Of a stretch of DNA of 46,536 bases, positions 1-46,536 are shown in pieces. The position numbers were made by a program, and so were the translations under genes. The notes below the pieces were generated by a model. It saw only the letters and a program-made list of their open reading frames with translations, ran no database searches and was not told the origin of the DNA. Numbering within the stretch: the first letter of the stretch is position 1; the number at the start of each line of letters is the position of its first letter. Origin of the DNA: Bradymonadales bacterium (GTDB lineage: Bacteria; Myxococcota_A; UBA9042; PWKZ01); NCBI GenBank assembly GCA_003559575.1, contig PWKZ01000228.1:1-46536 (forward strand), in the 5' to 3' direction.

Positions 1-164
1 ATCTGCGGCGTCACCTGCACCGAATTAGTGCTCGACGTAGCGCTGCTACGCCTCCGCCTAATTCGGCTTGTTTCCTTGCACATGCACGCGCCTCCACACG
101 CTCGCTCCTCAGAACGAACCGGCGATTATGGACACTCCTCAGAACGAACCGACGATTATGGACA
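1..164 (+). repeat. Partial copy of the ~180-bp TIR repeat element (cut by window start), with a tandem 30-bp duplication of its right end
   Basis: Near-identical to 6704-6835; ends in CCGACGATTATGG; unit ctcctcagaacgaaccgRcgattatggaca occurs at 105-134 and 135-164. Confidence 0.9.
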
Positions 165-962
165 CTAACCTGGTTCCTCGTCCAACCAGACACTCAGCGC
201 CGTCACGTTGTCATGACCGCCTCGATCGAGCGCCTTCGCGACCAGTGTCTCATTTGCCGTTTGCGGTGAAGCAGCCTTTCTGAGTATCGCGGCTAGCTCG
301 CCAGCTTCCAGCAAATCAGAGAGTCCGTCGGTGCATAACAAAATGCGATCTCCATGACGGCAATTGCGCCACATGGTGTCCACCGTCACCTCGGACTCGA
401 GCCCAAGCGCTCGAACTATCACATTTCTATATGGAAATCGCGGCACATCTTTCGGTTGCAACAGATCCAGCTTGACATACTCGTTGGCGAGCGAGTGGTC
501 TTCGGTGAGTTGGTGCAACTTATCACCACGCAAGAGGTAGAGGCGGCTATCGCCAACCCAACCGATGTACGCGCGCCACCCTACCAAATGCAACTCGACG
601 ACTGTCGTACCCATCCCAGCATAACGCGAGTCGCGCTCGGCGGATCGCCAAATGGCATAATTGGCATATTCGATGGCGCTCTTGAGCTCGTATTCACCAA
701 ACGGCCGTGTGCCCCTGGATTCCTGTCGCAACCGGCGATGACGATTCCATATCGTAGAGCGAAAATCGTCGTTGCCGTGCGCTTCGCGCAACGCTTCGAT
801 ACAAATCCGACTGGCGATTTCACCGTTGGCGTGGCCTCCCATCCCATCGGCCAACGCGAAGATGCCTTGGTCTTCAAGAATCAAAAAGTCGTCTTCGTTG
901 ATTTCGCGCTCTTTGCCGATGTCGCTCAGAGCGTGGGAGCGCACTTTGACGGGCGATCTCAT
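165..962 (-). CDS. PP2C/PPM-family Ser/Thr protein phosphatase (Stp1/PrpC-like)
   Basis: Motifs SDIGxxRxxNED, ADGMGGH, MGTT, VGDSRLY, LTEDHS, LLCTDGL, GGHDNVT. Confidence 0.95.
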   Translation of the reverse strand: MRSPVKVRSHALSDIGKEREINEDDFLILEDQGIFALADGMGGHANGEIASRICIEALREAHGNDDFRSTIWNRHRRLRQESRGTRPFGEYELKSAIEYANYAIWRSAERDSRYAGMGTTVVELHLVGWRAYIGWVGDSRLYLLRGDKLHQLTEDHSLANEYVKLDLLQPKDVPRFPYRNVIVRALGLESEVTVDTMWRNCRHGDRILLCTDGLSDLLEAGELAAILRKAASPQTANETLVAKALDRGGHDNVTALSVWLDEEPG

Positions 963-2743
963 GGCCGATCCGACCGGCTTTGCTCAAAAGCCCACGGCGC
1001 CCGCAACAACTGCTTTCGTTCCTTCGGTTTGGGAGAGCGCTGAAGTTCAAATTCATCAAACAAAGTCGCGGGCGCGACCGCGGAGACCGGGACCCAACCG
1101 GACTCCGCGCCACAGTAGCCGTTGAATACGCCAGGCTCCTTCCCCACAAAAGTGACACGGTTGAGACTCGAGAGCGGAGTACCCACCAATTCGACTCCTC
1201 GCACCAGCGTTTCTTCCCCCGTGACAGCGTCAACCCTGTAGACCATCCGCGGGACACCCTTGAAGGCCTGATACCCAAACGCCGAGGTGTTGGTCGAGCC
1301 TCCCAGAATTTCGCCAACCCGCAACCCAAACGGTTTCCCCTGGCGGCGAGCGGCCTCCATCAGGCGTTCCTTCAACTCCTCATCGGAGAGGCCTCCCTCG
1401 GCCATGACCTTGAGAGTCCCCATCCGAGCCAACGGCCGGCGGCCGGGAGCGCCTCGTCCGTGACCCGTGGAGTTATGAAACCCCTCAATCGGTTGGCGAG
1501 AGAGCAAGAAGCTCCGCAATATGCCGCCGTCGACCAATTCCACCCGCCGCGCCGGCACTCCCTCTTCATCATAGGTATAGTGGCCGTAGAGCGGAACGCC
1601 ATTGAGCTTTCCGAGGGTGGGATCGTCGACGACCGACAAAAACCCAGGAATGATACGTTCTCCGACTCTTTCCTTGAAAGTCTGTCCTTCGTCCTCGCTT
1701 CTTTGCCGTTGGGCCTCCAACCGATGACCGAGCGCCTCGTGAAAGAACACTCCCGCCGCAGCCGGCTCGAGAAGCGCCGGACCTGAATATGGATCGAGAA
1801 CCGGGGCATCGCGCAGTGCCACCAGATCGGCAATCATCCGACGAGCGCCGGCCTCTAGCTCCGCCAAGGTGGGCTCCTGGTGGCCGCCGCGCCAAAAACG
1901 GGAGTAAGTGTGATCGAGCAACATCCCATCGTCAGCGCGTGTGACCGCCTCGGCGGTGACCGAGTAATATCGAGCACTGGTTCTGAGGACACTGCCTTCG
2001 GTGTTGACGAACCGGCGTGTCACCAGACGCGCTTTGATCGTGACCCGTGAATCGAACAGGTAGGGCTCCTCTTTGAAGATGAGCGACAACTTGCGCCCTT
2101 TTTCACGCCATCGAGCGCGATCGAAATCGAGCGCCACCTCGGGCATCAAATCGAAAACCGGTCGTTCTCTTGAAAAACTCGGGACCTCGACTGTTTGATC
2201 GCTGTCAAAAACCCTCCGCCCTCGGACCCGGTTGTACGACATGAGCGCCTGTTTGTAGCGAAAATCGGACGCCAACCAGAGCGCATGACGCAGCGCCGCG
2301 GGAATCTCATCGAGTGGCGCGCGAAGAGAGGGACGGTAACGCTCGAGCACCTCGAAGTCCGCATCTTGATCTTCGCTATTGTCGAGGTTGAAGTCCCCCA
2401 CCCGAACATCAACGTCGTAGCGCGCGCTTCTGTTGGACGAGTCTTCAAACACGGCGCCAAGAGTCGCGACGATAGAGACCTCCTCGATGTCCCAATGCTG
2501 GAAAGAGATGAAGTAGGGCTCTTCGTAGTTCTCCATTCGCAGCCCATGAAAGCTGCGATCGAGCTCCTGACGCATTGCTTCGAGGCGCAAATCATCGGTT
2601 TGGGGGCCGACACCGGCACGGGCCGCGGCGCAAGAGAACAGCCCGCAAACAGTCAACACCCCTAGCGCCAGAACACACAAAAACCGAGAGCCATTGCCAT
2701 GAGAGCGTGTCGCTGGTGGTATTCCAAATAATCTCAAATACAT
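959..2743 (-). CDS. TldD/PmbA-family metalloprotease, probably exported (ORF open to 2794; start uncertain)
   Basis: FFHEALGHRLE zinc motif, VVDDPT, YDEEGV, GHGRG, CGAESGWVPVS; hydrophobic N-terminal segment with LFSC. Confidence 0.9.
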   Translation of the reverse strand: MYLRLFGIPPATRSHGNGSRFLCVLALGVLTVCGLFSCAAARAGVGPQTDDLRLEAMRQELDRSFHGLRMENYEEPYFISFQHWDIEEVSIVATLGAVFEDSSNRSARYDVDVRVGDFNLDNSEDQDADFEVLERYRPSLRAPLDEIPAALRHALWLASDFRYKQALMSYNRVRGRRVFDSDQTVEVPSFSRERPVFDLMPEVALDFDRARWREKGRKLSLIFKEEPYLFDSRVTIKARLVTRRFVNTEGSVLRTSARYYSVTAEAVTRADDGMLLDHTYSRFWRGGHQEPTLAELEAGARRMIADLVALRDAPVLDPYSGPALLEPAAAGVFFHEALGHRLEAQRQRSEDEGQTFKERVGERIIPGFLSVVDDPTLGKLNGVPLYGHYTYDEEGVPARRVELVDGGILRSFLLSRQPIEGFHNSTGHGRGAPGRRPLARMGTLKVMAEGGLSDEELKERLMEAARRQGKPFGLRVGEILGGSTNTSAFGYQAFKGVPRMVYRVDAVTGEETLVRGVELVGTPLSSLNRVTFVGKEPGVFNGYCGAESGWVPVSAVAPATLFDEFELQRSPKPKERKQLLRAPWAFEQSRSDRP

Positions 2744-2869
2744 AGCCGTCTTCACCGGTGCAAAAAAGCCGCCCTCAAGGGCTCCGAGGAACATCCCCCA
2801 AAAACCAGGGGGACATCACCAACTTTCAAAGTACAACGCAGCCGCTCCTTCGTCAAAGACAACGAGTTT

Positions 2870-3055
2870 CCTCAATCATCCACCGCGTCCGTGGACCGAG
2901 GGGAGTGAGACGGGTGCAAGTAAACAAGCCAAATCTTCACCGATTCGGTGCAGGTGACGCCGCAGTTGGGCCTGAATCCGTGCGCGAATGCCGGTGCAGG
3001 GGGGGATTAGGGCTCCGCTCATTCGACGCGCTCGGTGCGTGAGTTTGAAACGGGA
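2870..3055. repeat. Mosaic, degenerate repeat copy: hairpin module + internally deleted core + inverted degenerate segment
   Basis: 2870-2909 matches CCTCAATCCTCCACCGCGTCCGTGGACCGAGGGGAGTGAGG; 2943-2989 matches the core (attcggtgcaggtgacgccgcag...gaatccg); 3023-3053 is similar to the reverse complement of 12391-12420. Confidence 0.75.
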
Positions 3056-3059
3056 TCTC

Positions 3060-3285
3060 AGGGGTGGGGAAAAGCTGTTATCGCGGCTGGGGAGAGCCTG
3101 GGTAAAAACTGGCCGGAGAGGCTTTTCGCCGTTTACCTCCCCAATCGCCACCCAGTCAGAGCAACAACTTGATCACGCCTTTCCAAGCAGCCAAGATTTC
3201 GTTTCAACGGTCCTTTTCAGATCCTTCCACAGTTTCCCCAGGCCCTACGAGAACGACGAGAAAAAAAATAGATCTCTTTTTTTAG
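3060..3285 (+). other. oriC: Putative chromosomal replication origin (oriC) with a basal-unwinding-system-like layout
   Basis: Non-coding and upstream of dnaN. Degenerate DnaA boxes on the - strand (3065-3073, 3088-3096, 3099-3107); tandem boxes CCTTCCACA/GTTTCCCCA at 3223-3240; GGCCC at 3241-3245; NAN trinucleotides TAC GAG AAC GAC GAG AAA from 3246; then an AT-rich tract. Flanking genes diverge from it. Confidence 0.7.
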
Positions 3286-3341
3286 TGATAGTGCTTGAAG
3301 AATGTTGGGGGCGGATACAAGAATCGGGGGCCTCTCTCCTA

Positions 3342-3451
3342 AATTAGGCGCAGTCCAACGCAGCGCCTACGTCGAGCACTAATTCGGTGCAGGTGACGCC
3401 GCAGATGGGCGTGAATCCGCGCGCGAATACCAGGATGGACCGACGCGGTGG
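3342..3451 (-). repeat. Partial copy of the TIR repeat element, in tandem with 3455-3632
   Basis: 3361-3445 is nearly identical to 3541-3625 (period 180 bp). Confidence 0.9.
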
Positions 3452-3454
3452 AGA

Positions 3455-3632
3455 CCATAATCGTCGGTTCGTTCTGAAGACCGAGCGTGTGGAGTCGCGT
3501 GCATGTGCAAGGAAACAAAGCGAATTAGGCGGAGGCGTAGCAGCGCTTAAGTCGAGCACTAATTCGGTGCAGTTGACGCCGCAGATGTGCGTGAATCCGC
3601 GCGCGAATACCAGGATGGACCGACGATTATGG
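3455..3632 (-). mobile_element. Full ~178-bp MITE/REP-like element with terminal inverted repeats
   Basis: CCATAATCGTCGG ... CCGACGATTATGG perfect TIR; near-identical to 45376-45555 and the reverse complement of 6657-6835. Mobility is inferred. Confidence 0.75.
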
Positions 3633-3713
3633 TTTGCATTTGACCGGCGCCCCTGCTAAAAAACGACTGTTCTTGAAGGCGATCTTTCGAGCCCCTCACC
3701 AGGAAGCACGACG

Positions 3714-4841
3714 ATGAAAATAAAGATTGAACAGCGCGTTCTACTCCAAGCTCTATGGCGGGCCCAGGGTATCATCGACAAGAAGAGCTCGCTCAATGTT
3801 TTGGCCCACCTTTTGATCGAGACCGTTGGAAATGACGCCATCCGAATCTCTTGCACGGATTACGACGTCGGGCTGATTGCAACCTATCAGGCCGAAATCC
3901 TCGAGCCCGGTAAGATGACGCTGAATGGCAAGCACAGCTTTGATGTCATCAAGAGCTTGCCGAATGAGCAAGTGACGTTGGAGCTTCAGGACAACCATTG
4001 GAGCAAGGTGGAGTGTGCTCGATCATCGTTCAAGTTGGCCGGGATTCCGGCCGATGATTTTCCAGAACAGCAGGAACCTGATGTGACCGATGGCTTCGAG
4101 GTGGATAAATCCACTCTGTTGAGGCTCATCGATCGGACTATCTTCAGTGTCTCCAGCGATGAGAGCAGGATGACGTTGAACGGGGTTTATTTTCGCGCCG
4201 AACAAAGCGAAGAGCCCGGTTCGATGCGGCTCACGATGGTCAGCACCGACGGCCACCGTCTCTCGAAGGTGACTACTGACGTAATGACCCCCACGACACT
4301 CGCGGAGCCTGTCGACGCAATCGTGCATCGCAAGGGAATACACGAGCTCAAGCGTATTCTCGAGAGCGATGAGGTCGGTGTTCATGTCTCAACTCAAGGC
4401 AACAACATCATTTTTAGCTATGGCAACGCGGTGATGTTGATACGGCAGATCGAGGACTCGTTCCCCGAGTATGAGAAGGTCATCCCTAAAAACTCAAAGA
4501 TATCGGTGGAAATAGACAAACTCGAGTTTCTCGAAAATGTTCGCCGAACAGCGACTTTGACTTCTTCGAAGCTGTTGGTCGTCCGTTTTGCGCTCGAGCG
4601 AGACAAGGTCGTCTTGAGCACGAATAATCCCGAGCAGGGAGAAGCTCACGTCGAGATGGATGTGGACTACGATGGGGATTCGGTCGCGGTAGGCTTCAAC
4701 CACCGCTATCTCCAAGATGTTCTCCAGGTTATCAGTGGTCCGCAGGTCACGTGCAAAATCAACGACGAGTTCTCTCCGGGAGTCATCGAATCCGAAGAGG
4801 ATCCCGGCGCCACTTTCGTCATCATGCCGATGAGACTTTAG
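3714..4841 (+). CDS. dnaN: DNA polymerase III beta sliding clamp
   Basis: 375 aa; R-x-x-LNGVYF, VSTDGHRL, FPEYEKVIP, GFNHRYL, C-terminal VIMPMRL. Confidence 0.97.
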   Translation: MKIKIEQRVLLQALWRAQGIIDKKSSLNVLAHLLIETVGNDAIRISCTDYDVGLIATYQAEILEPGKMTLNGKHSFDVIKSLPNEQVTLELQDNHWSKVECARSSFKLAGIPADDFPEQQEPDVTDGFEVDKSTLLRLIDRTIFSVSSDESRMTLNGVYFRAEQSEEPGSMRLTMVSTDGHRLSKVTTDVMTPTTLAEPVDAIVHRKGIHELKRILESDEVGVHVSTQGNNIIFSYGNAVMLIRQIEDSFPEYEKVIPKNSKISVEIDKLEFLENVRRTATLTSSKLLVVRFALERDKVVLSTNNPEQGEAHVEMDVDYDGDSVAVGFNHRYLQDVLQVISGPQVTCKINDEFSPGVIESEEDPGATFVIMPMRL

Positions 4842-4935
4842 TTTCGCGGGACATCAAGAGAAAGCTTTTCTCGCGAGGGCTTCTCCCTGGAGCCTTTTAG
4901 CTCGCCCGCGGAGCTTGTTGGTAGCACGGCCGGCC

Positions 4936-6108
4936 ATGCGCATCATTCGTTTGCAGCTGAGCAGTTTTCGCAATCTCGGTGAGCTCCTCTGGGAGCCCGA
5001 CGGGCAATTCAATATCATCTCCGGCGACAATGCGCAGGGCAAGACCAACTTGATTGAGTCGGTCTATCTGTTGGCGACCCTCAAGAGCTTTCGAACACAG
5101 CGCAATCGTGAACTCGTTGCCTGGGGAGAGAGTCAGGCCACTGCGGCGACCATTGTCGAGCGGCGGGAAGTGGTCCGGCGCTATTCGATTCAAATCGACA
5201 AGGAGTCCGGTGGGAGGAGAGTGGCGGAGGTCGACGGTAAGCGGATCAAACGGCTGACGGAGTATTTTGGCGGCTTCAACGTGTTGCTGTTTACTCCAGA
5301 TGAGCTGGTCGTCAGCAAGGGCGAGCCGAGTAAGCGTCGCCGCTATCTCGACCGGGCAGTGTTCAACCAGTCGCCCGGCTATTTGGAGACCTTGCGCGCG
5401 TACGAGGAAGCGCTGCTGAATCGCAACGCGCTGCTTCGCGAGCTGCAACAGAGAGGCAGCGCGAACGCCTCTGTTCGCGCCATGTTGGAGGCATTTGACG
5501 AACCTGTGGCAAGGTTGGCGAGCAGGGTGATCGTCCGAAGACTGCACTATCTGGCTGATATAGCCGCTGATTTTCAGGAAGCCCACGCCGCGATCACAGA
5601 CAGTGGACAGAGCGTCGAGCTTCGCTATCGTTGCTCGCTGCTCCGTAAGGAGATTGTGGTGGGCGAAGAGACCTTCGAGACCAACGAAGACGCGGTGATG
5701 GAATGTGCGCGAGAGAGGCTGGAAGAGTCGTTGGAAATGGATATGGCACGGGGCTTCTCCGGGGTTGGGCCTCACACCGACGATCTCCTCTCGTTGATGG
5801 ACGGCCGAGGTCTGAGACGCTATGGCTCCCAGGGGCAACATCGCACCTTGCTGTTGGCGCTCAAGTTGGCGGAGATGGTTCATCTCGAACGCAAACTCGA
5901 CTTCGTCCCGATCTTGCTACTGGACGATGTATCGAGTGAACTCGATCAAGGTCGTGGGCGACGTTTTTTGGAAAGGGTGGAGCAAGCCGGTGGGCAGGTC
6001 TTCGTGACCACTACCGATCCGGCATTGGTCAAACCGGATGGGAGATATGCACGGTGGGAGATTGAAAACGGCTCCGTGCGACGGCTGAAGTCGGGAGGGA
6101 AGAGTTGA
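4936..6108 (+). CDS. recF: DNA replication/repair protein RecF
   Basis: FRN, Walker A GDNAQGKTN, RRRYLD, GPHTDDL, SQGQ, LLLDDVSSELD; follows dnaN. Confidence 0.96.
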   Translation: MRIIRLQLSSFRNLGELLWEPDGQFNIISGDNAQGKTNLIESVYLLATLKSFRTQRNRELVAWGESQATAATIVERREVVRRYSIQIDKESGGRRVAEVDGKRIKRLTEYFGGFNVLLFTPDELVVSKGEPSKRRRYLDRAVFNQSPGYLETLRAYEEALLNRNALLRELQQRGSANASVRAMLEAFDEPVARLASRVIVRRLHYLADIAADFQEAHAAITDSGQSVELRYRCSLLRKEIVVGEETFETNEDAVMECARERLEESLEMDMARGFSGVGPHTDDLLSLMDGRGLRRYGSQGQHRTLLLALKLAEMVHLERKLDFVPILLLDDVSSELDQGRGRRFLERVEQAGGQVFVTTTDPALVKPDGRYARWEIENGSVRRLKSGGKS

Positions 6109-6662
6109 GCCTCGATCCAAACAGCGCCATCGAGTATGGCCGGATACCGCTGAAGTATTTTTTGGCGTTGTGGCATGAGGCCGAGGGGAGGCGGTTCCGC
6201 TATCGCCCCATTCGCGTCTGGACGACAGTGATTCTGCTCATGCTCTCGAGCCTCTGGGGCTACTATATTCACACTTTGGGTTTTGGCGCCGGGTTATCAG
6301 TCGGGACCTTTGTGGTTGGCTTGGTGCTGCTTTTCCTGACTCTCCTGGCGACACTGCTCCTGCTGCGCTGGCGACTGTTCGTGAGGCAAAGCGCGGTGCT
6401 CGTGACCGACAAGGCGTTGATTTGGCGCAGCGGCCAGCGATGTTTTCTGGCCCCATGGCGGCTCATCGATCCCAACGGCTTGGGTCTGGCGGAGTTGGGG
6501 TTGGGGGGAGGCTATGAGAGCAAGCTGGTTATCAAAATCGGCGATACGGCCGAGCCCTTGTTTTTGATTCGTGCCTTTACCAAACTCGATGACCAAGAAG
6601 GGTTCTTGGGTGAGCTGCTCTTACGGATCCCACGTGAAAGTTGGGCAACTCCACCACCATAA
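6105..6662 (+). CDS. Hypothetical two-TM membrane protein
   Basis: Overlaps the recF stop (TTGA); two hydrophobic segments; the TAA stop lies inside the downstream repeat's TIR. Confidence 0.7.
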   Translation: MSLDPNSAIEYGRIPLKYFLALWHEAEGRRFRYRPIRVWTTVILLMLSSLWGYYIHTLGFGAGLSVGTFVVGLVLLFLTLLATLLLLRWRLFVRQSAVLVTDKALIWRSGQRCFLAPWRLIDPNGLGLAELGLGGGYESKLVIKIGDTAEPLFLIRAFTKLDDQEGFLGELLLRIPRESWATPPP

Positions 6663-6835
6663 TCGTCGGCCCATCCTGGGATTCGCGCGCGGATTCACGC
6701 ACATCTGCGGCGTCACCTGCACCGAATTAGTGCTCGACGTAGGCTCTGCTACGCCTCCGCCTAAGAACGGCTTGGTTCCTTGCACATGCACGCGCCTCCA
6801 CACGCTCGCTCCTCAGAACGAACCGACGACTATGG
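6657..6835 (+). mobile_element. Full ~179-bp MITE/REP-like element between convergent genes
   Basis: CCATAATCGTCGG ... CCGACGACTATGG (1 mismatch). Confidence 0.75.
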
Positions 6836-6873
6836 CACCGCTGATTGCTTGCGCGCGAGATCCCTGGTTGGGG

Positions 6874-7521
6874 TCAGCGGCAAGGCAACAAGTCGGTCAA
6901 GGCATCGATAAATGGGAATGGATCGGGACCAAAGCGCGCCAGAAAAGAGTCGCGCGGCACTGTCCCCAAGCGCGCTATGAACGCGACCTGCCCTTCCTCC
7001 GCTAGCTCGGCGTCTCTGACCGAGTCGCCCACGAACAACAACCTCTCACGAGTGGTGCCAAAACGCCGGCGCGCCAAGTCGAAATGAGGTTCCCCCTTGG
7101 CTTGTCCCTCTCCAAACCCCAACACCAGGTCGAACTCGACGTCGGAGGTTGCAAGGAAACGGGTCACGACGTCCGTGAAGTTATTGGACGAAATAACAAC
7201 TTTGAGCCCCCCGGCGCGTAGGGCCTCAATGGCTTGTGGGACATCGGGCAGGAAGTCCAGACCGGAATAATAAGCCAGTTTGCGGGTCTCGAACTCTTCC
7301 ACCAGGCGATCATTGCTGGGGCATTGCGGAAAGAGGATCGCGAGCTGCGCGAAGAACGGCACTCCACTGGTGCGAAGATAGGCCTGACGACCTTCCTCGA
7401 GTGTCAGCTCGTGCTCATTGGAGATGAGAGAGCCCGCCAGGTCGGCAAATCGGCCCATTGTGTCAACGAGGGTGCCGTCGAAATCGAACAGCACCACCTC
7501 ATAAAGGTTGAGATCGATCAT
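6874..7521 (-). CDS. HAD-superfamily hydrolase (phosphoglycolate-phosphatase-like)
   Basis: FDFDGTLVDT, ISSN, K-x-x-P, FVGDSVRD. Confidence 0.9.
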   Translation of the reverse strand: MIDLNLYEVVLFDFDGTLVDTMGRFADLAGSLISNEHELTLEEGRQAYLRTSGVPFFAQLAILFPQCPSNDRLVEEFETRKLAYYSGLDFLPDVPQAIEALRAGGLKVVISSNNFTDVVTRFLATSDVEFDLVLGFGEGQAKGEPHFDLARRRFGTTRERLLFVGDSVRDAELAEEGQVAFIARLGTVPRDSFLARFGPDPFPFIDALTDLLPCR

Positions 7522-7552
7522 GTCCTTAGCTCCGCGGCCGGCAAGAATGACT

Positions 7553-9163
7553 TCACCGCAGAAGCGTGTGTTGCCGGCGGCTAAAGGTCGCCTTCTCGGT
7601 CATCCCCAGTGCATCGTAAGCTTCGGCCAGCAAAAGGTGTAGCCGTTCGTCGAAGGGGTTGATGCCGATGGCGGTTTCAAGCGCTTCGAGCGCTTCGCCG
7701 GGTTGGCCGAGCCGCAACAACGCTTCGCCTTGCAAGAGGTGCAAGAGAACATATCCGGGGTGGGCTTCGCGCACTCGCGCCACCACCGGCAAGACCTCGT
7801 CGAATCGTTCGAGTGCCACTAGCGCGGAGGCTGTTTTGGCTTGCAACACGGGACTCGCGGGATCGATCTCGCGGTCGGCCTTTTGATACTGTTTGAGTGC
7901 CGCTTGGTAGCGGCCTCGGACGCGCAGGAGATCTCCGAGGTAGGTCAGATCACGTGCTCTCTGCTGGGCAATGTCGGCTAGCTCGTCGAGGCCGGTGTCA
8001 CGGCCGCGAAACAGTTTCTTGATCTTTCGTCCGTGCACCTCCGTCGGGGCCGGGCGCCTGAGAAGCCATCGGCGCCAGGCGCGGGTCAGCTGCCTGAAAT
8101 CCATGCCGTAGACTTCCCTGAGTGCTTGATCCTGCTCGCCCCGGGTCTTTAGTTCACGCAGCAAAGTGCGGATCCCTGCGATACCTTCATTGTGTTTCAT
8201 CCACTCCACCAACGAGAAAACCTGGGCGAAGGCCAGCGCGGTGTCCTCTTGGCTCGGCAACAAGCCGAATGAGGGGTACATCTTGTCGAATCCGATTAGC
8301 CGCCGACGTCTCACGGCCTCGGCCAGCATGAGTTCGGAGGCCGGCGGCAGACGGGGGGTGGCGCCTGGGCGCCACCCCTTCTCCAGGTATTTGGCGAGCC
8401 CTTCGTGGAGCCATAGCGGGACCCGGTTGAAGGTGCTCTTGGTGAGCACGAAGTGGACGTACTCGTGCGCGAGCGCGTTTTGCCATTCGTAGCCGTAGAC
8501 CAGATCGCGTGGCGACACCAACATGATGCGGTTGTACTTGCACATCGCGATGGTCCCGGAGTTCTCAATCGCCTCGCGCGAGAGAGGGGTCATGCGAGCC
8601 AGCTCCTCGGCGCGCGGGAGAATATCGACCTGGACCGGCTCGGACGGTTGGTAGCCAAGCACGTTGCTCAAGTGTTGATGGGCACCCTCAAGGGCCTCTT
8701 CGGCGTGGGGCAGCAGGATCTCGTCCGGGCCGGGGGAATAGTGCAACATAAAGTTGCCGCTTGTGGTCGCGTGGGAGTCGAAGTGACGAGTGACGGCCAC
8801 GGAGCCCTGGACGATTTCGCAATAGCGCGCCCAGGTGTTGGCGCCCGGTGTCTCGTCGACGGAAGGATCTGGGAGGCAGATCTCTTTGCTCGCTTCAAGC
8901 GCGCCTTGGTAGTCGCGCCGCATATGCCGCAACCGCATCTTCACGGCCCGCAGCGTGTCGGCCTCGGGATCCGGCCGAGGGCGCTCGGCCAACGCCGCCT
9001 CGACCTCGGTCAGCCGCCACTGCGACAACAACCGGTGGAGTCTTTCGGCCACGTCCGTCTCACCGGCGGTGGCGGCAAGCGGCAACATCCACAGTGACAG
9101 CGTCACCGATACGATCCGCACAACCCTGTGAGCGGGGGCCTGTCTAACGGACGATTGCCTCAT
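7553..9163 (-). CDS. Exported peptidase MA-like zinc metallohydrolase with C-terminal TPRs
   Basis: Signal-like N terminus; LAHEYVH...PLWLHEGLA; TPR-like helices (ALEALETAIGINP...LAEAYDALG). Confidence 0.85.
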   Translation of the reverse strand: MRQSSVRQAPAHRVVRIVSVTLSLWMLPLAATAGETDVAERLHRLLSQWRLTEVEAALAERPRPDPEADTLRAVKMRLRHMRRDYQGALEASKEICLPDPSVDETPGANTWARYCEIVQGSVAVTRHFDSHATTSGNFMLHYSPGPDEILLPHAEEALEGAHQHLSNVLGYQPSEPVQVDILPRAEELARMTPLSREAIENSGTIAMCKYNRIMLVSPRDLVYGYEWQNALAHEYVHFVLTKSTFNRVPLWLHEGLAKYLEKGWRPGATPRLPPASELMLAEAVRRRRLIGFDKMYPSFGLLPSQEDTALAFAQVFSLVEWMKHNEGIAGIRTLLRELKTRGEQDQALREVYGMDFRQLTRAWRRWLLRRPAPTEVHGRKIKKLFRGRDTGLDELADIAQQRARDLTYLGDLLRVRGRYQAALKQYQKADREIDPASPVLQAKTASALVALERFDEVLPVVARVREAHPGYVLLHLLQGEALLRLGQPGEALEALETAIGINPFDERLHLLLAEAYDALGMTEKATFSRRQHTLLR

Positions 9164-12100
9164 AGTACGCCTCTAATTGTTTGCGCAAAGACGCCGGCGC
9201 GTCCTCTTTCATGGCTTCCAAGACTTGCTCCCGAAACTCGGCCGGCACCTGGTAATCGGCGGCGCGCGGGATCGCGACCCGCCGACGCTCATCCTGGTCG
9301 CGGCCCACCCCGGCGCGCTCTTCGTCCGGCCTGACCGTTCGATCGAGCCGGCGGCCGGCCTCGGCGAGCTTCTCCAGCGCTGAGCGCTGGTGCTCCTCGG
9401 CCATCCCGGGGTTCAGGCGACCGAGCTCCTCCTCGGCTTCGCTCATCGACCTCTCCGCCGCTTCCATCGACCGGTCGAGCTGGCCGTGGAGCCCCGGGTG
9501 ATCCTCTCCGAGAGGAGTCATGCCGCGCCGAAGCCGCTCGAGACGCTGGCGCAAGGCGCGCTGTCGGTGTCCCAGCCTGCTTGTCTGGTTGCGCTCGCGT
9601 CGGCTCATGATCTCGCCTGGCTCGGGCAGCAGCGCGCTGAGATCGCGCTTGAGGTCTTCGGTCAGTGGGTGCGCGCGCTCGAGCGCCATCGCCGACCGTC
9701 TGAGCTGCCGATCAGGGTCGCCTCTCGGGCAGAGCAGCGCGCTCTGGCGAACCTCGTCCTTGAGAGCCTCGACTCCGCGCTCCAGCCTCTCGGCCAACTT
9801 GACCGCCAGCCCCAGATCGCCTTCTTCGAGTGATCGCCTGATGTCATCGACCTTGCCGAGGGCGTGCTCGAGTTGAGTCCGGTCGGTCTCGTGAAGCACG
9901 CGCCGCTCGACTTGTCGCAATCGCTGTTCAATCCGCGCCAGCCGGCCCGCTTCTCGGCGCGGTAGCCGCTCGATCCGCTCGCTCAATCTCTCGCGCACTC
10001 GTCGGCTATAGCTCTGTTCGCGCTTGGCGGTCTCCTCGTGAATGGTCTCCTGGCGCTTTGCAACTGCGTCGAGGTGGCGGCGGGCGCGCCGGAGCTGTCG
10101 CGAGGTACGCGCCATTCGCCTCGAGTCCCGGCCGGTGGATTCATTCTCGAGAGTGGCGACCATCTCCCGGGACGTCGTCGCGAGCGCCTCGATCCGCTCG
10201 CGAGCTTCGGAGAGGCGCCCAAGGGCGACCAGGCCGCGGATGGTGTCTAGCTCCTCGCGCATGGACTCGAGCGAGAGCATGGCGGTTTGCCGTGTCACTG
10301 CCGGGACATTGATTCGGTCGAGGGGCAAGTTCTTGGAACGCTTCAGGATATCGTGCGCCACCTCCTGAAGGGAGCGCTGCATGCGCTCGATCTCGCGGGC
10401 CATCTCTTCAAGCCCCGCCTCACTATCTTGCTGCTGGAGCGTATCCAACAGCGCGAGGAGCTGGTCCGACTGCTCGATGAGCGAGCGCCCTCGGTCGAGC
10501 GCTCGCTCCTGGCGGCGCCGGTCGAGCGCGCGATCGAAGGTGAGGACGGCGTGCTCGGTGGTCTCGATTGCACGCGCGTTGTGGCGACCGAGGGCCTTCA
10601 AGTGACTCGAATCGTACCGCGCCGGCGGATCGCGCCCCAGGATCCCGCTCAACTCGCCGGTCTCTTGCTCGAGGAGCGTCAGCATCTGGGAGTGCATCTC
10701 GGCAAAATCGCGCAACATCTCTTCAGGGGTCAGAGGGCACTTCTCCATCCGCCCGAGGAGTCCTTCCAGCTTGGCTAGCTCGCGGCGGGTGTGGGTCACC
10801 GTGTTGGTTGTGACTTCGAGGATTTGCTCGGCGGTGGTCGGATCGGGCGGTTTGCCCAACGGCACCTCGAGGCGATCTGCGAGCAGCATCAAAAAGCGCT
10901 CGAACATCTCTTGGGCGTCGCGCAAGATCGCCTCATGAGTTTGGGAGGGCGAGTAGATGCTGATGGTGCGTCGCTCCGAGCGGCTCGTCTTCGGGCCCGA
11001 GACGGTGTCGTTGTCGCTGGCCTCGATCCATAGAGTCAGGGATTCGCCGGGCGCGAGGCCCAAGGGGGCCAGCTCGAGAGTGCCGCTGCCGCGTCCGTCG
11101 GGGCCGAGGTCCGCGATCGGTAGGCCGCGGCGTACCGGCGGGGCGTTGCCATGGGTGCGCTCGTAGGCCAAGGCGAGTTCGCTCAATCCAAAGTCGTCGC
11201 GCGCTTCGAACAGCAGTTCAATGTCTTGGTCGTGGTCAACCTCGAGGTCTTCGCGTGGCATCAGCAGCCGCACTTCAGGTGGGTGATCCCGCAGAACGTC
11301 GATATGGCGGTGGGTCGACTCTTTGAGAACCCTCCCGTCCTTGTCGCGCAATCGGAAGCGGTAGCTGTCGTTTCGGGTGATTGTGAAAGCGCCGTAGATT
11401 GCCCCGCCACCGTCGATCTCGAGCGACAGCGGCTCACCGGGGTGCGACTCGAAGATGAGCGCCGCGTCTTGCGCTTCAATGACGGCCCGGGTGCTGATCT
11501 CGACCCGGGTGCCGTTGAGCGCTCTCAAGTCCCCGGTGGCGTTGGGCTCGACTCGGTTCTCGTGGGCGGCGTATTCGGGGTGGCGGTAGATTACGGTGAG
11601 GCCCTCGACGAGTACCGGTTTGACTCTCGGCTGGAGGGTCGCCACCGCCTGCTTCGGAGCGCCGCCGGCCCACAGCAGCCGAGCGTTTGCGGCCAGCAGG
11701 TCGCCGTACAGCAAGTGCGCCGTGAGACCTCCGAGCACCAGCACAATCAGCGCCCAGAGGGGTCCTCGCAAGCGGTCGGTGGGCACGAGCGCGGAGGGTG
11801 TCACGGTCGCCAGACGTTCGTCGGCGCGGACCAGGACGCGGTTGTAGAGATCGAGAGAGAAGGATGCCTCGGCGTCGCTCTCGTTGTTTGAGGCGGCGCG
11901 GGCGCGGTCGGCGAACTCCAGCGCGGTGGTGAGTCCGTCGCGTAGCTCCGGCAGTTGATATTCGATGTATTGAGCCGTGTTGAAGAGATCGCGGCCAATG
12001 CGCCGCCGGACGACAAATGTCTGCCCGAGGGTCAAGAGCAAAACGCCCGCGCTCGCGACGGCGACAAACCCCCTTAACGCACCAAGCATGTCGTCGCCAA

Positions 12101-12248
12101 GCAGCCACGGCAACGCCAGCGCCGGCGCCGCCACCACGCCGAGGCCGAAGGCGGACGTCAAGAGCCCCCAGAGCGCGTTTTGGGCTTTGAGTCGCCGCCG
12201 CACGCGACGGACTCTGGCCTCTAGTCGCGTCAGAGTCTCAAGCACCAC
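9144..12248 (-). CDS. DUF4175-like membrane-anchored Ig-like/coiled-coil protein
   Basis: N-terminal TM helices, DxPPEV...ARDDFGL...ASDNDTVSGPK, long coiled coil, C-terminal FREQVLEAMK...YYEAIVR. Confidence 0.8.
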   Translation of the reverse strand: MVLETLTRLEARVRRVRRRLKAQNALWGLLTSAFGLGVVAAPALALPWLLGDDMLGALRGFVAVASAGVLLLTLGQTFVVRRRIGRDLFNTAQYIEYQLPELRDGLTTALEFADRARAASNNESDAEASFSLDLYNRVLVRADERLATVTPSALVPTDRLRGPLWALIVLVLGGLTAHLLYGDLLAANARLLWAGGAPKQAVATLQPRVKPVLVEGLTVIYRHPEYAAHENRVEPNATGDLRALNGTRVEISTRAVIEAQDAALIFESHPGEPLSLEIDGGGAIYGAFTITRNDSYRFRLRDKDGRVLKESTHRHIDVLRDHPPEVRLLMPREDLEVDHDQDIELLFEARDDFGLSELALAYERTHGNAPPVRRGLPIADLGPDGRGSGTLELAPLGLAPGESLTLWIEASDNDTVSGPKTSRSERRTISIYSPSQTHEAILRDAQEMFERFLMLLADRLEVPLGKPPDPTTAEQILEVTTNTVTHTRRELAKLEGLLGRMEKCPLTPEEMLRDFAEMHSQMLTLLEQETGELSGILGRDPPARYDSSHLKALGRHNARAIETTEHAVLTFDRALDRRRQERALDRGRSLIEQSDQLLALLDTLQQQDSEAGLEEMAREIERMQRSLQEVAHDILKRSKNLPLDRINVPAVTRQTAMLSLESMREELDTIRGLVALGRLSEARERIEALATTSREMVATLENESTGRDSRRMARTSRQLRRARRHLDAVAKRQETIHEETAKREQSYSRRVRERLSERIERLPRREAGRLARIEQRLRQVERRVLHETDRTQLEHALGKVDDIRRSLEEGDLGLAVKLAERLERGVEALKDEVRQSALLCPRGDPDRQLRRSAMALERAHPLTEDLKRDLSALLPEPGEIMSRRERNQTSRLGHRQRALRQRLERLRRGMTPLGEDHPGLHGQLDRSMEAAERSMSEAEEELGRLNPGMAEEHQRSALEKLAEAGRRLDRTVRPDEERAGVGRDQDERRRVAIPRAADYQVPAEFREQVLEAMKEDAPASLRKQLEAYYEAIVR

Positions 12249-12271
12249 TCCTCCCTCATGACAATCCGCGG

Positions 12272-12309
12272 CCTCCCCCTCAATCCACGGACGCGATGGA
12301 GGATTGAGG
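12272..12309 (-). repeat. Solo hairpin module (reverse orientation, degenerate)
   Basis: cctccccctcaatccacggacgcgatggaggattgagg resembles 35387-35427. Confidence 0.75.
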
Positions 12310-12384
12310 TCTGGCCCCGGCGTTGACGCCGCGTCCTATCTATCATGCCTGACTGGGGTCGCTCACGACAACGATTATCCCCCC

Positions 12385-12549
12385 CAATTACCGTTTCAAA
12401 CCGAGCACCGAGCGCGTCGAAACGGGGAGAGCTACAAGGAAGCGGGCCGCCTTGGGTGGGAGGGAAACGCAGAACTATCTCGAGCACCAAATCGGTGCAG
12501 CTGATGCCGCAGATGTGCGCGACTCCCAGGGTGGAGCGACGGTCATAGG
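12385..12549 (-). repeat. Highly degenerate copy of the ~180-bp element
   Basis: caaggaa, tcgagcaccaaatcggtgcagctgatgccgcagatgtgcgcgactcccagggtggagcgacg is colinear with 45376-45555. Confidence 0.7.
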
Positions 12550-12638
12550 TCATGAGTCCTGGTTGCATGGACGAGACTGCAACAGGTACTCTGCCGCTTG
12601 CGCGTTGTGATCGAATCGGCGCGACTGATGGAGGGTCG

Positions 12639-13199
12639 ATGCGTTCGCTTTGGAGTCTTGCAATCGTTCTGGTTTTGCTCGTCGTTTTTGGGAGCGGGGA
12701 TCTCAAGGCGCGCCAGGTCACTCCCGAAGAGGTTCGGCAGGTGCTCGAACTCTTGCGGACTCGCTCCGAGTCTCCGAGTCTCGAGGACTGGTTACGGATA
12801 GGGCCGAGCGCAAACCGGATCCTGGTCGATGTGGCCAACGACGGGAGATTGGAACGAGTGATCCGCCTGCGGGCGCTGGCCAGCCTCGCGTGGTTTCCGT
12901 CGCGGCGCAGTGAGGCCGTGTTGGTCGGTCGGCTCCATGATCGACGCTATGATGCTCACGAGAAAGCCGTGGCGATGTTGGCGTTGGCCCGCGCGTTCGG
13001 CGCGCGCATGACCAATGAGTTCAGGGATTTCTTGGGGGACTCCGACGATGTGGCGCGCAGCGGCGCTATCCGGGCGCTGGGGTTGACCGGCGATAGACGC
13101 GCGTTGGAGTTGCTCCGAAGTCATCTGGCGCGCGAGGAAGTGAAACGGTTGCGCCTCGAGACCGAGGCCGCGATTGAGCGCTTGGAGGGCGGCCAGTGA
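12639..13199 (+). CDS. Exported HEAT-repeat protein
   Basis: GGAGGG RBS then MRSLWSLAIVLVLLVVFG signal; repeats IRLRALASLA, ARSGAIRALGLTGD. Confidence 0.75.
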   Translation: MRSLWSLAIVLVLLVVFGSGDLKARQVTPEEVRQVLELLRTRSESPSLEDWLRIGPSANRILVDVANDGRLERVIRLRALASLAWFPSRRSEAVLVGRLHDRRYDAHEKAVAMLALARAFGARMTNEFRDFLGDSDDVARSGAIRALGLTGDRRALELLRSHLAREEVKRLRLETEAAIERLEGGQ

Positions 13200-13247
13200 T
13201 GCACGACGCTCCACTCCCCGGCGCCGGCGATTTGACGTTCGTCACCC

Positions 13248-13278
13248 TTGCCAATTGCAAACCGGGTAACATATTACC
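13248..13278 (+). promoter_or_regulatory. Candidate lon promoter overlapped by two inverted repeats
   Basis: TTGCCA-N16-CATATT; palindromes TTGC-CAATT-GCAA (13248-13260) and GGTAA-CATA-TTACC (13265-13278). Confidence 0.35.
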
Positions 13279-13338
13279 TTGGGCGCCCGGAGTTTTTTAA
13301 AAGGGCGCAAGCGAGAACGAGTCACACGAGGAGGTTTC

Positions 13339-15675
13339 GTGACGGTGGAGCAAGATAAAGCGAAAGGTGGCAAGCAGCGGACGATCCCCATTTTGCCGCT
13401 TCGCGACACAGTGCTTTTTCCCGGCGCGGTGTTGCCGCTCACGATCGGGAGAGCCGCTTCGCTCAAGCTGATGGAAGACTACGCCGAGTCCGATGAGCTC
13501 ATCGGTATGGTCAGCCAGAGGGATAAGGACGTCGAAGATCCCGGCGAGGACGATCTCTACCGTGTCGGTACCATGGCGCGGGTGTTGCAAACTCTGCGTA
13601 AAGGCACCAAAGGGATTTATGTGGTCGTCCAGGGGGTGTCGCGGTTCAACCTCCTCGAGATCAAATCTTCGGATCCCTATCTGAAGGGAGTGGTCGAGAC
13701 CGTCTCGGAGCAGGAGCCCGAGGAGGGGGAAGTGCAGGCGATGATGGTCACCCTGCGCAAGCAGGCGACCCAACTCATCGCGGCGATCCCCGAGCTGCCC
13801 AACAGCGCGACCGAGATGATCGAGCAGATCGACTCTCCGGTGCAGCTCGTGTACGTCATCATGGCCTACCTGCCGGTGTCGGTGGAGCAGAAGGTCGAGG
13901 TCCTGGGGTTCTCCTCCGTCAAGGAGGCCATCGAGCGGACCCACGAGCTGTTGCAGCATCAGCTCGAGGTGGTGCAGATCACTCAGAAGATCAAGTCCGA
14001 CGTCAAGGGCAAGATGGATCGCAGCCAGAAAGAGTATGTGCTGCGCCAACAGTTGAAGGCGATCCAGGAGGAGCTTGGCGAGGTCGAGCCGGAAGGCGAG
14101 GTGTTGGAAGAGCTGCGCGAGAAGCTCGACAAGGCCGGTCTGCCCGAAGAGGTCGAGAAGGTCGCCGAGAAGGAGCTACGTCGTCTGAGGGCCATTCAGC
14201 CGGCCTCACCCGAATATACGGTGGTCCGCAACTATCTCGACTGGATCGCGGACATGCCGTGGCGGATCGAGACCGAGGACGATCTGGACATCGGCAACGC
14301 GCGGGAGGTACTCGATCGCGATCACTATGACCTCGACAAGGTCAAGAAAAGGATCCTTGAGTACCTGGCAGTCAAGCAGCTCAAACCCGATATGAAGGGC
14401 CCGATCCTCTGTCTCGTGGGTCCGCCGGGCGTCGGTAAGACCAGCCTCGGACAGAGCATCGCCTCGGCGCTGGGGCGCAAGTTCACCCGCATGTCTCTAG
14501 GGGGAGTGCGCGACGAAGCCGAGATCCGCGGCCACCGACGGACCTACATCGGTGCGCTGCCGGGGCGCATCCTCCAGTCGATCAAACGCGCCGAGAGCCG
14601 CAACCCGGTCTTCATGTTGGACGAGGTCGACAAGCTTGGTCGCGACTGGCGCGGCGATCCCACCTCGGCGCTCCTCGAGGTGCTCGATCCCGAACAGAAC
14701 TTCGGGTTCATGGATCATTACCTCGATGTTCCGTTCGATCTGTCGAAGGTGTTGTTCATCGCCACCGCCAACGTCACCGACACGATCCCCCCGCCTCTCT
14801 TGGATCGCATGGAGGTCCTCGAGCTGCCGGGCTACACCCAAGACGAGAAGCTCAATATCGCCAAGCGGCATCTCTTGCCCAAGCAGGTGGGCGAAAACGG
14901 GTTGAAGCCCGCGCAGGTGACGATGAGCGATGAGATAATCAACCACATCATTGAGCGCTACACGCGGGAAGCGGGTGTGCGCAACCTCGAGCGGCGGCTC
15001 GCCGACTGCTGCCGCGCCATTGCCGTCGGCGTGGTGGAGAAACGCTGGGAGAGCCATGAGCTGACCATCAACGATCTCAACGCTTTCCTGGGCCCCGAGC
15101 AGTTCGAGTCGGAGATGGCCCATCGCACCGAGCAGCCGGGGATCGCGGTGGGGCTCGCCAAGACCGCCGCCGGGGGCGAGATTCTGTTCATCGAGGCCAC
15201 CAAGATGGCCGGCAGCGGTAAGCTGAAGCTCACGGGCCAGCTTGGCGACGTCATGAAGGAGAGCGCCGAGCTGGCGCTGTCGTACATTCGCGCGCAGGCC
15301 GCCGAACTCGAAATCGACGGCGACACGTTCGAGAAGACCGACATCCACGTCCATGTGCCGGCCGGCGCGGTGCCCAAGGACGGACCGTCGGCGGGGGTCA
15401 CGTTGCTCACCGCCCTGGTGAGCTTGTTGGGCGACACCTGTGTCTACGACGACATCGCGATGACCGGTGAGATCACGCTGCGCGGCCAGATCCTGCCGGT
15501 CGGTGGGATCAAGGACAAGGCGCTGGCGGCGCTGCGCGGCGGGGTCAACAAGGTGATTCTGCCCGAGCGCAACCGCAAGGATGTGCCCGAGATCCCGGAA
15601 GAGATCCGCGACCAACTGGAGTTCATCTACTGCAAGGAGATGTCCGAGGTGCTGGCGGTCGCGCTGCGCCACTGA
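13339..15675 (+). CDS. lon: ATP-dependent Lon protease (endopeptidase La)
   Basis: GAGGAGG RBS before GTG; LPLRD-VLFPG; GPPGVGKTS; GHRRTYIG; PKDGPSAG; PVGGIKDK. Confidence 0.97.
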   Translation: MTVEQDKAKGGKQRTIPILPLRDTVLFPGAVLPLTIGRAASLKLMEDYAESDELIGMVSQRDKDVEDPGEDDLYRVGTMARVLQTLRKGTKGIYVVVQGVSRFNLLEIKSSDPYLKGVVETVSEQEPEEGEVQAMMVTLRKQATQLIAAIPELPNSATEMIEQIDSPVQLVYVIMAYLPVSVEQKVEVLGFSSVKEAIERTHELLQHQLEVVQITQKIKSDVKGKMDRSQKEYVLRQQLKAIQEELGEVEPEGEVLEELREKLDKAGLPEEVEKVAEKELRRLRAIQPASPEYTVVRNYLDWIADMPWRIETEDDLDIGNAREVLDRDHYDLDKVKKRILEYLAVKQLKPDMKGPILCLVGPPGVGKTSLGQSIASALGRKFTRMSLGGVRDEAEIRGHRRTYIGALPGRILQSIKRAESRNPVFMLDEVDKLGRDWRGDPTSALLEVLDPEQNFGFMDHYLDVPFDLSKVLFIATANVTDTIPPPLLDRMEVLELPGYTQDEKLNIAKRHLLPKQVGENGLKPAQVTMSDEIINHIIERYTREAGVRNLERRLADCCRAIAVGVVEKRWESHELTINDLNAFLGPEQFESEMAHRTEQPGIAVGLAKTAAGGEILFIEATKMAGSGKLKLTGQLGDVMKESAELALSYIRAQAAELEIDGDTFEKTDIHVHVPAGAVPKDGPSAGVTLLTALVSLLGDTCVYDDIAMTGEITLRGQILPVGGIKDKALAALRGGVNKVILPERNRKDVPEIPEEIRDQLEFIYCKEMSEVLAVALRH

Positions 15676-15683
15676 CCCTCGCC

Positions 15684-15724
15684 CCTCACTCCTCCACCGC
15701 GTCCGTGGATCGAGGGGAGTGAGG
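15684..15724 (+). repeat. Solo 41-bp hairpin module directly downstream of lon
   Basis: CCTCACTCCTCCACCGCGTCCGTGGATCGAGGGGAGTGAGG, with complementary ends; near-identical to 46417-46457. Confidence 0.85.
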
Positions 15725-15773
15725 CGCCGTTGTCCAGATGCCAGGACGAACCGCGGTGTGCTAGGCTCGGGCC

Positions 15774-18209
15774 ATGAAGGAGGATTGCGCACAGCTCACC
15801 GGAGAGCGGTTCGTGGAGGTGGCGGTGATGTTGCCCGTTCCGGGTAGCTTCACCTACCGGGTGCCGTCCGAACTCTCCCCGCCGCCCGTGGGCGCGCGAG
15901 TGTTGGTTCCGTTTGGGGGGCGCCGCGCGGTGGCTTATGTCCTGGCCGAAGAGGCGCGTCCCGGCATCGACGAGCCTCGCGAACTCTTCGATATTCTCGA
16001 CGACAAGCCTGCTTTCGACGAGATGCTGCTGGCGTTGCTGCGCTGGACTGCGCGCTATTACCACGCTCCTCTGAGCGAGGTGATTCGCACCGCGCTGCCG
16101 CAGGCGCTCGGCAAGCGTGAGGCGCCGCGCGTCGTGCTGACTCCGCTCGGGCGCTCGGCGGCGGCGATGCCCGGCGCCGAGCCGCTCCTCGCCTTGTTGG
16201 CCAAGAGCGCGCGCGAGAATTTGTCCGAGCGGTGGCTGCTGCGCGAGTGCGGCGCCCCCATGGCGCGGATTCTGGCCGCCGAGCGTGCCGGGTATCTCAA
16301 GAGACTCCGCGAGCCGAAGGGGGGGTGTGGCCGCCCGCTCACCGAGCGGGTCGCCGTCTTCGTGATGCGGCCTCCGCTCAACGCGAACGCCGTGCGTTCG
16401 CGCGAGGTGCTGGCGCGGGTGGCCCAGGCCGGCGAGATCCGGGTCTCGGCGCTGCGCGCCGAGCTTGGCGAGGTCTCGGCGGTTTTGCGCACATTGGAAG
16501 CTCGGGGCGCGCTCAGGCTCGAAGAACGGCGCGTGTTTCGTACTCCCCATGGCGCTTTCGTCGACATGGGGGAGCCGGGATTGTCCGATCCGCCGGTCCT
16601 CATGCCCGAGCAGCGGACGGCGCTCGAGGAGATCTGGCATGGCCACGAGAAGGGCTATCAGGCGGTGCTGCTTCATGGGGTCACCAGCAGCGGCAAGACC
16701 GAGGTCTATCTGCGGCTCATCACGCGCTTCTTGCGCAAGGGGCGCGGCGCGATCGTCTTGGTGCCGGAGATAGCGTTGACCCCACAGCTTGTTGGTCGCT
16801 TTCGTGCGCGGTTCGGCGATCAGGTGGCGCTCTTGCACAGCGGGTTGACGAGCGGCGAGCGACTCGACCAGTGGGAGCAGGTGAGGGCGGGCCGGTTTCC
16901 GGTGGTCATCGGCGCGCGTTCGGCGCTGTTCGCGCCGCTCCCGAAGCTCGGGTTGTTGGTCGTCGACGAGGAGCACGAGACGACTTACAAACAAGAGGAC
17001 AAGCTGCGCTACAACGCGCGCGACCTGGCCCTCGTGCGCGGCCGGTTGAGCGGCGCGACCGTGGTGCTGGGCTCGGCGACTCCCTCGCTCGAGAGTGCCT
17101 ACAACGTGCGCCGCGGCAAGCTGCGGCTTTGCACCATGCGTTCACGTATCAACGAGCGGCCGATGCCCGAGGTGACTCTGGTCGATCTGCGGCGCGCGCA
17201 GTTCGTCGATGAGGAGCGTGCGCTGAGCGAGCCGCTCGTGGTCGCCCTGCGGGAGACCTTCGAGGCCGGGCAGCAGAGTCTCGTGTTCTTGAACCGGCGC
17301 GGGTATGCCAACTTTCTCCTGTGCCGTACTTGCGGGTTCATCCACGAGTGTCCCCATTGCAGCATCAGCTTTACGTTTCACCAAAAAGAGCAACGGCTCT
17401 TGTGCCACTACTGCGACGAGCGGCGCGCGGTGCCGACAAGCTGCCCCAAGTGCCACGGGACTCTGCTGCAAAACATCGGCACCGGCACCGAGAAGGTAGA
17501 AGCGCGCCTGGCCGATCTGGTGCCGGGCGCTCGAGTCGCGCGCATGGATCGCGACACCACCCGCGGCGAGGAGCTTGGGAAACTACTGCGCGCGGTGCGC
17601 GCCCACGAGGTCGACATCTTGGTGGGCACCCAGATGGTGACCAAGGGCCACGATTTCCCGAACGTCACTCTGGTGGGGGTGTTGCTCGCCGATCAGGGGC
17701 TCAAGTTCCCCGACTTCCGCTCCTCCGAGCGGACATTTCAACTGTTGACCCAGGTGGCCGGGCGCGCGGGGCGCGGTGAGATCCCCGGGCGGGTGCTGGT
17801 CCAGACTTACGATCCGCGGCACTACAGCCTGCGCCACGCGCGCGACCAGGACTTTGACGGGTTTGCCGAGACCGAGCTGCGCCACCGCCGTGAGCGCGCC
17901 TATCCGCCATTCAGGCATCTGGCGCTCGTGCGGGTGACCGCGGTGGGGCCCGCGCTGGCCACCGCCGAGGCGGAGCTGGTGGCGCGAGTGGTGCTCGAGG
18001 GGGCGCGCGCGCGGCACCTCGAGGTGTTGGGGCCGACTCCGGCCCCCATCGAGCGCCTCAAGGGGCGCACCCGCTGGCACGTTCTGCTGCGCGGCGCCTC
18101 GCGGAGGGGTCTGCATGCGGCGCTGAGCGATCTCGAGCCTCACCTCCGCACCCGCCGGGCCGATGGCCTGCAGATTGTCATCGACGTCGATCCGGTCAAT
18201 TTCTTGTGA
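15774..18209 (+). CDS. priA: Primosomal protein N' (replication restart helicase)
   Basis: GARVLVPFG, LLHGVTSSGKTEVY, VDEEHE, SATPSLES, four CxxC, GTQMVTKGHDF, QVAGRAGR, IDVDP. Confidence 0.97.
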   Translation: MKEDCAQLTGERFVEVAVMLPVPGSFTYRVPSELSPPPVGARVLVPFGGRRAVAYVLAEEARPGIDEPRELFDILDDKPAFDEMLLALLRWTARYYHAPLSEVIRTALPQALGKREAPRVVLTPLGRSAAAMPGAEPLLALLAKSARENLSERWLLRECGAPMARILAAERAGYLKRLREPKGGCGRPLTERVAVFVMRPPLNANAVRSREVLARVAQAGEIRVSALRAELGEVSAVLRTLEARGALRLEERRVFRTPHGAFVDMGEPGLSDPPVLMPEQRTALEEIWHGHEKGYQAVLLHGVTSSGKTEVYLRLITRFLRKGRGAIVLVPEIALTPQLVGRFRARFGDQVALLHSGLTSGERLDQWEQVRAGRFPVVIGARSALFAPLPKLGLLVVDEEHETTYKQEDKLRYNARDLALVRGRLSGATVVLGSATPSLESAYNVRRGKLRLCTMRSRINERPMPEVTLVDLRRAQFVDEERALSEPLVVALRETFEAGQQSLVFLNRRGYANFLLCRTCGFIHECPHCSISFTFHQKEQRLLCHYCDERRAVPTSCPKCHGTLLQNIGTGTEKVEARLADLVPGARVARMDRDTTRGEELGKLLRAVRAHEVDILVGTQMVTKGHDFPNVTLVGVLLADQGLKFPDFRSSERTFQLLTQVAGRAGRGEIPGRVLVQTYDPRHYSLRHARDQDFDGFAETELRHRRERAYPPFRHLALVRVTAVGPALATAEAELVARVVLEGARARHLEVLGPTPAPIERLKGRTRWHVLLRGASRRGLHAALSDLEPHLRTRRADGLQIVIDVDPVNFL

Positions 18210-18213
18210 TCCG

Positions 18214-19464
18214 TCAACCCGTCGGATCGTCGGTCAAGGGCACCAGTCGCTCACCTCGCACCACCAACACCGTGCCGGGGGCCGCGTCGCGCGGCACTCG
18301 GCGGACCACATGCGCCGGATCGCGCACTACCGTTACCCCGTTTGGGATCTCGCGGCCCGGGGCGATCCAGAACCCGGTCCCGAGGCGCGCCTCGTGGCCG
18401 ATGGCGCTGCCCAGGAACCGTGTCCCGAGCGATTGCAGCCGTCCATCCAGGGGCACCCGGACATCGTCGTCGAAGCGCATATCCATGAGGAAAGCGCCCC
18501 CAGTGGTGATCGACCGCCGGCCAAGGACGCTCATTTGCATCAAGCGCTGCGAGGCGGCGGCCTGTGGGTAGAGCACGGAGCTGTTGAGCATGGTGCCGGA
18601 GGAGACAAAACTCTTCTCCCCCAGCACCGAGAGGCTCACCTTGGCGAGCTCCTGAATCCAGGAGCGCGCCCCGATCCTCGAGAAGCTCACCACCGCGTGC
18701 GGTCCGATGGTGACGCCGTCCTCGATGGTCGAGGCCTCGATGATCGCGGTCGGGTGGATGCGACAGTCGCGGCCAATCCGGGACATCCGCCGCATCAAAC
18801 GGGCCCGTGACGGGGGCAGCGCCGTGAGGAGCGCCCACAGCGTGCGTAGCGTGCGTCGCCACCGGGGCTGATCCAGCGCGTCCACCGCCTGGGCCATCAG
18901 GTTGGCGCGGAGGATGTGGACCCAGTGGCGCAACACCATCGCGCTCATCGCCGTCAAGGGATAACGCAGCTTCTGCTTGCCGAAGTAGTGTTCCGGCACA
19001 TCGAACTCGAAGACCCGCTCCCGCGGCTTGATGGGCAGTGTCGCCCACTGCCCCGTGGGAGTCTCGCGCGCGTCTTCAAACCGAACCCCCGGTGGCAGAT
19101 AAAAGAGCGGGTAGCGAGCCCGCGCGGTCCCCTCACGATCCGGGTGCGGCGCGATCCCCTGCAAGTGGTGATACTCGGCGACCATCGCCGAGTCGCTCAG
19201 CTCGAGCGCCGCCGGCGCGTTGGGTGGCGCACGCCTCGAGGCCGCCACGAACGCGCGCAACAGGGGTGCGGAGAGGAAGAGGTTGTCTTGCAAGACCACA
19301 CACGGGCCCTCGGGCGGGAGCCCCTCCTCGGCGAGCACAAGCCCGCTCCGGCCCATCGCCTCCTCTTGCCACGCGCGGAGGGTTCGATTGGCGATCAGTG
19401 TCTCCCCGATGGGATCGAGGAACGGTGTGATCAACACCCCCGAGGGGACGATATGGCAGCGCAT
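18214..19464 (-). CDS. Hexapeptide-repeat (left-handed beta-helix) protein with a degenerate NDP-transferase-like N terminus
   Basis: IGRDCRIHPTAIIEASTIEDGVTIGPHAVV, IGHEARLGTG..IAPGREI; no GxGTR nucleotidyltransferase loop. Confidence 0.7.
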   Translation of the reverse strand: MRCHIVPSGVLITPFLDPIGETLIANRTLRAWQEEAMGRSGLVLAEEGLPPEGPCVVLQDNLFLSAPLLRAFVAASRRAPPNAPAALELSDSAMVAEYHHLQGIAPHPDREGTARARYPLFYLPPGVRFEDARETPTGQWATLPIKPRERVFEFDVPEHYFGKQKLRYPLTAMSAMVLRHWVHILRANLMAQAVDALDQPRWRRTLRTLWALLTALPPSRARLMRRMSRIGRDCRIHPTAIIEASTIEDGVTIGPHAVVSFSRIGARSWIQELAKVSLSVLGEKSFVSSGTMLNSSVLYPQAAASQRLMQMSVLGRRSITTGGAFLMDMRFDDDVRVPLDGRLQSLGTRFLGSAIGHEARLGTGFWIAPGREIPNGVTVVRDPAHVVRRVPRDAAPGTVLVVRGERLVPLTDDPTG

Positions 19465-20759
19465 TAGTGTCCCTCCGCCAACTTGCCGGCGATCGCCGCG
19501 AGTAGCTCCTCGAGCCGCCCGGAGTCGGCCAGAGGCCGGGGCATCGTCGCCACCAGCTGAACCTCCGTCTTGCTCCCGGTGAGGGCCAGGAAGAGCGGGG
19601 TCGACTCCACCCCCGGCGGCACGAAAAAGCCCGCGGTCGCACGAAACCCGCCTCCCCGGAACTGTTCGAGCGGCAGTCGCCCAATGTTGGAGAGCACCCC
19701 GCTTGCCAAATAACGGCCGCGGCGATGCACCCTGGCTATGGCGGCGCGCCCGACGCGCGCCATGAGCCCGAGCGGCAGCGCGCGCAGCACGCCGAGCCCG
19801 GGCCCGAAGGCGGTCTCCAGGCCGTCGCGGCGCATTGTCTCGATTTTTTGCGCGATCTCGAGGGCCGTCGCCTCCGGCGGAACCTCCAGGTGCAACATGC
19901 CGGTCAAGTTGGCCGTGGAGCGTAGTCCTGGCGCCCGCGGCCGCAAGTCCACCGGCAGATCGAAGCGCACCCGCCCGTCAGCACCATCCTCGCCCGCCTG
20001 CAGGCGGGCCTGCTCCGCCACCGCCAGCGCGACCCGCGGCAGCAGCCGCGAGTGCTTCCCCGGCACGGTCACCCGGCGCCACCGAGTGCCCCGTGTCTCT
20101 GTCGTCACAGCCCGCCCGGTGGGCGCCAGGCAGTCTTCAATGCGTCGTTCGGCCCGCGCCGCCTGAAGGGAGCGCGCGAGCGCCACGTCGGTTAGGGGCG
20201 AGGTGGCGCCAATCGGTGGCGCTCCGTTGAGCGCGCGGAAGAGATCCTCGACGAAAGAGAGCGTTCCGCGGCCGTCCATGACGGCGTGGTGGGTGCGCAC
20301 GATCACCCGCGGCGGGGTCCCCTCGACCAGCAGCACCTCCACTGTTGGGCCGGTGCGTGGCGCAAGCGGTGTCTCCATGAACGGCGCCCCGGCCTCGCAG
20401 CGCCCGTCCCAGGCGGCGCCGTTGACCACTCGGATCGGCGGCGGCGTCACTGTCGCGCGAAGGCGGCTCGCGGTGAGGTGGCCCCGGAGCACGAGGCGCG
20501 CGCCGGGGTTGGCGACCGCCGCCGCGGCCACCGCCGCCCGCCAGATGTCGGGGTCGAGGGTCCCCTCGCCCTCCAGCACGAGCTGATTGACGAACGGTCC
20601 GTGCAACCGATCAGCCACGAGCCACAACCGCTCCACCGGCGAGAGGCGGCGCTCGTACTCCGCGCTCGCCCGGCGCGCGCGCCGGGCGATTGAGCATAGG
20701 GCCACTGCGACAAGCGCCGCCACCGCCGCGGCCACCGCGAGGCAAAGCCACCCGCTCAT
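19464..20759 (-). CDS. Membrane-anchored condensation-domain/PapA-like acyltransferase
   Basis: N-terminal TM; RRLSPVER; HHAVMDG catalytic motif; PVDLR; SNIG. Confidence 0.8.
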   Translation of the reverse strand: MSGWLCLAVAAAVAALVAVALCSIARRARRASAEYERRLSPVERLWLVADRLHGPFVNQLVLEGEGTLDPDIWRAAVAAAAVANPGARLVLRGHLTASRLRATVTPPPIRVVNGAAWDGRCEAGAPFMETPLAPRTGPTVEVLLVEGTPPRVIVRTHHAVMDGRGTLSFVEDLFRALNGAPPIGATSPLTDVALARSLQAARAERRIEDCLAPTGRAVTTETRGTRWRRVTVPGKHSRLLPRVALAVAEQARLQAGEDGADGRVRFDLPVDLRPRAPGLRSTANLTGMLHLEVPPEATALEIAQKIETMRRDGLETAFGPGLGVLRALPLGLMARVGRAAIARVHRRGRYLASGVLSNIGRLPLEQFRGGGFRATAGFFVPPGVESTPLFLALTGSKTEVQLVATMPRPLADSGRLEELLAAIAGKLAEGH

Positions 20760-21916
20760 CGGAGCCCCTCGATCACCCGCGCCGCCGCCGCTGCTCCGCC
20801 GGCGGTGCGAAACGAAGCCTGGACGCGCCGGGCGCCTGCCGCGAACGTGGGATCGTCCAGCACGCGGCGCACGGCGCGGCGAATGCCGGCCGGCCCAACG
20901 CGCGCGAAGCGCACCCGCACTCCGGCGTTGGCCGTCACCACCTGCTCGGCGATCACCGGTTGATCATCGCGGATCGGCGCCACCACGAGCGGTAGTCCGT
21001 GCGACAGCGTCTCACAGACCGTGTTGTGACCGCCGTGGCTGATGACCGCCTGCACATGTGAGAGGAGCCGGAGCTGAGGCACATGAGCGCGCACCAACAT
21101 GTGGGGCGGTAGCTCGCCTATCAGCTCCGGCGGCGCGGCGAAGATCACTTGCAGCGGCTCATCTCGCAAGCCGTCGACAACGGCGCGGTAGAAGCGCCGG
21201 CCGCGTTCGGCGTTGACGGTACCGAGCGAGACGAGCACACGAGATCGCTCGGGCGCGAGCTGTTGCCAGGGGAAATCGTCCCGCTCCTCGCGCTGCCGCA
21301 GGGATGGTCCGACAAAGTGGTAGTGAGCTTGGAACCGGTCGAGGGGCCCGACCAGGGCGTCGGTCGAGAAGACGATCACCGCATGCGGGGAGATGTTATG
21401 GCCCGGCAGGGGGGTGAGCCCGTGCTCACGCTGCAGTAGCGCCAGTTGTTCGTCGACCCATGCGGCGACTCGCGGCAGCGCCGCGAGCGAGTCGGTGACG
21501 GCGGCGGAGGTGGTGGCCAGTGTCGCCCAGGGAAGCTCGAAGCGCCGCGCCACGATGCCGCCGGCGAGCGCTTGTTGATCCACCGCCAGACAATCGGGCG
21601 CGTAGGCTTGCACGGCGGCCTCGAGTCCCGGGACCATCGCGCGCCCGAGCGGGACCAGGAATTCCTGCCACAGAAACTTGAGCGCCACGAGGCCGCGTGC
21701 CCCCATCGCTTTCGCCATCATCGCGTCGTGCAGCGCCTGCGGGATTCGGTCGTCGAGCGGCAGCCGCTCTGCGCCCTCCGGCAGCAGCCGGGAGAGGACC
21801 GTCTCGTGCCCCACCCAGGCCACCTCGTGGCCGCGCGCGGTAAGCTCGGCGGCCACCGCCAGGGTGGGGTTGATGTGGCCGGTCAATGGGGGGACTATGA
21901 ACAGCACGCGGCTCAT
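20756..21916 (-). CDS. GT1 (MGT/UDP-glycosyltransferase family) glycosyltransferase
   Basis: GHINP, VSLGT, HVPQ...SHGGHNTVCE...PIRDDQ. Confidence 0.92.
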   Translation of the reverse strand: MSRVLFIVPPLTGHINPTLAVAAELTARGHEVAWVGHETVLSRLLPEGAERLPLDDRIPQALHDAMMAKAMGARGLVALKFLWQEFLVPLGRAMVPGLEAAVQAYAPDCLAVDQQALAGGIVARRFELPWATLATTSAAVTDSLAALPRVAAWVDEQLALLQREHGLTPLPGHNISPHAVIVFSTDALVGPLDRFQAHYHFVGPSLRQREERDDFPWQQLAPERSRVLVSLGTVNAERGRRFYRAVVDGLRDEPLQVIFAAPPELIGELPPHMLVRAHVPQLRLLSHVQAVISHGGHNTVCETLSHGLPLVVAPIRDDQPVIAEQVVTANAGVRVRFARVGPAGIRRAVRRVLDDPTFAAGARRVQASFRTAGGAAAAARVIEGLR

Positions 21917-22731
21917 CTGTCTGACCTCTCCGTATCTCGCCGCACCCACTCGATGATGGCGTCACGCACGGTTGTGGTGGCCTCCCAGAGCACCGAATGG
22001 GAGCAGCCCGGCAGTACCCGCAGCTCCACGTTGGGGAGCCTCGCGGCCACCCACTCACCGCGCTCGAGCACATCGGAGTGCTCTCCGTAGAGGCAAAGCA
22101 CCGGCGCTTTGAGAGCCGCGAGCGCCTCCTCGCTGATGGGCGGTGAAGTTTCGAGATCGGCCAAGAGCGAGGTGCCGTAGACGAGCGCCTCGGCGCGCTC
22201 GGCGAGGCGGGTGCGTTTGCGGGCGCTGTGGCGCCCAAGCCAGTTGCTGAAATGCTTGACTATCATCTCGTCTCGCGCTTGCCCTTGGACTCCCAGGGTG
22301 GCGGCCATCTCGGCGCCCCAGCGGTCGTTCGAGACGTGCGCGTCGATGAGCACCAGGCCGGCCACCCGCTCCGGGTGGGCGATGGCGAACGCCAGCGCCA
22401 AAAGCCCGCCGAAGCTGTTGCCGACGAGGTGCAGCGGCCCCTTGACGCCGCAGCTCGCGAGCAGATCGGCCAAATCGGCCACCATCTCGCCCAACCCATA
22501 GCCCTCGCGCGGCCGCTCGCTGCGCCCGTGGCCGCGAAGATCGTAGAGGAGCACCTCGGCGAACTCCGCCACCCGATTGGCCACCGTGAAGTAGTAGCTC
22601 GACAGGTTGTCCATGACCAGCCCGTGGAGAAAGATGACCGTCGGGCGCGCCTCTGGTGCTTTTTTTTCTCTCTCCGGCGGCCCGAGCTGCTGGACATGGA
22701 AGCGAACTCCGCGCACCACGACGTCAGCCAT
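21913..22731 (-). CDS. Alpha/beta hydrolase (possible thioesterase/acyltransferase)
   Basis: FLHG, YDLRGHGRS, GNSFGG, C-terminal His (CSHS). Confidence 0.9.
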   Translation of the reverse strand: MADVVVRGVRFHVQQLGPPEREKKAPEARPTVIFLHGLVMDNLSSYYFTVANRVAEFAEVLLYDLRGHGRSERPREGYGLGEMVADLADLLASCGVKGPLHLVGNSFGGLLALAFAIAHPERVAGLVLIDAHVSNDRWGAEMAATLGVQGQARDEMIVKHFSNWLGRHSARKRTRLAERAEALVYGTSLLADLETSPPISEEALAALKAPVLCLYGEHSDVLERGEWVAARLPNVELRVLPGCSHSVLWEATTTVRDAIIEWVRRDTERSDR

Positions 22732-23488
22732 CGAAGAACTCCATGAGGACTTTACCGAGCGCCTCCGGCGCTTCGAGCGGCAGGAAATGGCCCCCATCGA
22801 GAGTTACTGTGCGGACCGCCGGCAGCGCGCGGGCCAGCCGGTCAGCCGAGCCCAGACAGGGGGAATGGGCGCCGTAGACACTCAGCACCGGGCAGCGGAT
22901 GGCGCCGAGCGCCTCATCAGTGGGTGGACGGCGTTCAGCCAGATCATCGAGCAGCGAGGTCTCGCCGGCGAGCGCGGCGAGCGCCTCCAGCCGCAGCCGC
23001 CCTCGCCGGCGCTGAGGGTCGAAGTCGCGCCGCAGCGTCTCGGGCAGTGCGGCCAGCAGCTCGGTCGCCATCTCCTCGGAGTCGAGCGAGAGGATCGACC
23101 ACAGCGCGTCGCTCTCGGAGATCGCGAGCGGCGCCTCCACCGTCGCGAGGCGACGCACGCGCGCGTAGCGGCGAGCGTAGTCGAGCGCAATGAGACCGCC
23201 CCAGCTATGCCCCACCAGATCGAACGATTCGAGCTCGAGGGCCTCGGCCAGCGCCGCGAGATCATCGGCCATCGTGCTCACGTCGTAGCCCTCCGTGGGG
23301 CGCGCGCTGCGACCGTGGCCGCGCAGATCATAGAGAACGACCCGGTGGCGCCCGGCGAGCGCGCGGGCGCAAGTGAAGTACCAGGTCGCGATGTTGCCGA
23401 TCAGCAGCCCGTGGAGCATCACGAGCGGCGGTCCGTGGCCGATCTCCGTGACGTTCAAGTCGATTCCGTTGGCGTTGACGGTTCTCAA
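22724..23488 (-). CDS. Alpha/beta hydrolase (possible thioesterase/acyltransferase)
   Basis: TTG start after GGGAGGGAGG; MLHG, YDLRGHGRS, GHSWGG, GGHFL; paralogous to the neighbouring hydrolase. Confidence 0.88.
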   Translation of the reverse strand: MRTVNANGIDLNVTEIGHGPPLVMLHGLLIGNIATWYFTCARALAGRHRVVLYDLRGHGRSARPTEGYDVSTMADDLAALAEALELESFDLVGHSWGGLIALDYARRYARVRRLATVEAPLAISESDALWSILSLDSEEMATELLAALPETLRRDFDPQRRRGRLRLEALAALAGETSLLDDLAERRPPTDEALGAIRCPVLSVYGAHSPCLGSADRLARALPAVRTVTLDGGHFLPLEAPEALGKVLMEFFDG

Positions 23489-23693
23489 AGGCCCCTCCCT
23501 CCCCCCTGTCTTGACACGAAAAGCCCGAGGAGGCCAGCCGGTGCCTCCACCTCGCGTCATGGGTGATATTCCACTGTCGTCCGTGTCGGGTGTTACCTCC
23601 ACGGTGCCGCGGGAAGCGCGCTTGTTTTTTTGTTGCATTCGATCCGGCGCTTCGCGCTCCCACGCTTGGCGCCGGTGGTGAGTGAGTTGAGTA

Positions 23694-26600
23694 GTGATTC
23701 GCGATTTTAGTTTTTTGGGCCTCTCGCCTTTTTTGATCCCGGATGATCGGTTGACAATCGCGCTGTGCCGGGCGGGGGCCCTGGGTGTGCTGGAGTTGGG
23801 CCGCGACCCCGCCGCGGCGCGCGCGGCGCTCTCGACCGTGGCCCGCCAGGTGCCGGCCGGATTCGGCGTGCGTGTCACCTCGGGGACGGCGGTGGAGCCC
23901 GCGTCCCTCCCCCGCGAGGTCCGCGTCGTGGTGCTGCCGGCGGACGTGCCGGCCGCCCCCTGGGCCGGCCGCGAGCGGTTGGTTCAGGTGACCTCCATCG
24001 AAGAGGCCCGCGCCGCGATCGAGGCCGGCGCCGACGGTCTCATTGCCAAGGGGTCCGAGAGCGCCGGCCGAGTCGGGGAGTGCTCGACCTTCGTGCTGGC
24101 GCAAGCGCTGCTGGCGGCCGACTCGCTGTTGGGTGGGCGGCCGGTCTTTCTCCAAGGCGCCATCGGCCTCCACGCCGCCGCCGCGGCCTTCGCGGGCGGG
24201 GCCAGCGGGGTCGTCCTCGACGACGCGCTCGCGTTGCTGCGGGAGTCCCGGCTGGATCAGGCGGCCAGGAAGCTCATCAGCGGGCTCGACGGCAGCGAGA
24301 CCACCGTCCTCGGTGGCCACCGCGTGTTCCTTCGGCCGGGCTTTCTGGCGGCCGATCTGGCGGCCGATCAGAGTGATCCCACCGCGGCGGAGGTCGAGGC
24401 GCTCATTGGCGGCACCGATCCGAGCACGAATCTCCTGCCCATGGGCCAGGGGATCGGGCTCGCGGCGCGCTATGCCGACCGCTATCGCACCGTGGCCGGA
24501 CTACTGAGCGCGTTGAGCGACAACGTCGCGACCAGCCTCCGCCTGGCGCAGGCCGCAAACCCGTTGGCCCCCCAGAGCCCGCTGGCCGAGGCGCTCGGTT
24601 GCCGCTACCCCATCGTGCAGGGGCCGATGTCGCGCGTCAGTGACTCGCCGGCTTTTGCCCTCGCTGTCGCTCAAGCCGGTGGATTGCCTTTCCTGGCCGT
24701 GGGGCTCAAGAGCGGTCCCGCGCTGTCCGACTTGCTGCGTGAGACGGCGACGCATCTCGCGGGACGTCCTTTTGGAGTGGGGCTGCTCGGCTTCGCGCCG
24801 CCCGCGCTGTGGGAGGAGCAAAGCGCGCTGGTGCTGGCCGCCCGCCCGCGCGCGGCAATCATCGCCGGCGGCCGCCCGTCACAAGCGCGGCTCTTCGAAG
24901 AGCGCGGGATTCAGACCTGGCTGCATGTGCCCTCGCCGGGGCTGCTCGACTTGTATCTTGAGGACGGAGCGCGGCGGTTCATCTTCGAGGGACGTGAGTG
25001 TGGCGGGCATGTGGGCCCGCGTGGCAGCTTCGCTCTGTGGGAGGCGCAGATCGAGCGGCTGATGTGCTTCGAGGCGCCTGAGGAGCTGCATGTTCTGTTC
25101 GCCGGCGGGATCCATGATCGGCGCTCGGCGGCGATGGTGGCCGCCCTGGCGGCACCGCTGGCCGCGCGCGGGGCGCGGCTCGGGGTCTTGCTCGGCACCG
25201 GCTATCTGTTCACCGAGGAGGTGGTGGCCACGGGCGCCCTGCTGCCCGGGTTTCAGCGGGCGGCGCTGGATTGCAGGCGCACGCGGGTACTGCGCTCGGC
25301 GCCCGGTCACGAGAGCCGCTGCGCCGACACTGACTATGTGGCGGCGTTCGAGGCCGAGCATGCCCGCCTGGTGGCCGAAGAGCGCTCGCCGGACGAGATC
25401 TGGGAGGCGCTGGAGCGCTTCAATTTGGGCCGGCTGGCGCTGGCCGCCAAGGGGCTCGACCAGCGGGGAGCTGAAGGGGTGCCTTGCGACGAGCGCACTC
25501 AACGGCGCGAGGGGATGTATATGCTGGGAGAACTCTCGGCGCTCCGCACGGAGGTGGTGACCATCGGTGAGCTTCACGAGGACGTGAGCGAGGGAAGCGC
25601 CCGTCTCTTGGCCGAGAGGGCTCGCTTCAGAACCACCGCGGCAGCGACTTCGGCCGATGAGGCAGCGGCCGGCGCGGCGCCGGCCGATGTGGCCATTGTC
25701 GGGATCGCCTGCGCGTTCCCCGACGCGCCCGATCTGGCTCGCTACTGGGCCAATATTCTCGATGGCGTCGATTGTATTACCGAGGTCCCGGACGAGCGGT
25801 GGAGCAAGGAGATTTACTACGACGGCGACTCTCGCGGCGATGGGCATACCTACTCCAAGTGGGGCGGCTTCTTACCCCAGATCGCCATTGATCCGTTGGC
25901 CTATGGGATCCCGCCGCGCTCTCTGGCAGCCATCGATCCGGTCCAACTGCTGAGTCTCGAGATGGCCCGGCGAGCCCTCGAAGATGCCGGCTACGGCGAC
26001 GGCGCGCTCGGGCGGTGGTTTGATCGAGAGCGGACGGCGGTGATCTTCGGCGCCCAGCCGGGGGCCGATCTGGCAGGCGCCCACGGCTTCCGGGCGCTCT
26101 ACCCGCAGCTCGTGGGCCCGCTGCCGGAGGCGCTCGCGGAGCGTCTGCCGGAGCTCACCGAGGACTCTTTCCCCGGGGTGCTCGGCAACGTCATCTCAGG
26201 CCGCATCGCCAACCGCCTGGATCTCGGGGGGACCAACTACACGGTGGATGCGGCTTGCGCGTCCTCGCTGGCGGCCCTCCAGGTGGCGATTCGGGAGCTA
26301 CTGGCCGGGACGAGCGACATGGTGCTGTGCGGTGGCGCCGACGTGCACAACAGCATCAACGACTATCAGCTCTTCTCGAGCGTTCACGCGCTGTCCCCCA
26401 CCGGCACCCCGCGTACTTTCGATGCCTCGGCCGACGGAACCACCATCAGTGAAGGGGTGGCGGTGTTGGTGCTCAAGCGGTTACGCGACGCCCAGCGGGA
26501 CGGTGATCGGATCTACGCCGTCGTGCGCGGCCTCGGCGCCGCCAGCGACGGCAAGAGCCTGGGGCTCACGGCGCCCCGGCGCGAGGGGCAGTCGCGCGCC

Positions 26601-29600
26601 GTTCAGGCGGCGCTCCGCCAGGCCGGGATCTCGCCCCGCGCGCTGGGCCTCGTTGAGGCGCACGGGACCGGAACGGTGGTGGGCGACAAGACGGAACTCG
26701 AGGCTCTGAGGGAGCAGTTCGAGGCCGCGGGGGCGAGCGCCGGGGGGTGCGTCCTGGGCTCGGTGAAGTCCCAGATCGGTCACACGAAGTGTGCCGCCGG
26801 GCTGGCCGGGGTCATCAAGGCCGCGCTGTCGGTGGAGCGCGGCGTGCGCCCGGTGACTCCGAATGTGGAGCAGCCGAACCCCGCCTGGCGGGGCGAGCGA
26901 AGTCCCTTCGTCTTTATGCCCCAAACCCAGCCCTGGAGCGCTGAAGAGCGCAGCGCCGGGGTGAGCGCGTTCGGGTTCGGCGGGACCAACTTTCATGCCA
27001 TTGTCTCTTCTCCTCCGGCGCCGGCCGACGAGTTGCTCTGCACCCGTGACGAGTGGCCCGCCGAGCTTCTACTCTTTCGCGGGCCGGACCAGGATCATGC
27101 GCGGCGCCGCATGGAGAGGCTCGCCGCTCTGCTCGAGGGGCGGACCACCTGGCGGCTTCGGGATCTTGCGCGCACGACCTCCAGCGGTGGCGAGGGGCCG
27201 GTGCGCGCGGCAGTGTTGGCGCGTGATATTCCCGATTTGCGCGCCAAACTCGAGCGGGCCCGCTCGTTCGAGTCCGACCCGCGCGGCGTGTTTGTCGCCC
27301 CTGAGCGACCCCTCGCGCAATCCGGGCAGGTGGCGTTCCTCTTCCCCGGCCAGGGGAGCCAGCGGCCCGGGATGGCGGCCGATCTGTTCGTGACCTTCCC
27401 GGCGCTGAGACGCCACCTCCAAGCCGGTGCGCGCCATGTCGCTCAAATGTTTCCGCCCAAGACCTTCGGCCCGGAGGGGGAAAAGGCCCAGCAGGAGGCG
27501 CTCACCGACACCCGCGTGGCGCAGACGGCGCTCGGGATGGTGGGCCTCGCGATGGCCGATTTGCTGCTGCGCTTCGGAGTCCGCGCCGACATGGCGGCGG
27601 GGCACAGTTACGGCGAGATCGTGGCCCTGGCGGCGGCGGGGGCGCTCGCGGCCGACGAGTTGCCGGAGCTGAGCGGCGCGCGCGGCGCCGCCATCCTCGA
27701 GACGGCCCTGGCACGAGAGGACGATCCGGGTTGCATGGCGGCGGTCAAGATTTCGCGGGCGCGCCTCGAGGAGATCTTCCCGGCGCTCGCCGGGGGGCAC
27801 GCGGACGGGGTCGTCCTGGCCAACCACAATGCGCCGGAGCAGTGTGTGTTGTCGGGGCCGAGCGCCACTCTCGAGCGGATGCTGAGTTCGCTGGCCGAAG
27901 ATGGCCACCGGGGGCGTCGGATCCCCGTCGCTTGCGCTTTCCATAGCCCGCTCGTGGCCGGCGCCGGGGAGAAGTTTGCCGGCCATCTGGCGCGCGCCAA
28001 AGTGAGTGTGCCGCGCTTCCCGGTTTGGTCCAATACCACGGCCTCTCCCCATGAAGCTCGGCCCGCCGCGATTCGTGCGTTGTTGGCCGAGCAGGTGGAG
28101 CGCCCGGTGCGCTTCGTCGAGCAGATCGAGGCGATGTACCAGGCGGGCGCGCGGGTGTTCGTCGAGGTCGGTCCAGGGAAGGTCTTGAGCGGCCTCGTGG
28201 GGCAAATCTTGGGTGAGCGGCCCCACACCGTCGTCGCCACCGACTCGCCCGGTCAGCATGGGCTCGTGGCGCTTCAGACGGCGTTGGCGGCGCTGGCAGT
28301 CCACGGGGTGGCCGTCGACAGTGAGGCGCTGCACGCGGGCCGAGACTCGCGCAAATATGATCTCGAGTCCGCTCCCTCACTGGCCCTGCCCCAGTCGGCC
28401 TGGCTTGTGGACGGCCACCTCGCGCGGCCCTTGACCGGAGAGGTGCCGAAGGGGGCGTTGCAACCGATGGGCCCGCCGCTCGGGATCGCGCCGGCGACCT
28501 CGGAAGCGCCCGGCGAGGGCCGCGAGGCGGTGGTGATGAACTACCTCGCGATGGTCAAGGAGCTTGTCGCGACTCAACGCGAGGTGATGCTCAGCTATCT
28601 TGGGACGCCGCCGTCAGAGCCGACCCCGGCGCGCGCCGTCGCGCCGGGCGCGCCTGAGGTCACTGCCTCCGAGGAGCAGATCGCGCCGGGGCCGGCCGAG
28701 GGGGAGGCGCCGGCCGAGGAGGAGGCGCCGGCTCTGCTGGACGCGGCCCGGCTTTCGGCCTTGCTGTTGGATCTGATAAGCGAGCGCACCGGCTATCCGC
28801 TCGAGATGCTGGATCTCGATTTGGATCTCGAGGCCGATCTGAGCATCGACTCCATCAAGCGCATCGAGATCCTGGGTGCTCTCGGGCGTCTCATCGGGAT
28901 TGACGAGGAGACCGGCGAGCGCGATCAAGTCTTTGAGGAGCTCGCCAAACAGAAGACGATCCGTGGGATCGTGGCCTGGCTCGATGAGCGCCTCCGGGCG
29001 ACCTCCGACGAGGAGCCCACGGCGGCGCGCGAGGCGGCGAGTGCAAAGGATGGCGCCGCCGTGCCCGGCGCTGATGAGCCCGCTGTCCGCCCACCGGATC
29101 TCCAACGCTTCGTGGTGGGGCTCCGGGGTGCCCCTGTCGGGCGAATGAACGGGACGCTCGAGGGGCGCCAAGTGGCGGTCACGGACGGCAGCCCCGAGTT
29201 GGCTCGCGCGCTCGTCAAAGCGTTTGCCGGACGGGGGCTGAAAGCCGTTGTCGTGACTAACGGTGAGACGAAGGGGTGCCACGCGCTGGTGGATCTGACG
29301 GCCCTCGGCAACGGGGGCGCCGATCCGGTCAAGGGCGTCTTCAAGCAGGTGCGACATGCGATCCAGAGCGGGACCGAGCGGATCGTGGTCGCGTCGGCCC
29401 TTGGGGGGCGCCTCGGCTACGCCGCGGCGAGCGATGAGCGGCTCGGCCACGGTGGTCTTGGAGGACTCGTCAAGACCGTGGCCAAGGAGCGCCCCGAGAT
29501 CGCGCTGCGGGTGGTGGATCTCAATCCGGCCGCCCGCGCCGAGGCCAACGCGGCCTTCCTGGTTGAAGAGCTGTTGGCGGAAGGCCCGGAGCGCGAGGTC

Positions 29601-30518
29601 GGCCGCTTGGGCGACGAGCGGGTCGTCTCTGATCTTCGCGCGCGCCCGCTGGGCCGCGAGATGGTTCAACCACTCGGCTCCGATGCCGTGGTGCTCATCA
29701 CCGGCGGGGCGCGTGGGATTACGGCGCGCGTGGCGGTGGAGTTGGCCAAGCGTTTCGGCTGCCGCCTCGTGCTGGTAGGGCGCTCGCCTGCGCCGCAGGA
29801 GGAGGAGCCCGCCGAGCTGGCCGCGCTGCCCGACGCGGTGGCGTTGCGTCGGCACCTCGCGCAACAGGGCGATCTCGGGGGGCCGCGGGAAATAGACGCC
29901 GTCGTGGCGCGCCTGCTGCGAGAGCGGGAGATCCGCGCGACCCTCGGTGGTATCGCCGCCGCCGGCTCCGAAGCCGAGCTGTGCGCGCTCGACGTGCGCG
30001 ATGAGGAGGCGTTCGGGGCGCTCATCGACGACATCTATGCGCGCTACGGACGGTTGGATGGTGTCATTCATGGCGCCGGAGTTCTCGAGGACCGGCTCAT
30101 CGAGGACAAATCGGAGGCATCTTTCGCGCGAGTCTACGATACGAAGGTCAGGGCCGCCCGCGTGCTGGCCCACAAATTGAGGCCGGGCCTCGACTTCGTG
30201 GTCTTCTTCGCGAGCGTCGCGGGCTTCTTCGGCAATCGAGGGCAGGTGGATTACGCCGCCGCCAACGACGCCTTGGATCGCCTCGCCCACGCCCTTAGCG
30301 GCCGCCTTGCACGTCGCGTGGTGGCCGTCGACTGGGGCCCGTGGGGCGGCACCGGGATGGTTGGCACCGAGTTGGCGCAAGAGTGGGCGCGCCGCGGCGT
30401 CGGCCTCATCGAGACCGACGAGGGCGTGGACGCTTTGTTGGACGAGATAAGCCGCGGCGCGCCGCAAGAATCCCAGGTGATCCTCATGCGCGCCGATCCC
30501 GAGAGTCTTGGAGGATGA
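23694..30518 (+). CDS. Iterative type I PKS/FAS (ArsA/PUFA-synthase-like): tandem FabK/NMO-like ER - KS - AT - ACP - KR
   Basis: YPIVQGPM, EGRECGGH, FAGGI (FMN TIM barrel); KS DAACASS, EAHGTGT, KSQIGH; AT GHSYG, AFHS; ACP DLSIDSI; KR GGARGIT, YAAAN. Confidence 0.93.
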   Translation: MIRDFSFLGLSPFLIPDDRLTIALCRAGALGVLELGRDPAAARAALSTVARQVPAGFGVRVTSGTAVEPASLPREVRVVVLPADVPAAPWAGRERLVQVTSIEEARAAIEAGADGLIAKGSESAGRVGECSTFVLAQALLAADSLLGGRPVFLQGAIGLHAAAAAFAGGASGVVLDDALALLRESRLDQAARKLISGLDGSETTVLGGHRVFLRPGFLAADLAADQSDPTAAEVEALIGGTDPSTNLLPMGQGIGLAARYADRYRTVAGLLSALSDNVATSLRLAQAANPLAPQSPLAEALGCRYPIVQGPMSRVSDSPAFALAVAQAGGLPFLAVGLKSGPALSDLLRETATHLAGRPFGVGLLGFAPPALWEEQSALVLAARPRAAIIAGGRPSQARLFEERGIQTWLHVPSPGLLDLYLEDGARRFIFEGRECGGHVGPRGSFALWEAQIERLMCFEAPEELHVLFAGGIHDRRSAAMVAALAAPLAARGARLGVLLGTGYLFTEEVVATGALLPGFQRAALDCRRTRVLRSAPGHESRCADTDYVAAFEAEHARLVAEERSPDEIWEALERFNLGRLALAAKGLDQRGAEGVPCDERTQRREGMYMLGELSALRTEVVTIGELHEDVSEGSARLLAERARFRTTAAATSADEAAAGAAPADVAIVGIACAFPDAPDLARYWANILDGVDCITEVPDERWSKEIYYDGDSRGDGHTYSKWGGFLPQIAIDPLAYGIPPRSLAAIDPVQLLSLEMARRALEDAGYGDGALGRWFDRERTAVIFGAQPGADLAGAHGFRALYPQLVGPLPEALAERLPELTEDSFPGVLGNVISGRIANRLDLGGTNYTVDAACASSLAALQVAIRELLAGTSDMVLCGGADVHNSINDYQLFSSVHALSPTGTPRTFDASADGTTISEGVAVLVLKRLRDAQRDGDRIYAVVRGLGAASDGKSLGLTAPRREGQSRAVQAALRQAGISPRALGLVEAHGTGTVVGDKTELEALREQFEAAGASAGGCVLGSVKSQIGHTKCAAGLAGVIKAALSVERGVRPVTPNVEQPNPAWRGERSPFVFMPQTQPWSAEERSAGVSAFGFGGTNFHAIVSSPPAPADELLCTRDEWPAELLLFRGPDQDHARRRMERLAALLEGRTTWRLRDLARTTSSGGEGPVRAAVLARDIPDLRAKLERARSFESDPRGVFVAPERPLAQSGQVAFLFPGQGSQRPGMAADLFVTFPALRRHLQAGARHVAQMFPPKTFGPEGEKAQQEALTDTRVAQTALGMVGLAMADLLLRFGVRADMAAGHSYGEIVALAAAGALAADELPELSGARGAAILETALAREDDPGCMAAVKISRARLEEIFPALAGGHADGVVLANHNAPEQCVLSGPSATLERMLSSLAEDGHRGRRIPVACAFHSPLVAGAGEKFAGHLARAKVSVPRFPVWSNTTASPHEARPAAIRALLAEQVERPVRFVEQIEAMYQAGARVFVEVGPGKVLSGLVGQILGERPHTVVATDSPGQHGLVALQTALAALAVHGVAVDSEALHAGRDSRKYDLESAPSLALPQSAWLVDGHLARPLTGEVPKGALQPMGPPLGIAPATSEAPGEGREAVVMNYLAMVKELVATQREVMLSYLGTPPSEPTPARAVAPGAPEVTASEEQIAPGPAEGEAPAEEEAPALLDAARLSALLLDLISERTGYPLEMLDLDLDLEADLSIDSIKRIEILGALGRLIGIDEETGERDQVFEELAKQKTIRGIVAWLDERLRATSDEEPTAAREAASAKDGAAVPGADEPAVRPPDLQRFVVGLRGAPVGRMNGTLEGRQVAVTDGSPELARALVKAFAGRGLKAVVVTNGETKGCHALVDLTALGNGGADPVKGVFKQVRHAIQSGTERIVVASALGGRLGYAAASDERLGHGGLGGLVKTVAKERPEIALRVVDLNPAARAEANAAFLVEELLAEGPEREVGRLGDERVVSDLRARPLGREMVQPLGSDAVVLITGGARGITARVAVELAKRFGCRLVLVGRSPAPQEEEPAELAALPDAVALRRHLAQQGDLGGPREIDAVVARLLREREIRATLGGIAAAGSEAELCALDVRDEEAFGALIDDIYARYGRLDGVIHGAGVLEDRLIEDKSEASFARVYDTKVRAARVLAHKLRPGLDFVVFFASVAGFFGNRGQVDYAAANDALDRLAHALSGRLARRVVAVDWGPWGGTGMVGTELAQEWARRGVGLIETDEGVDALLDEISRGAPQESQVILMRADPESLGG

Positions 30519-33500
30519 GTAAGTCGGGCGACAACGGCGTGGCCATCGTGGGAATGGCGGCGCTCTTTCCCGGGGCGCCGGATCTCGCCACCTACTGGCG
30601 CAACATCACAGCCGGGGTGGACTCGATCAGTGAGATCCCGGAGCACCGCTGGGAGAGCGAGTTCTTCGACCCGCAGAGCACGGCGGTCGACCGCTTCCCG
30701 GTGCGGCGCGGCGGGGTCGTCCCGGAGCCGCTGTTCGACGCGCTCGCCCACGGCATCATGCCGGTGGCGGCCAAGGGAGCCGAGCCCGATCAGCTCGTGA
30801 TGCTCGACCTCGGAGTCCGCGCGTTGGCTGACGCAGGCTACGGAGAGGGGCTGCGAGAGTTCGATCGCGGGGCGACGGCGGTGATGCTCGGGCGGGGCAA
30901 CTACATCGGCGCCGGGATGACTCGGCTCGAACAGCATGTGCGCACGAGCGCCCAACTCGTGACCTGCCTGCGGACCCTGGTGCCCGGGATTACCGAGAAA
31001 ACGTTGGCGGCCGTCAAGGCGGAGTTTCAAAGTAAACTCGGCGCTTACGGTGGAGACACGGCGATCGGGCTGGTGCCCAATCTGACCGCCTCGCGTCTCG
31101 CCAACCGGCTCAATCTCCGCGGGCCGGCCTACACCCTGGATGCCGCTTGCGCCAGCGCGCTCGTGGCCACCGATCTGGCACTCCGCGAGCTTCTCATGGG
31201 GCGCGCGGCGGTGGCGCTCGCGGGCGGGGTCCACCTCACTCACGACGTGGCGTTCTGGAGCGTCTTCGCGCAGCTTCAAGCACTCTCGCACAGCGGCTGC
31301 ATTCGGCCGCTCGACCGCCTGGCCGATGGGTTGTTGCCGGGCGAGGGCGGCGGAATGCTGGTGCTCAAGCGCCTCGCCGACGCCGAGCGGGACGGGGATC
31401 GGATCTACGCCGTGCTGCGCGGAGCGGGGGTGGCGAGCGACGGTCGCGGGGCCGGCCTGATGGTCCCCCGGATCGAAGGCCAGCTCCTGGCGCTCGAGCG
31501 GGCCTGGTCCGAGGCGCGCCACGCTCCCGAGGAGGTGGGCCTCATCGAGGCCCACGGCACCGCCACGCCGGTGGGGGACGCGGCCGAACTCGAGACTCTG
31601 GCGCGGTTTTTTGGCAAAGCGGAATCCGATGGCCCTCCGCGCGCCGTGATCGGTTCGGTGAAGTCGATGATCGGCCACGCCATGCCCGCCGCCGGCGCTG
31701 CGTCGCTCATCAAGACGGCGCTCGCCGTCTACCACGGCGTGTTGCCGCCGACGCTACATTGTGATGAGCCGCACCCGGCGATGGCGGGGACGCGCTTCCG
31801 GCCGCTCGCGGCGAGCGAGCCCTGGGAGGAGCGCCGGCGGTTGGCCGGGGTCAACGCCTTCGGCTTCGGCGGGATCAACGCCCACGTGGTGTTGGAGTCG
31901 CACGGAGCGCGCGCAGTCCGCCGGCGACACCGCCCGGGGGGCCTCGCGCCGGAAGAGATCTTGGTGCTGGCGGCTGATTCACCGGGCGCGCTTCGTGAGG
32001 CGCTCGAGTCCGGGCGGACGGAGGTCGGTGAGGGTGCGTGCCGCCTGGCGCTCGTCGATCCGACGCCCGCGCGTCGGACCAAGGCGCTCGAGGTAGTGCG
32101 CGCCGGCAAGCCGCGCCGCGGGCGGGACGGGCTGTGGTTCAACACCGAGGGGCTTTTGACCGCGGGCGGCCAGGTGGCGTTTCTGTTTCCGGGGATCGAG
32201 GCGGCCTTCGAGGATCGGATCTCGGATATTGCGCGGCACTTCAACCGCCCGTCGCCCCCGACCCCGCCGGGCACCGTCGCCGGGACCAAGGCGCTCGAAT
32301 ACCAGGGGGCGATGACGGTCTTTGCCGGGCGGCTGCTCTTCGATGTTCTGGGGGAAGTGGGGATTAAGCCTTCGCTGCTCGCCGGCCACAGTATCGGGGA
32401 GTGGACCGGCATGATCGCCGCCGGGATCATCCCCGCGGACGTTTTCGAGGAGTTCTGGGCCACCCTGACCCCCGGCTCGCTCGAGGTGCCGGGGGTCGTC
32501 TTCGCCGCGGTCGGCGCCTCGGCCGAGGCGGTGCGGCCGCTCGTGACCGACCTCGACGGGGTGGTCGTCACCCACGACAACTGCCCGCACCAGGTGATCC
32601 TCTGCGGCCCGGAGGCCCAGCTCGACACCGCCCTCGTTCGGTTGCGCGACGCGCGCTTCCTGGGGCAGAAGCTGCCCTTTCGCTCAGGCTTCCACTCACC
32701 GGTCTTTGCCGACTACCTCGCCCCGCACCGGGAGCGCTTCGCGCGTCTTGCGCTTGGGGCTTCAAAGATCCCCCTGTGGTCGGCCACCACCTGTCGCCCG
32801 TATCCGAGTGATCCCAAGGCTATCGAGCGGTTGGCGCTCGACCATCTCGTCCGCCCGGTGCGTTTCCGCGAGTTGATTTTGGCGCTCTACGAGCATGGGG
32901 TGCGGGCTTTCGTTCAGCTCGGCTTCGGGAGCCTTGTGGGGTTCGTGGACGACACGCTGCGGGGGCGGGAGCACGTGGCGCTCTCCGCCGGCGCGCCGCA
33001 GCGCAGCGGTCTCGAGCAGCTTCGTCGAGTGGCGGCGGCGCTCTTCGTCGAGGGGGCGCCGGTGGACTGGACCCGGCTGTTTCCCTCGTCGCGAGGCGCG
33101 GGCGCCCGCATCAGGCTAGAGCTCGGGGTGCCGCTCGTGCGGCTCGAGCGGTCCCTCGAGGGAGCGCGCATTCCTCATGACGTGCGCGCTCCTGAGCGCG
33201 GCGCCGACAGCCCGGTGCAGCGCGGCTTCGAGGCCGTGATGCAGGAGCTCGTCGACTCGCAGGAGGCGGTGCGCCGCGCGTGGACCGCCGGCCCTGCGCC
33301 CCCCTCGGCGCCGCGCGAGAAGGTTGTCCGCCGGCGGCTCTCGGTCAAGACGGATCCGCATCTTCTCGATCACTGCCTGATCCCGCAGCGGCCCGGGTGG
33401 CCGAGTGTCGCCGATCGCAACCCGGTGGTCCCGATGACCATGATGATTCGGATGATGATGGACGCCGCCGTGGCGCTCGTCCCGGATCGCGTCCCGATTG

Positions 33501-34786
33501 CCGTTGAAGATCTGCTGGCACACACCTGGCTGGCCGTCGAGCCGCCGGTGGAGGTGGCGATCCGCACGACTCTGGTGGCGCCCGACCGTGTGCGGGTGGT
33601 GATCGAGGGCTCTGCTGAGGCGGTGGTGGTCCTGGCCGAGCGCTACCCCCAACCGCCGGCGGCGCCGGTGGTCGGCCTCACCAACCCGCGCCCCTCCGAG
33701 GTGAGCGGTGCGGCGCTGTATGAGGATCGCTGGATGTTCCACGGCCCGGCCTATCGTTCAGTGACCGAGATCCTGGAGTTCGGGGAAGATGGGATCCGCG
33801 GTCGGATCCGCCCCTTGCCGGCCGAGGGGGCGCTGCTGGACGGCGCGGGTCAGCTCTTTGGCTACTGGGTGATGCAGAGCGTCGAGCGAGATCGCCTGGC
33901 GATGCCTATCAAGTTGGGCGCTCTGCGCCTCTTCGGCCCCGAGCCGCGGGAGGGGGAGGAGCTCGTGTGTACGGCCTGGTGCCGGCACCTGGGCCGCCGC
34001 GAGGTGCGCGCCGAGATGATGATTACGGATCGCGACGGGCACCCGTGGGCCCGGCTCGAAGGGTGGACCGACTGGCGGTTCGAGACCGACGAGCGACTGT
34101 GGCGCATCATGCGTCGCGCCGAGCGGCACCTGTTTGCTGAAATGACCCCGGAGGGGCTCGCCGTCGTCTTCGAGCCGGAGCGCAGCGCGGCGAGCCGCGA
34201 TTACCTGGCGCGCCGGTTCTTGAATGAAGAGGAGCGGCGCACCTGGGCCGAGACGCTCGCGCCGCGGCGCCGCACGCCGTGGCTCTACGGACGGATCGCC
34301 GCCAAGGACGCCGTTCGTCATTGGCTCATGGCTCGCGCGCGGGGATTTCTCTTTCCGGCCGAAATCGCGGTCGAGAATGACGAGACGGGCCGTCCGCGTG
34401 TCGCCGGCCCTCAGCTGCCGGACCTGCGGCTCTCCATCGCCCACAAGGAGACCATCGCGGTGGCTTTTGTGGGAGAGGGGCGCGAGGTGGGGGTCGATGT
34501 GGAGCGCTACGAGCCCCGCTCCGCGGAGTTTGGGGAGTTGATCTGTGCCCCCGAGGAGCTGCGGCGGCTGCCTACACAAGAGAGAGAGGCGTGGCTGACG
34601 AGGGTCTTTTGTGCCAAGGAGGTTATCGGCAAGAGACTTGGGACGGGGCTCGCGGCCGCACCCAAGCGCCTCCCGGTGACCGCCGTCGAGGCGTCGCCGG
34701 GCGCGATGAGAGTCCGGATCAAGGACGAGTGGGTGACCTTGCGCGATTACGGCGAGCATGTGATCGGGTGGTCGGATGGAACCTGA
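30515..34786 (+). CDS. Type I PKS subunit: KS - AT - DH - Sfp-type PPTase
   Basis: ATGA-coupled to the previous gene; KS DAACAS, EAHGTAT, KSMIGH; AT GHSIG, GFHS; DH LLDH...PVVP, MFHGPAY, LLDGAGQ; PPTase AAKDAV, VGVDVE, FCAKE. Confidence 0.92.
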   Translation: MSKSGDNGVAIVGMAALFPGAPDLATYWRNITAGVDSISEIPEHRWESEFFDPQSTAVDRFPVRRGGVVPEPLFDALAHGIMPVAAKGAEPDQLVMLDLGVRALADAGYGEGLREFDRGATAVMLGRGNYIGAGMTRLEQHVRTSAQLVTCLRTLVPGITEKTLAAVKAEFQSKLGAYGGDTAIGLVPNLTASRLANRLNLRGPAYTLDAACASALVATDLALRELLMGRAAVALAGGVHLTHDVAFWSVFAQLQALSHSGCIRPLDRLADGLLPGEGGGMLVLKRLADAERDGDRIYAVLRGAGVASDGRGAGLMVPRIEGQLLALERAWSEARHAPEEVGLIEAHGTATPVGDAAELETLARFFGKAESDGPPRAVIGSVKSMIGHAMPAAGAASLIKTALAVYHGVLPPTLHCDEPHPAMAGTRFRPLAASEPWEERRRLAGVNAFGFGGINAHVVLESHGARAVRRRHRPGGLAPEEILVLAADSPGALREALESGRTEVGEGACRLALVDPTPARRTKALEVVRAGKPRRGRDGLWFNTEGLLTAGGQVAFLFPGIEAAFEDRISDIARHFNRPSPPTPPGTVAGTKALEYQGAMTVFAGRLLFDVLGEVGIKPSLLAGHSIGEWTGMIAAGIIPADVFEEFWATLTPGSLEVPGVVFAAVGASAEAVRPLVTDLDGVVVTHDNCPHQVILCGPEAQLDTALVRLRDARFLGQKLPFRSGFHSPVFADYLAPHRERFARLALGASKIPLWSATTCRPYPSDPKAIERLALDHLVRPVRFRELILALYEHGVRAFVQLGFGSLVGFVDDTLRGREHVALSAGAPQRSGLEQLRRVAAALFVEGAPVDWTRLFPSSRGAGARIRLELGVPLVRLERSLEGARIPHDVRAPERGADSPVQRGFEAVMQELVDSQEAVRRAWTAGPAPPSAPREKVVRRRLSVKTDPHLLDHCLIPQRPGWPSVADRNPVVPMTMMIRMMMDAAVALVPDRVPIAVEDLLAHTWLAVEPPVEVAIRTTLVAPDRVRVVIEGSAEAVVVLAERYPQPPAAPVVGLTNPRPSEVSGAALYEDRWMFHGPAYRSVTEILEFGEDGIRGRIRPLPAEGALLDGAGQLFGYWVMQSVERDRLAMPIKLGALRLFGPEPREGEELVCTAWCRHLGRREVRAEMMITDRDGHPWARLEGWTDWRFETDERLWRIMRRAERHLFAEMTPEGLAVVFEPERSAASRDYLARRFLNEEERRTWAETLAPRRRTPWLYGRIAAKDAVRHWLMARARGFLFPAEIAVENDETGRPRVAGPQLPDLRLSIAHKETIAVAFVGEGREVGVDVERYEPRSAEFGELICAPEELRRLPTQEREAWLTRVFCAKEVIGKRLGTGLAAAPKRLPVTAVEASPGAMRVRIKDEWVTLRDYGEHVIGWSDGT

Positions 34787-34799
34787 GGATGAGAGAAGC

Positions 34800-35078
34800 A
34801 TGAGCGCGACACAAGAGGCGGTCTTGGCGACGGTGGCTCGGATTTTGGTGGAGGTGATTGGTGAGGAGTGGGCTGATGAGACCCCCATCGAACTGGACAC
34901 CTCGTTTGCCGACGATCTGGAGCTTGAGAGTATTGAGTTCGTGGCGTTGGCCGAGCGGTTACAAGAGCACTACGGCGCGCAGGTGGACTTTGTGGGGTGG
35001 CTCTCGGACAAGGAGCTGGACGAGATAATCGCCCTCGAGGTCGGTGACCTGGTGGATTTCATCGTGGCAAAGCTCTGA
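34800..35078 (+). CDS. Stand-alone acyl carrier protein (alternative start 34776)
   Basis: Small acidic protein, FADDLELESIEFVAL...VGDLVDFI. Confidence 0.9.
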   Translation: MSATQEAVLATVARILVEVIGEEWADETPIELDTSFADDLELESIEFVALAERLQEHYGAQVDFVGWLSDKELDEIIALEVGDLVDFIVAKL

Positions 35079-35100
35079 CCCGCGACGCTTGGGGCAGCTC

Positions 35101-35250
35101 TCAGGGCACACCGTCGGAGGGGTTCTTCACTCGCACCCCACGGATGAGTTGCTCGTCTTGGAGGTCTTCTGTGACGAGGTACGCGCAAGCGGCAGAGTCG
35201 GCCGCGGCAATCACAAGCGCCTCCCACAACGCCAGCCGTGAGAGCACGGA
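35101..35250 (-). pseudogene. 3' remnant of a PIN-domain (VapC-like) toxin gene
   Basis: LALWEALVIAAADSAACAYLVTEDLQDEQLIRGVRVKNP matches the PIN C-terminal pattern (WDALI.AAA...C..L.SED.Q.G......I.NP); the 5' part is replaced by the repeat at 35251. Confidence 0.75.
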
Positions 35251-35427
35251 CCATAATCGTCGGCCCATCCAGGGATTCGCGGACGGATTCACGTACATTT
35301 GCGGCGTCACCTTCACCAAATCGATGCTCGACGTAGCGTTGCTACGCCTCCGCTCGATTTGGCTTGTTTCCTTGCACTTGCGCCCGCCTCACTCCCCTCG
35401 GTCCACGGACGCGGTGGAGGATTGAGG
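35251..35427 (+). repeat. Hybrid repeat copy: TIR left end + core + hairpin module as right end
   Basis: Starts CCATAATCGTCGGCCCATCC; ends CCTCACTCCCCTCGGTCCACGGACGCGGTGGAGGATTGAGG. Confidence 0.88.
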
Positions 35428-35507
35428 CCGGGTTTGCCAGTTACCTCCAGTTCGGCGAAGATGTGCTCGACTTGGGCGCGGTGAGAGCGCGGGCACGACA
35501 GGGTTGA

Positions 35508-36320
35508 GTGATGGGTTTGGCAAGCTTGCGGCGTTTTTTGTACTTCCCGGAGCGGCTCCCGGTGGACGCTCCGCTGCCGCCCCACGCACGTGGGGCGCGC
35601 GAGGTGTGGTTGGAGGCGGCGGACGGCGTGCGCATCCACGGGCTCTACTGGGCGCCGCCCCCAGGCCGCCCGGTGGTGCTCTTTTTCCACGGCAACGCGG
35701 GGGAGGTCTACCAGTGGGCCCTGGTGCGCCACGATCTCGCCGCGCTCGACTCCGGGCTGCTGATAATCGACTATCACGGCTATGGCAAGAGCGCCGGCAA
35801 GCCGAGTGAGGCGGCGCTTCATGCCGACGGAGAGGCGGCTTTGCGGTGGCTCGGCGACGAGGCCGGAGTGGCCGCAGAGCGGGTCGTGCTCCACGGCAAA
35901 TCGCTCGGCGGTGGCGTCGCCGGTCGGTTGGCGGCCACGCACGACGTGCTGGGGCTGATTTTGGAGTCCACGTTCACGTCGATCCCGGGGGTGGCGGAGA
36001 ACCTTTTTGGGCGCTTCTTGCCGATTTTGGGGACCCGCTCGTGGGAGAAGATGATGCCCGACCGCTTCGCCACGGTCGAGCATCTGGCGGCGGTGCGCTG
36101 CCCGGTCTTGGTGGTCCACGGCGAGCGCGACTCATTGATCCCCGTGGCCCACGCGCACTCGCTGTTTGAGGCCGCGCGCGAGCCGAAGGAGCTTTATCTG
36201 GTGCCCGCCGGCGATCACAACGACGTGGCCTGGGTGGCGGGGGAGAGCTACGGGCGGCGGCTTCGCGAGTGGCTCGCGCGCTGTCTTGCGCGGGCCGACC
36301 GGCGGGTCGCCGAGGAGTGA
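35508..36320 (+). CDS. Alpha/beta hydrolase (ABHD13/BEM46-like)
   Basis: FFHGNAG, DYHGYGKSAGKPSE, GKSLGG, ESTFTS, VHGERDSLIP, DHND. Confidence 0.92.
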   Translation: MMGLASLRRFLYFPERLPVDAPLPPHARGAREVWLEAADGVRIHGLYWAPPPGRPVVLFFHGNAGEVYQWALVRHDLAALDSGLLIIDYHGYGKSAGKPSEAALHADGEAALRWLGDEAGVAAERVVLHGKSLGGGVAGRLAATHDVLGLILESTFTSIPGVAENLFGRFLPILGTRSWEKMMPDRFATVEHLAAVRCPVLVVHGERDSLIPVAHAHSLFEAAREPKELYLVPAGDHNDVAWVAGESYGRRLREWLARCLARADRRVAEE

Positions 36321-36341
36321 GTTCGAACCAGGCTTGGGGCG

Positions 36342-38309
36342 GTGACTTCTTTGAGCATTGCAAGCGACGAGACAGAACGAACTCGCCCCGGTGAAGAGAT
36401 CCTTGGCGGGAGACTGAGCCGGGCGCGCTTCGCCCGCCTGCTCGGGCTCGCCGCCGGCGATCCCTATCGAGTGACCGAGGTCTCCGGCCGGGGCCGCGTC
36501 GTCCACGTGCGCCTCACCCAACTCTCCGAGACGGAGTCGGGTCCCGCTCCCGCCACTTACGATTTCTTCTTTGAGGCTCGCCGGCCGGATCGGCGCGGGC
36601 TCCTGAGTGGCGCGCACCTGACCCTATGGCATCACGGCGCGGTTCTGCCCGCCGGGCTCAAGGCGGGTCTCGCGCGGCGCACCGGGCCGGCGCTCGCCCG
36701 CCTGCGCTTCGAGGACTTGCTGGCGGCCCTGCGTGCCGACCCCGAGCACACAAGCGCGCTCGAGGAGCGCGCGGCGAGCGCCGGGGTCGACGAGCGCGAA
36801 ACGGTCGGCTCCGGCCCGGCGCTTCACGAGCTGGAGAGCTGCTCGGTGCCGTCCACCGGCTGCCACGCCTTGACGGCGCCGGCCATTTACGCCGACTTCT
36901 TTGCCGCCCAGGAGGTGCGCCGCGCTTCGGGGTGCGACACCGTCGACATCTACTCGGACAACACGCTCATCGCCCATGGGGACTTCGAGTGCTCCTATTG
37001 CGCCGTCACCGTCCCCGCCCCGCGCTATCACTTCCTGCGGCTGGGGGTGCAGGAGAGCGTGCGCGACGTGGGGCGCCCGCGCCACGCGCGCGGGCGGTTT
37101 CAAGAGTCGGCCTCGGTGACCGACACGTTCTCGACCGATATCAATGAGACCGACGTGATCCTCGGCGAGTTCGGCGGGGTCGCGCGCGTGCTCGATCACG
37201 CCGCCGCGCACGGCGAGAAAGATCAGCTCATGTGTGTCGGGCTCTGCCTGCCGGACGTCATCGGCGCCGATCTCGAGTCGGTGGTGGCGCGCCACCCCGA
37301 GAGCCCCTCGAAACCCTTGCTCTTCGTCCCCCCCGCGCCCCGCTCCTGGAATTGGCTGGCCCACGATCTGCTCAAAACGAGACGCAAGCGGCTGGACTCT
37401 GAGTACGCCGCCGCGCCCAATCCACGCGCCATCAACCTAATCGGGTTTCCGGACAACCAGGGGACCGCCCGGCTCACCGCGCTGCTGGCCGAGTTTGGCG
37501 TCGAGGTCAACACCCACGTGCTCCCCGGGTTGCAGCTCAAGGCGATCGCGCGTTTGCCGCGGGCGGCCCTCGATGTCTATTGCCCGAACGTCTACTGGGA
37601 GCGGGAGTATGGCTTTCTCGGCGACGAGAGCCCGCGCCCCGGTCTGATGCCGGACGGCCCGTTCGGGCTCCAGGGGACCAAACGCTTCCTGCGCGCGGTG
37701 CTGGCGGCGCTCGAGGGCGAGCGCCGCGCTGAAGCCGCCCTCGAGGCGCGCTTCGAGTCTGCCGCGCGCGCGTTGACAGCGCCCTGGGGCGCGCGCTGTC
37801 GCCAGGCGGCTGAGCATCGTCTGGGGTTCGCAGTGCCGGCGCACGGGGTCCACTGGCTGCTCGACTCGGCCCATTCGTGGGGGCTCCCGCTGCTCGAGAC
37901 GACTTACGAGATGGGGTTCGGGCTGGACCTCTTCGTGGGCGCGGCCGACGCCGCGGCCGCGACCGCCGCCGCCGACCGGTTGGCCGGCCAGCTCCCCGAC
38001 GGCGCGCGGGCGCGGGTGGCGCTGCACACCTTCCACTCGCTGCCCGAGATGATGGCCGCGCTCAGGGAGAGCGAGTGCGAGGCGCTCTTCTCCAACTTCG
38101 TCTTCGACTGGCGGGTGAGCCGGGCCGGCAAGATGCCGTTTTCGACCCTCGAGTTCGAGATGGGGCTCGAGGGCGCCCTCGCGACGGTCGAGCGGCTCTT
38201 GACGATTTGCCGCACGCCGCTCTACCGGCGGTTTCGCGAATTCTTGCCGGAGACTCCGCGCCCCGGAGACTCTCCGCCGCGCGCCGCGCGCGCCTTGGAG
38301 GAGCGATGA
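36342..38309 (+). CDS. Nitrogenase component-1-like oxidoreductase subunit A, with an unassigned N-terminal extension
   Basis: HGDFEC (cf. HGPxGC), FSTDINETDVILG (cf. STDLxExDIxFG), LCLPDVIGADLESV (cf. TCxxxxIGDD), INLIG, GVEVN, PFGLQGTKRFLRAV, MGLEGA. Confidence 0.8.
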   Translation: MTSLSIASDETERTRPGEEILGGRLSRARFARLLGLAAGDPYRVTEVSGRGRVVHVRLTQLSETESGPAPATYDFFFEARRPDRRGLLSGAHLTLWHHGAVLPAGLKAGLARRTGPALARLRFEDLLAALRADPEHTSALEERAASAGVDERETVGSGPALHELESCSVPSTGCHALTAPAIYADFFAAQEVRRASGCDTVDIYSDNTLIAHGDFECSYCAVTVPAPRYHFLRLGVQESVRDVGRPRHARGRFQESASVTDTFSTDINETDVILGEFGGVARVLDHAAAHGEKDQLMCVGLCLPDVIGADLESVVARHPESPSKPLLFVPPAPRSWNWLAHDLLKTRRKRLDSEYAAAPNPRAINLIGFPDNQGTARLTALLAEFGVEVNTHVLPGLQLKAIARLPRAALDVYCPNVYWEREYGFLGDESPRPGLMPDGPFGLQGTKRFLRAVLAALEGERRAEAALEARFESAARALTAPWGARCRQAAEHRLGFAVPAHGVHWLLDSAHSWGLPLLETTYEMGFGLDLFVGAADAAAATAAADRLAGQLPDGARARVALHTFHSLPEMMAALRESECEALFSNFVFDWRVSRAGKMPFSTLEFEMGLEGALATVERLLTICRTPLYRRFREFLPETPRPGDSPPRAARALEER

Positions 38310-39706
38310 GCGCCCCCAAAGGGGCCGGCAAAGGGGCCGGCGATATGTCGCTGCGGGCCTGCTTGCCCCGCTCGGCCGGGTTGAGCGTCGCGTTGAACGC
38401 CATCCCCGACGCGTACCTGCTGCTCGATGGCCCGCACTGCGCCTTCAGGCGCCTTGTCTACGTGCAAGGCAACCACGATTGGGGTGCGACGCTCGCGCTG
38501 CATCCGGGTTTGCCGCGCGTCACCAACACCGATCTCGATCCCCTGAAGGGCGTGCGGAACCGTGAGCCTCAACTCGAACGCGAGATTGCCGTTCTGGCGA
38601 GTCGTCCCGAGGTCGGGGGGGTGCTGGTCGACGGCCTCTCGATGGCCGTCGTGACCGCCACCGACTATCAACGTCTCTGCCGGCGGGTGGGCGCGAAGTG
38701 TGCCAAACCGATCCTCTCCTTGCCGCATCGCTCGCTCACGTCCGATTGGCTGGCGGCCTACCAAGAGGTGCAAGAAGCCCTCGCCTCCGCATTGCCGCTC
38801 GCGCCGCGACGACGCGCCGGCAAAAAACCCCGAGTGGCGCTGGTGGGGCACCTGTTTGATCGCAACGAGGGCGATCACCGCGGCAACCTCGAAGAGTTCA
38901 AGCGGATCTTCGAGGCCCTCGGCTTGACGCTGCTGCCGCCGTGGTTGTCCGGCGCCCCGCTGCGGGATCTCGCGCGGGCCGGTGCCGCCGACGCCGTCGT
39001 GTCTCTGCCCTACGGGCGGCGGGCGGCGCGGGTGCTGGCCGAGAGGATCGGGCGGCCCTTGATCGAGTTGGAGCTGCCGCTCGGGCTCCCCGCCACGCTG
39101 CGGTTCATCTACTCCCTGGCGGCGGCCTTTGGTAGCCGGGCGCGGGCCGAGAGCTTCGTCGCCTCCGAGCTTGGCCGCGCGCTGGCCGCGATCGAGTGGC
39201 TCGTGCCGTTTGCGTTCGTCCACCGGCGCATCGGATACATCGGCGATCCGCACATCTATGCCGGCTTGCGTGAGACGGCGGCGTTGGTGGGCCTCCGCAT
39301 GGTCTTTGCCGCCGTCACCAACGAGCGCCTCCACGGGCGCGACACGCTGCCGCGCGAGCCCTCCCGGGTCGAGGCGGCGGTGCCCGAGACCCTGGCCTGT
39401 GGCGCTCCCCCAAGTGAGCCCGATGAGCTGTTGTGGTTTCCCAAGGCGCGCACGCTCAGGGATTGCGTCCGGCGCCTGGTGGCCGAGGAGGGCTTGGATC
39501 TCCTCGTCACCAACAGCTACGGCGCCCTCTTCGAGGGGGTCGGGATAGTTGAGCTGGGCTTCCCGAGCTACTATCGCCACAGGCTGCACTCGCGCCCGTT
39601 TCTGGGGTTCACGGGCGCGCTTTGCTTGTTTGAGGATCTGGCCAACACCATCCGGCGCTTGGAGGTACGGCGCGCCAACCTTTCGCCCAAGCCGGAGGCG
39701 GGATGA
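38306..39706 (+). CDS. Nitrogenase component-1-like oxidoreductase subunit B
   Basis: ATGA-coupled; ALNAIPDAYLLLDGPHC, NTDL, GNLEEFKRIFEALGL, LPLGLPATLRFI, IGDP, GFPSY...PFLGFTGALCLFEDLAN. Confidence 0.82.
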   Translation: MSAPKGAGKGAGDMSLRACLPRSAGLSVALNAIPDAYLLLDGPHCAFRRLVYVQGNHDWGATLALHPGLPRVTNTDLDPLKGVRNREPQLEREIAVLASRPEVGGVLVDGLSMAVVTATDYQRLCRRVGAKCAKPILSLPHRSLTSDWLAAYQEVQEALASALPLAPRRRAGKKPRVALVGHLFDRNEGDHRGNLEEFKRIFEALGLTLLPPWLSGAPLRDLARAGAADAVVSLPYGRRAARVLAERIGRPLIELELPLGLPATLRFIYSLAAAFGSRARAESFVASELGRALAAIEWLVPFAFVHRRIGYIGDPHIYAGLRETAALVGLRMVFAAVTNERLHGRDTLPREPSRVEAAVPETLACGAPPSEPDELLWFPKARTLRDCVRRLVAEEGLDLLVTNSYGALFEGVGIVELGFPSYYRHRLHSRPFLGFTGALCLFEDLANTIRRLEVRRANLSPKPEAG

Positions 39707-40827
39707 GCCGCGATCCGCGCTTTGACCGCTTCTTGTGCCAGGAGAGTGTCTGGACCAGTGTCGAGTTGCTCTCTCGCGGGCGCGCCTTGCCCGCGCCGCT
39801 GACGGTGGAGTGGCACCTCACCTCGGCTTGTAATCAGCGTTGCCCGCGCTGTGTCAGCCGCGATCTGTTGAATGGCCCGTCGTTCAGCCGGGAGCGCGCC
39901 CGCGCTTTGGCCCGGGAGATGTCCGACCTCGGGGTGCGGGCGGTGGTGCTGTCGGGGGGCGGGGAGCCCTTGTGCCACTCCGGGGTGGCGGAGGTCGCCG
40001 CGCACCTGGCGCGCAACGACGTGCTTCTGGGCGTGGTCACCAACGGGCTCCTGCTCGGTCGCCACGAGGCGGTGTTGGCCGAGAGCTGCCGGTTTGTCCG
40101 CCTCTCGATCGACGCCGCCACCGCCGCCACCCATCGCCGGGTGCGCCCCGCCGCCGGTGCCGGCGAGAGGGTTTTTGACGATCTGCTGGGCAACATCGAG
40201 CGCTTGACGGCTCGCGGGGGCTGCGAGTGTGAGTTCTCGTTCGTGGTCTATCACTCGCCGGCGCGGGCTGGACGAGCGGCCTGGAGCAACGTCGGCGAGC
40301 TTGCGGCGGCGGCCAAGCTGGCGCGGGAGCTCGGCTGCGACAGCTTCGAGGTGCAGCTCGCGTTTGACGCGCGGCTCCAATTGGCCGCCACCACCCCCGC
40401 GCTGCGGAGACAGTTGGCGGCTCAGTTGGACGAAGCCCGCGCGCTCGCGCGCGAAGGCTTCCGGGTCACTGAGGGTGCGTTTGTAAGCGCGTTGCTCGAA
40501 GGGGGCGGCCGTCCCTCGCACCACAAGCCTTATGCGCGCTGTCCCGCAGTGCGCTTGAGCACGCTGGTGACCCCCTATGGCGCGTTCCTGTGCCCTTATC
40601 ACAGCGCGCACGCTGTGAGCTACGGCGATCCTCACACGAGCGCGCTCAAGGATCTGTGGCGCTCCGCCGAGCTTGGCCGGGTCCGCGACAAGATTCGGCC
40701 GGTGGACGACTGCAACTTCCATTGTATGTACGATCCGTTGAACCGCGCGGTGCTGGCGGCGCTCCAGGACTTGCGGGCGACGGGCGCGCGCCCGAAGCTG
40801 CGGCCGGATATGGACCTCTTTATCTAG
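39703..40827 (+). CDS. Radical SAM protein with SPASM/Twitch-like C terminus
   Basis: CNQRCPRC, SGGGEP, VTNG, RLSIDA; C-terminal C...G..LC...YGD...LW...CNFHC; ATGA-coupled. Confidence 0.93.
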   Translation: MSRDPRFDRFLCQESVWTSVELLSRGRALPAPLTVEWHLTSACNQRCPRCVSRDLLNGPSFSRERARALAREMSDLGVRAVVLSGGGEPLCHSGVAEVAAHLARNDVLLGVVTNGLLLGRHEAVLAESCRFVRLSIDAATAATHRRVRPAAGAGERVFDDLLGNIERLTARGGCECEFSFVVYHSPARAGRAAWSNVGELAAAAKLARELGCDSFEVQLAFDARLQLAATTPALRRQLAAQLDEARALAREGFRVTEGAFVSALLEGGGRPSHHKPYARCPAVRLSTLVTPYGAFLCPYHSAHAVSYGDPHTSALKDLWRSAELGRVRDKIRPVDDCNFHCMYDPLNRAVLAALQDLRATGARPKLRPDMDLFI

Positions 40828-40908
40828 CGCTCTCCAGAAAACCCGTGGATCCCGCGGGTGGCTATCAGCTTAGTCCCCGTGATGACCGCTGCCCGCCGTC
40901 TCCGGCTG

Positions 40909-43245
40909 CTAGTCGGGAGGGCGCCATTCGTCGGGCGCGGGGCGGCCCCAGAAATCCCGCAAGACCTCCTCCGGCGAGTCTTCCTCCAGCTCGGTGACCC
41001 ATGTCTCGTCGTCGGTGGGGAAGTCCTCCGCCTCGTCGGGCGACGCCCCTTCGATCCGGCGCCGCTCATCCTCTCTGCGGCGTCGCTCACGCTCTTGCCT
41101 GAGCCGCCTGGCGCTCATCCCGCGCGAGAGCGCTTGAACGCGGCTCGACGAGTTGAAGGTCAGCCAGAGCATGAAGTAGAGCGGGTGAAAGTGGTAAAGC
41201 AGCCCGTTCCACTCACCACCGAAGCGCAGCCCGATGTGTTCGGCCACCTCGCTATTCAGCCACACGAACGGCAGAAAACGTCGGATCTCGCGGGTGAACA
41301 CCCCGTCGCGCCGGCGCGCGGTGCGGTCCCGAAAGAGCCTGTCGAACTGCTGGGTCTTCTCGGCCCAGGTCTGGGCGTCGGCCAGGGCCTTCACCCAGTT
41401 GACCTGATCGCTCCACTCGCTCACATGGCGCGTAATGGCTTTGCGCAACCACTCCCGGGCGGTCTCGTTCTCGCCGGGGACGGCGAAAAAGTCCTCGATG
41501 GTCGTCGGCAGCACCTCGCGGTTTTTGCGCTGAAAGAAGCTCCGGCTATGCCGGCGTCGTGAGGTGCCGGTAAAGAGGCCGAGAATGTCGTCGGTCTCGA
41601 TTCTGAGACTCCGGCCCACGTCCTCCTCGATCTCGACCCAGAAGCGCGCGTGAGTGCCCATATCGATGGCTTTTTGCCAGGAGCCGTCGGCGAACACCTC
41701 GACGTGAACCATCGGTTTCATGCCGTCGCCGTCGTCGAACATCCCGAGCTGTCCGATGGTCTCCCCGGCCGGCACCAGGATGCGGCGGTCTTCCGGTTCG
41801 AGATCGAAGAGCGCCACTTGGCCCCGTCTGAGCGCGGCCAGGCGGCGGCCCACCTCGAGATAGGGTTCCGCGGATTGCATTCCGAGGGGATCGTCGTAGT
41901 CCTGCAGGCCGATGTCCGCGAGCGGATCATCCTCCCGCAGCGCGCTGAGGTCGAGCGCTTCTTCACGCTCACGCTCCTCCCCCTCGTGGAGCCGAACGAC
42001 TTTGCGCAGCCACTCGACCGGGGGGGTGTTGTGCTCCGTGTCCAGGTTCTCCAGGTGCATGAAGAGCGAGAAGACTCTCAGCGTCTCGGTGCGGGGCATG
42101 GGGATGTCGTGGCGCAAGAGGACGAAGTTGTTACTGCCGAGCGGGGTGTTGTGCTCGGAGCCGGTGCGGCCCTGCCCGAATCGCGCCGCCACGAGGACGC
42201 CGTCGACCATGGCGTGCACCTCACGGCCTCGCGGTCCGTGCAGGTGAATGCCGCCGTGCCAGTTCTGGTTGATCCCGATGGGGTAGTAGCCGCCGCCGCC
42301 CCTCTCGTTGTTGCGATAAAGCTCGTTGGCCGCCTCGTGCACCAGCTCCGGCGCAAGCAGGTCGGCCACGTTTTGGCCGGCGCGGGTGAGCATCGGGAAG
42401 CTGTTGTGCTCGCCTCGCAGCGCATGGTAGAGGCGCTGCCAATCGAACCCGGGGCCGGGATCCCAGCGGTTGGCCGAGGTGTGCCAGTGGGCGGCGATCC
42501 CTCTGAACCCAAAGGGATCATCGAGCATCGAGGCGATCACCTCACCTCGCTCGTCGACCGGGTGCTCCATTGGGATGTCGAGCACCGAGCAGACCACCTT
42601 GATTAGCTCGATCAGGGTTATGTACTGCGGATCGGTGTAGCCGTAGCTCTGGACCCGAGCGCCGTTGATTCGCATCACCTCGCTCACCGGGCGACGATGA
42701 AGCTTTGGATCGGCCTCCTCAGGGTGGCGGTACGCCTGCCCTTTGTGCCGGCCGTGTAGCTCGGGGAGATCGTTGTTGAGATCGATCCCCACCGAGCGGC
42801 GGTTTTGTTCGGCGGCGTGCAGCGCGACGTAAGTGCCGGGATCGGCGCACTGATAGAGCGTGCCGTCCCAATCGATGATGAAGTGGGTCGACAGCCCCTT
42901 GGCAATCAGCACTTGTTGGGTCAACCGGGCCGTGCGGAGCCCGTCGGTGTGCAGGATCGCCACCTCGGTCGCCTGCCGCGCGTATTCGAGGTTGGTCCCC
43001 ACCGGCACGGTGCCCACCCCCTCGACCCGGGCGCGGCGCGGCAAGAGGTAGCGCTCCCGCTCGACTCCCGGTGGCGCCTGGACATTGCGGTAGTCCCAGT
43101 AGGGATCGTCTCTGAAGGTCACCACGCGGACATTGCCCGCGAGGGGGTGCCACTCGCCGCAGATCCAGATGCCGGCGCGTCGTCGCTGTTGGCCAATCAT
43201 CTCGTCCGTCTCTCCATTTTCAGCGGTCAGCTCATGATTTTCCAA
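40909..43245 (-). CDS. Amidase_2-type N-acetylmuramoyl-L-alanine amidase fused to a split M23-like domain
   Basis: ILHTD, STHFIIDWDG, HA...NRRSVGIDL, AHWH...WDPG; then WHGGIH, FVLLRH, SLFMHL, GETIG, VHVEVF, SEW, YHFHP. Confidence 0.82.
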   Translation of the reverse strand: MENHELTAENGETDEMIGQQRRRAGIWICGEWHPLAGNVRVVTFRDDPYWDYRNVQAPPGVERERYLLPRRARVEGVGTVPVGTNLEYARQATEVAILHTDGLRTARLTQQVLIAKGLSTHFIIDWDGTLYQCADPGTYVALHAAEQNRRSVGIDLNNDLPELHGRHKGQAYRHPEEADPKLHRRPVSEVMRINGARVQSYGYTDPQYITLIELIKVVCSVLDIPMEHPVDERGEVIASMLDDPFGFRGIAAHWHTSANRWDPGPGFDWQRLYHALRGEHNSFPMLTRAGQNVADLLAPELVHEAANELYRNNERGGGGYYPIGINQNWHGGIHLHGPRGREVHAMVDGVLVAARFGQGRTGSEHNTPLGSNNFVLLRHDIPMPRTETLRVFSLFMHLENLDTEHNTPPVEWLRKVVRLHEGEEREREEALDLSALREDDPLADIGLQDYDDPLGMQSAEPYLEVGRRLAALRRGQVALFDLEPEDRRILVPAGETIGQLGMFDDGDGMKPMVHVEVFADGSWQKAIDMGTHARFWVEIEEDVGRSLRIETDDILGLFTGTSRRRHSRSFFQRKNREVLPTTIEDFFAVPGENETAREWLRKAITRHVSEWSDQVNWVKALADAQTWAEKTQQFDRLFRDRTARRRDGVFTREIRRFLPFVWLNSEVAEHIGLRFGGEWNGLLYHFHPLYFMLWLTFNSSSRVQALSRGMSARRLRQERERRRREDERRRIEGASPDEAEDFPTDDETWVTELEEDSPEEVLRDFWGRPAPDEWRPPD

Positions 43246-44866
43246 ACAGTTTTTTCAACAGGCCGGTGAGGAGCTTTAGAAACGAATAGACGATCAACAA
43301 CGCGATGAGGCCCGCGATCATCACCGCCACGATGTGCCATGGGGCGCCCACCTTGGCCTCGAGCCGGCGGAGTTGGTGTTTGGCGAGGCGCACCGCGCCG
43401 TCGCGCATGTCCGGCACCAACACCGTGTAGGGCGCGGTGGCGACTGTCCCGTGACCGGCGATCCGTAGTCGGACCGAGAAGCTGCGCTCCTCATTCGGCT
43501 CGAGGTCGGCGTCAAACTCGATCAGATACTGGCCGGCCAACTCATCGAGCAGATCGCCCACCAAGATCGGGAGCGCGCCGGGGTCCTCGACCTCTCGGTA
43601 GGTGCCGCCGCTGCGCAGCGCCAGCACCTCGAGGCGCTGCCGCTCGTGGGGCATGGCGTCGGGGTAGCCGATGGCGTAGATCTTGATGTTGGCGGCCCGT
43701 GCCAGCGCCAACCACTGCCCGAGCCGTTGGTCGCGAAAGCGCTGCTGATCGGCGGTCAAGCGATCCTGAAGTTTTTTCTCCATCTCGCTGCGCATCTTGG
43801 TGCCGCGCTCGGAGATGCGGGCTTGACGGCGGCACTCCCGGACCGCGCGCCCACCGTGAAGCTCGTCGCACGACTCGAGCAGCCGGTTGACGTTCTCGGT
43901 GACCTCATGGGCATAGCGCAGCCGGCAGTCCTCTTGGGCCTCCAGGTAACCGTCGCGCCCGTCAGAGAGGATCACGAGCCGTTTTGGGCGCCTCGGCGCG
44001 CCGCGGGTGACGAGCATGCGCAGCGCTTCGTCGATGGCGCCGCCGTACTCCTCGCGTGGCCCGGTGTCGCCCAGCGGGCCGCTGCGATCCATCCGAGGGT
44101 GCGCCGGCGGGATGCACGGGTCGAGGGAGTCGAACCCCAACAGCCGGGGATAAAAGCCGCGGTATGGGACCGCGCGCAAAACGCGTTGTAGCCGACCGTG
44201 GTCGCTTAGCAGGCCGCAGGGTGGCGCGGTCGCCATCGCCGGCTCGTCCGTTGGCGGCGCCGGCCGGCCCCAACTCTCATAGGCTTTGAGAGTCTCCTCG
44301 CGACAAAACGAGAGCGAGTGGGCCAGATCGCTCAGCTCGTTGGTCCGACCGGTGAGGTTCACATAGGTGAGGAGCCGATCATAGTACCAGATGACGTTCA
44401 ATCGGTCGGTCGGCTGGAGCTTGTTGAAGAACAGATCGACGCCGGCGCGTTGGTTGCGCCCAAGCTCGCCGCTCAGCAGCGAGTGACCCTGGTGTCCTGG
44501 GAGGACCAAGAGGGTGTCGCGAGGTTCCTCGGCGCGCGAAAAGACAAGCAGCTCGGCGTCGCCATACCCCTCCGGGATGGCGTCGTTGAACGCCTGGACC
44601 AGCTCTCCGCGGCCTCGCCCGCCTTCATGCTCCAACACCTCGATCCGATCAATCAAATTGAGCGGCACCGGTCGCAGGCGGGTGTCGAGGAAGCTCACAT
44701 AGAGCCGGATGCGAGGGGCTTCGGAGGTGTCGATCCAGTCGATCTTGGCCTGAGGGTGCGAGAAACGATAGGCGCTCGTGGGCAGCGAGAGGCCGACTAC
44801 GCTCACGACGACGGCGAGCGTCAACCAACGGAGCGGACGGCCAAGGGAGGATCGTGGCATCCTCAC
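43232..44866 (-). CDS. Exported, C-terminally anchored VWA-like protein
   Basis: Signal peptide; VILSDG, ARAANIKIYAIG, LALRSGGTY, QYLIEF; C-terminal TM. Confidence 0.75.
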   Translation of the reverse strand: MRMPRSSLGRPLRWLTLAVVVSVVGLSLPTSAYRFSHPQAKIDWIDTSEAPRIRLYVSFLDTRLRPVPLNLIDRIEVLEHEGGRGRGELVQAFNDAIPEGYGDAELLVFSRAEEPRDTLLVLPGHQGHSLLSGELGRNQRAGVDLFFNKLQPTDRLNVIWYYDRLLTYVNLTGRTNELSDLAHSLSFCREETLKAYESWGRPAPPTDEPAMATAPPCGLLSDHGRLQRVLRAVPYRGFYPRLLGFDSLDPCIPPAHPRMDRSGPLGDTGPREEYGGAIDEALRMLVTRGAPRRPKRLVILSDGRDGYLEAQEDCRLRYAHEVTENVNRLLESCDELHGGRAVRECRRQARISERGTKMRSEMEKKLQDRLTADQQRFRDQRLGQWLALARAANIKIYAIGYPDAMPHERQRLEVLALRSGGTYREVEDPGALPILVGDLLDELAGQYLIEFDADLEPNEERSFSVRLRIAGHGTVATAPYTVLVPDMRDGAVRLAKHQLRRLEAKVGAPWHIVAVMIAGLIALLIVYSFLKLLTGLLKKLFGKS

Positions 44867-44868
44867 GA

Positions 44869-45285
44869 CTAACTCCCAAACCGATAGCGAAACACCTGGA
44901 CCAAGAGTGGGGCTGAGATCACCTCTGCGCCCCCGCGGGGGCGCAGCGACAGCGTGTAGCGGAGTTCGATATCGCGCAGCTCGTCATAGGGATACTCGAG
45001 CTCAAACGGTAGCGCGAGGCGCGGTTCATCCAGGCGGATTGTTTGTGAGGCGATAAGCTCGGTGCGCCGACTGTCGTCGCGATACACCGCGAGGATCCCC
45101 TGGGTGGCCTCGGGGAGCGATCCGCGAAAAACGCGCGCCCAGACACGGTCCCAGGGAGAAGCCGCCGGGCGCGACCACTCCACCCGGGGGTGGGCCGACG
45201 AAGGCCCGCTCAACACCGCCGAACCGGCCCCCGCGGCGACGGCGGCGCCGGCTTGCAAAAAGCGCCTGCGTTGCCGATCCATCAC
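44869..45285 (-). CDS. Small Tat-exported hypothetical protein
   Basis: QRRRFLQAGAAVAAG twin-arginine signal; 2-bp gap to the next gene. Confidence 0.75.
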   Translation of the reverse strand: MMDRQRRRFLQAGAAVAAGAGSAVLSGPSSAHPRVEWSRPAASPWDRVWARVFRGSLPEATQGILAVYRDDSRRTELIASQTIRLDEPRLALPFELEYPYDELRDIELRYTLSLRPRGGAEVISAPLLVQVFRYRFGS

Positions 45286-45375
45286 TCTCGCTCCGCTTGG
45301 TCCAAGCCCACCGCGAGCAGACGAAGTGTGATCTTACGCGATCGGGTTCTTGTGGGCAACGTCACCCCGGGACGA

Positions 45376-45555
45376 CCATAATCGTCGGTTCGTTCTGAGG
45401 AGCCCCGCTAAGTGGAGTCGCGTGCATGTGCAAGGAAACAAGCCGAATTAGGCGGAGGCGTAGCAGCGCTTAAGTCGAGCACTAATTCGGTGCAGGTGAC
45501 GCCGCAGATGTGCGCGGATCCGCGCGCGAATCCCAGGATGGGCCGACGATTATGG
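45376..45555 (-). mobile_element. Full 180-bp MITE/REP-like element between divergent genes
   Basis: Perfect 13-bp TIR CCATAATCGTCGG/CCGACGATTATGG. Confidence 0.75.
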
Positions 45556-45573
45556 ACCTTGAGGAGGGAGTGA

Positions 45574-46302
45574 ATGGGACAACTGATTTGGATCTCCGGC
45601 GCGTCGAGTGGCATCGGGCGCGCGCTCGTCGACACCATCCCATGGCCGGAGGCGCGAATCATCAACATCAGCCGCCGGCCGGTCGCGGGGATCGAGAACC
45701 TCGAGCTTGATCTCGTGAATCCGACGAGCTGGGAAGTTGTGGCGCGCTCCTTCGAGCGCGAGGTCGCCTCGTTCGACGGGGAATTGGCGGTGTTCGTCCA
45801 CTCGGCGGGGACGCTCTCTCCCATCGGTTTCGCCGGCGAGGTCCCGGCCGACAGCTACACGCGCGCCGTCCTGCTGGGGTCGGCGGCGCCACAGGTCCTG
45901 GGCAGCGCGTTCTTGGCGGCTCTGCGCAAGGTCCGCGGGCGCGGCGTGCGCGGTCTAATCGTGATGCTCACTTCCGGCGCGGCGACCAACCCGTATGAAG
46001 GGTGGACCGCATACGGCGCCGGCAAAGCGGCCATCGACCAGTGGGTGCGGACGGCCGGTCGCGAGCAGAAGAGCCGCGGCGACCACTGCCGGGTGCTGGC
46101 GGTGGCGCCCGGGTTGGTCGAGACCGCCATGCAGGAGGAGATTCGCGCCACCGCCACCACTGACTTTCCGGATGTGGACGACTTTCGGGAGTACCACCGC
46201 TCAGGGATCATAAGGTCGCCGGAGGTGGCCGCGCGCGAGATTTGGCGGCTTGTGCGTGATCGAGACTTGGAGAATGGCGCGGTGGAAGACCTGCGCCGCT
46301 AA
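45574..46302 (+). CDS. SDR oxidoreductase (sepiapterin/benzil-reductase-like)
   Basis: GAGGAGG RBS; SGASSGIG, TSGAA, W-x-x-YGAGK, APGLVETAMQ. Confidence 0.92.
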   Translation: MGQLIWISGASSGIGRALVDTIPWPEARIINISRRPVAGIENLELDLVNPTSWEVVARSFEREVASFDGELAVFVHSAGTLSPIGFAGEVPADSYTRAVLLGSAAPQVLGSAFLAALRKVRGRGVRGLIVMLTSGAATNPYEGWTAYGAGKAAIDQWVRTAGREQKSRGDHCRVLAVAPGLVETAMQEEIRATATTDFPDVDDFREYHRSGIIRSPEVAAREIWRLVRDRDLENGAVEDLRR

Positions 46303-46364
46303 GCCGTCAGCCATTAGCTGCCAACAATCAGCCAAGCTACTGGATTCACGGATCCTGAGCTGTT

Positions 46365-46536
46365 GCACTAATTGGGTGCAGGTGACGTCACAGATGTGTG
46401 TAAATCCGTCCGCGAACCTCAATCCTCCACCGCGTCCGTGGACCGAGGGGAGTGAGGCGGGTGCAAGTGCAAGGAAACAAGCCAAATCGAGCGGAGGCAA
46501 ACGCAGCGCCTACGTCGAGCATCGATTTGGTGAAGG
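46365..46536 (-). repeat. Partial core (46365-46416) abutting a hybrid copy that begins with the hairpin module (46417 to window end)
   Basis: 46417-46536 is nearly the reverse complement of ~35309-35427. Confidence 0.88.

Follow-up and report, generated by a model that had tools for sequence, protein, structure and literature searches.

The DNA analyzed here, referred to below as the window, is a stretch of 46,536 nucleotides from a Myxococcota MAG, and three consecutive genes on its forward strand make up the core of the locus. Gene A (36342-38309, + strand) starts with GTG and encodes an NflD-like (alpha-type) subunit of 655 aa, gene B (38306-39706, + strand) starts at an ATG within a longer ORF (37877-39706) and encodes an NflK-like (beta-type) subunit of 466 aa, and gene C (39703-40827, + strand) encodes a predicted radical SAM enzyme of 374 aa. 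A preliminary description of this DNA had reported an operon of three genes coupled by two ATGA overlaps. Both overlaps are present in the sequence, A/B at 38306-38309 and B/C at 39703-39706, each with a GGAGG before it. The coupling of the trio therefore stands, but the extent of the operon does not: an alpha/beta-hydrolase gene (ABH, 35508-36320, + strand, 270 aa) had been overlooked. Because its stop lies only 21 nt upstream of the start of A, on the same strand, the unit consists of four genes, ABH-A-B-C. The ABH-A junction was spanned by Logan contigs from three runs (X1 record 6, X3 record 21, and X5 record 31).

The hydrolase matched the Pfam families Hydrolase_4 (2.5e-13) and Abhydrolase_1 (4.1e-10) and reached no NCBIfam cut-off, nor did A, B, or C reach any curated NCBIfam cut-off. 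A promoter and terminator scan of positions 34900 to 41100 returned no promoter-like element and one terminator-like element, inside the hydrolase gene, which is fewer than in shuffled sequences. Five public DNA runs, labelled as soda lake, salt lake, or alkali sediment metagenomes, had a word share of at least 0.78, and the sample from which the MAG derives may be among them; no RNA run was listed.

Family placement of the two nitrogenase-like subunits

Both subunits matched the PF00148 profile, A at an E value of 4.3e-18 (65.8 bits against a cut-off of 28.6, residues 252-479) and B at 7.4e-40 (137.5 bits, with nearly the whole profile covered), in agreement with the nitrogenase component-1 fold claimed for them earlier. 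Subunit A comprises an N-terminal domain (approximately residues 18 to 135), a disordered linker (143 to 174), and a nitrogenase component-1 core, and its AF2 model (pLDDT 86) gave NifD and NifE as top Foldseek matches (E 7e-15, TM 0.60). Among PDB sequences, the one matched best by the NflD profile was chain A of 9FMG, a MarDK2H2 structure (E 1.5e-30), followed by NifE chains; the 9FMG match spans only positions 229-461 of the 609 in the profile and, as a partial match in sequence, indicates relatedness only. Relatives of A were numerous (610 representatives, many aligning from residue ~16). Within the same genome, A aligned from end to end with the 691-aa NflD of another contig, C60 (30% identity), and B was 33% identical to the C60 NflK. 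The 143 homologues of B included a protein of GWA2_69_24, an Elusimicrobia genome named in the main text of Meheust et al. (2020), at an E value of 5.6e-76, whereas no NifK or BchB of solved structure did better than 1e-9.

Neither A nor B reached the cut-off of any characterised equivalog, which bears out the earlier claim that they fall outside the characterised clades. Against the nitrogenase models the scores were 43.6 bits versus 427 for nifK and 16 versus 486 for the N2-ase alpha subfamily; against those of DPOR/COR and CfbD they were 26 to 34 bits versus 490 to 509 (BchB), 31 versus 529 (BchZ), 25 to 26 versus 324 to 420 (BchN), and 17 versus 268 (CfbD). In the phylogenetic tree, B nested among Elusimicrobia and Myxococcota rows, within a clade of seven rows (SH-aLRT 99) whose orthologous members are 48 to 61% identical. 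Rows for Nif, Bch, Cfb, and Mar proteins were not part of this tree, so the placement with Elusimicrobia and Myxococcales proteins, as had been proposed, and not with those of the Nif, Bch, or Cfb type, rests on the score contrast and the NCBIfam cut-offs. On these sequence comparisons, the two subunits are members of Group VI NFL (NflD/NflK). The main text of Meheust et al. (2020) describes this group in groundwater Elusimicrobia, Gracilibacteria, and Myxococcales, and that of a 2026 Chem Rev review presents it as the only major branch of the nitrogenase superfamily without a characterised member, so that its earlier description as biochemically uncharacterised still holds by that account.

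The closest relatives of B (P0002 to P0011) were 48 to 61% identical. A class-wide search of 107 genomes returned nothing above 46%, and the host order comprises only 2 genomes. A scan of genome contigs found 16 loci at only 38 to 42% identity and one of metagenome contigs found 19 loci, with full-length relatives at 38 to 43% and a single 75-residue fragment at 49%.

Predicted cluster ligands and integrity of the pair

We delimited Group VI by no more than four Cys across the six positions of the P-cluster and by the absence of FeMo-co machinery. Three conserved Cys were found, C217 and C302 in A and C45 in B, and no nifB; this count covers P-cluster-type positions. Alongside E216, both Cys of A were invariant in 47 sequences; among 56 sequences of B, D35 and D58 were invariant and C45 was conserved in at least 90%. 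N2 fixation is unlikely, as already claimed in the preliminary description, because the 92%-complete genome had no match to the nifB model and only these three Cys are conserved.

With the N-terminal profile, a "PMA" stretch of NflK aligned at the position of the NifE cluster Cys. We take B-Cys45 and B-Asp35 to be predicted cluster ligands on the basis of known motifs; the stretch that carries them gave no significant alignment to solved structures with either the full or the N-terminal profile, and the assignment therefore stays tentative. The cluster of DPOR is ligated by three Cys and an Asp. A similarly mixed Cys/non-Cys ligation in NflDK is plausible by analogy, and the locus pair, like DPOR and CfbCD, would probably hold a single inter-subunit [4Fe-4S] cluster, not a P-cluster plus cofactor.

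At several well-conserved positions (at least 90%) near the predicted cluster site, B differs from its closest Myxococcota relatives, and judged by sequence these departures could reflect altered or lost function. Together with the lack of an NflH gene in cis, they are what would be expected of a redundant paralogous pair on its way to losing function after the loss of its NflH. We consider such decay extremely improbable: the frames are intact, the starts are coupled and preceded by GGAGG sites, the family-invariant residues are retained, the end branch of B is of ordinary length (0.35 versus a median of 0.29), and the seven-member orthologous clade exists. The retained residues, the ordinary branch, and the existence of orthologues at 52 to 61% identity show that A and B, which are translationally coupled, are intact members of the NFL family.

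The radical SAM enzyme

The product of gene C matched PF04055 above its cut-off (E 3.3e-11, 44.1 bits against 29.5) and the SPASM model below it (14.4 bits against 21.5). Seven Cys were invariant in all nine family members in a 3 + 4 pattern, C43, C47, and C50 forming the CxxxCxxC cluster motif and C280, C297, C337, and C341 lying in a C-terminal Cys-rich domain. The assignment to the radical SAM/SPASM proteins made in the preliminary description is thus upheld, and C is predicted to be a radical SAM enzyme with one auxiliary cluster of the twitch/SPASM-like kind. Its best NCBIfam match was the mycofactocin maturase MftC (56.6 bits against a cut-off of 265); weaker matches, confined to the N-terminal core, included AhbD, NirJ, and AhbC (36 to 51 bits), the AhbD and NirJ scores being far under cut-off and no better than those of peptide- or cofactor-modifying maturases. 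C did not match the nifB model, and the ESM Atlas returned only generic radical SAM clusters.

Only 19 homologues of C were found, the closest at 55% identity. Because records from Actinomycetota and Armatimonadota are among them, C may be independent of NflDK. At the loci compared, no other NflDK pair had a radical SAM gene of this type beside it. For both the B orthologue P0002 and the C orthologue P0122, the record gives a JGI contig of 70,645 bp, equal size being the sole basis for placing them on the same contig. A complex prediction for residues 18 to 640 of A with C scored 0.00, which is evidence neither for nor against an interaction.

Candidate Fe-protein partners and other NFL loci

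No PF00142 (NifH) match was found on the contig of the window, and the 46.5 kb of the window contain no NflH gene. The earlier statement that the pair has no NifH partner therefore holds for the window and its contig but fails for the genome, in which a search for nifH-like genes and further PF00148 pairs found two of each on other contigs. One NflH-like gene lies beside an NflDK pair on contig C60, and the other, an NflH-NflD fusion, lies at a pair on contig C196; the system consequently cannot be called minimal, as it had been. Both NflH-like proteins scored under the NifH, CfbC, BchL, and BchX cut-offs, and the six PF00148 matches of the genome make up three NFL pairs and nothing else.

Relatives' loci with an adjacent A gene and enough flanking sequence numbered 40, with NflH adjacent in 24, nearby in 4, and absent in 12, so a cognate NflH is not a feature of every Group VI locus. 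Entire subclades of the tree consist of DK loci without NflH, and in all five of the other genomes tested that carry an NflH-less pair, NflH was encoded elsewhere. Radical SAM genes recur around these pairs: they flank both paralogous loci, C60 and C196, and account for 5 of the 10 flanking ORFs scanned at three relatives' loci, and at the locus itself C overlaps the stop of B.

The C196 locus bears on what the pair might reduce. Its NflHDK genes are followed, 4 to 8 kb downstream, by genes for HemE, a HemY-type oxidase, and an AhbD-like radical SAM protein that scored 401 bits where the cut-off is 500, a set that would suit a tetrapyrrole reductase in which A and B reduce a porphyrinoid C=C and C modifies side chains on the way to a cofactor. 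A role in tetrapyrrole reduction is also the published proposal for Group VI (main texts of Meheust et al. 2020 and the 2026 Chem Rev review), and the AhbD, NirJ, and AhbC matches of C point the same way. We nevertheless regard this reading as unlikely for the locus, given that no tetrapyrrole gene was present among the window ORFs scanned, that the scores of C do not favor AhbD or NirJ over other maturases, and that gene context and NifH phylogeny are the sole basis of the proposal in the main text of Meheust et al. (2020).

The N-terminal domain of NflD and fusion proteins

NflD carries a conserved extra N-terminal domain of ~135 residues. Its best Foldseek match had an E value of only 0.16 and its best VIA-align matches were the C-terminal domains of RseB and MucB (Z 5.1); there is thus no clear PDB fold match, which does not imply that the fold is new. 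The best, weak structural rows for this domain include lipid-binding folds (Z 5.1 or less).

Ten long relatives of NflD were fusion proteins. Eight were NflH-NflD fusions, which indicates tight H-D coupling in the Group VI NFL family, and two joined a radical SAM domain to NflD, N-terminally in P0303 and C-terminally in P0293. The radical SAM domains of these two are not orthologues of C (36% identity over 101 residues for P0303, no match for P0293). Neither the N-terminal domain nor either fusion type was found by word search in the main texts of Meheust et al. (2020) and the 2026 Chem Rev review, a negative limited by the possibility that loci without NflH, fusions, or the N-terminal extension are already displayed in Figures S5 and S6 of Meheust et al. 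Within that limit, the conserved domain and both fusion types appear from the sequences to be new features of the family.

Radical SAM-NflD fusions in both orders, the translational coupling of B and C, and the whole subclades of NflH-less loci would fit a self-sufficient operon in which A and B, without any Fe protein, bind directly to C and act as its scaffold or relay low-potential electrons to it, an analogue of NifEN/NifB in layout, not in chemistry. This possibility is also doubtful: NflH-NflD fusions are four times as frequent (8 versus 2 of 10), the fused radical SAM domains are not C orthologues, all 5 genomes tested that carry a pair without NflH encode one elsewhere, and C has no nifB match. 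The existence of both fusion types suggests a broader and still less probable idea, that Group VI NflDK proteins are dedicated redox partners docking on radical SAM enzymes, not tetrapyrrole reductases, and that the N-terminal NflD domain docks or holds substrate. If this were true, A-B-C, with no NflH of its own, would be the smallest natural form of a new catalytic unit in which a nitrogenase-like and a radical SAM enzyme together act on a substrate other than a porphyrin.

The upstream PKS genes

Directly upstream on the same strand, the assembled window contains a PUFA-synthase-like cluster, PKS1-PKS2-ACP, that had been overlooked in the earlier account of the neighborhood. A non-coding spacer of ~430 nt (35079-35507) separates the ACP gene from the hydrolase gene and carries a copy of a dispersed repeat (~35241-35435), for which blastn returned 470 HSPs (E of 1e-10 or less) on 234 of 306 contigs. 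Read depth in four public runs was ~280 to 4700 over 35171-35504, compared to ~1 to 9 in neighboring bins. A 93-aa ORF at 35144-35425 was rejected as a gene, and a guessed minus-strand PIN-toxin remnant in the spacer was likewise rejected; the region is dispersed repeat, with no Pfam or NCBIfam match for the ORF and no Pfam match for the remnant. Rfam gave only a chance-level match for 35000-35600 (14.7 bits against a gathering score of 50). None of the listed Logan contigs spans 35278-35400, those on the ACP side ending at 35277-35280 and those on the hydrolase side starting at 35401; because repeats interrupt contigs of this kind, the gap counts neither for nor against the assembled join.

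The position of the unit, on the same strand and directly downstream of PKS1-PKS2-ACP, with a hydrolase gene at its head, raises the possibility that the module modifies the PUFA-synthase-like product, for example by reducing or cross-linking a polyene chain, and the weak lipid-binding fold rows of the NflD N-terminal domain could be read in the same way. Comparative data make this very unlikely. All six PKS clusters of relatives have the order PKS1-PKS2-ACP-hydrolase-hydrolase-GT and no NFL gene; in the host genome those hydrolase and GT genes are inverted and lie upstream of PKS1, which breaks the canonical order and makes the ACP/ABH junction secondary, and the junction itself is a spacer holding a repeat present in hundreds of copies. 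Only 1 of the 19 other genomes of the phylum with a PKS2 homologue also had a B homologue, on another contig; no PKS genes were found at the DK loci compared, and the PKS-NFL adjacency occurred in no other genome searched. The two families also differ greatly in size (5177 PKS2 homologues at E of 0.001 or less versus 19 for C), and the 70,645-bp contig was absent among the 120 listed of those 5177, which gives no PKS link to the orthologous contig there. We rejected the view that the NFL unit is the 3' end of a PUFA-synthase-like operon on account of the broken order, the adjacency found in no other genome searched, and the repeat-bearing spacer, and the cluster is probably not a partner of the unit.

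Discussion

We favor, at a probability only slightly better than even (about 0.55), the reading that ABH-A-B-C encodes a catalytic module, accessory to a Group VI NFL system, that is served by NflH in trans and acts on an organic substrate, not N2. A and B would form an NflDK complex with a simple inter-subunit Fe-S cluster, probably [4Fe-4S], as suggested by the three conserved Cys, the NflK "PMA" stretch at the NifE cluster Cys, and the lack of nifB in the genome. Its likely ligands would be A-Cys217, A-Cys302, B-Cys45, and one non-Cys residue, for which B-Asp35 and A-His212 are candidates. ATP-dependent electrons would come from either NflH-like protein, that of C60 or the C196 NflH-NflD fusion; supply in trans is suggested by these two genes, by the 12 of 40 loci without NflH, and by the 5 of 5 genomes encoding it elsewhere. 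NflDK would then reduce an organic substrate on which C also works, before or after the reduction, and the hydrolase would release or trim it. The coupling to radical SAM chemistry is suggested by the B/C overlap, the flanking ORFs (5 of 10), the fusions (2 of 10), and the P0002 and P0122 contigs. Nothing in the window links the substrate to a tetrapyrrole or to the neighboring polyketide/lipid synthase.

The locus shares with other Group VI NFL systems its divergent NifD/NifK-like subunits, few P-cluster-type Cys, lack of NifB, several copies per genome, and radical SAM neighbors. It differs in having no NflH in cis, in its rare type of radical SAM protein, unseen beside the other DK loci compared, and in belonging to a separate seven-member clade. 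DPOR (BchL/BchN/BchB) and CfbCD have the nitrogenase-like fold in common with the locus proteins, but NflD has its extra N-terminal domain and no pathway genes lie near the locus. Methylthio-alkane reductase (MarBHDK) and isethionate reductase likewise combine a nitrogenase-like DK core and a radical SAM gene at one locus; MarB, however, is NifB-like and builds [Fe8S9C], whereas C resembles SPASM/twitch maturases, and the P-cluster and [Fe8S9C] of MarDK are not expected here, with no nifB match and too few conserved Cys. The layout of a DK-like pair adjoining a radical SAM/SPASM-type gene is also that of NifEN/NifB, and NifE chains are among both the PDB profile and the Foldseek matches of A. 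C is not NifB, however, the NifE score was 19 bits against a cut-off of 505, and the genome, with only its three NFL pairs, has no nitrogenase to receive a cofactor.

Taken together, the locus adds a further member to a family to which the literature had already drawn attention, and its PKS neighbor fails as a functional link. The N-terminal NflD domain and the fusions caution against assuming the tetrapyrrole hypothesis. That domain and both fusion types provide handles for biochemistry, and the four-gene unit with the two NflH candidates of the same genome is a tractable construct for the function of Group VI.

Results

The preliminary description had claimed an operon of three genes, and three genes coupled by two ATGA overlaps, with GGAGG read in the sequence ahead of each, were present on the plus strand where it had placed them. 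These encode an NflD-type subunit (A, 36342-38309, GTG start, 655 aa), an NflK-type subunit (B, 38306-39706, 466 aa), and a radical SAM protein (C, 39703-40827, 374 aa). The unit has a fourth gene, however, since the stop codon of an alpha/beta-hydrolase gene (ABH, 35508-36320) lies only 21 nt upstream of A, and the hydrolase-A junction was spanned by contigs from three independent runs. An Amidase_2-containing ORF is convergent to the operon and ends at 40909. Both A (4.3e-18) and B (7.4e-40) matched PF00148 above the Pfam cut-off, as expected from the earlier claim of two nitrogenase component-1-type subunits. None of A, B, or C reached a curated cut-off in NCBIfam, where B scored 43.6 bits versus 427 for nifK and A scored 26 versus 509 for BchB and 17 versus 268 for CfbD. 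Among 8000 scored candidates, 143 were homologues of B at E <= 0.001, and those that were named were MAG proteins of Elusimicrobia, Myxococcales, Polyangiaceae, or "Deltaproteobacteria." A protein of Elusimicrobia bacterium GWA2_69_24 matched B with an E value of 5.6e-76. Meheust et al. (2020) cite this genome for a new "group VI" nitrogenase paralog that is found together with many radical SAM genes and is also present in Gracilibacteria and 14 Myxococcales genomes, so the family named in the preliminary description, a paralog of Elusimicrobia, Gracilibacteria, and Myxococcales, was the right one. The operon is one more member of the known, still uncharacterised Group VI of nitrogenase-like (NFL) proteins.

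The AlphaFold2 model of A (pLDDT 86) matched chains of NifD and NifE (best Foldseek E 6.9e-15, TM 0.60 on the target), and the best match of the NflD profile was chain A of the MarDK2H2 structure 9FMG (E 1.5e-30), covering profile positions 229-461 only. E216, C217, and C302 of A were invariant in 47 sequences, with H212 conserved in at least 90%, and D35 and D58 of B were invariant in 56 sequences, with C45 conserved in at least 90%. A-C217 and B-C45 may correspond to the first P-cluster cysteines of NifD and NifK, respectively. The cysteine of the "TC..(I)GDD" motif of NifE and 9FMG chain A aligned with A-C302; B carries "PMA" at the matching place. Three cysteines and a non-cysteine ligand point to a simple [4Fe-4S] cluster as the predicted cofactor, in agreement with the statement of a Chem Rev 2026 review that Group VI has "at most four cysteine residues." A and B form an intact, coupled Group VI NflD/NflK pair that keeps the conserved residues of the family, and it is very unlikely that they represent a decaying copy.

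The search for NflD relatives yielded 610 representative sequences, including 181 with E <= 1e-30. Most were approximately 600 aa long and many aligned from about residue 16 of A, indicating that the N-terminal extension of roughly 200 to 250 residues is conserved. When modelled alone, residues 18-135 of A (window 36393-36746) were predicted with confidence to form an alpha/beta domain (pLDDT 88), for which no clear counterpart was found in the PDB (best Foldseek E 0.16, best VIA-align Z 5.1). The weak best structural rows for this region include lipid-binding folds (Z <= 5.1). Ten NflD relatives were unusually long, and eight of these were NflH-NflD fusions of about 870 to 1070 aa (P0309, P0336, P0376, P0380, P0349, P0321, P0409, and P0332), while the other two, P0303 (976 aa) and P0293 (1161 aa), were radical SAM-NflD fusions that differ in domain order. 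The radical SAM domains of these two are not orthologous to C. Fusions in both orders support the idea, in Rosetta-stone fashion, that radical SAM enzymes are direct partners of Group VI NflD. Word searches of the main texts of Meheust et al. (2020) and the Chem Rev 2026 review gave no mention of the NflD N-terminal domain or of either type of fusion.

C itself belongs to a rare type, and its search gave 19 homologues (E <= 0.001). Its earlier designation as a radical SAM/SPASM protein stood for the radical SAM domain (PF04055, 3.3e-11), but its SPASM match was below the Pfam cut-off, even though cysteines in a 3 + 4 pattern were invariant in all nine C-family members. The best NCBIfam match was to the mycofactocin maturase model (56.6 bits versus 265), and the nifB model was matched by neither C nor anything else in the genome. 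C is a co-translated radical SAM enzyme for which a single auxiliary cluster is predicted. The closest homologue of C, P0122 (55%), and the closest orthologue of B, P0002 (61%), were each recorded on a 70,645-bp JGI contig, a hint that the B and C genes are adjacent in that case as well. The next C relatives, 34 to 42% identical, came from Armatimonadota and Nonomuraea records and metagenome contigs, and no C-like gene was found beside any other NflD-NflK (DK) locus compared. Of ten ORFs that flank DK pairs in three relatives, five were radical SAM genes, some with B12 or methyltransferase domains. Association with radical SAM genes is thus characteristic of the family.

The preliminary description had also stated that the operon has no NifH partner, and had suggested a search of the genome for nifH-like genes and further paralogous pairs. 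The genome is a MAG-like assembly (3.95 Mb, 306 contigs, 92% complete) with two strong PF00142 matches and six PF00148 matches, the latter making up exactly three D/K pairs, two in addition to A and B. One further locus, on contig C60, encodes NflH (270 aa), NflD (691 aa), and NflK (474 aa) close to a radical SAM gene; the other, on contig C196, contains a B12-radical SAM gene, an NflH-NflD fusion ORF (999 aa, 5241-8240), and NflK. The C60 NflD aligned with A from end to end, N-terminal extension included (30% identity, E 3e-66), and B was 33% and 31% identical to the NflK proteins of C60 and C196, respectively. Both NflH-like proteins were under the NifH, CfbC, BchL, and BchX cut-offs. The C196 locus also carries genes for HemE, a HemY-type oxidase, and an AhbD-like radical SAM/SPASM protein (401 bits, cut-off 500) at 13707-17280, 4 to 8 kb downstream of NflHDK, the sole tetrapyrrole context seen near the three NFL loci. 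The absence of a NifH-family match is thus true of the window's contig but false of the organism, which has two NflH candidates elsewhere in its genome. A survey of loci gave 47 distinct locus-derived NflK rows, some near-identical, of which one had no adjacent NflD and six had too little flank to judge. Among the 40 assessable DK loci, NflH was adjacent in 24, within the locus in 4, and missing from 12, and it was encoded elsewhere in each of the five searched genomes having an NflH-less locus. DK pairs without adjacent NflH are ordinary in the family. An NflH-independent partnership of NflDK with the radical SAM enzyme, which would suit the radical SAM-NflD fusions, is regarded as unlikely.

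A tree of 68 NflK rows (quick IQ-TREE search, LG+G4; Nif, Bch, Cfb, and Mar outgroups left out) placed B in a clade of seven rows, together with P0002, P0003, P0004, P0008, P0010, and P0011 (SH-aLRT 99). Its sister was a group of 42 Myxococcota rows with mixed NflH-adjacent and NflH-less subclades, and Elusimicrobia rows surrounded both. Among species-representative genomes, the window's own was the sole member of the clade. B homologues occurred in 60 of 401 genomes of the phylum sample, with a best identity of 46%, and none closer was found in a class search of 107 genomes. The order contains only 2 genomes.

The window also holds a pfa-like cluster (18214-35078) of PKS1, PKS2, and ACP genes, two hydrolases, and a GT1 glycosyltransferase. 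PKS1 (23694-30518; PfaD-type ER, KS, AT, ACP, KR), PKS2 (ORF 30341-34786; KS, AT/CLF-like region, two DH, PPTase; about 1423 aa as suggested by homologues), and the ACP gene that follows it (34776-35078) lie upstream of the NFL unit on the same strand and make up a pfa-like "secondary lipid" synthase. Lipid or PKS tailoring by the NFL module, which this position could suggest, is very unlikely, because five results speak against the link. The PKS2 family is broad (5177 homologues at E <= 0.001, in several phyla), and the clusters of all six relatives compared were one-strand PKS1-PKS2-ACP-hydrolase-hydrolase-glycosyltransferase arrays with no NFL gene. Here, the hydrolase and glycosyltransferase genes (22724-23878, 21913-22797, and 20756-21949) are inverted upstream of PKS1, showing that the block has undergone rearrangement and that the ACP/hydrolase junction arose secondarily. 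That junction is a 430-nt spacer bearing a dispersed repeat of about 150 to 190 nt, and only 1 of 19 other phylum genomes with a PKS2 homologue had a B homologue, on a different contig (genome G279). A word search of the main text of Shulse & Allen (2011) found neither "nitrogenase" nor "radical SAM."

A 93-aa ORF in the spacer was rejected as a gene, being the repeat itself. The spacer copy (35241-35435) is accompanied in the window by copies at 1-94, 2870-2992, 3367-3633, 6656-6798, 12276-12309, 15684-15726, 45415-45561, and 46371-46536. Across the genome, blastn (E <= 1e-10) gave 470 HSPs on 234 of the 306 contigs, and because 266 of them lay no more than 300 nt from a contig end, the repeat probably fragments the assembly. 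Its depth in four public runs was about 280 to 4700 versus about 1 to 9 in neighbouring bins, and Rfam gave no match for it. G+C was 0.55 to 0.59 over positions 1-8000, where several copies lie, versus 0.65 to 0.71 elsewhere in the window.

Discussion

Two striking aspects of the operon fall away: its partner-less state at the genome level and the PKS neighbour as a supported partner. We consider it slightly better than an even chance (probability of roughly 0.55) that NflDK is a reductase served by NflH in trans, sharing an organic substrate with C, and that the hydrolase acts on this substrate. The NflDK complex would hold an inter-subunit [4Fe-4S] cluster and would be reduced by NflH in an ATP-dependent manner. 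It would then act on an organic substrate also modified by C, which the hydrolase would release or trim. A tetrapyrrole substrate, which is compatible with this reductase reading, seems unlikely. The value of the operon is as a compact starting point for work on the biochemistry of Group VI, together with the family-level features found alongside it.
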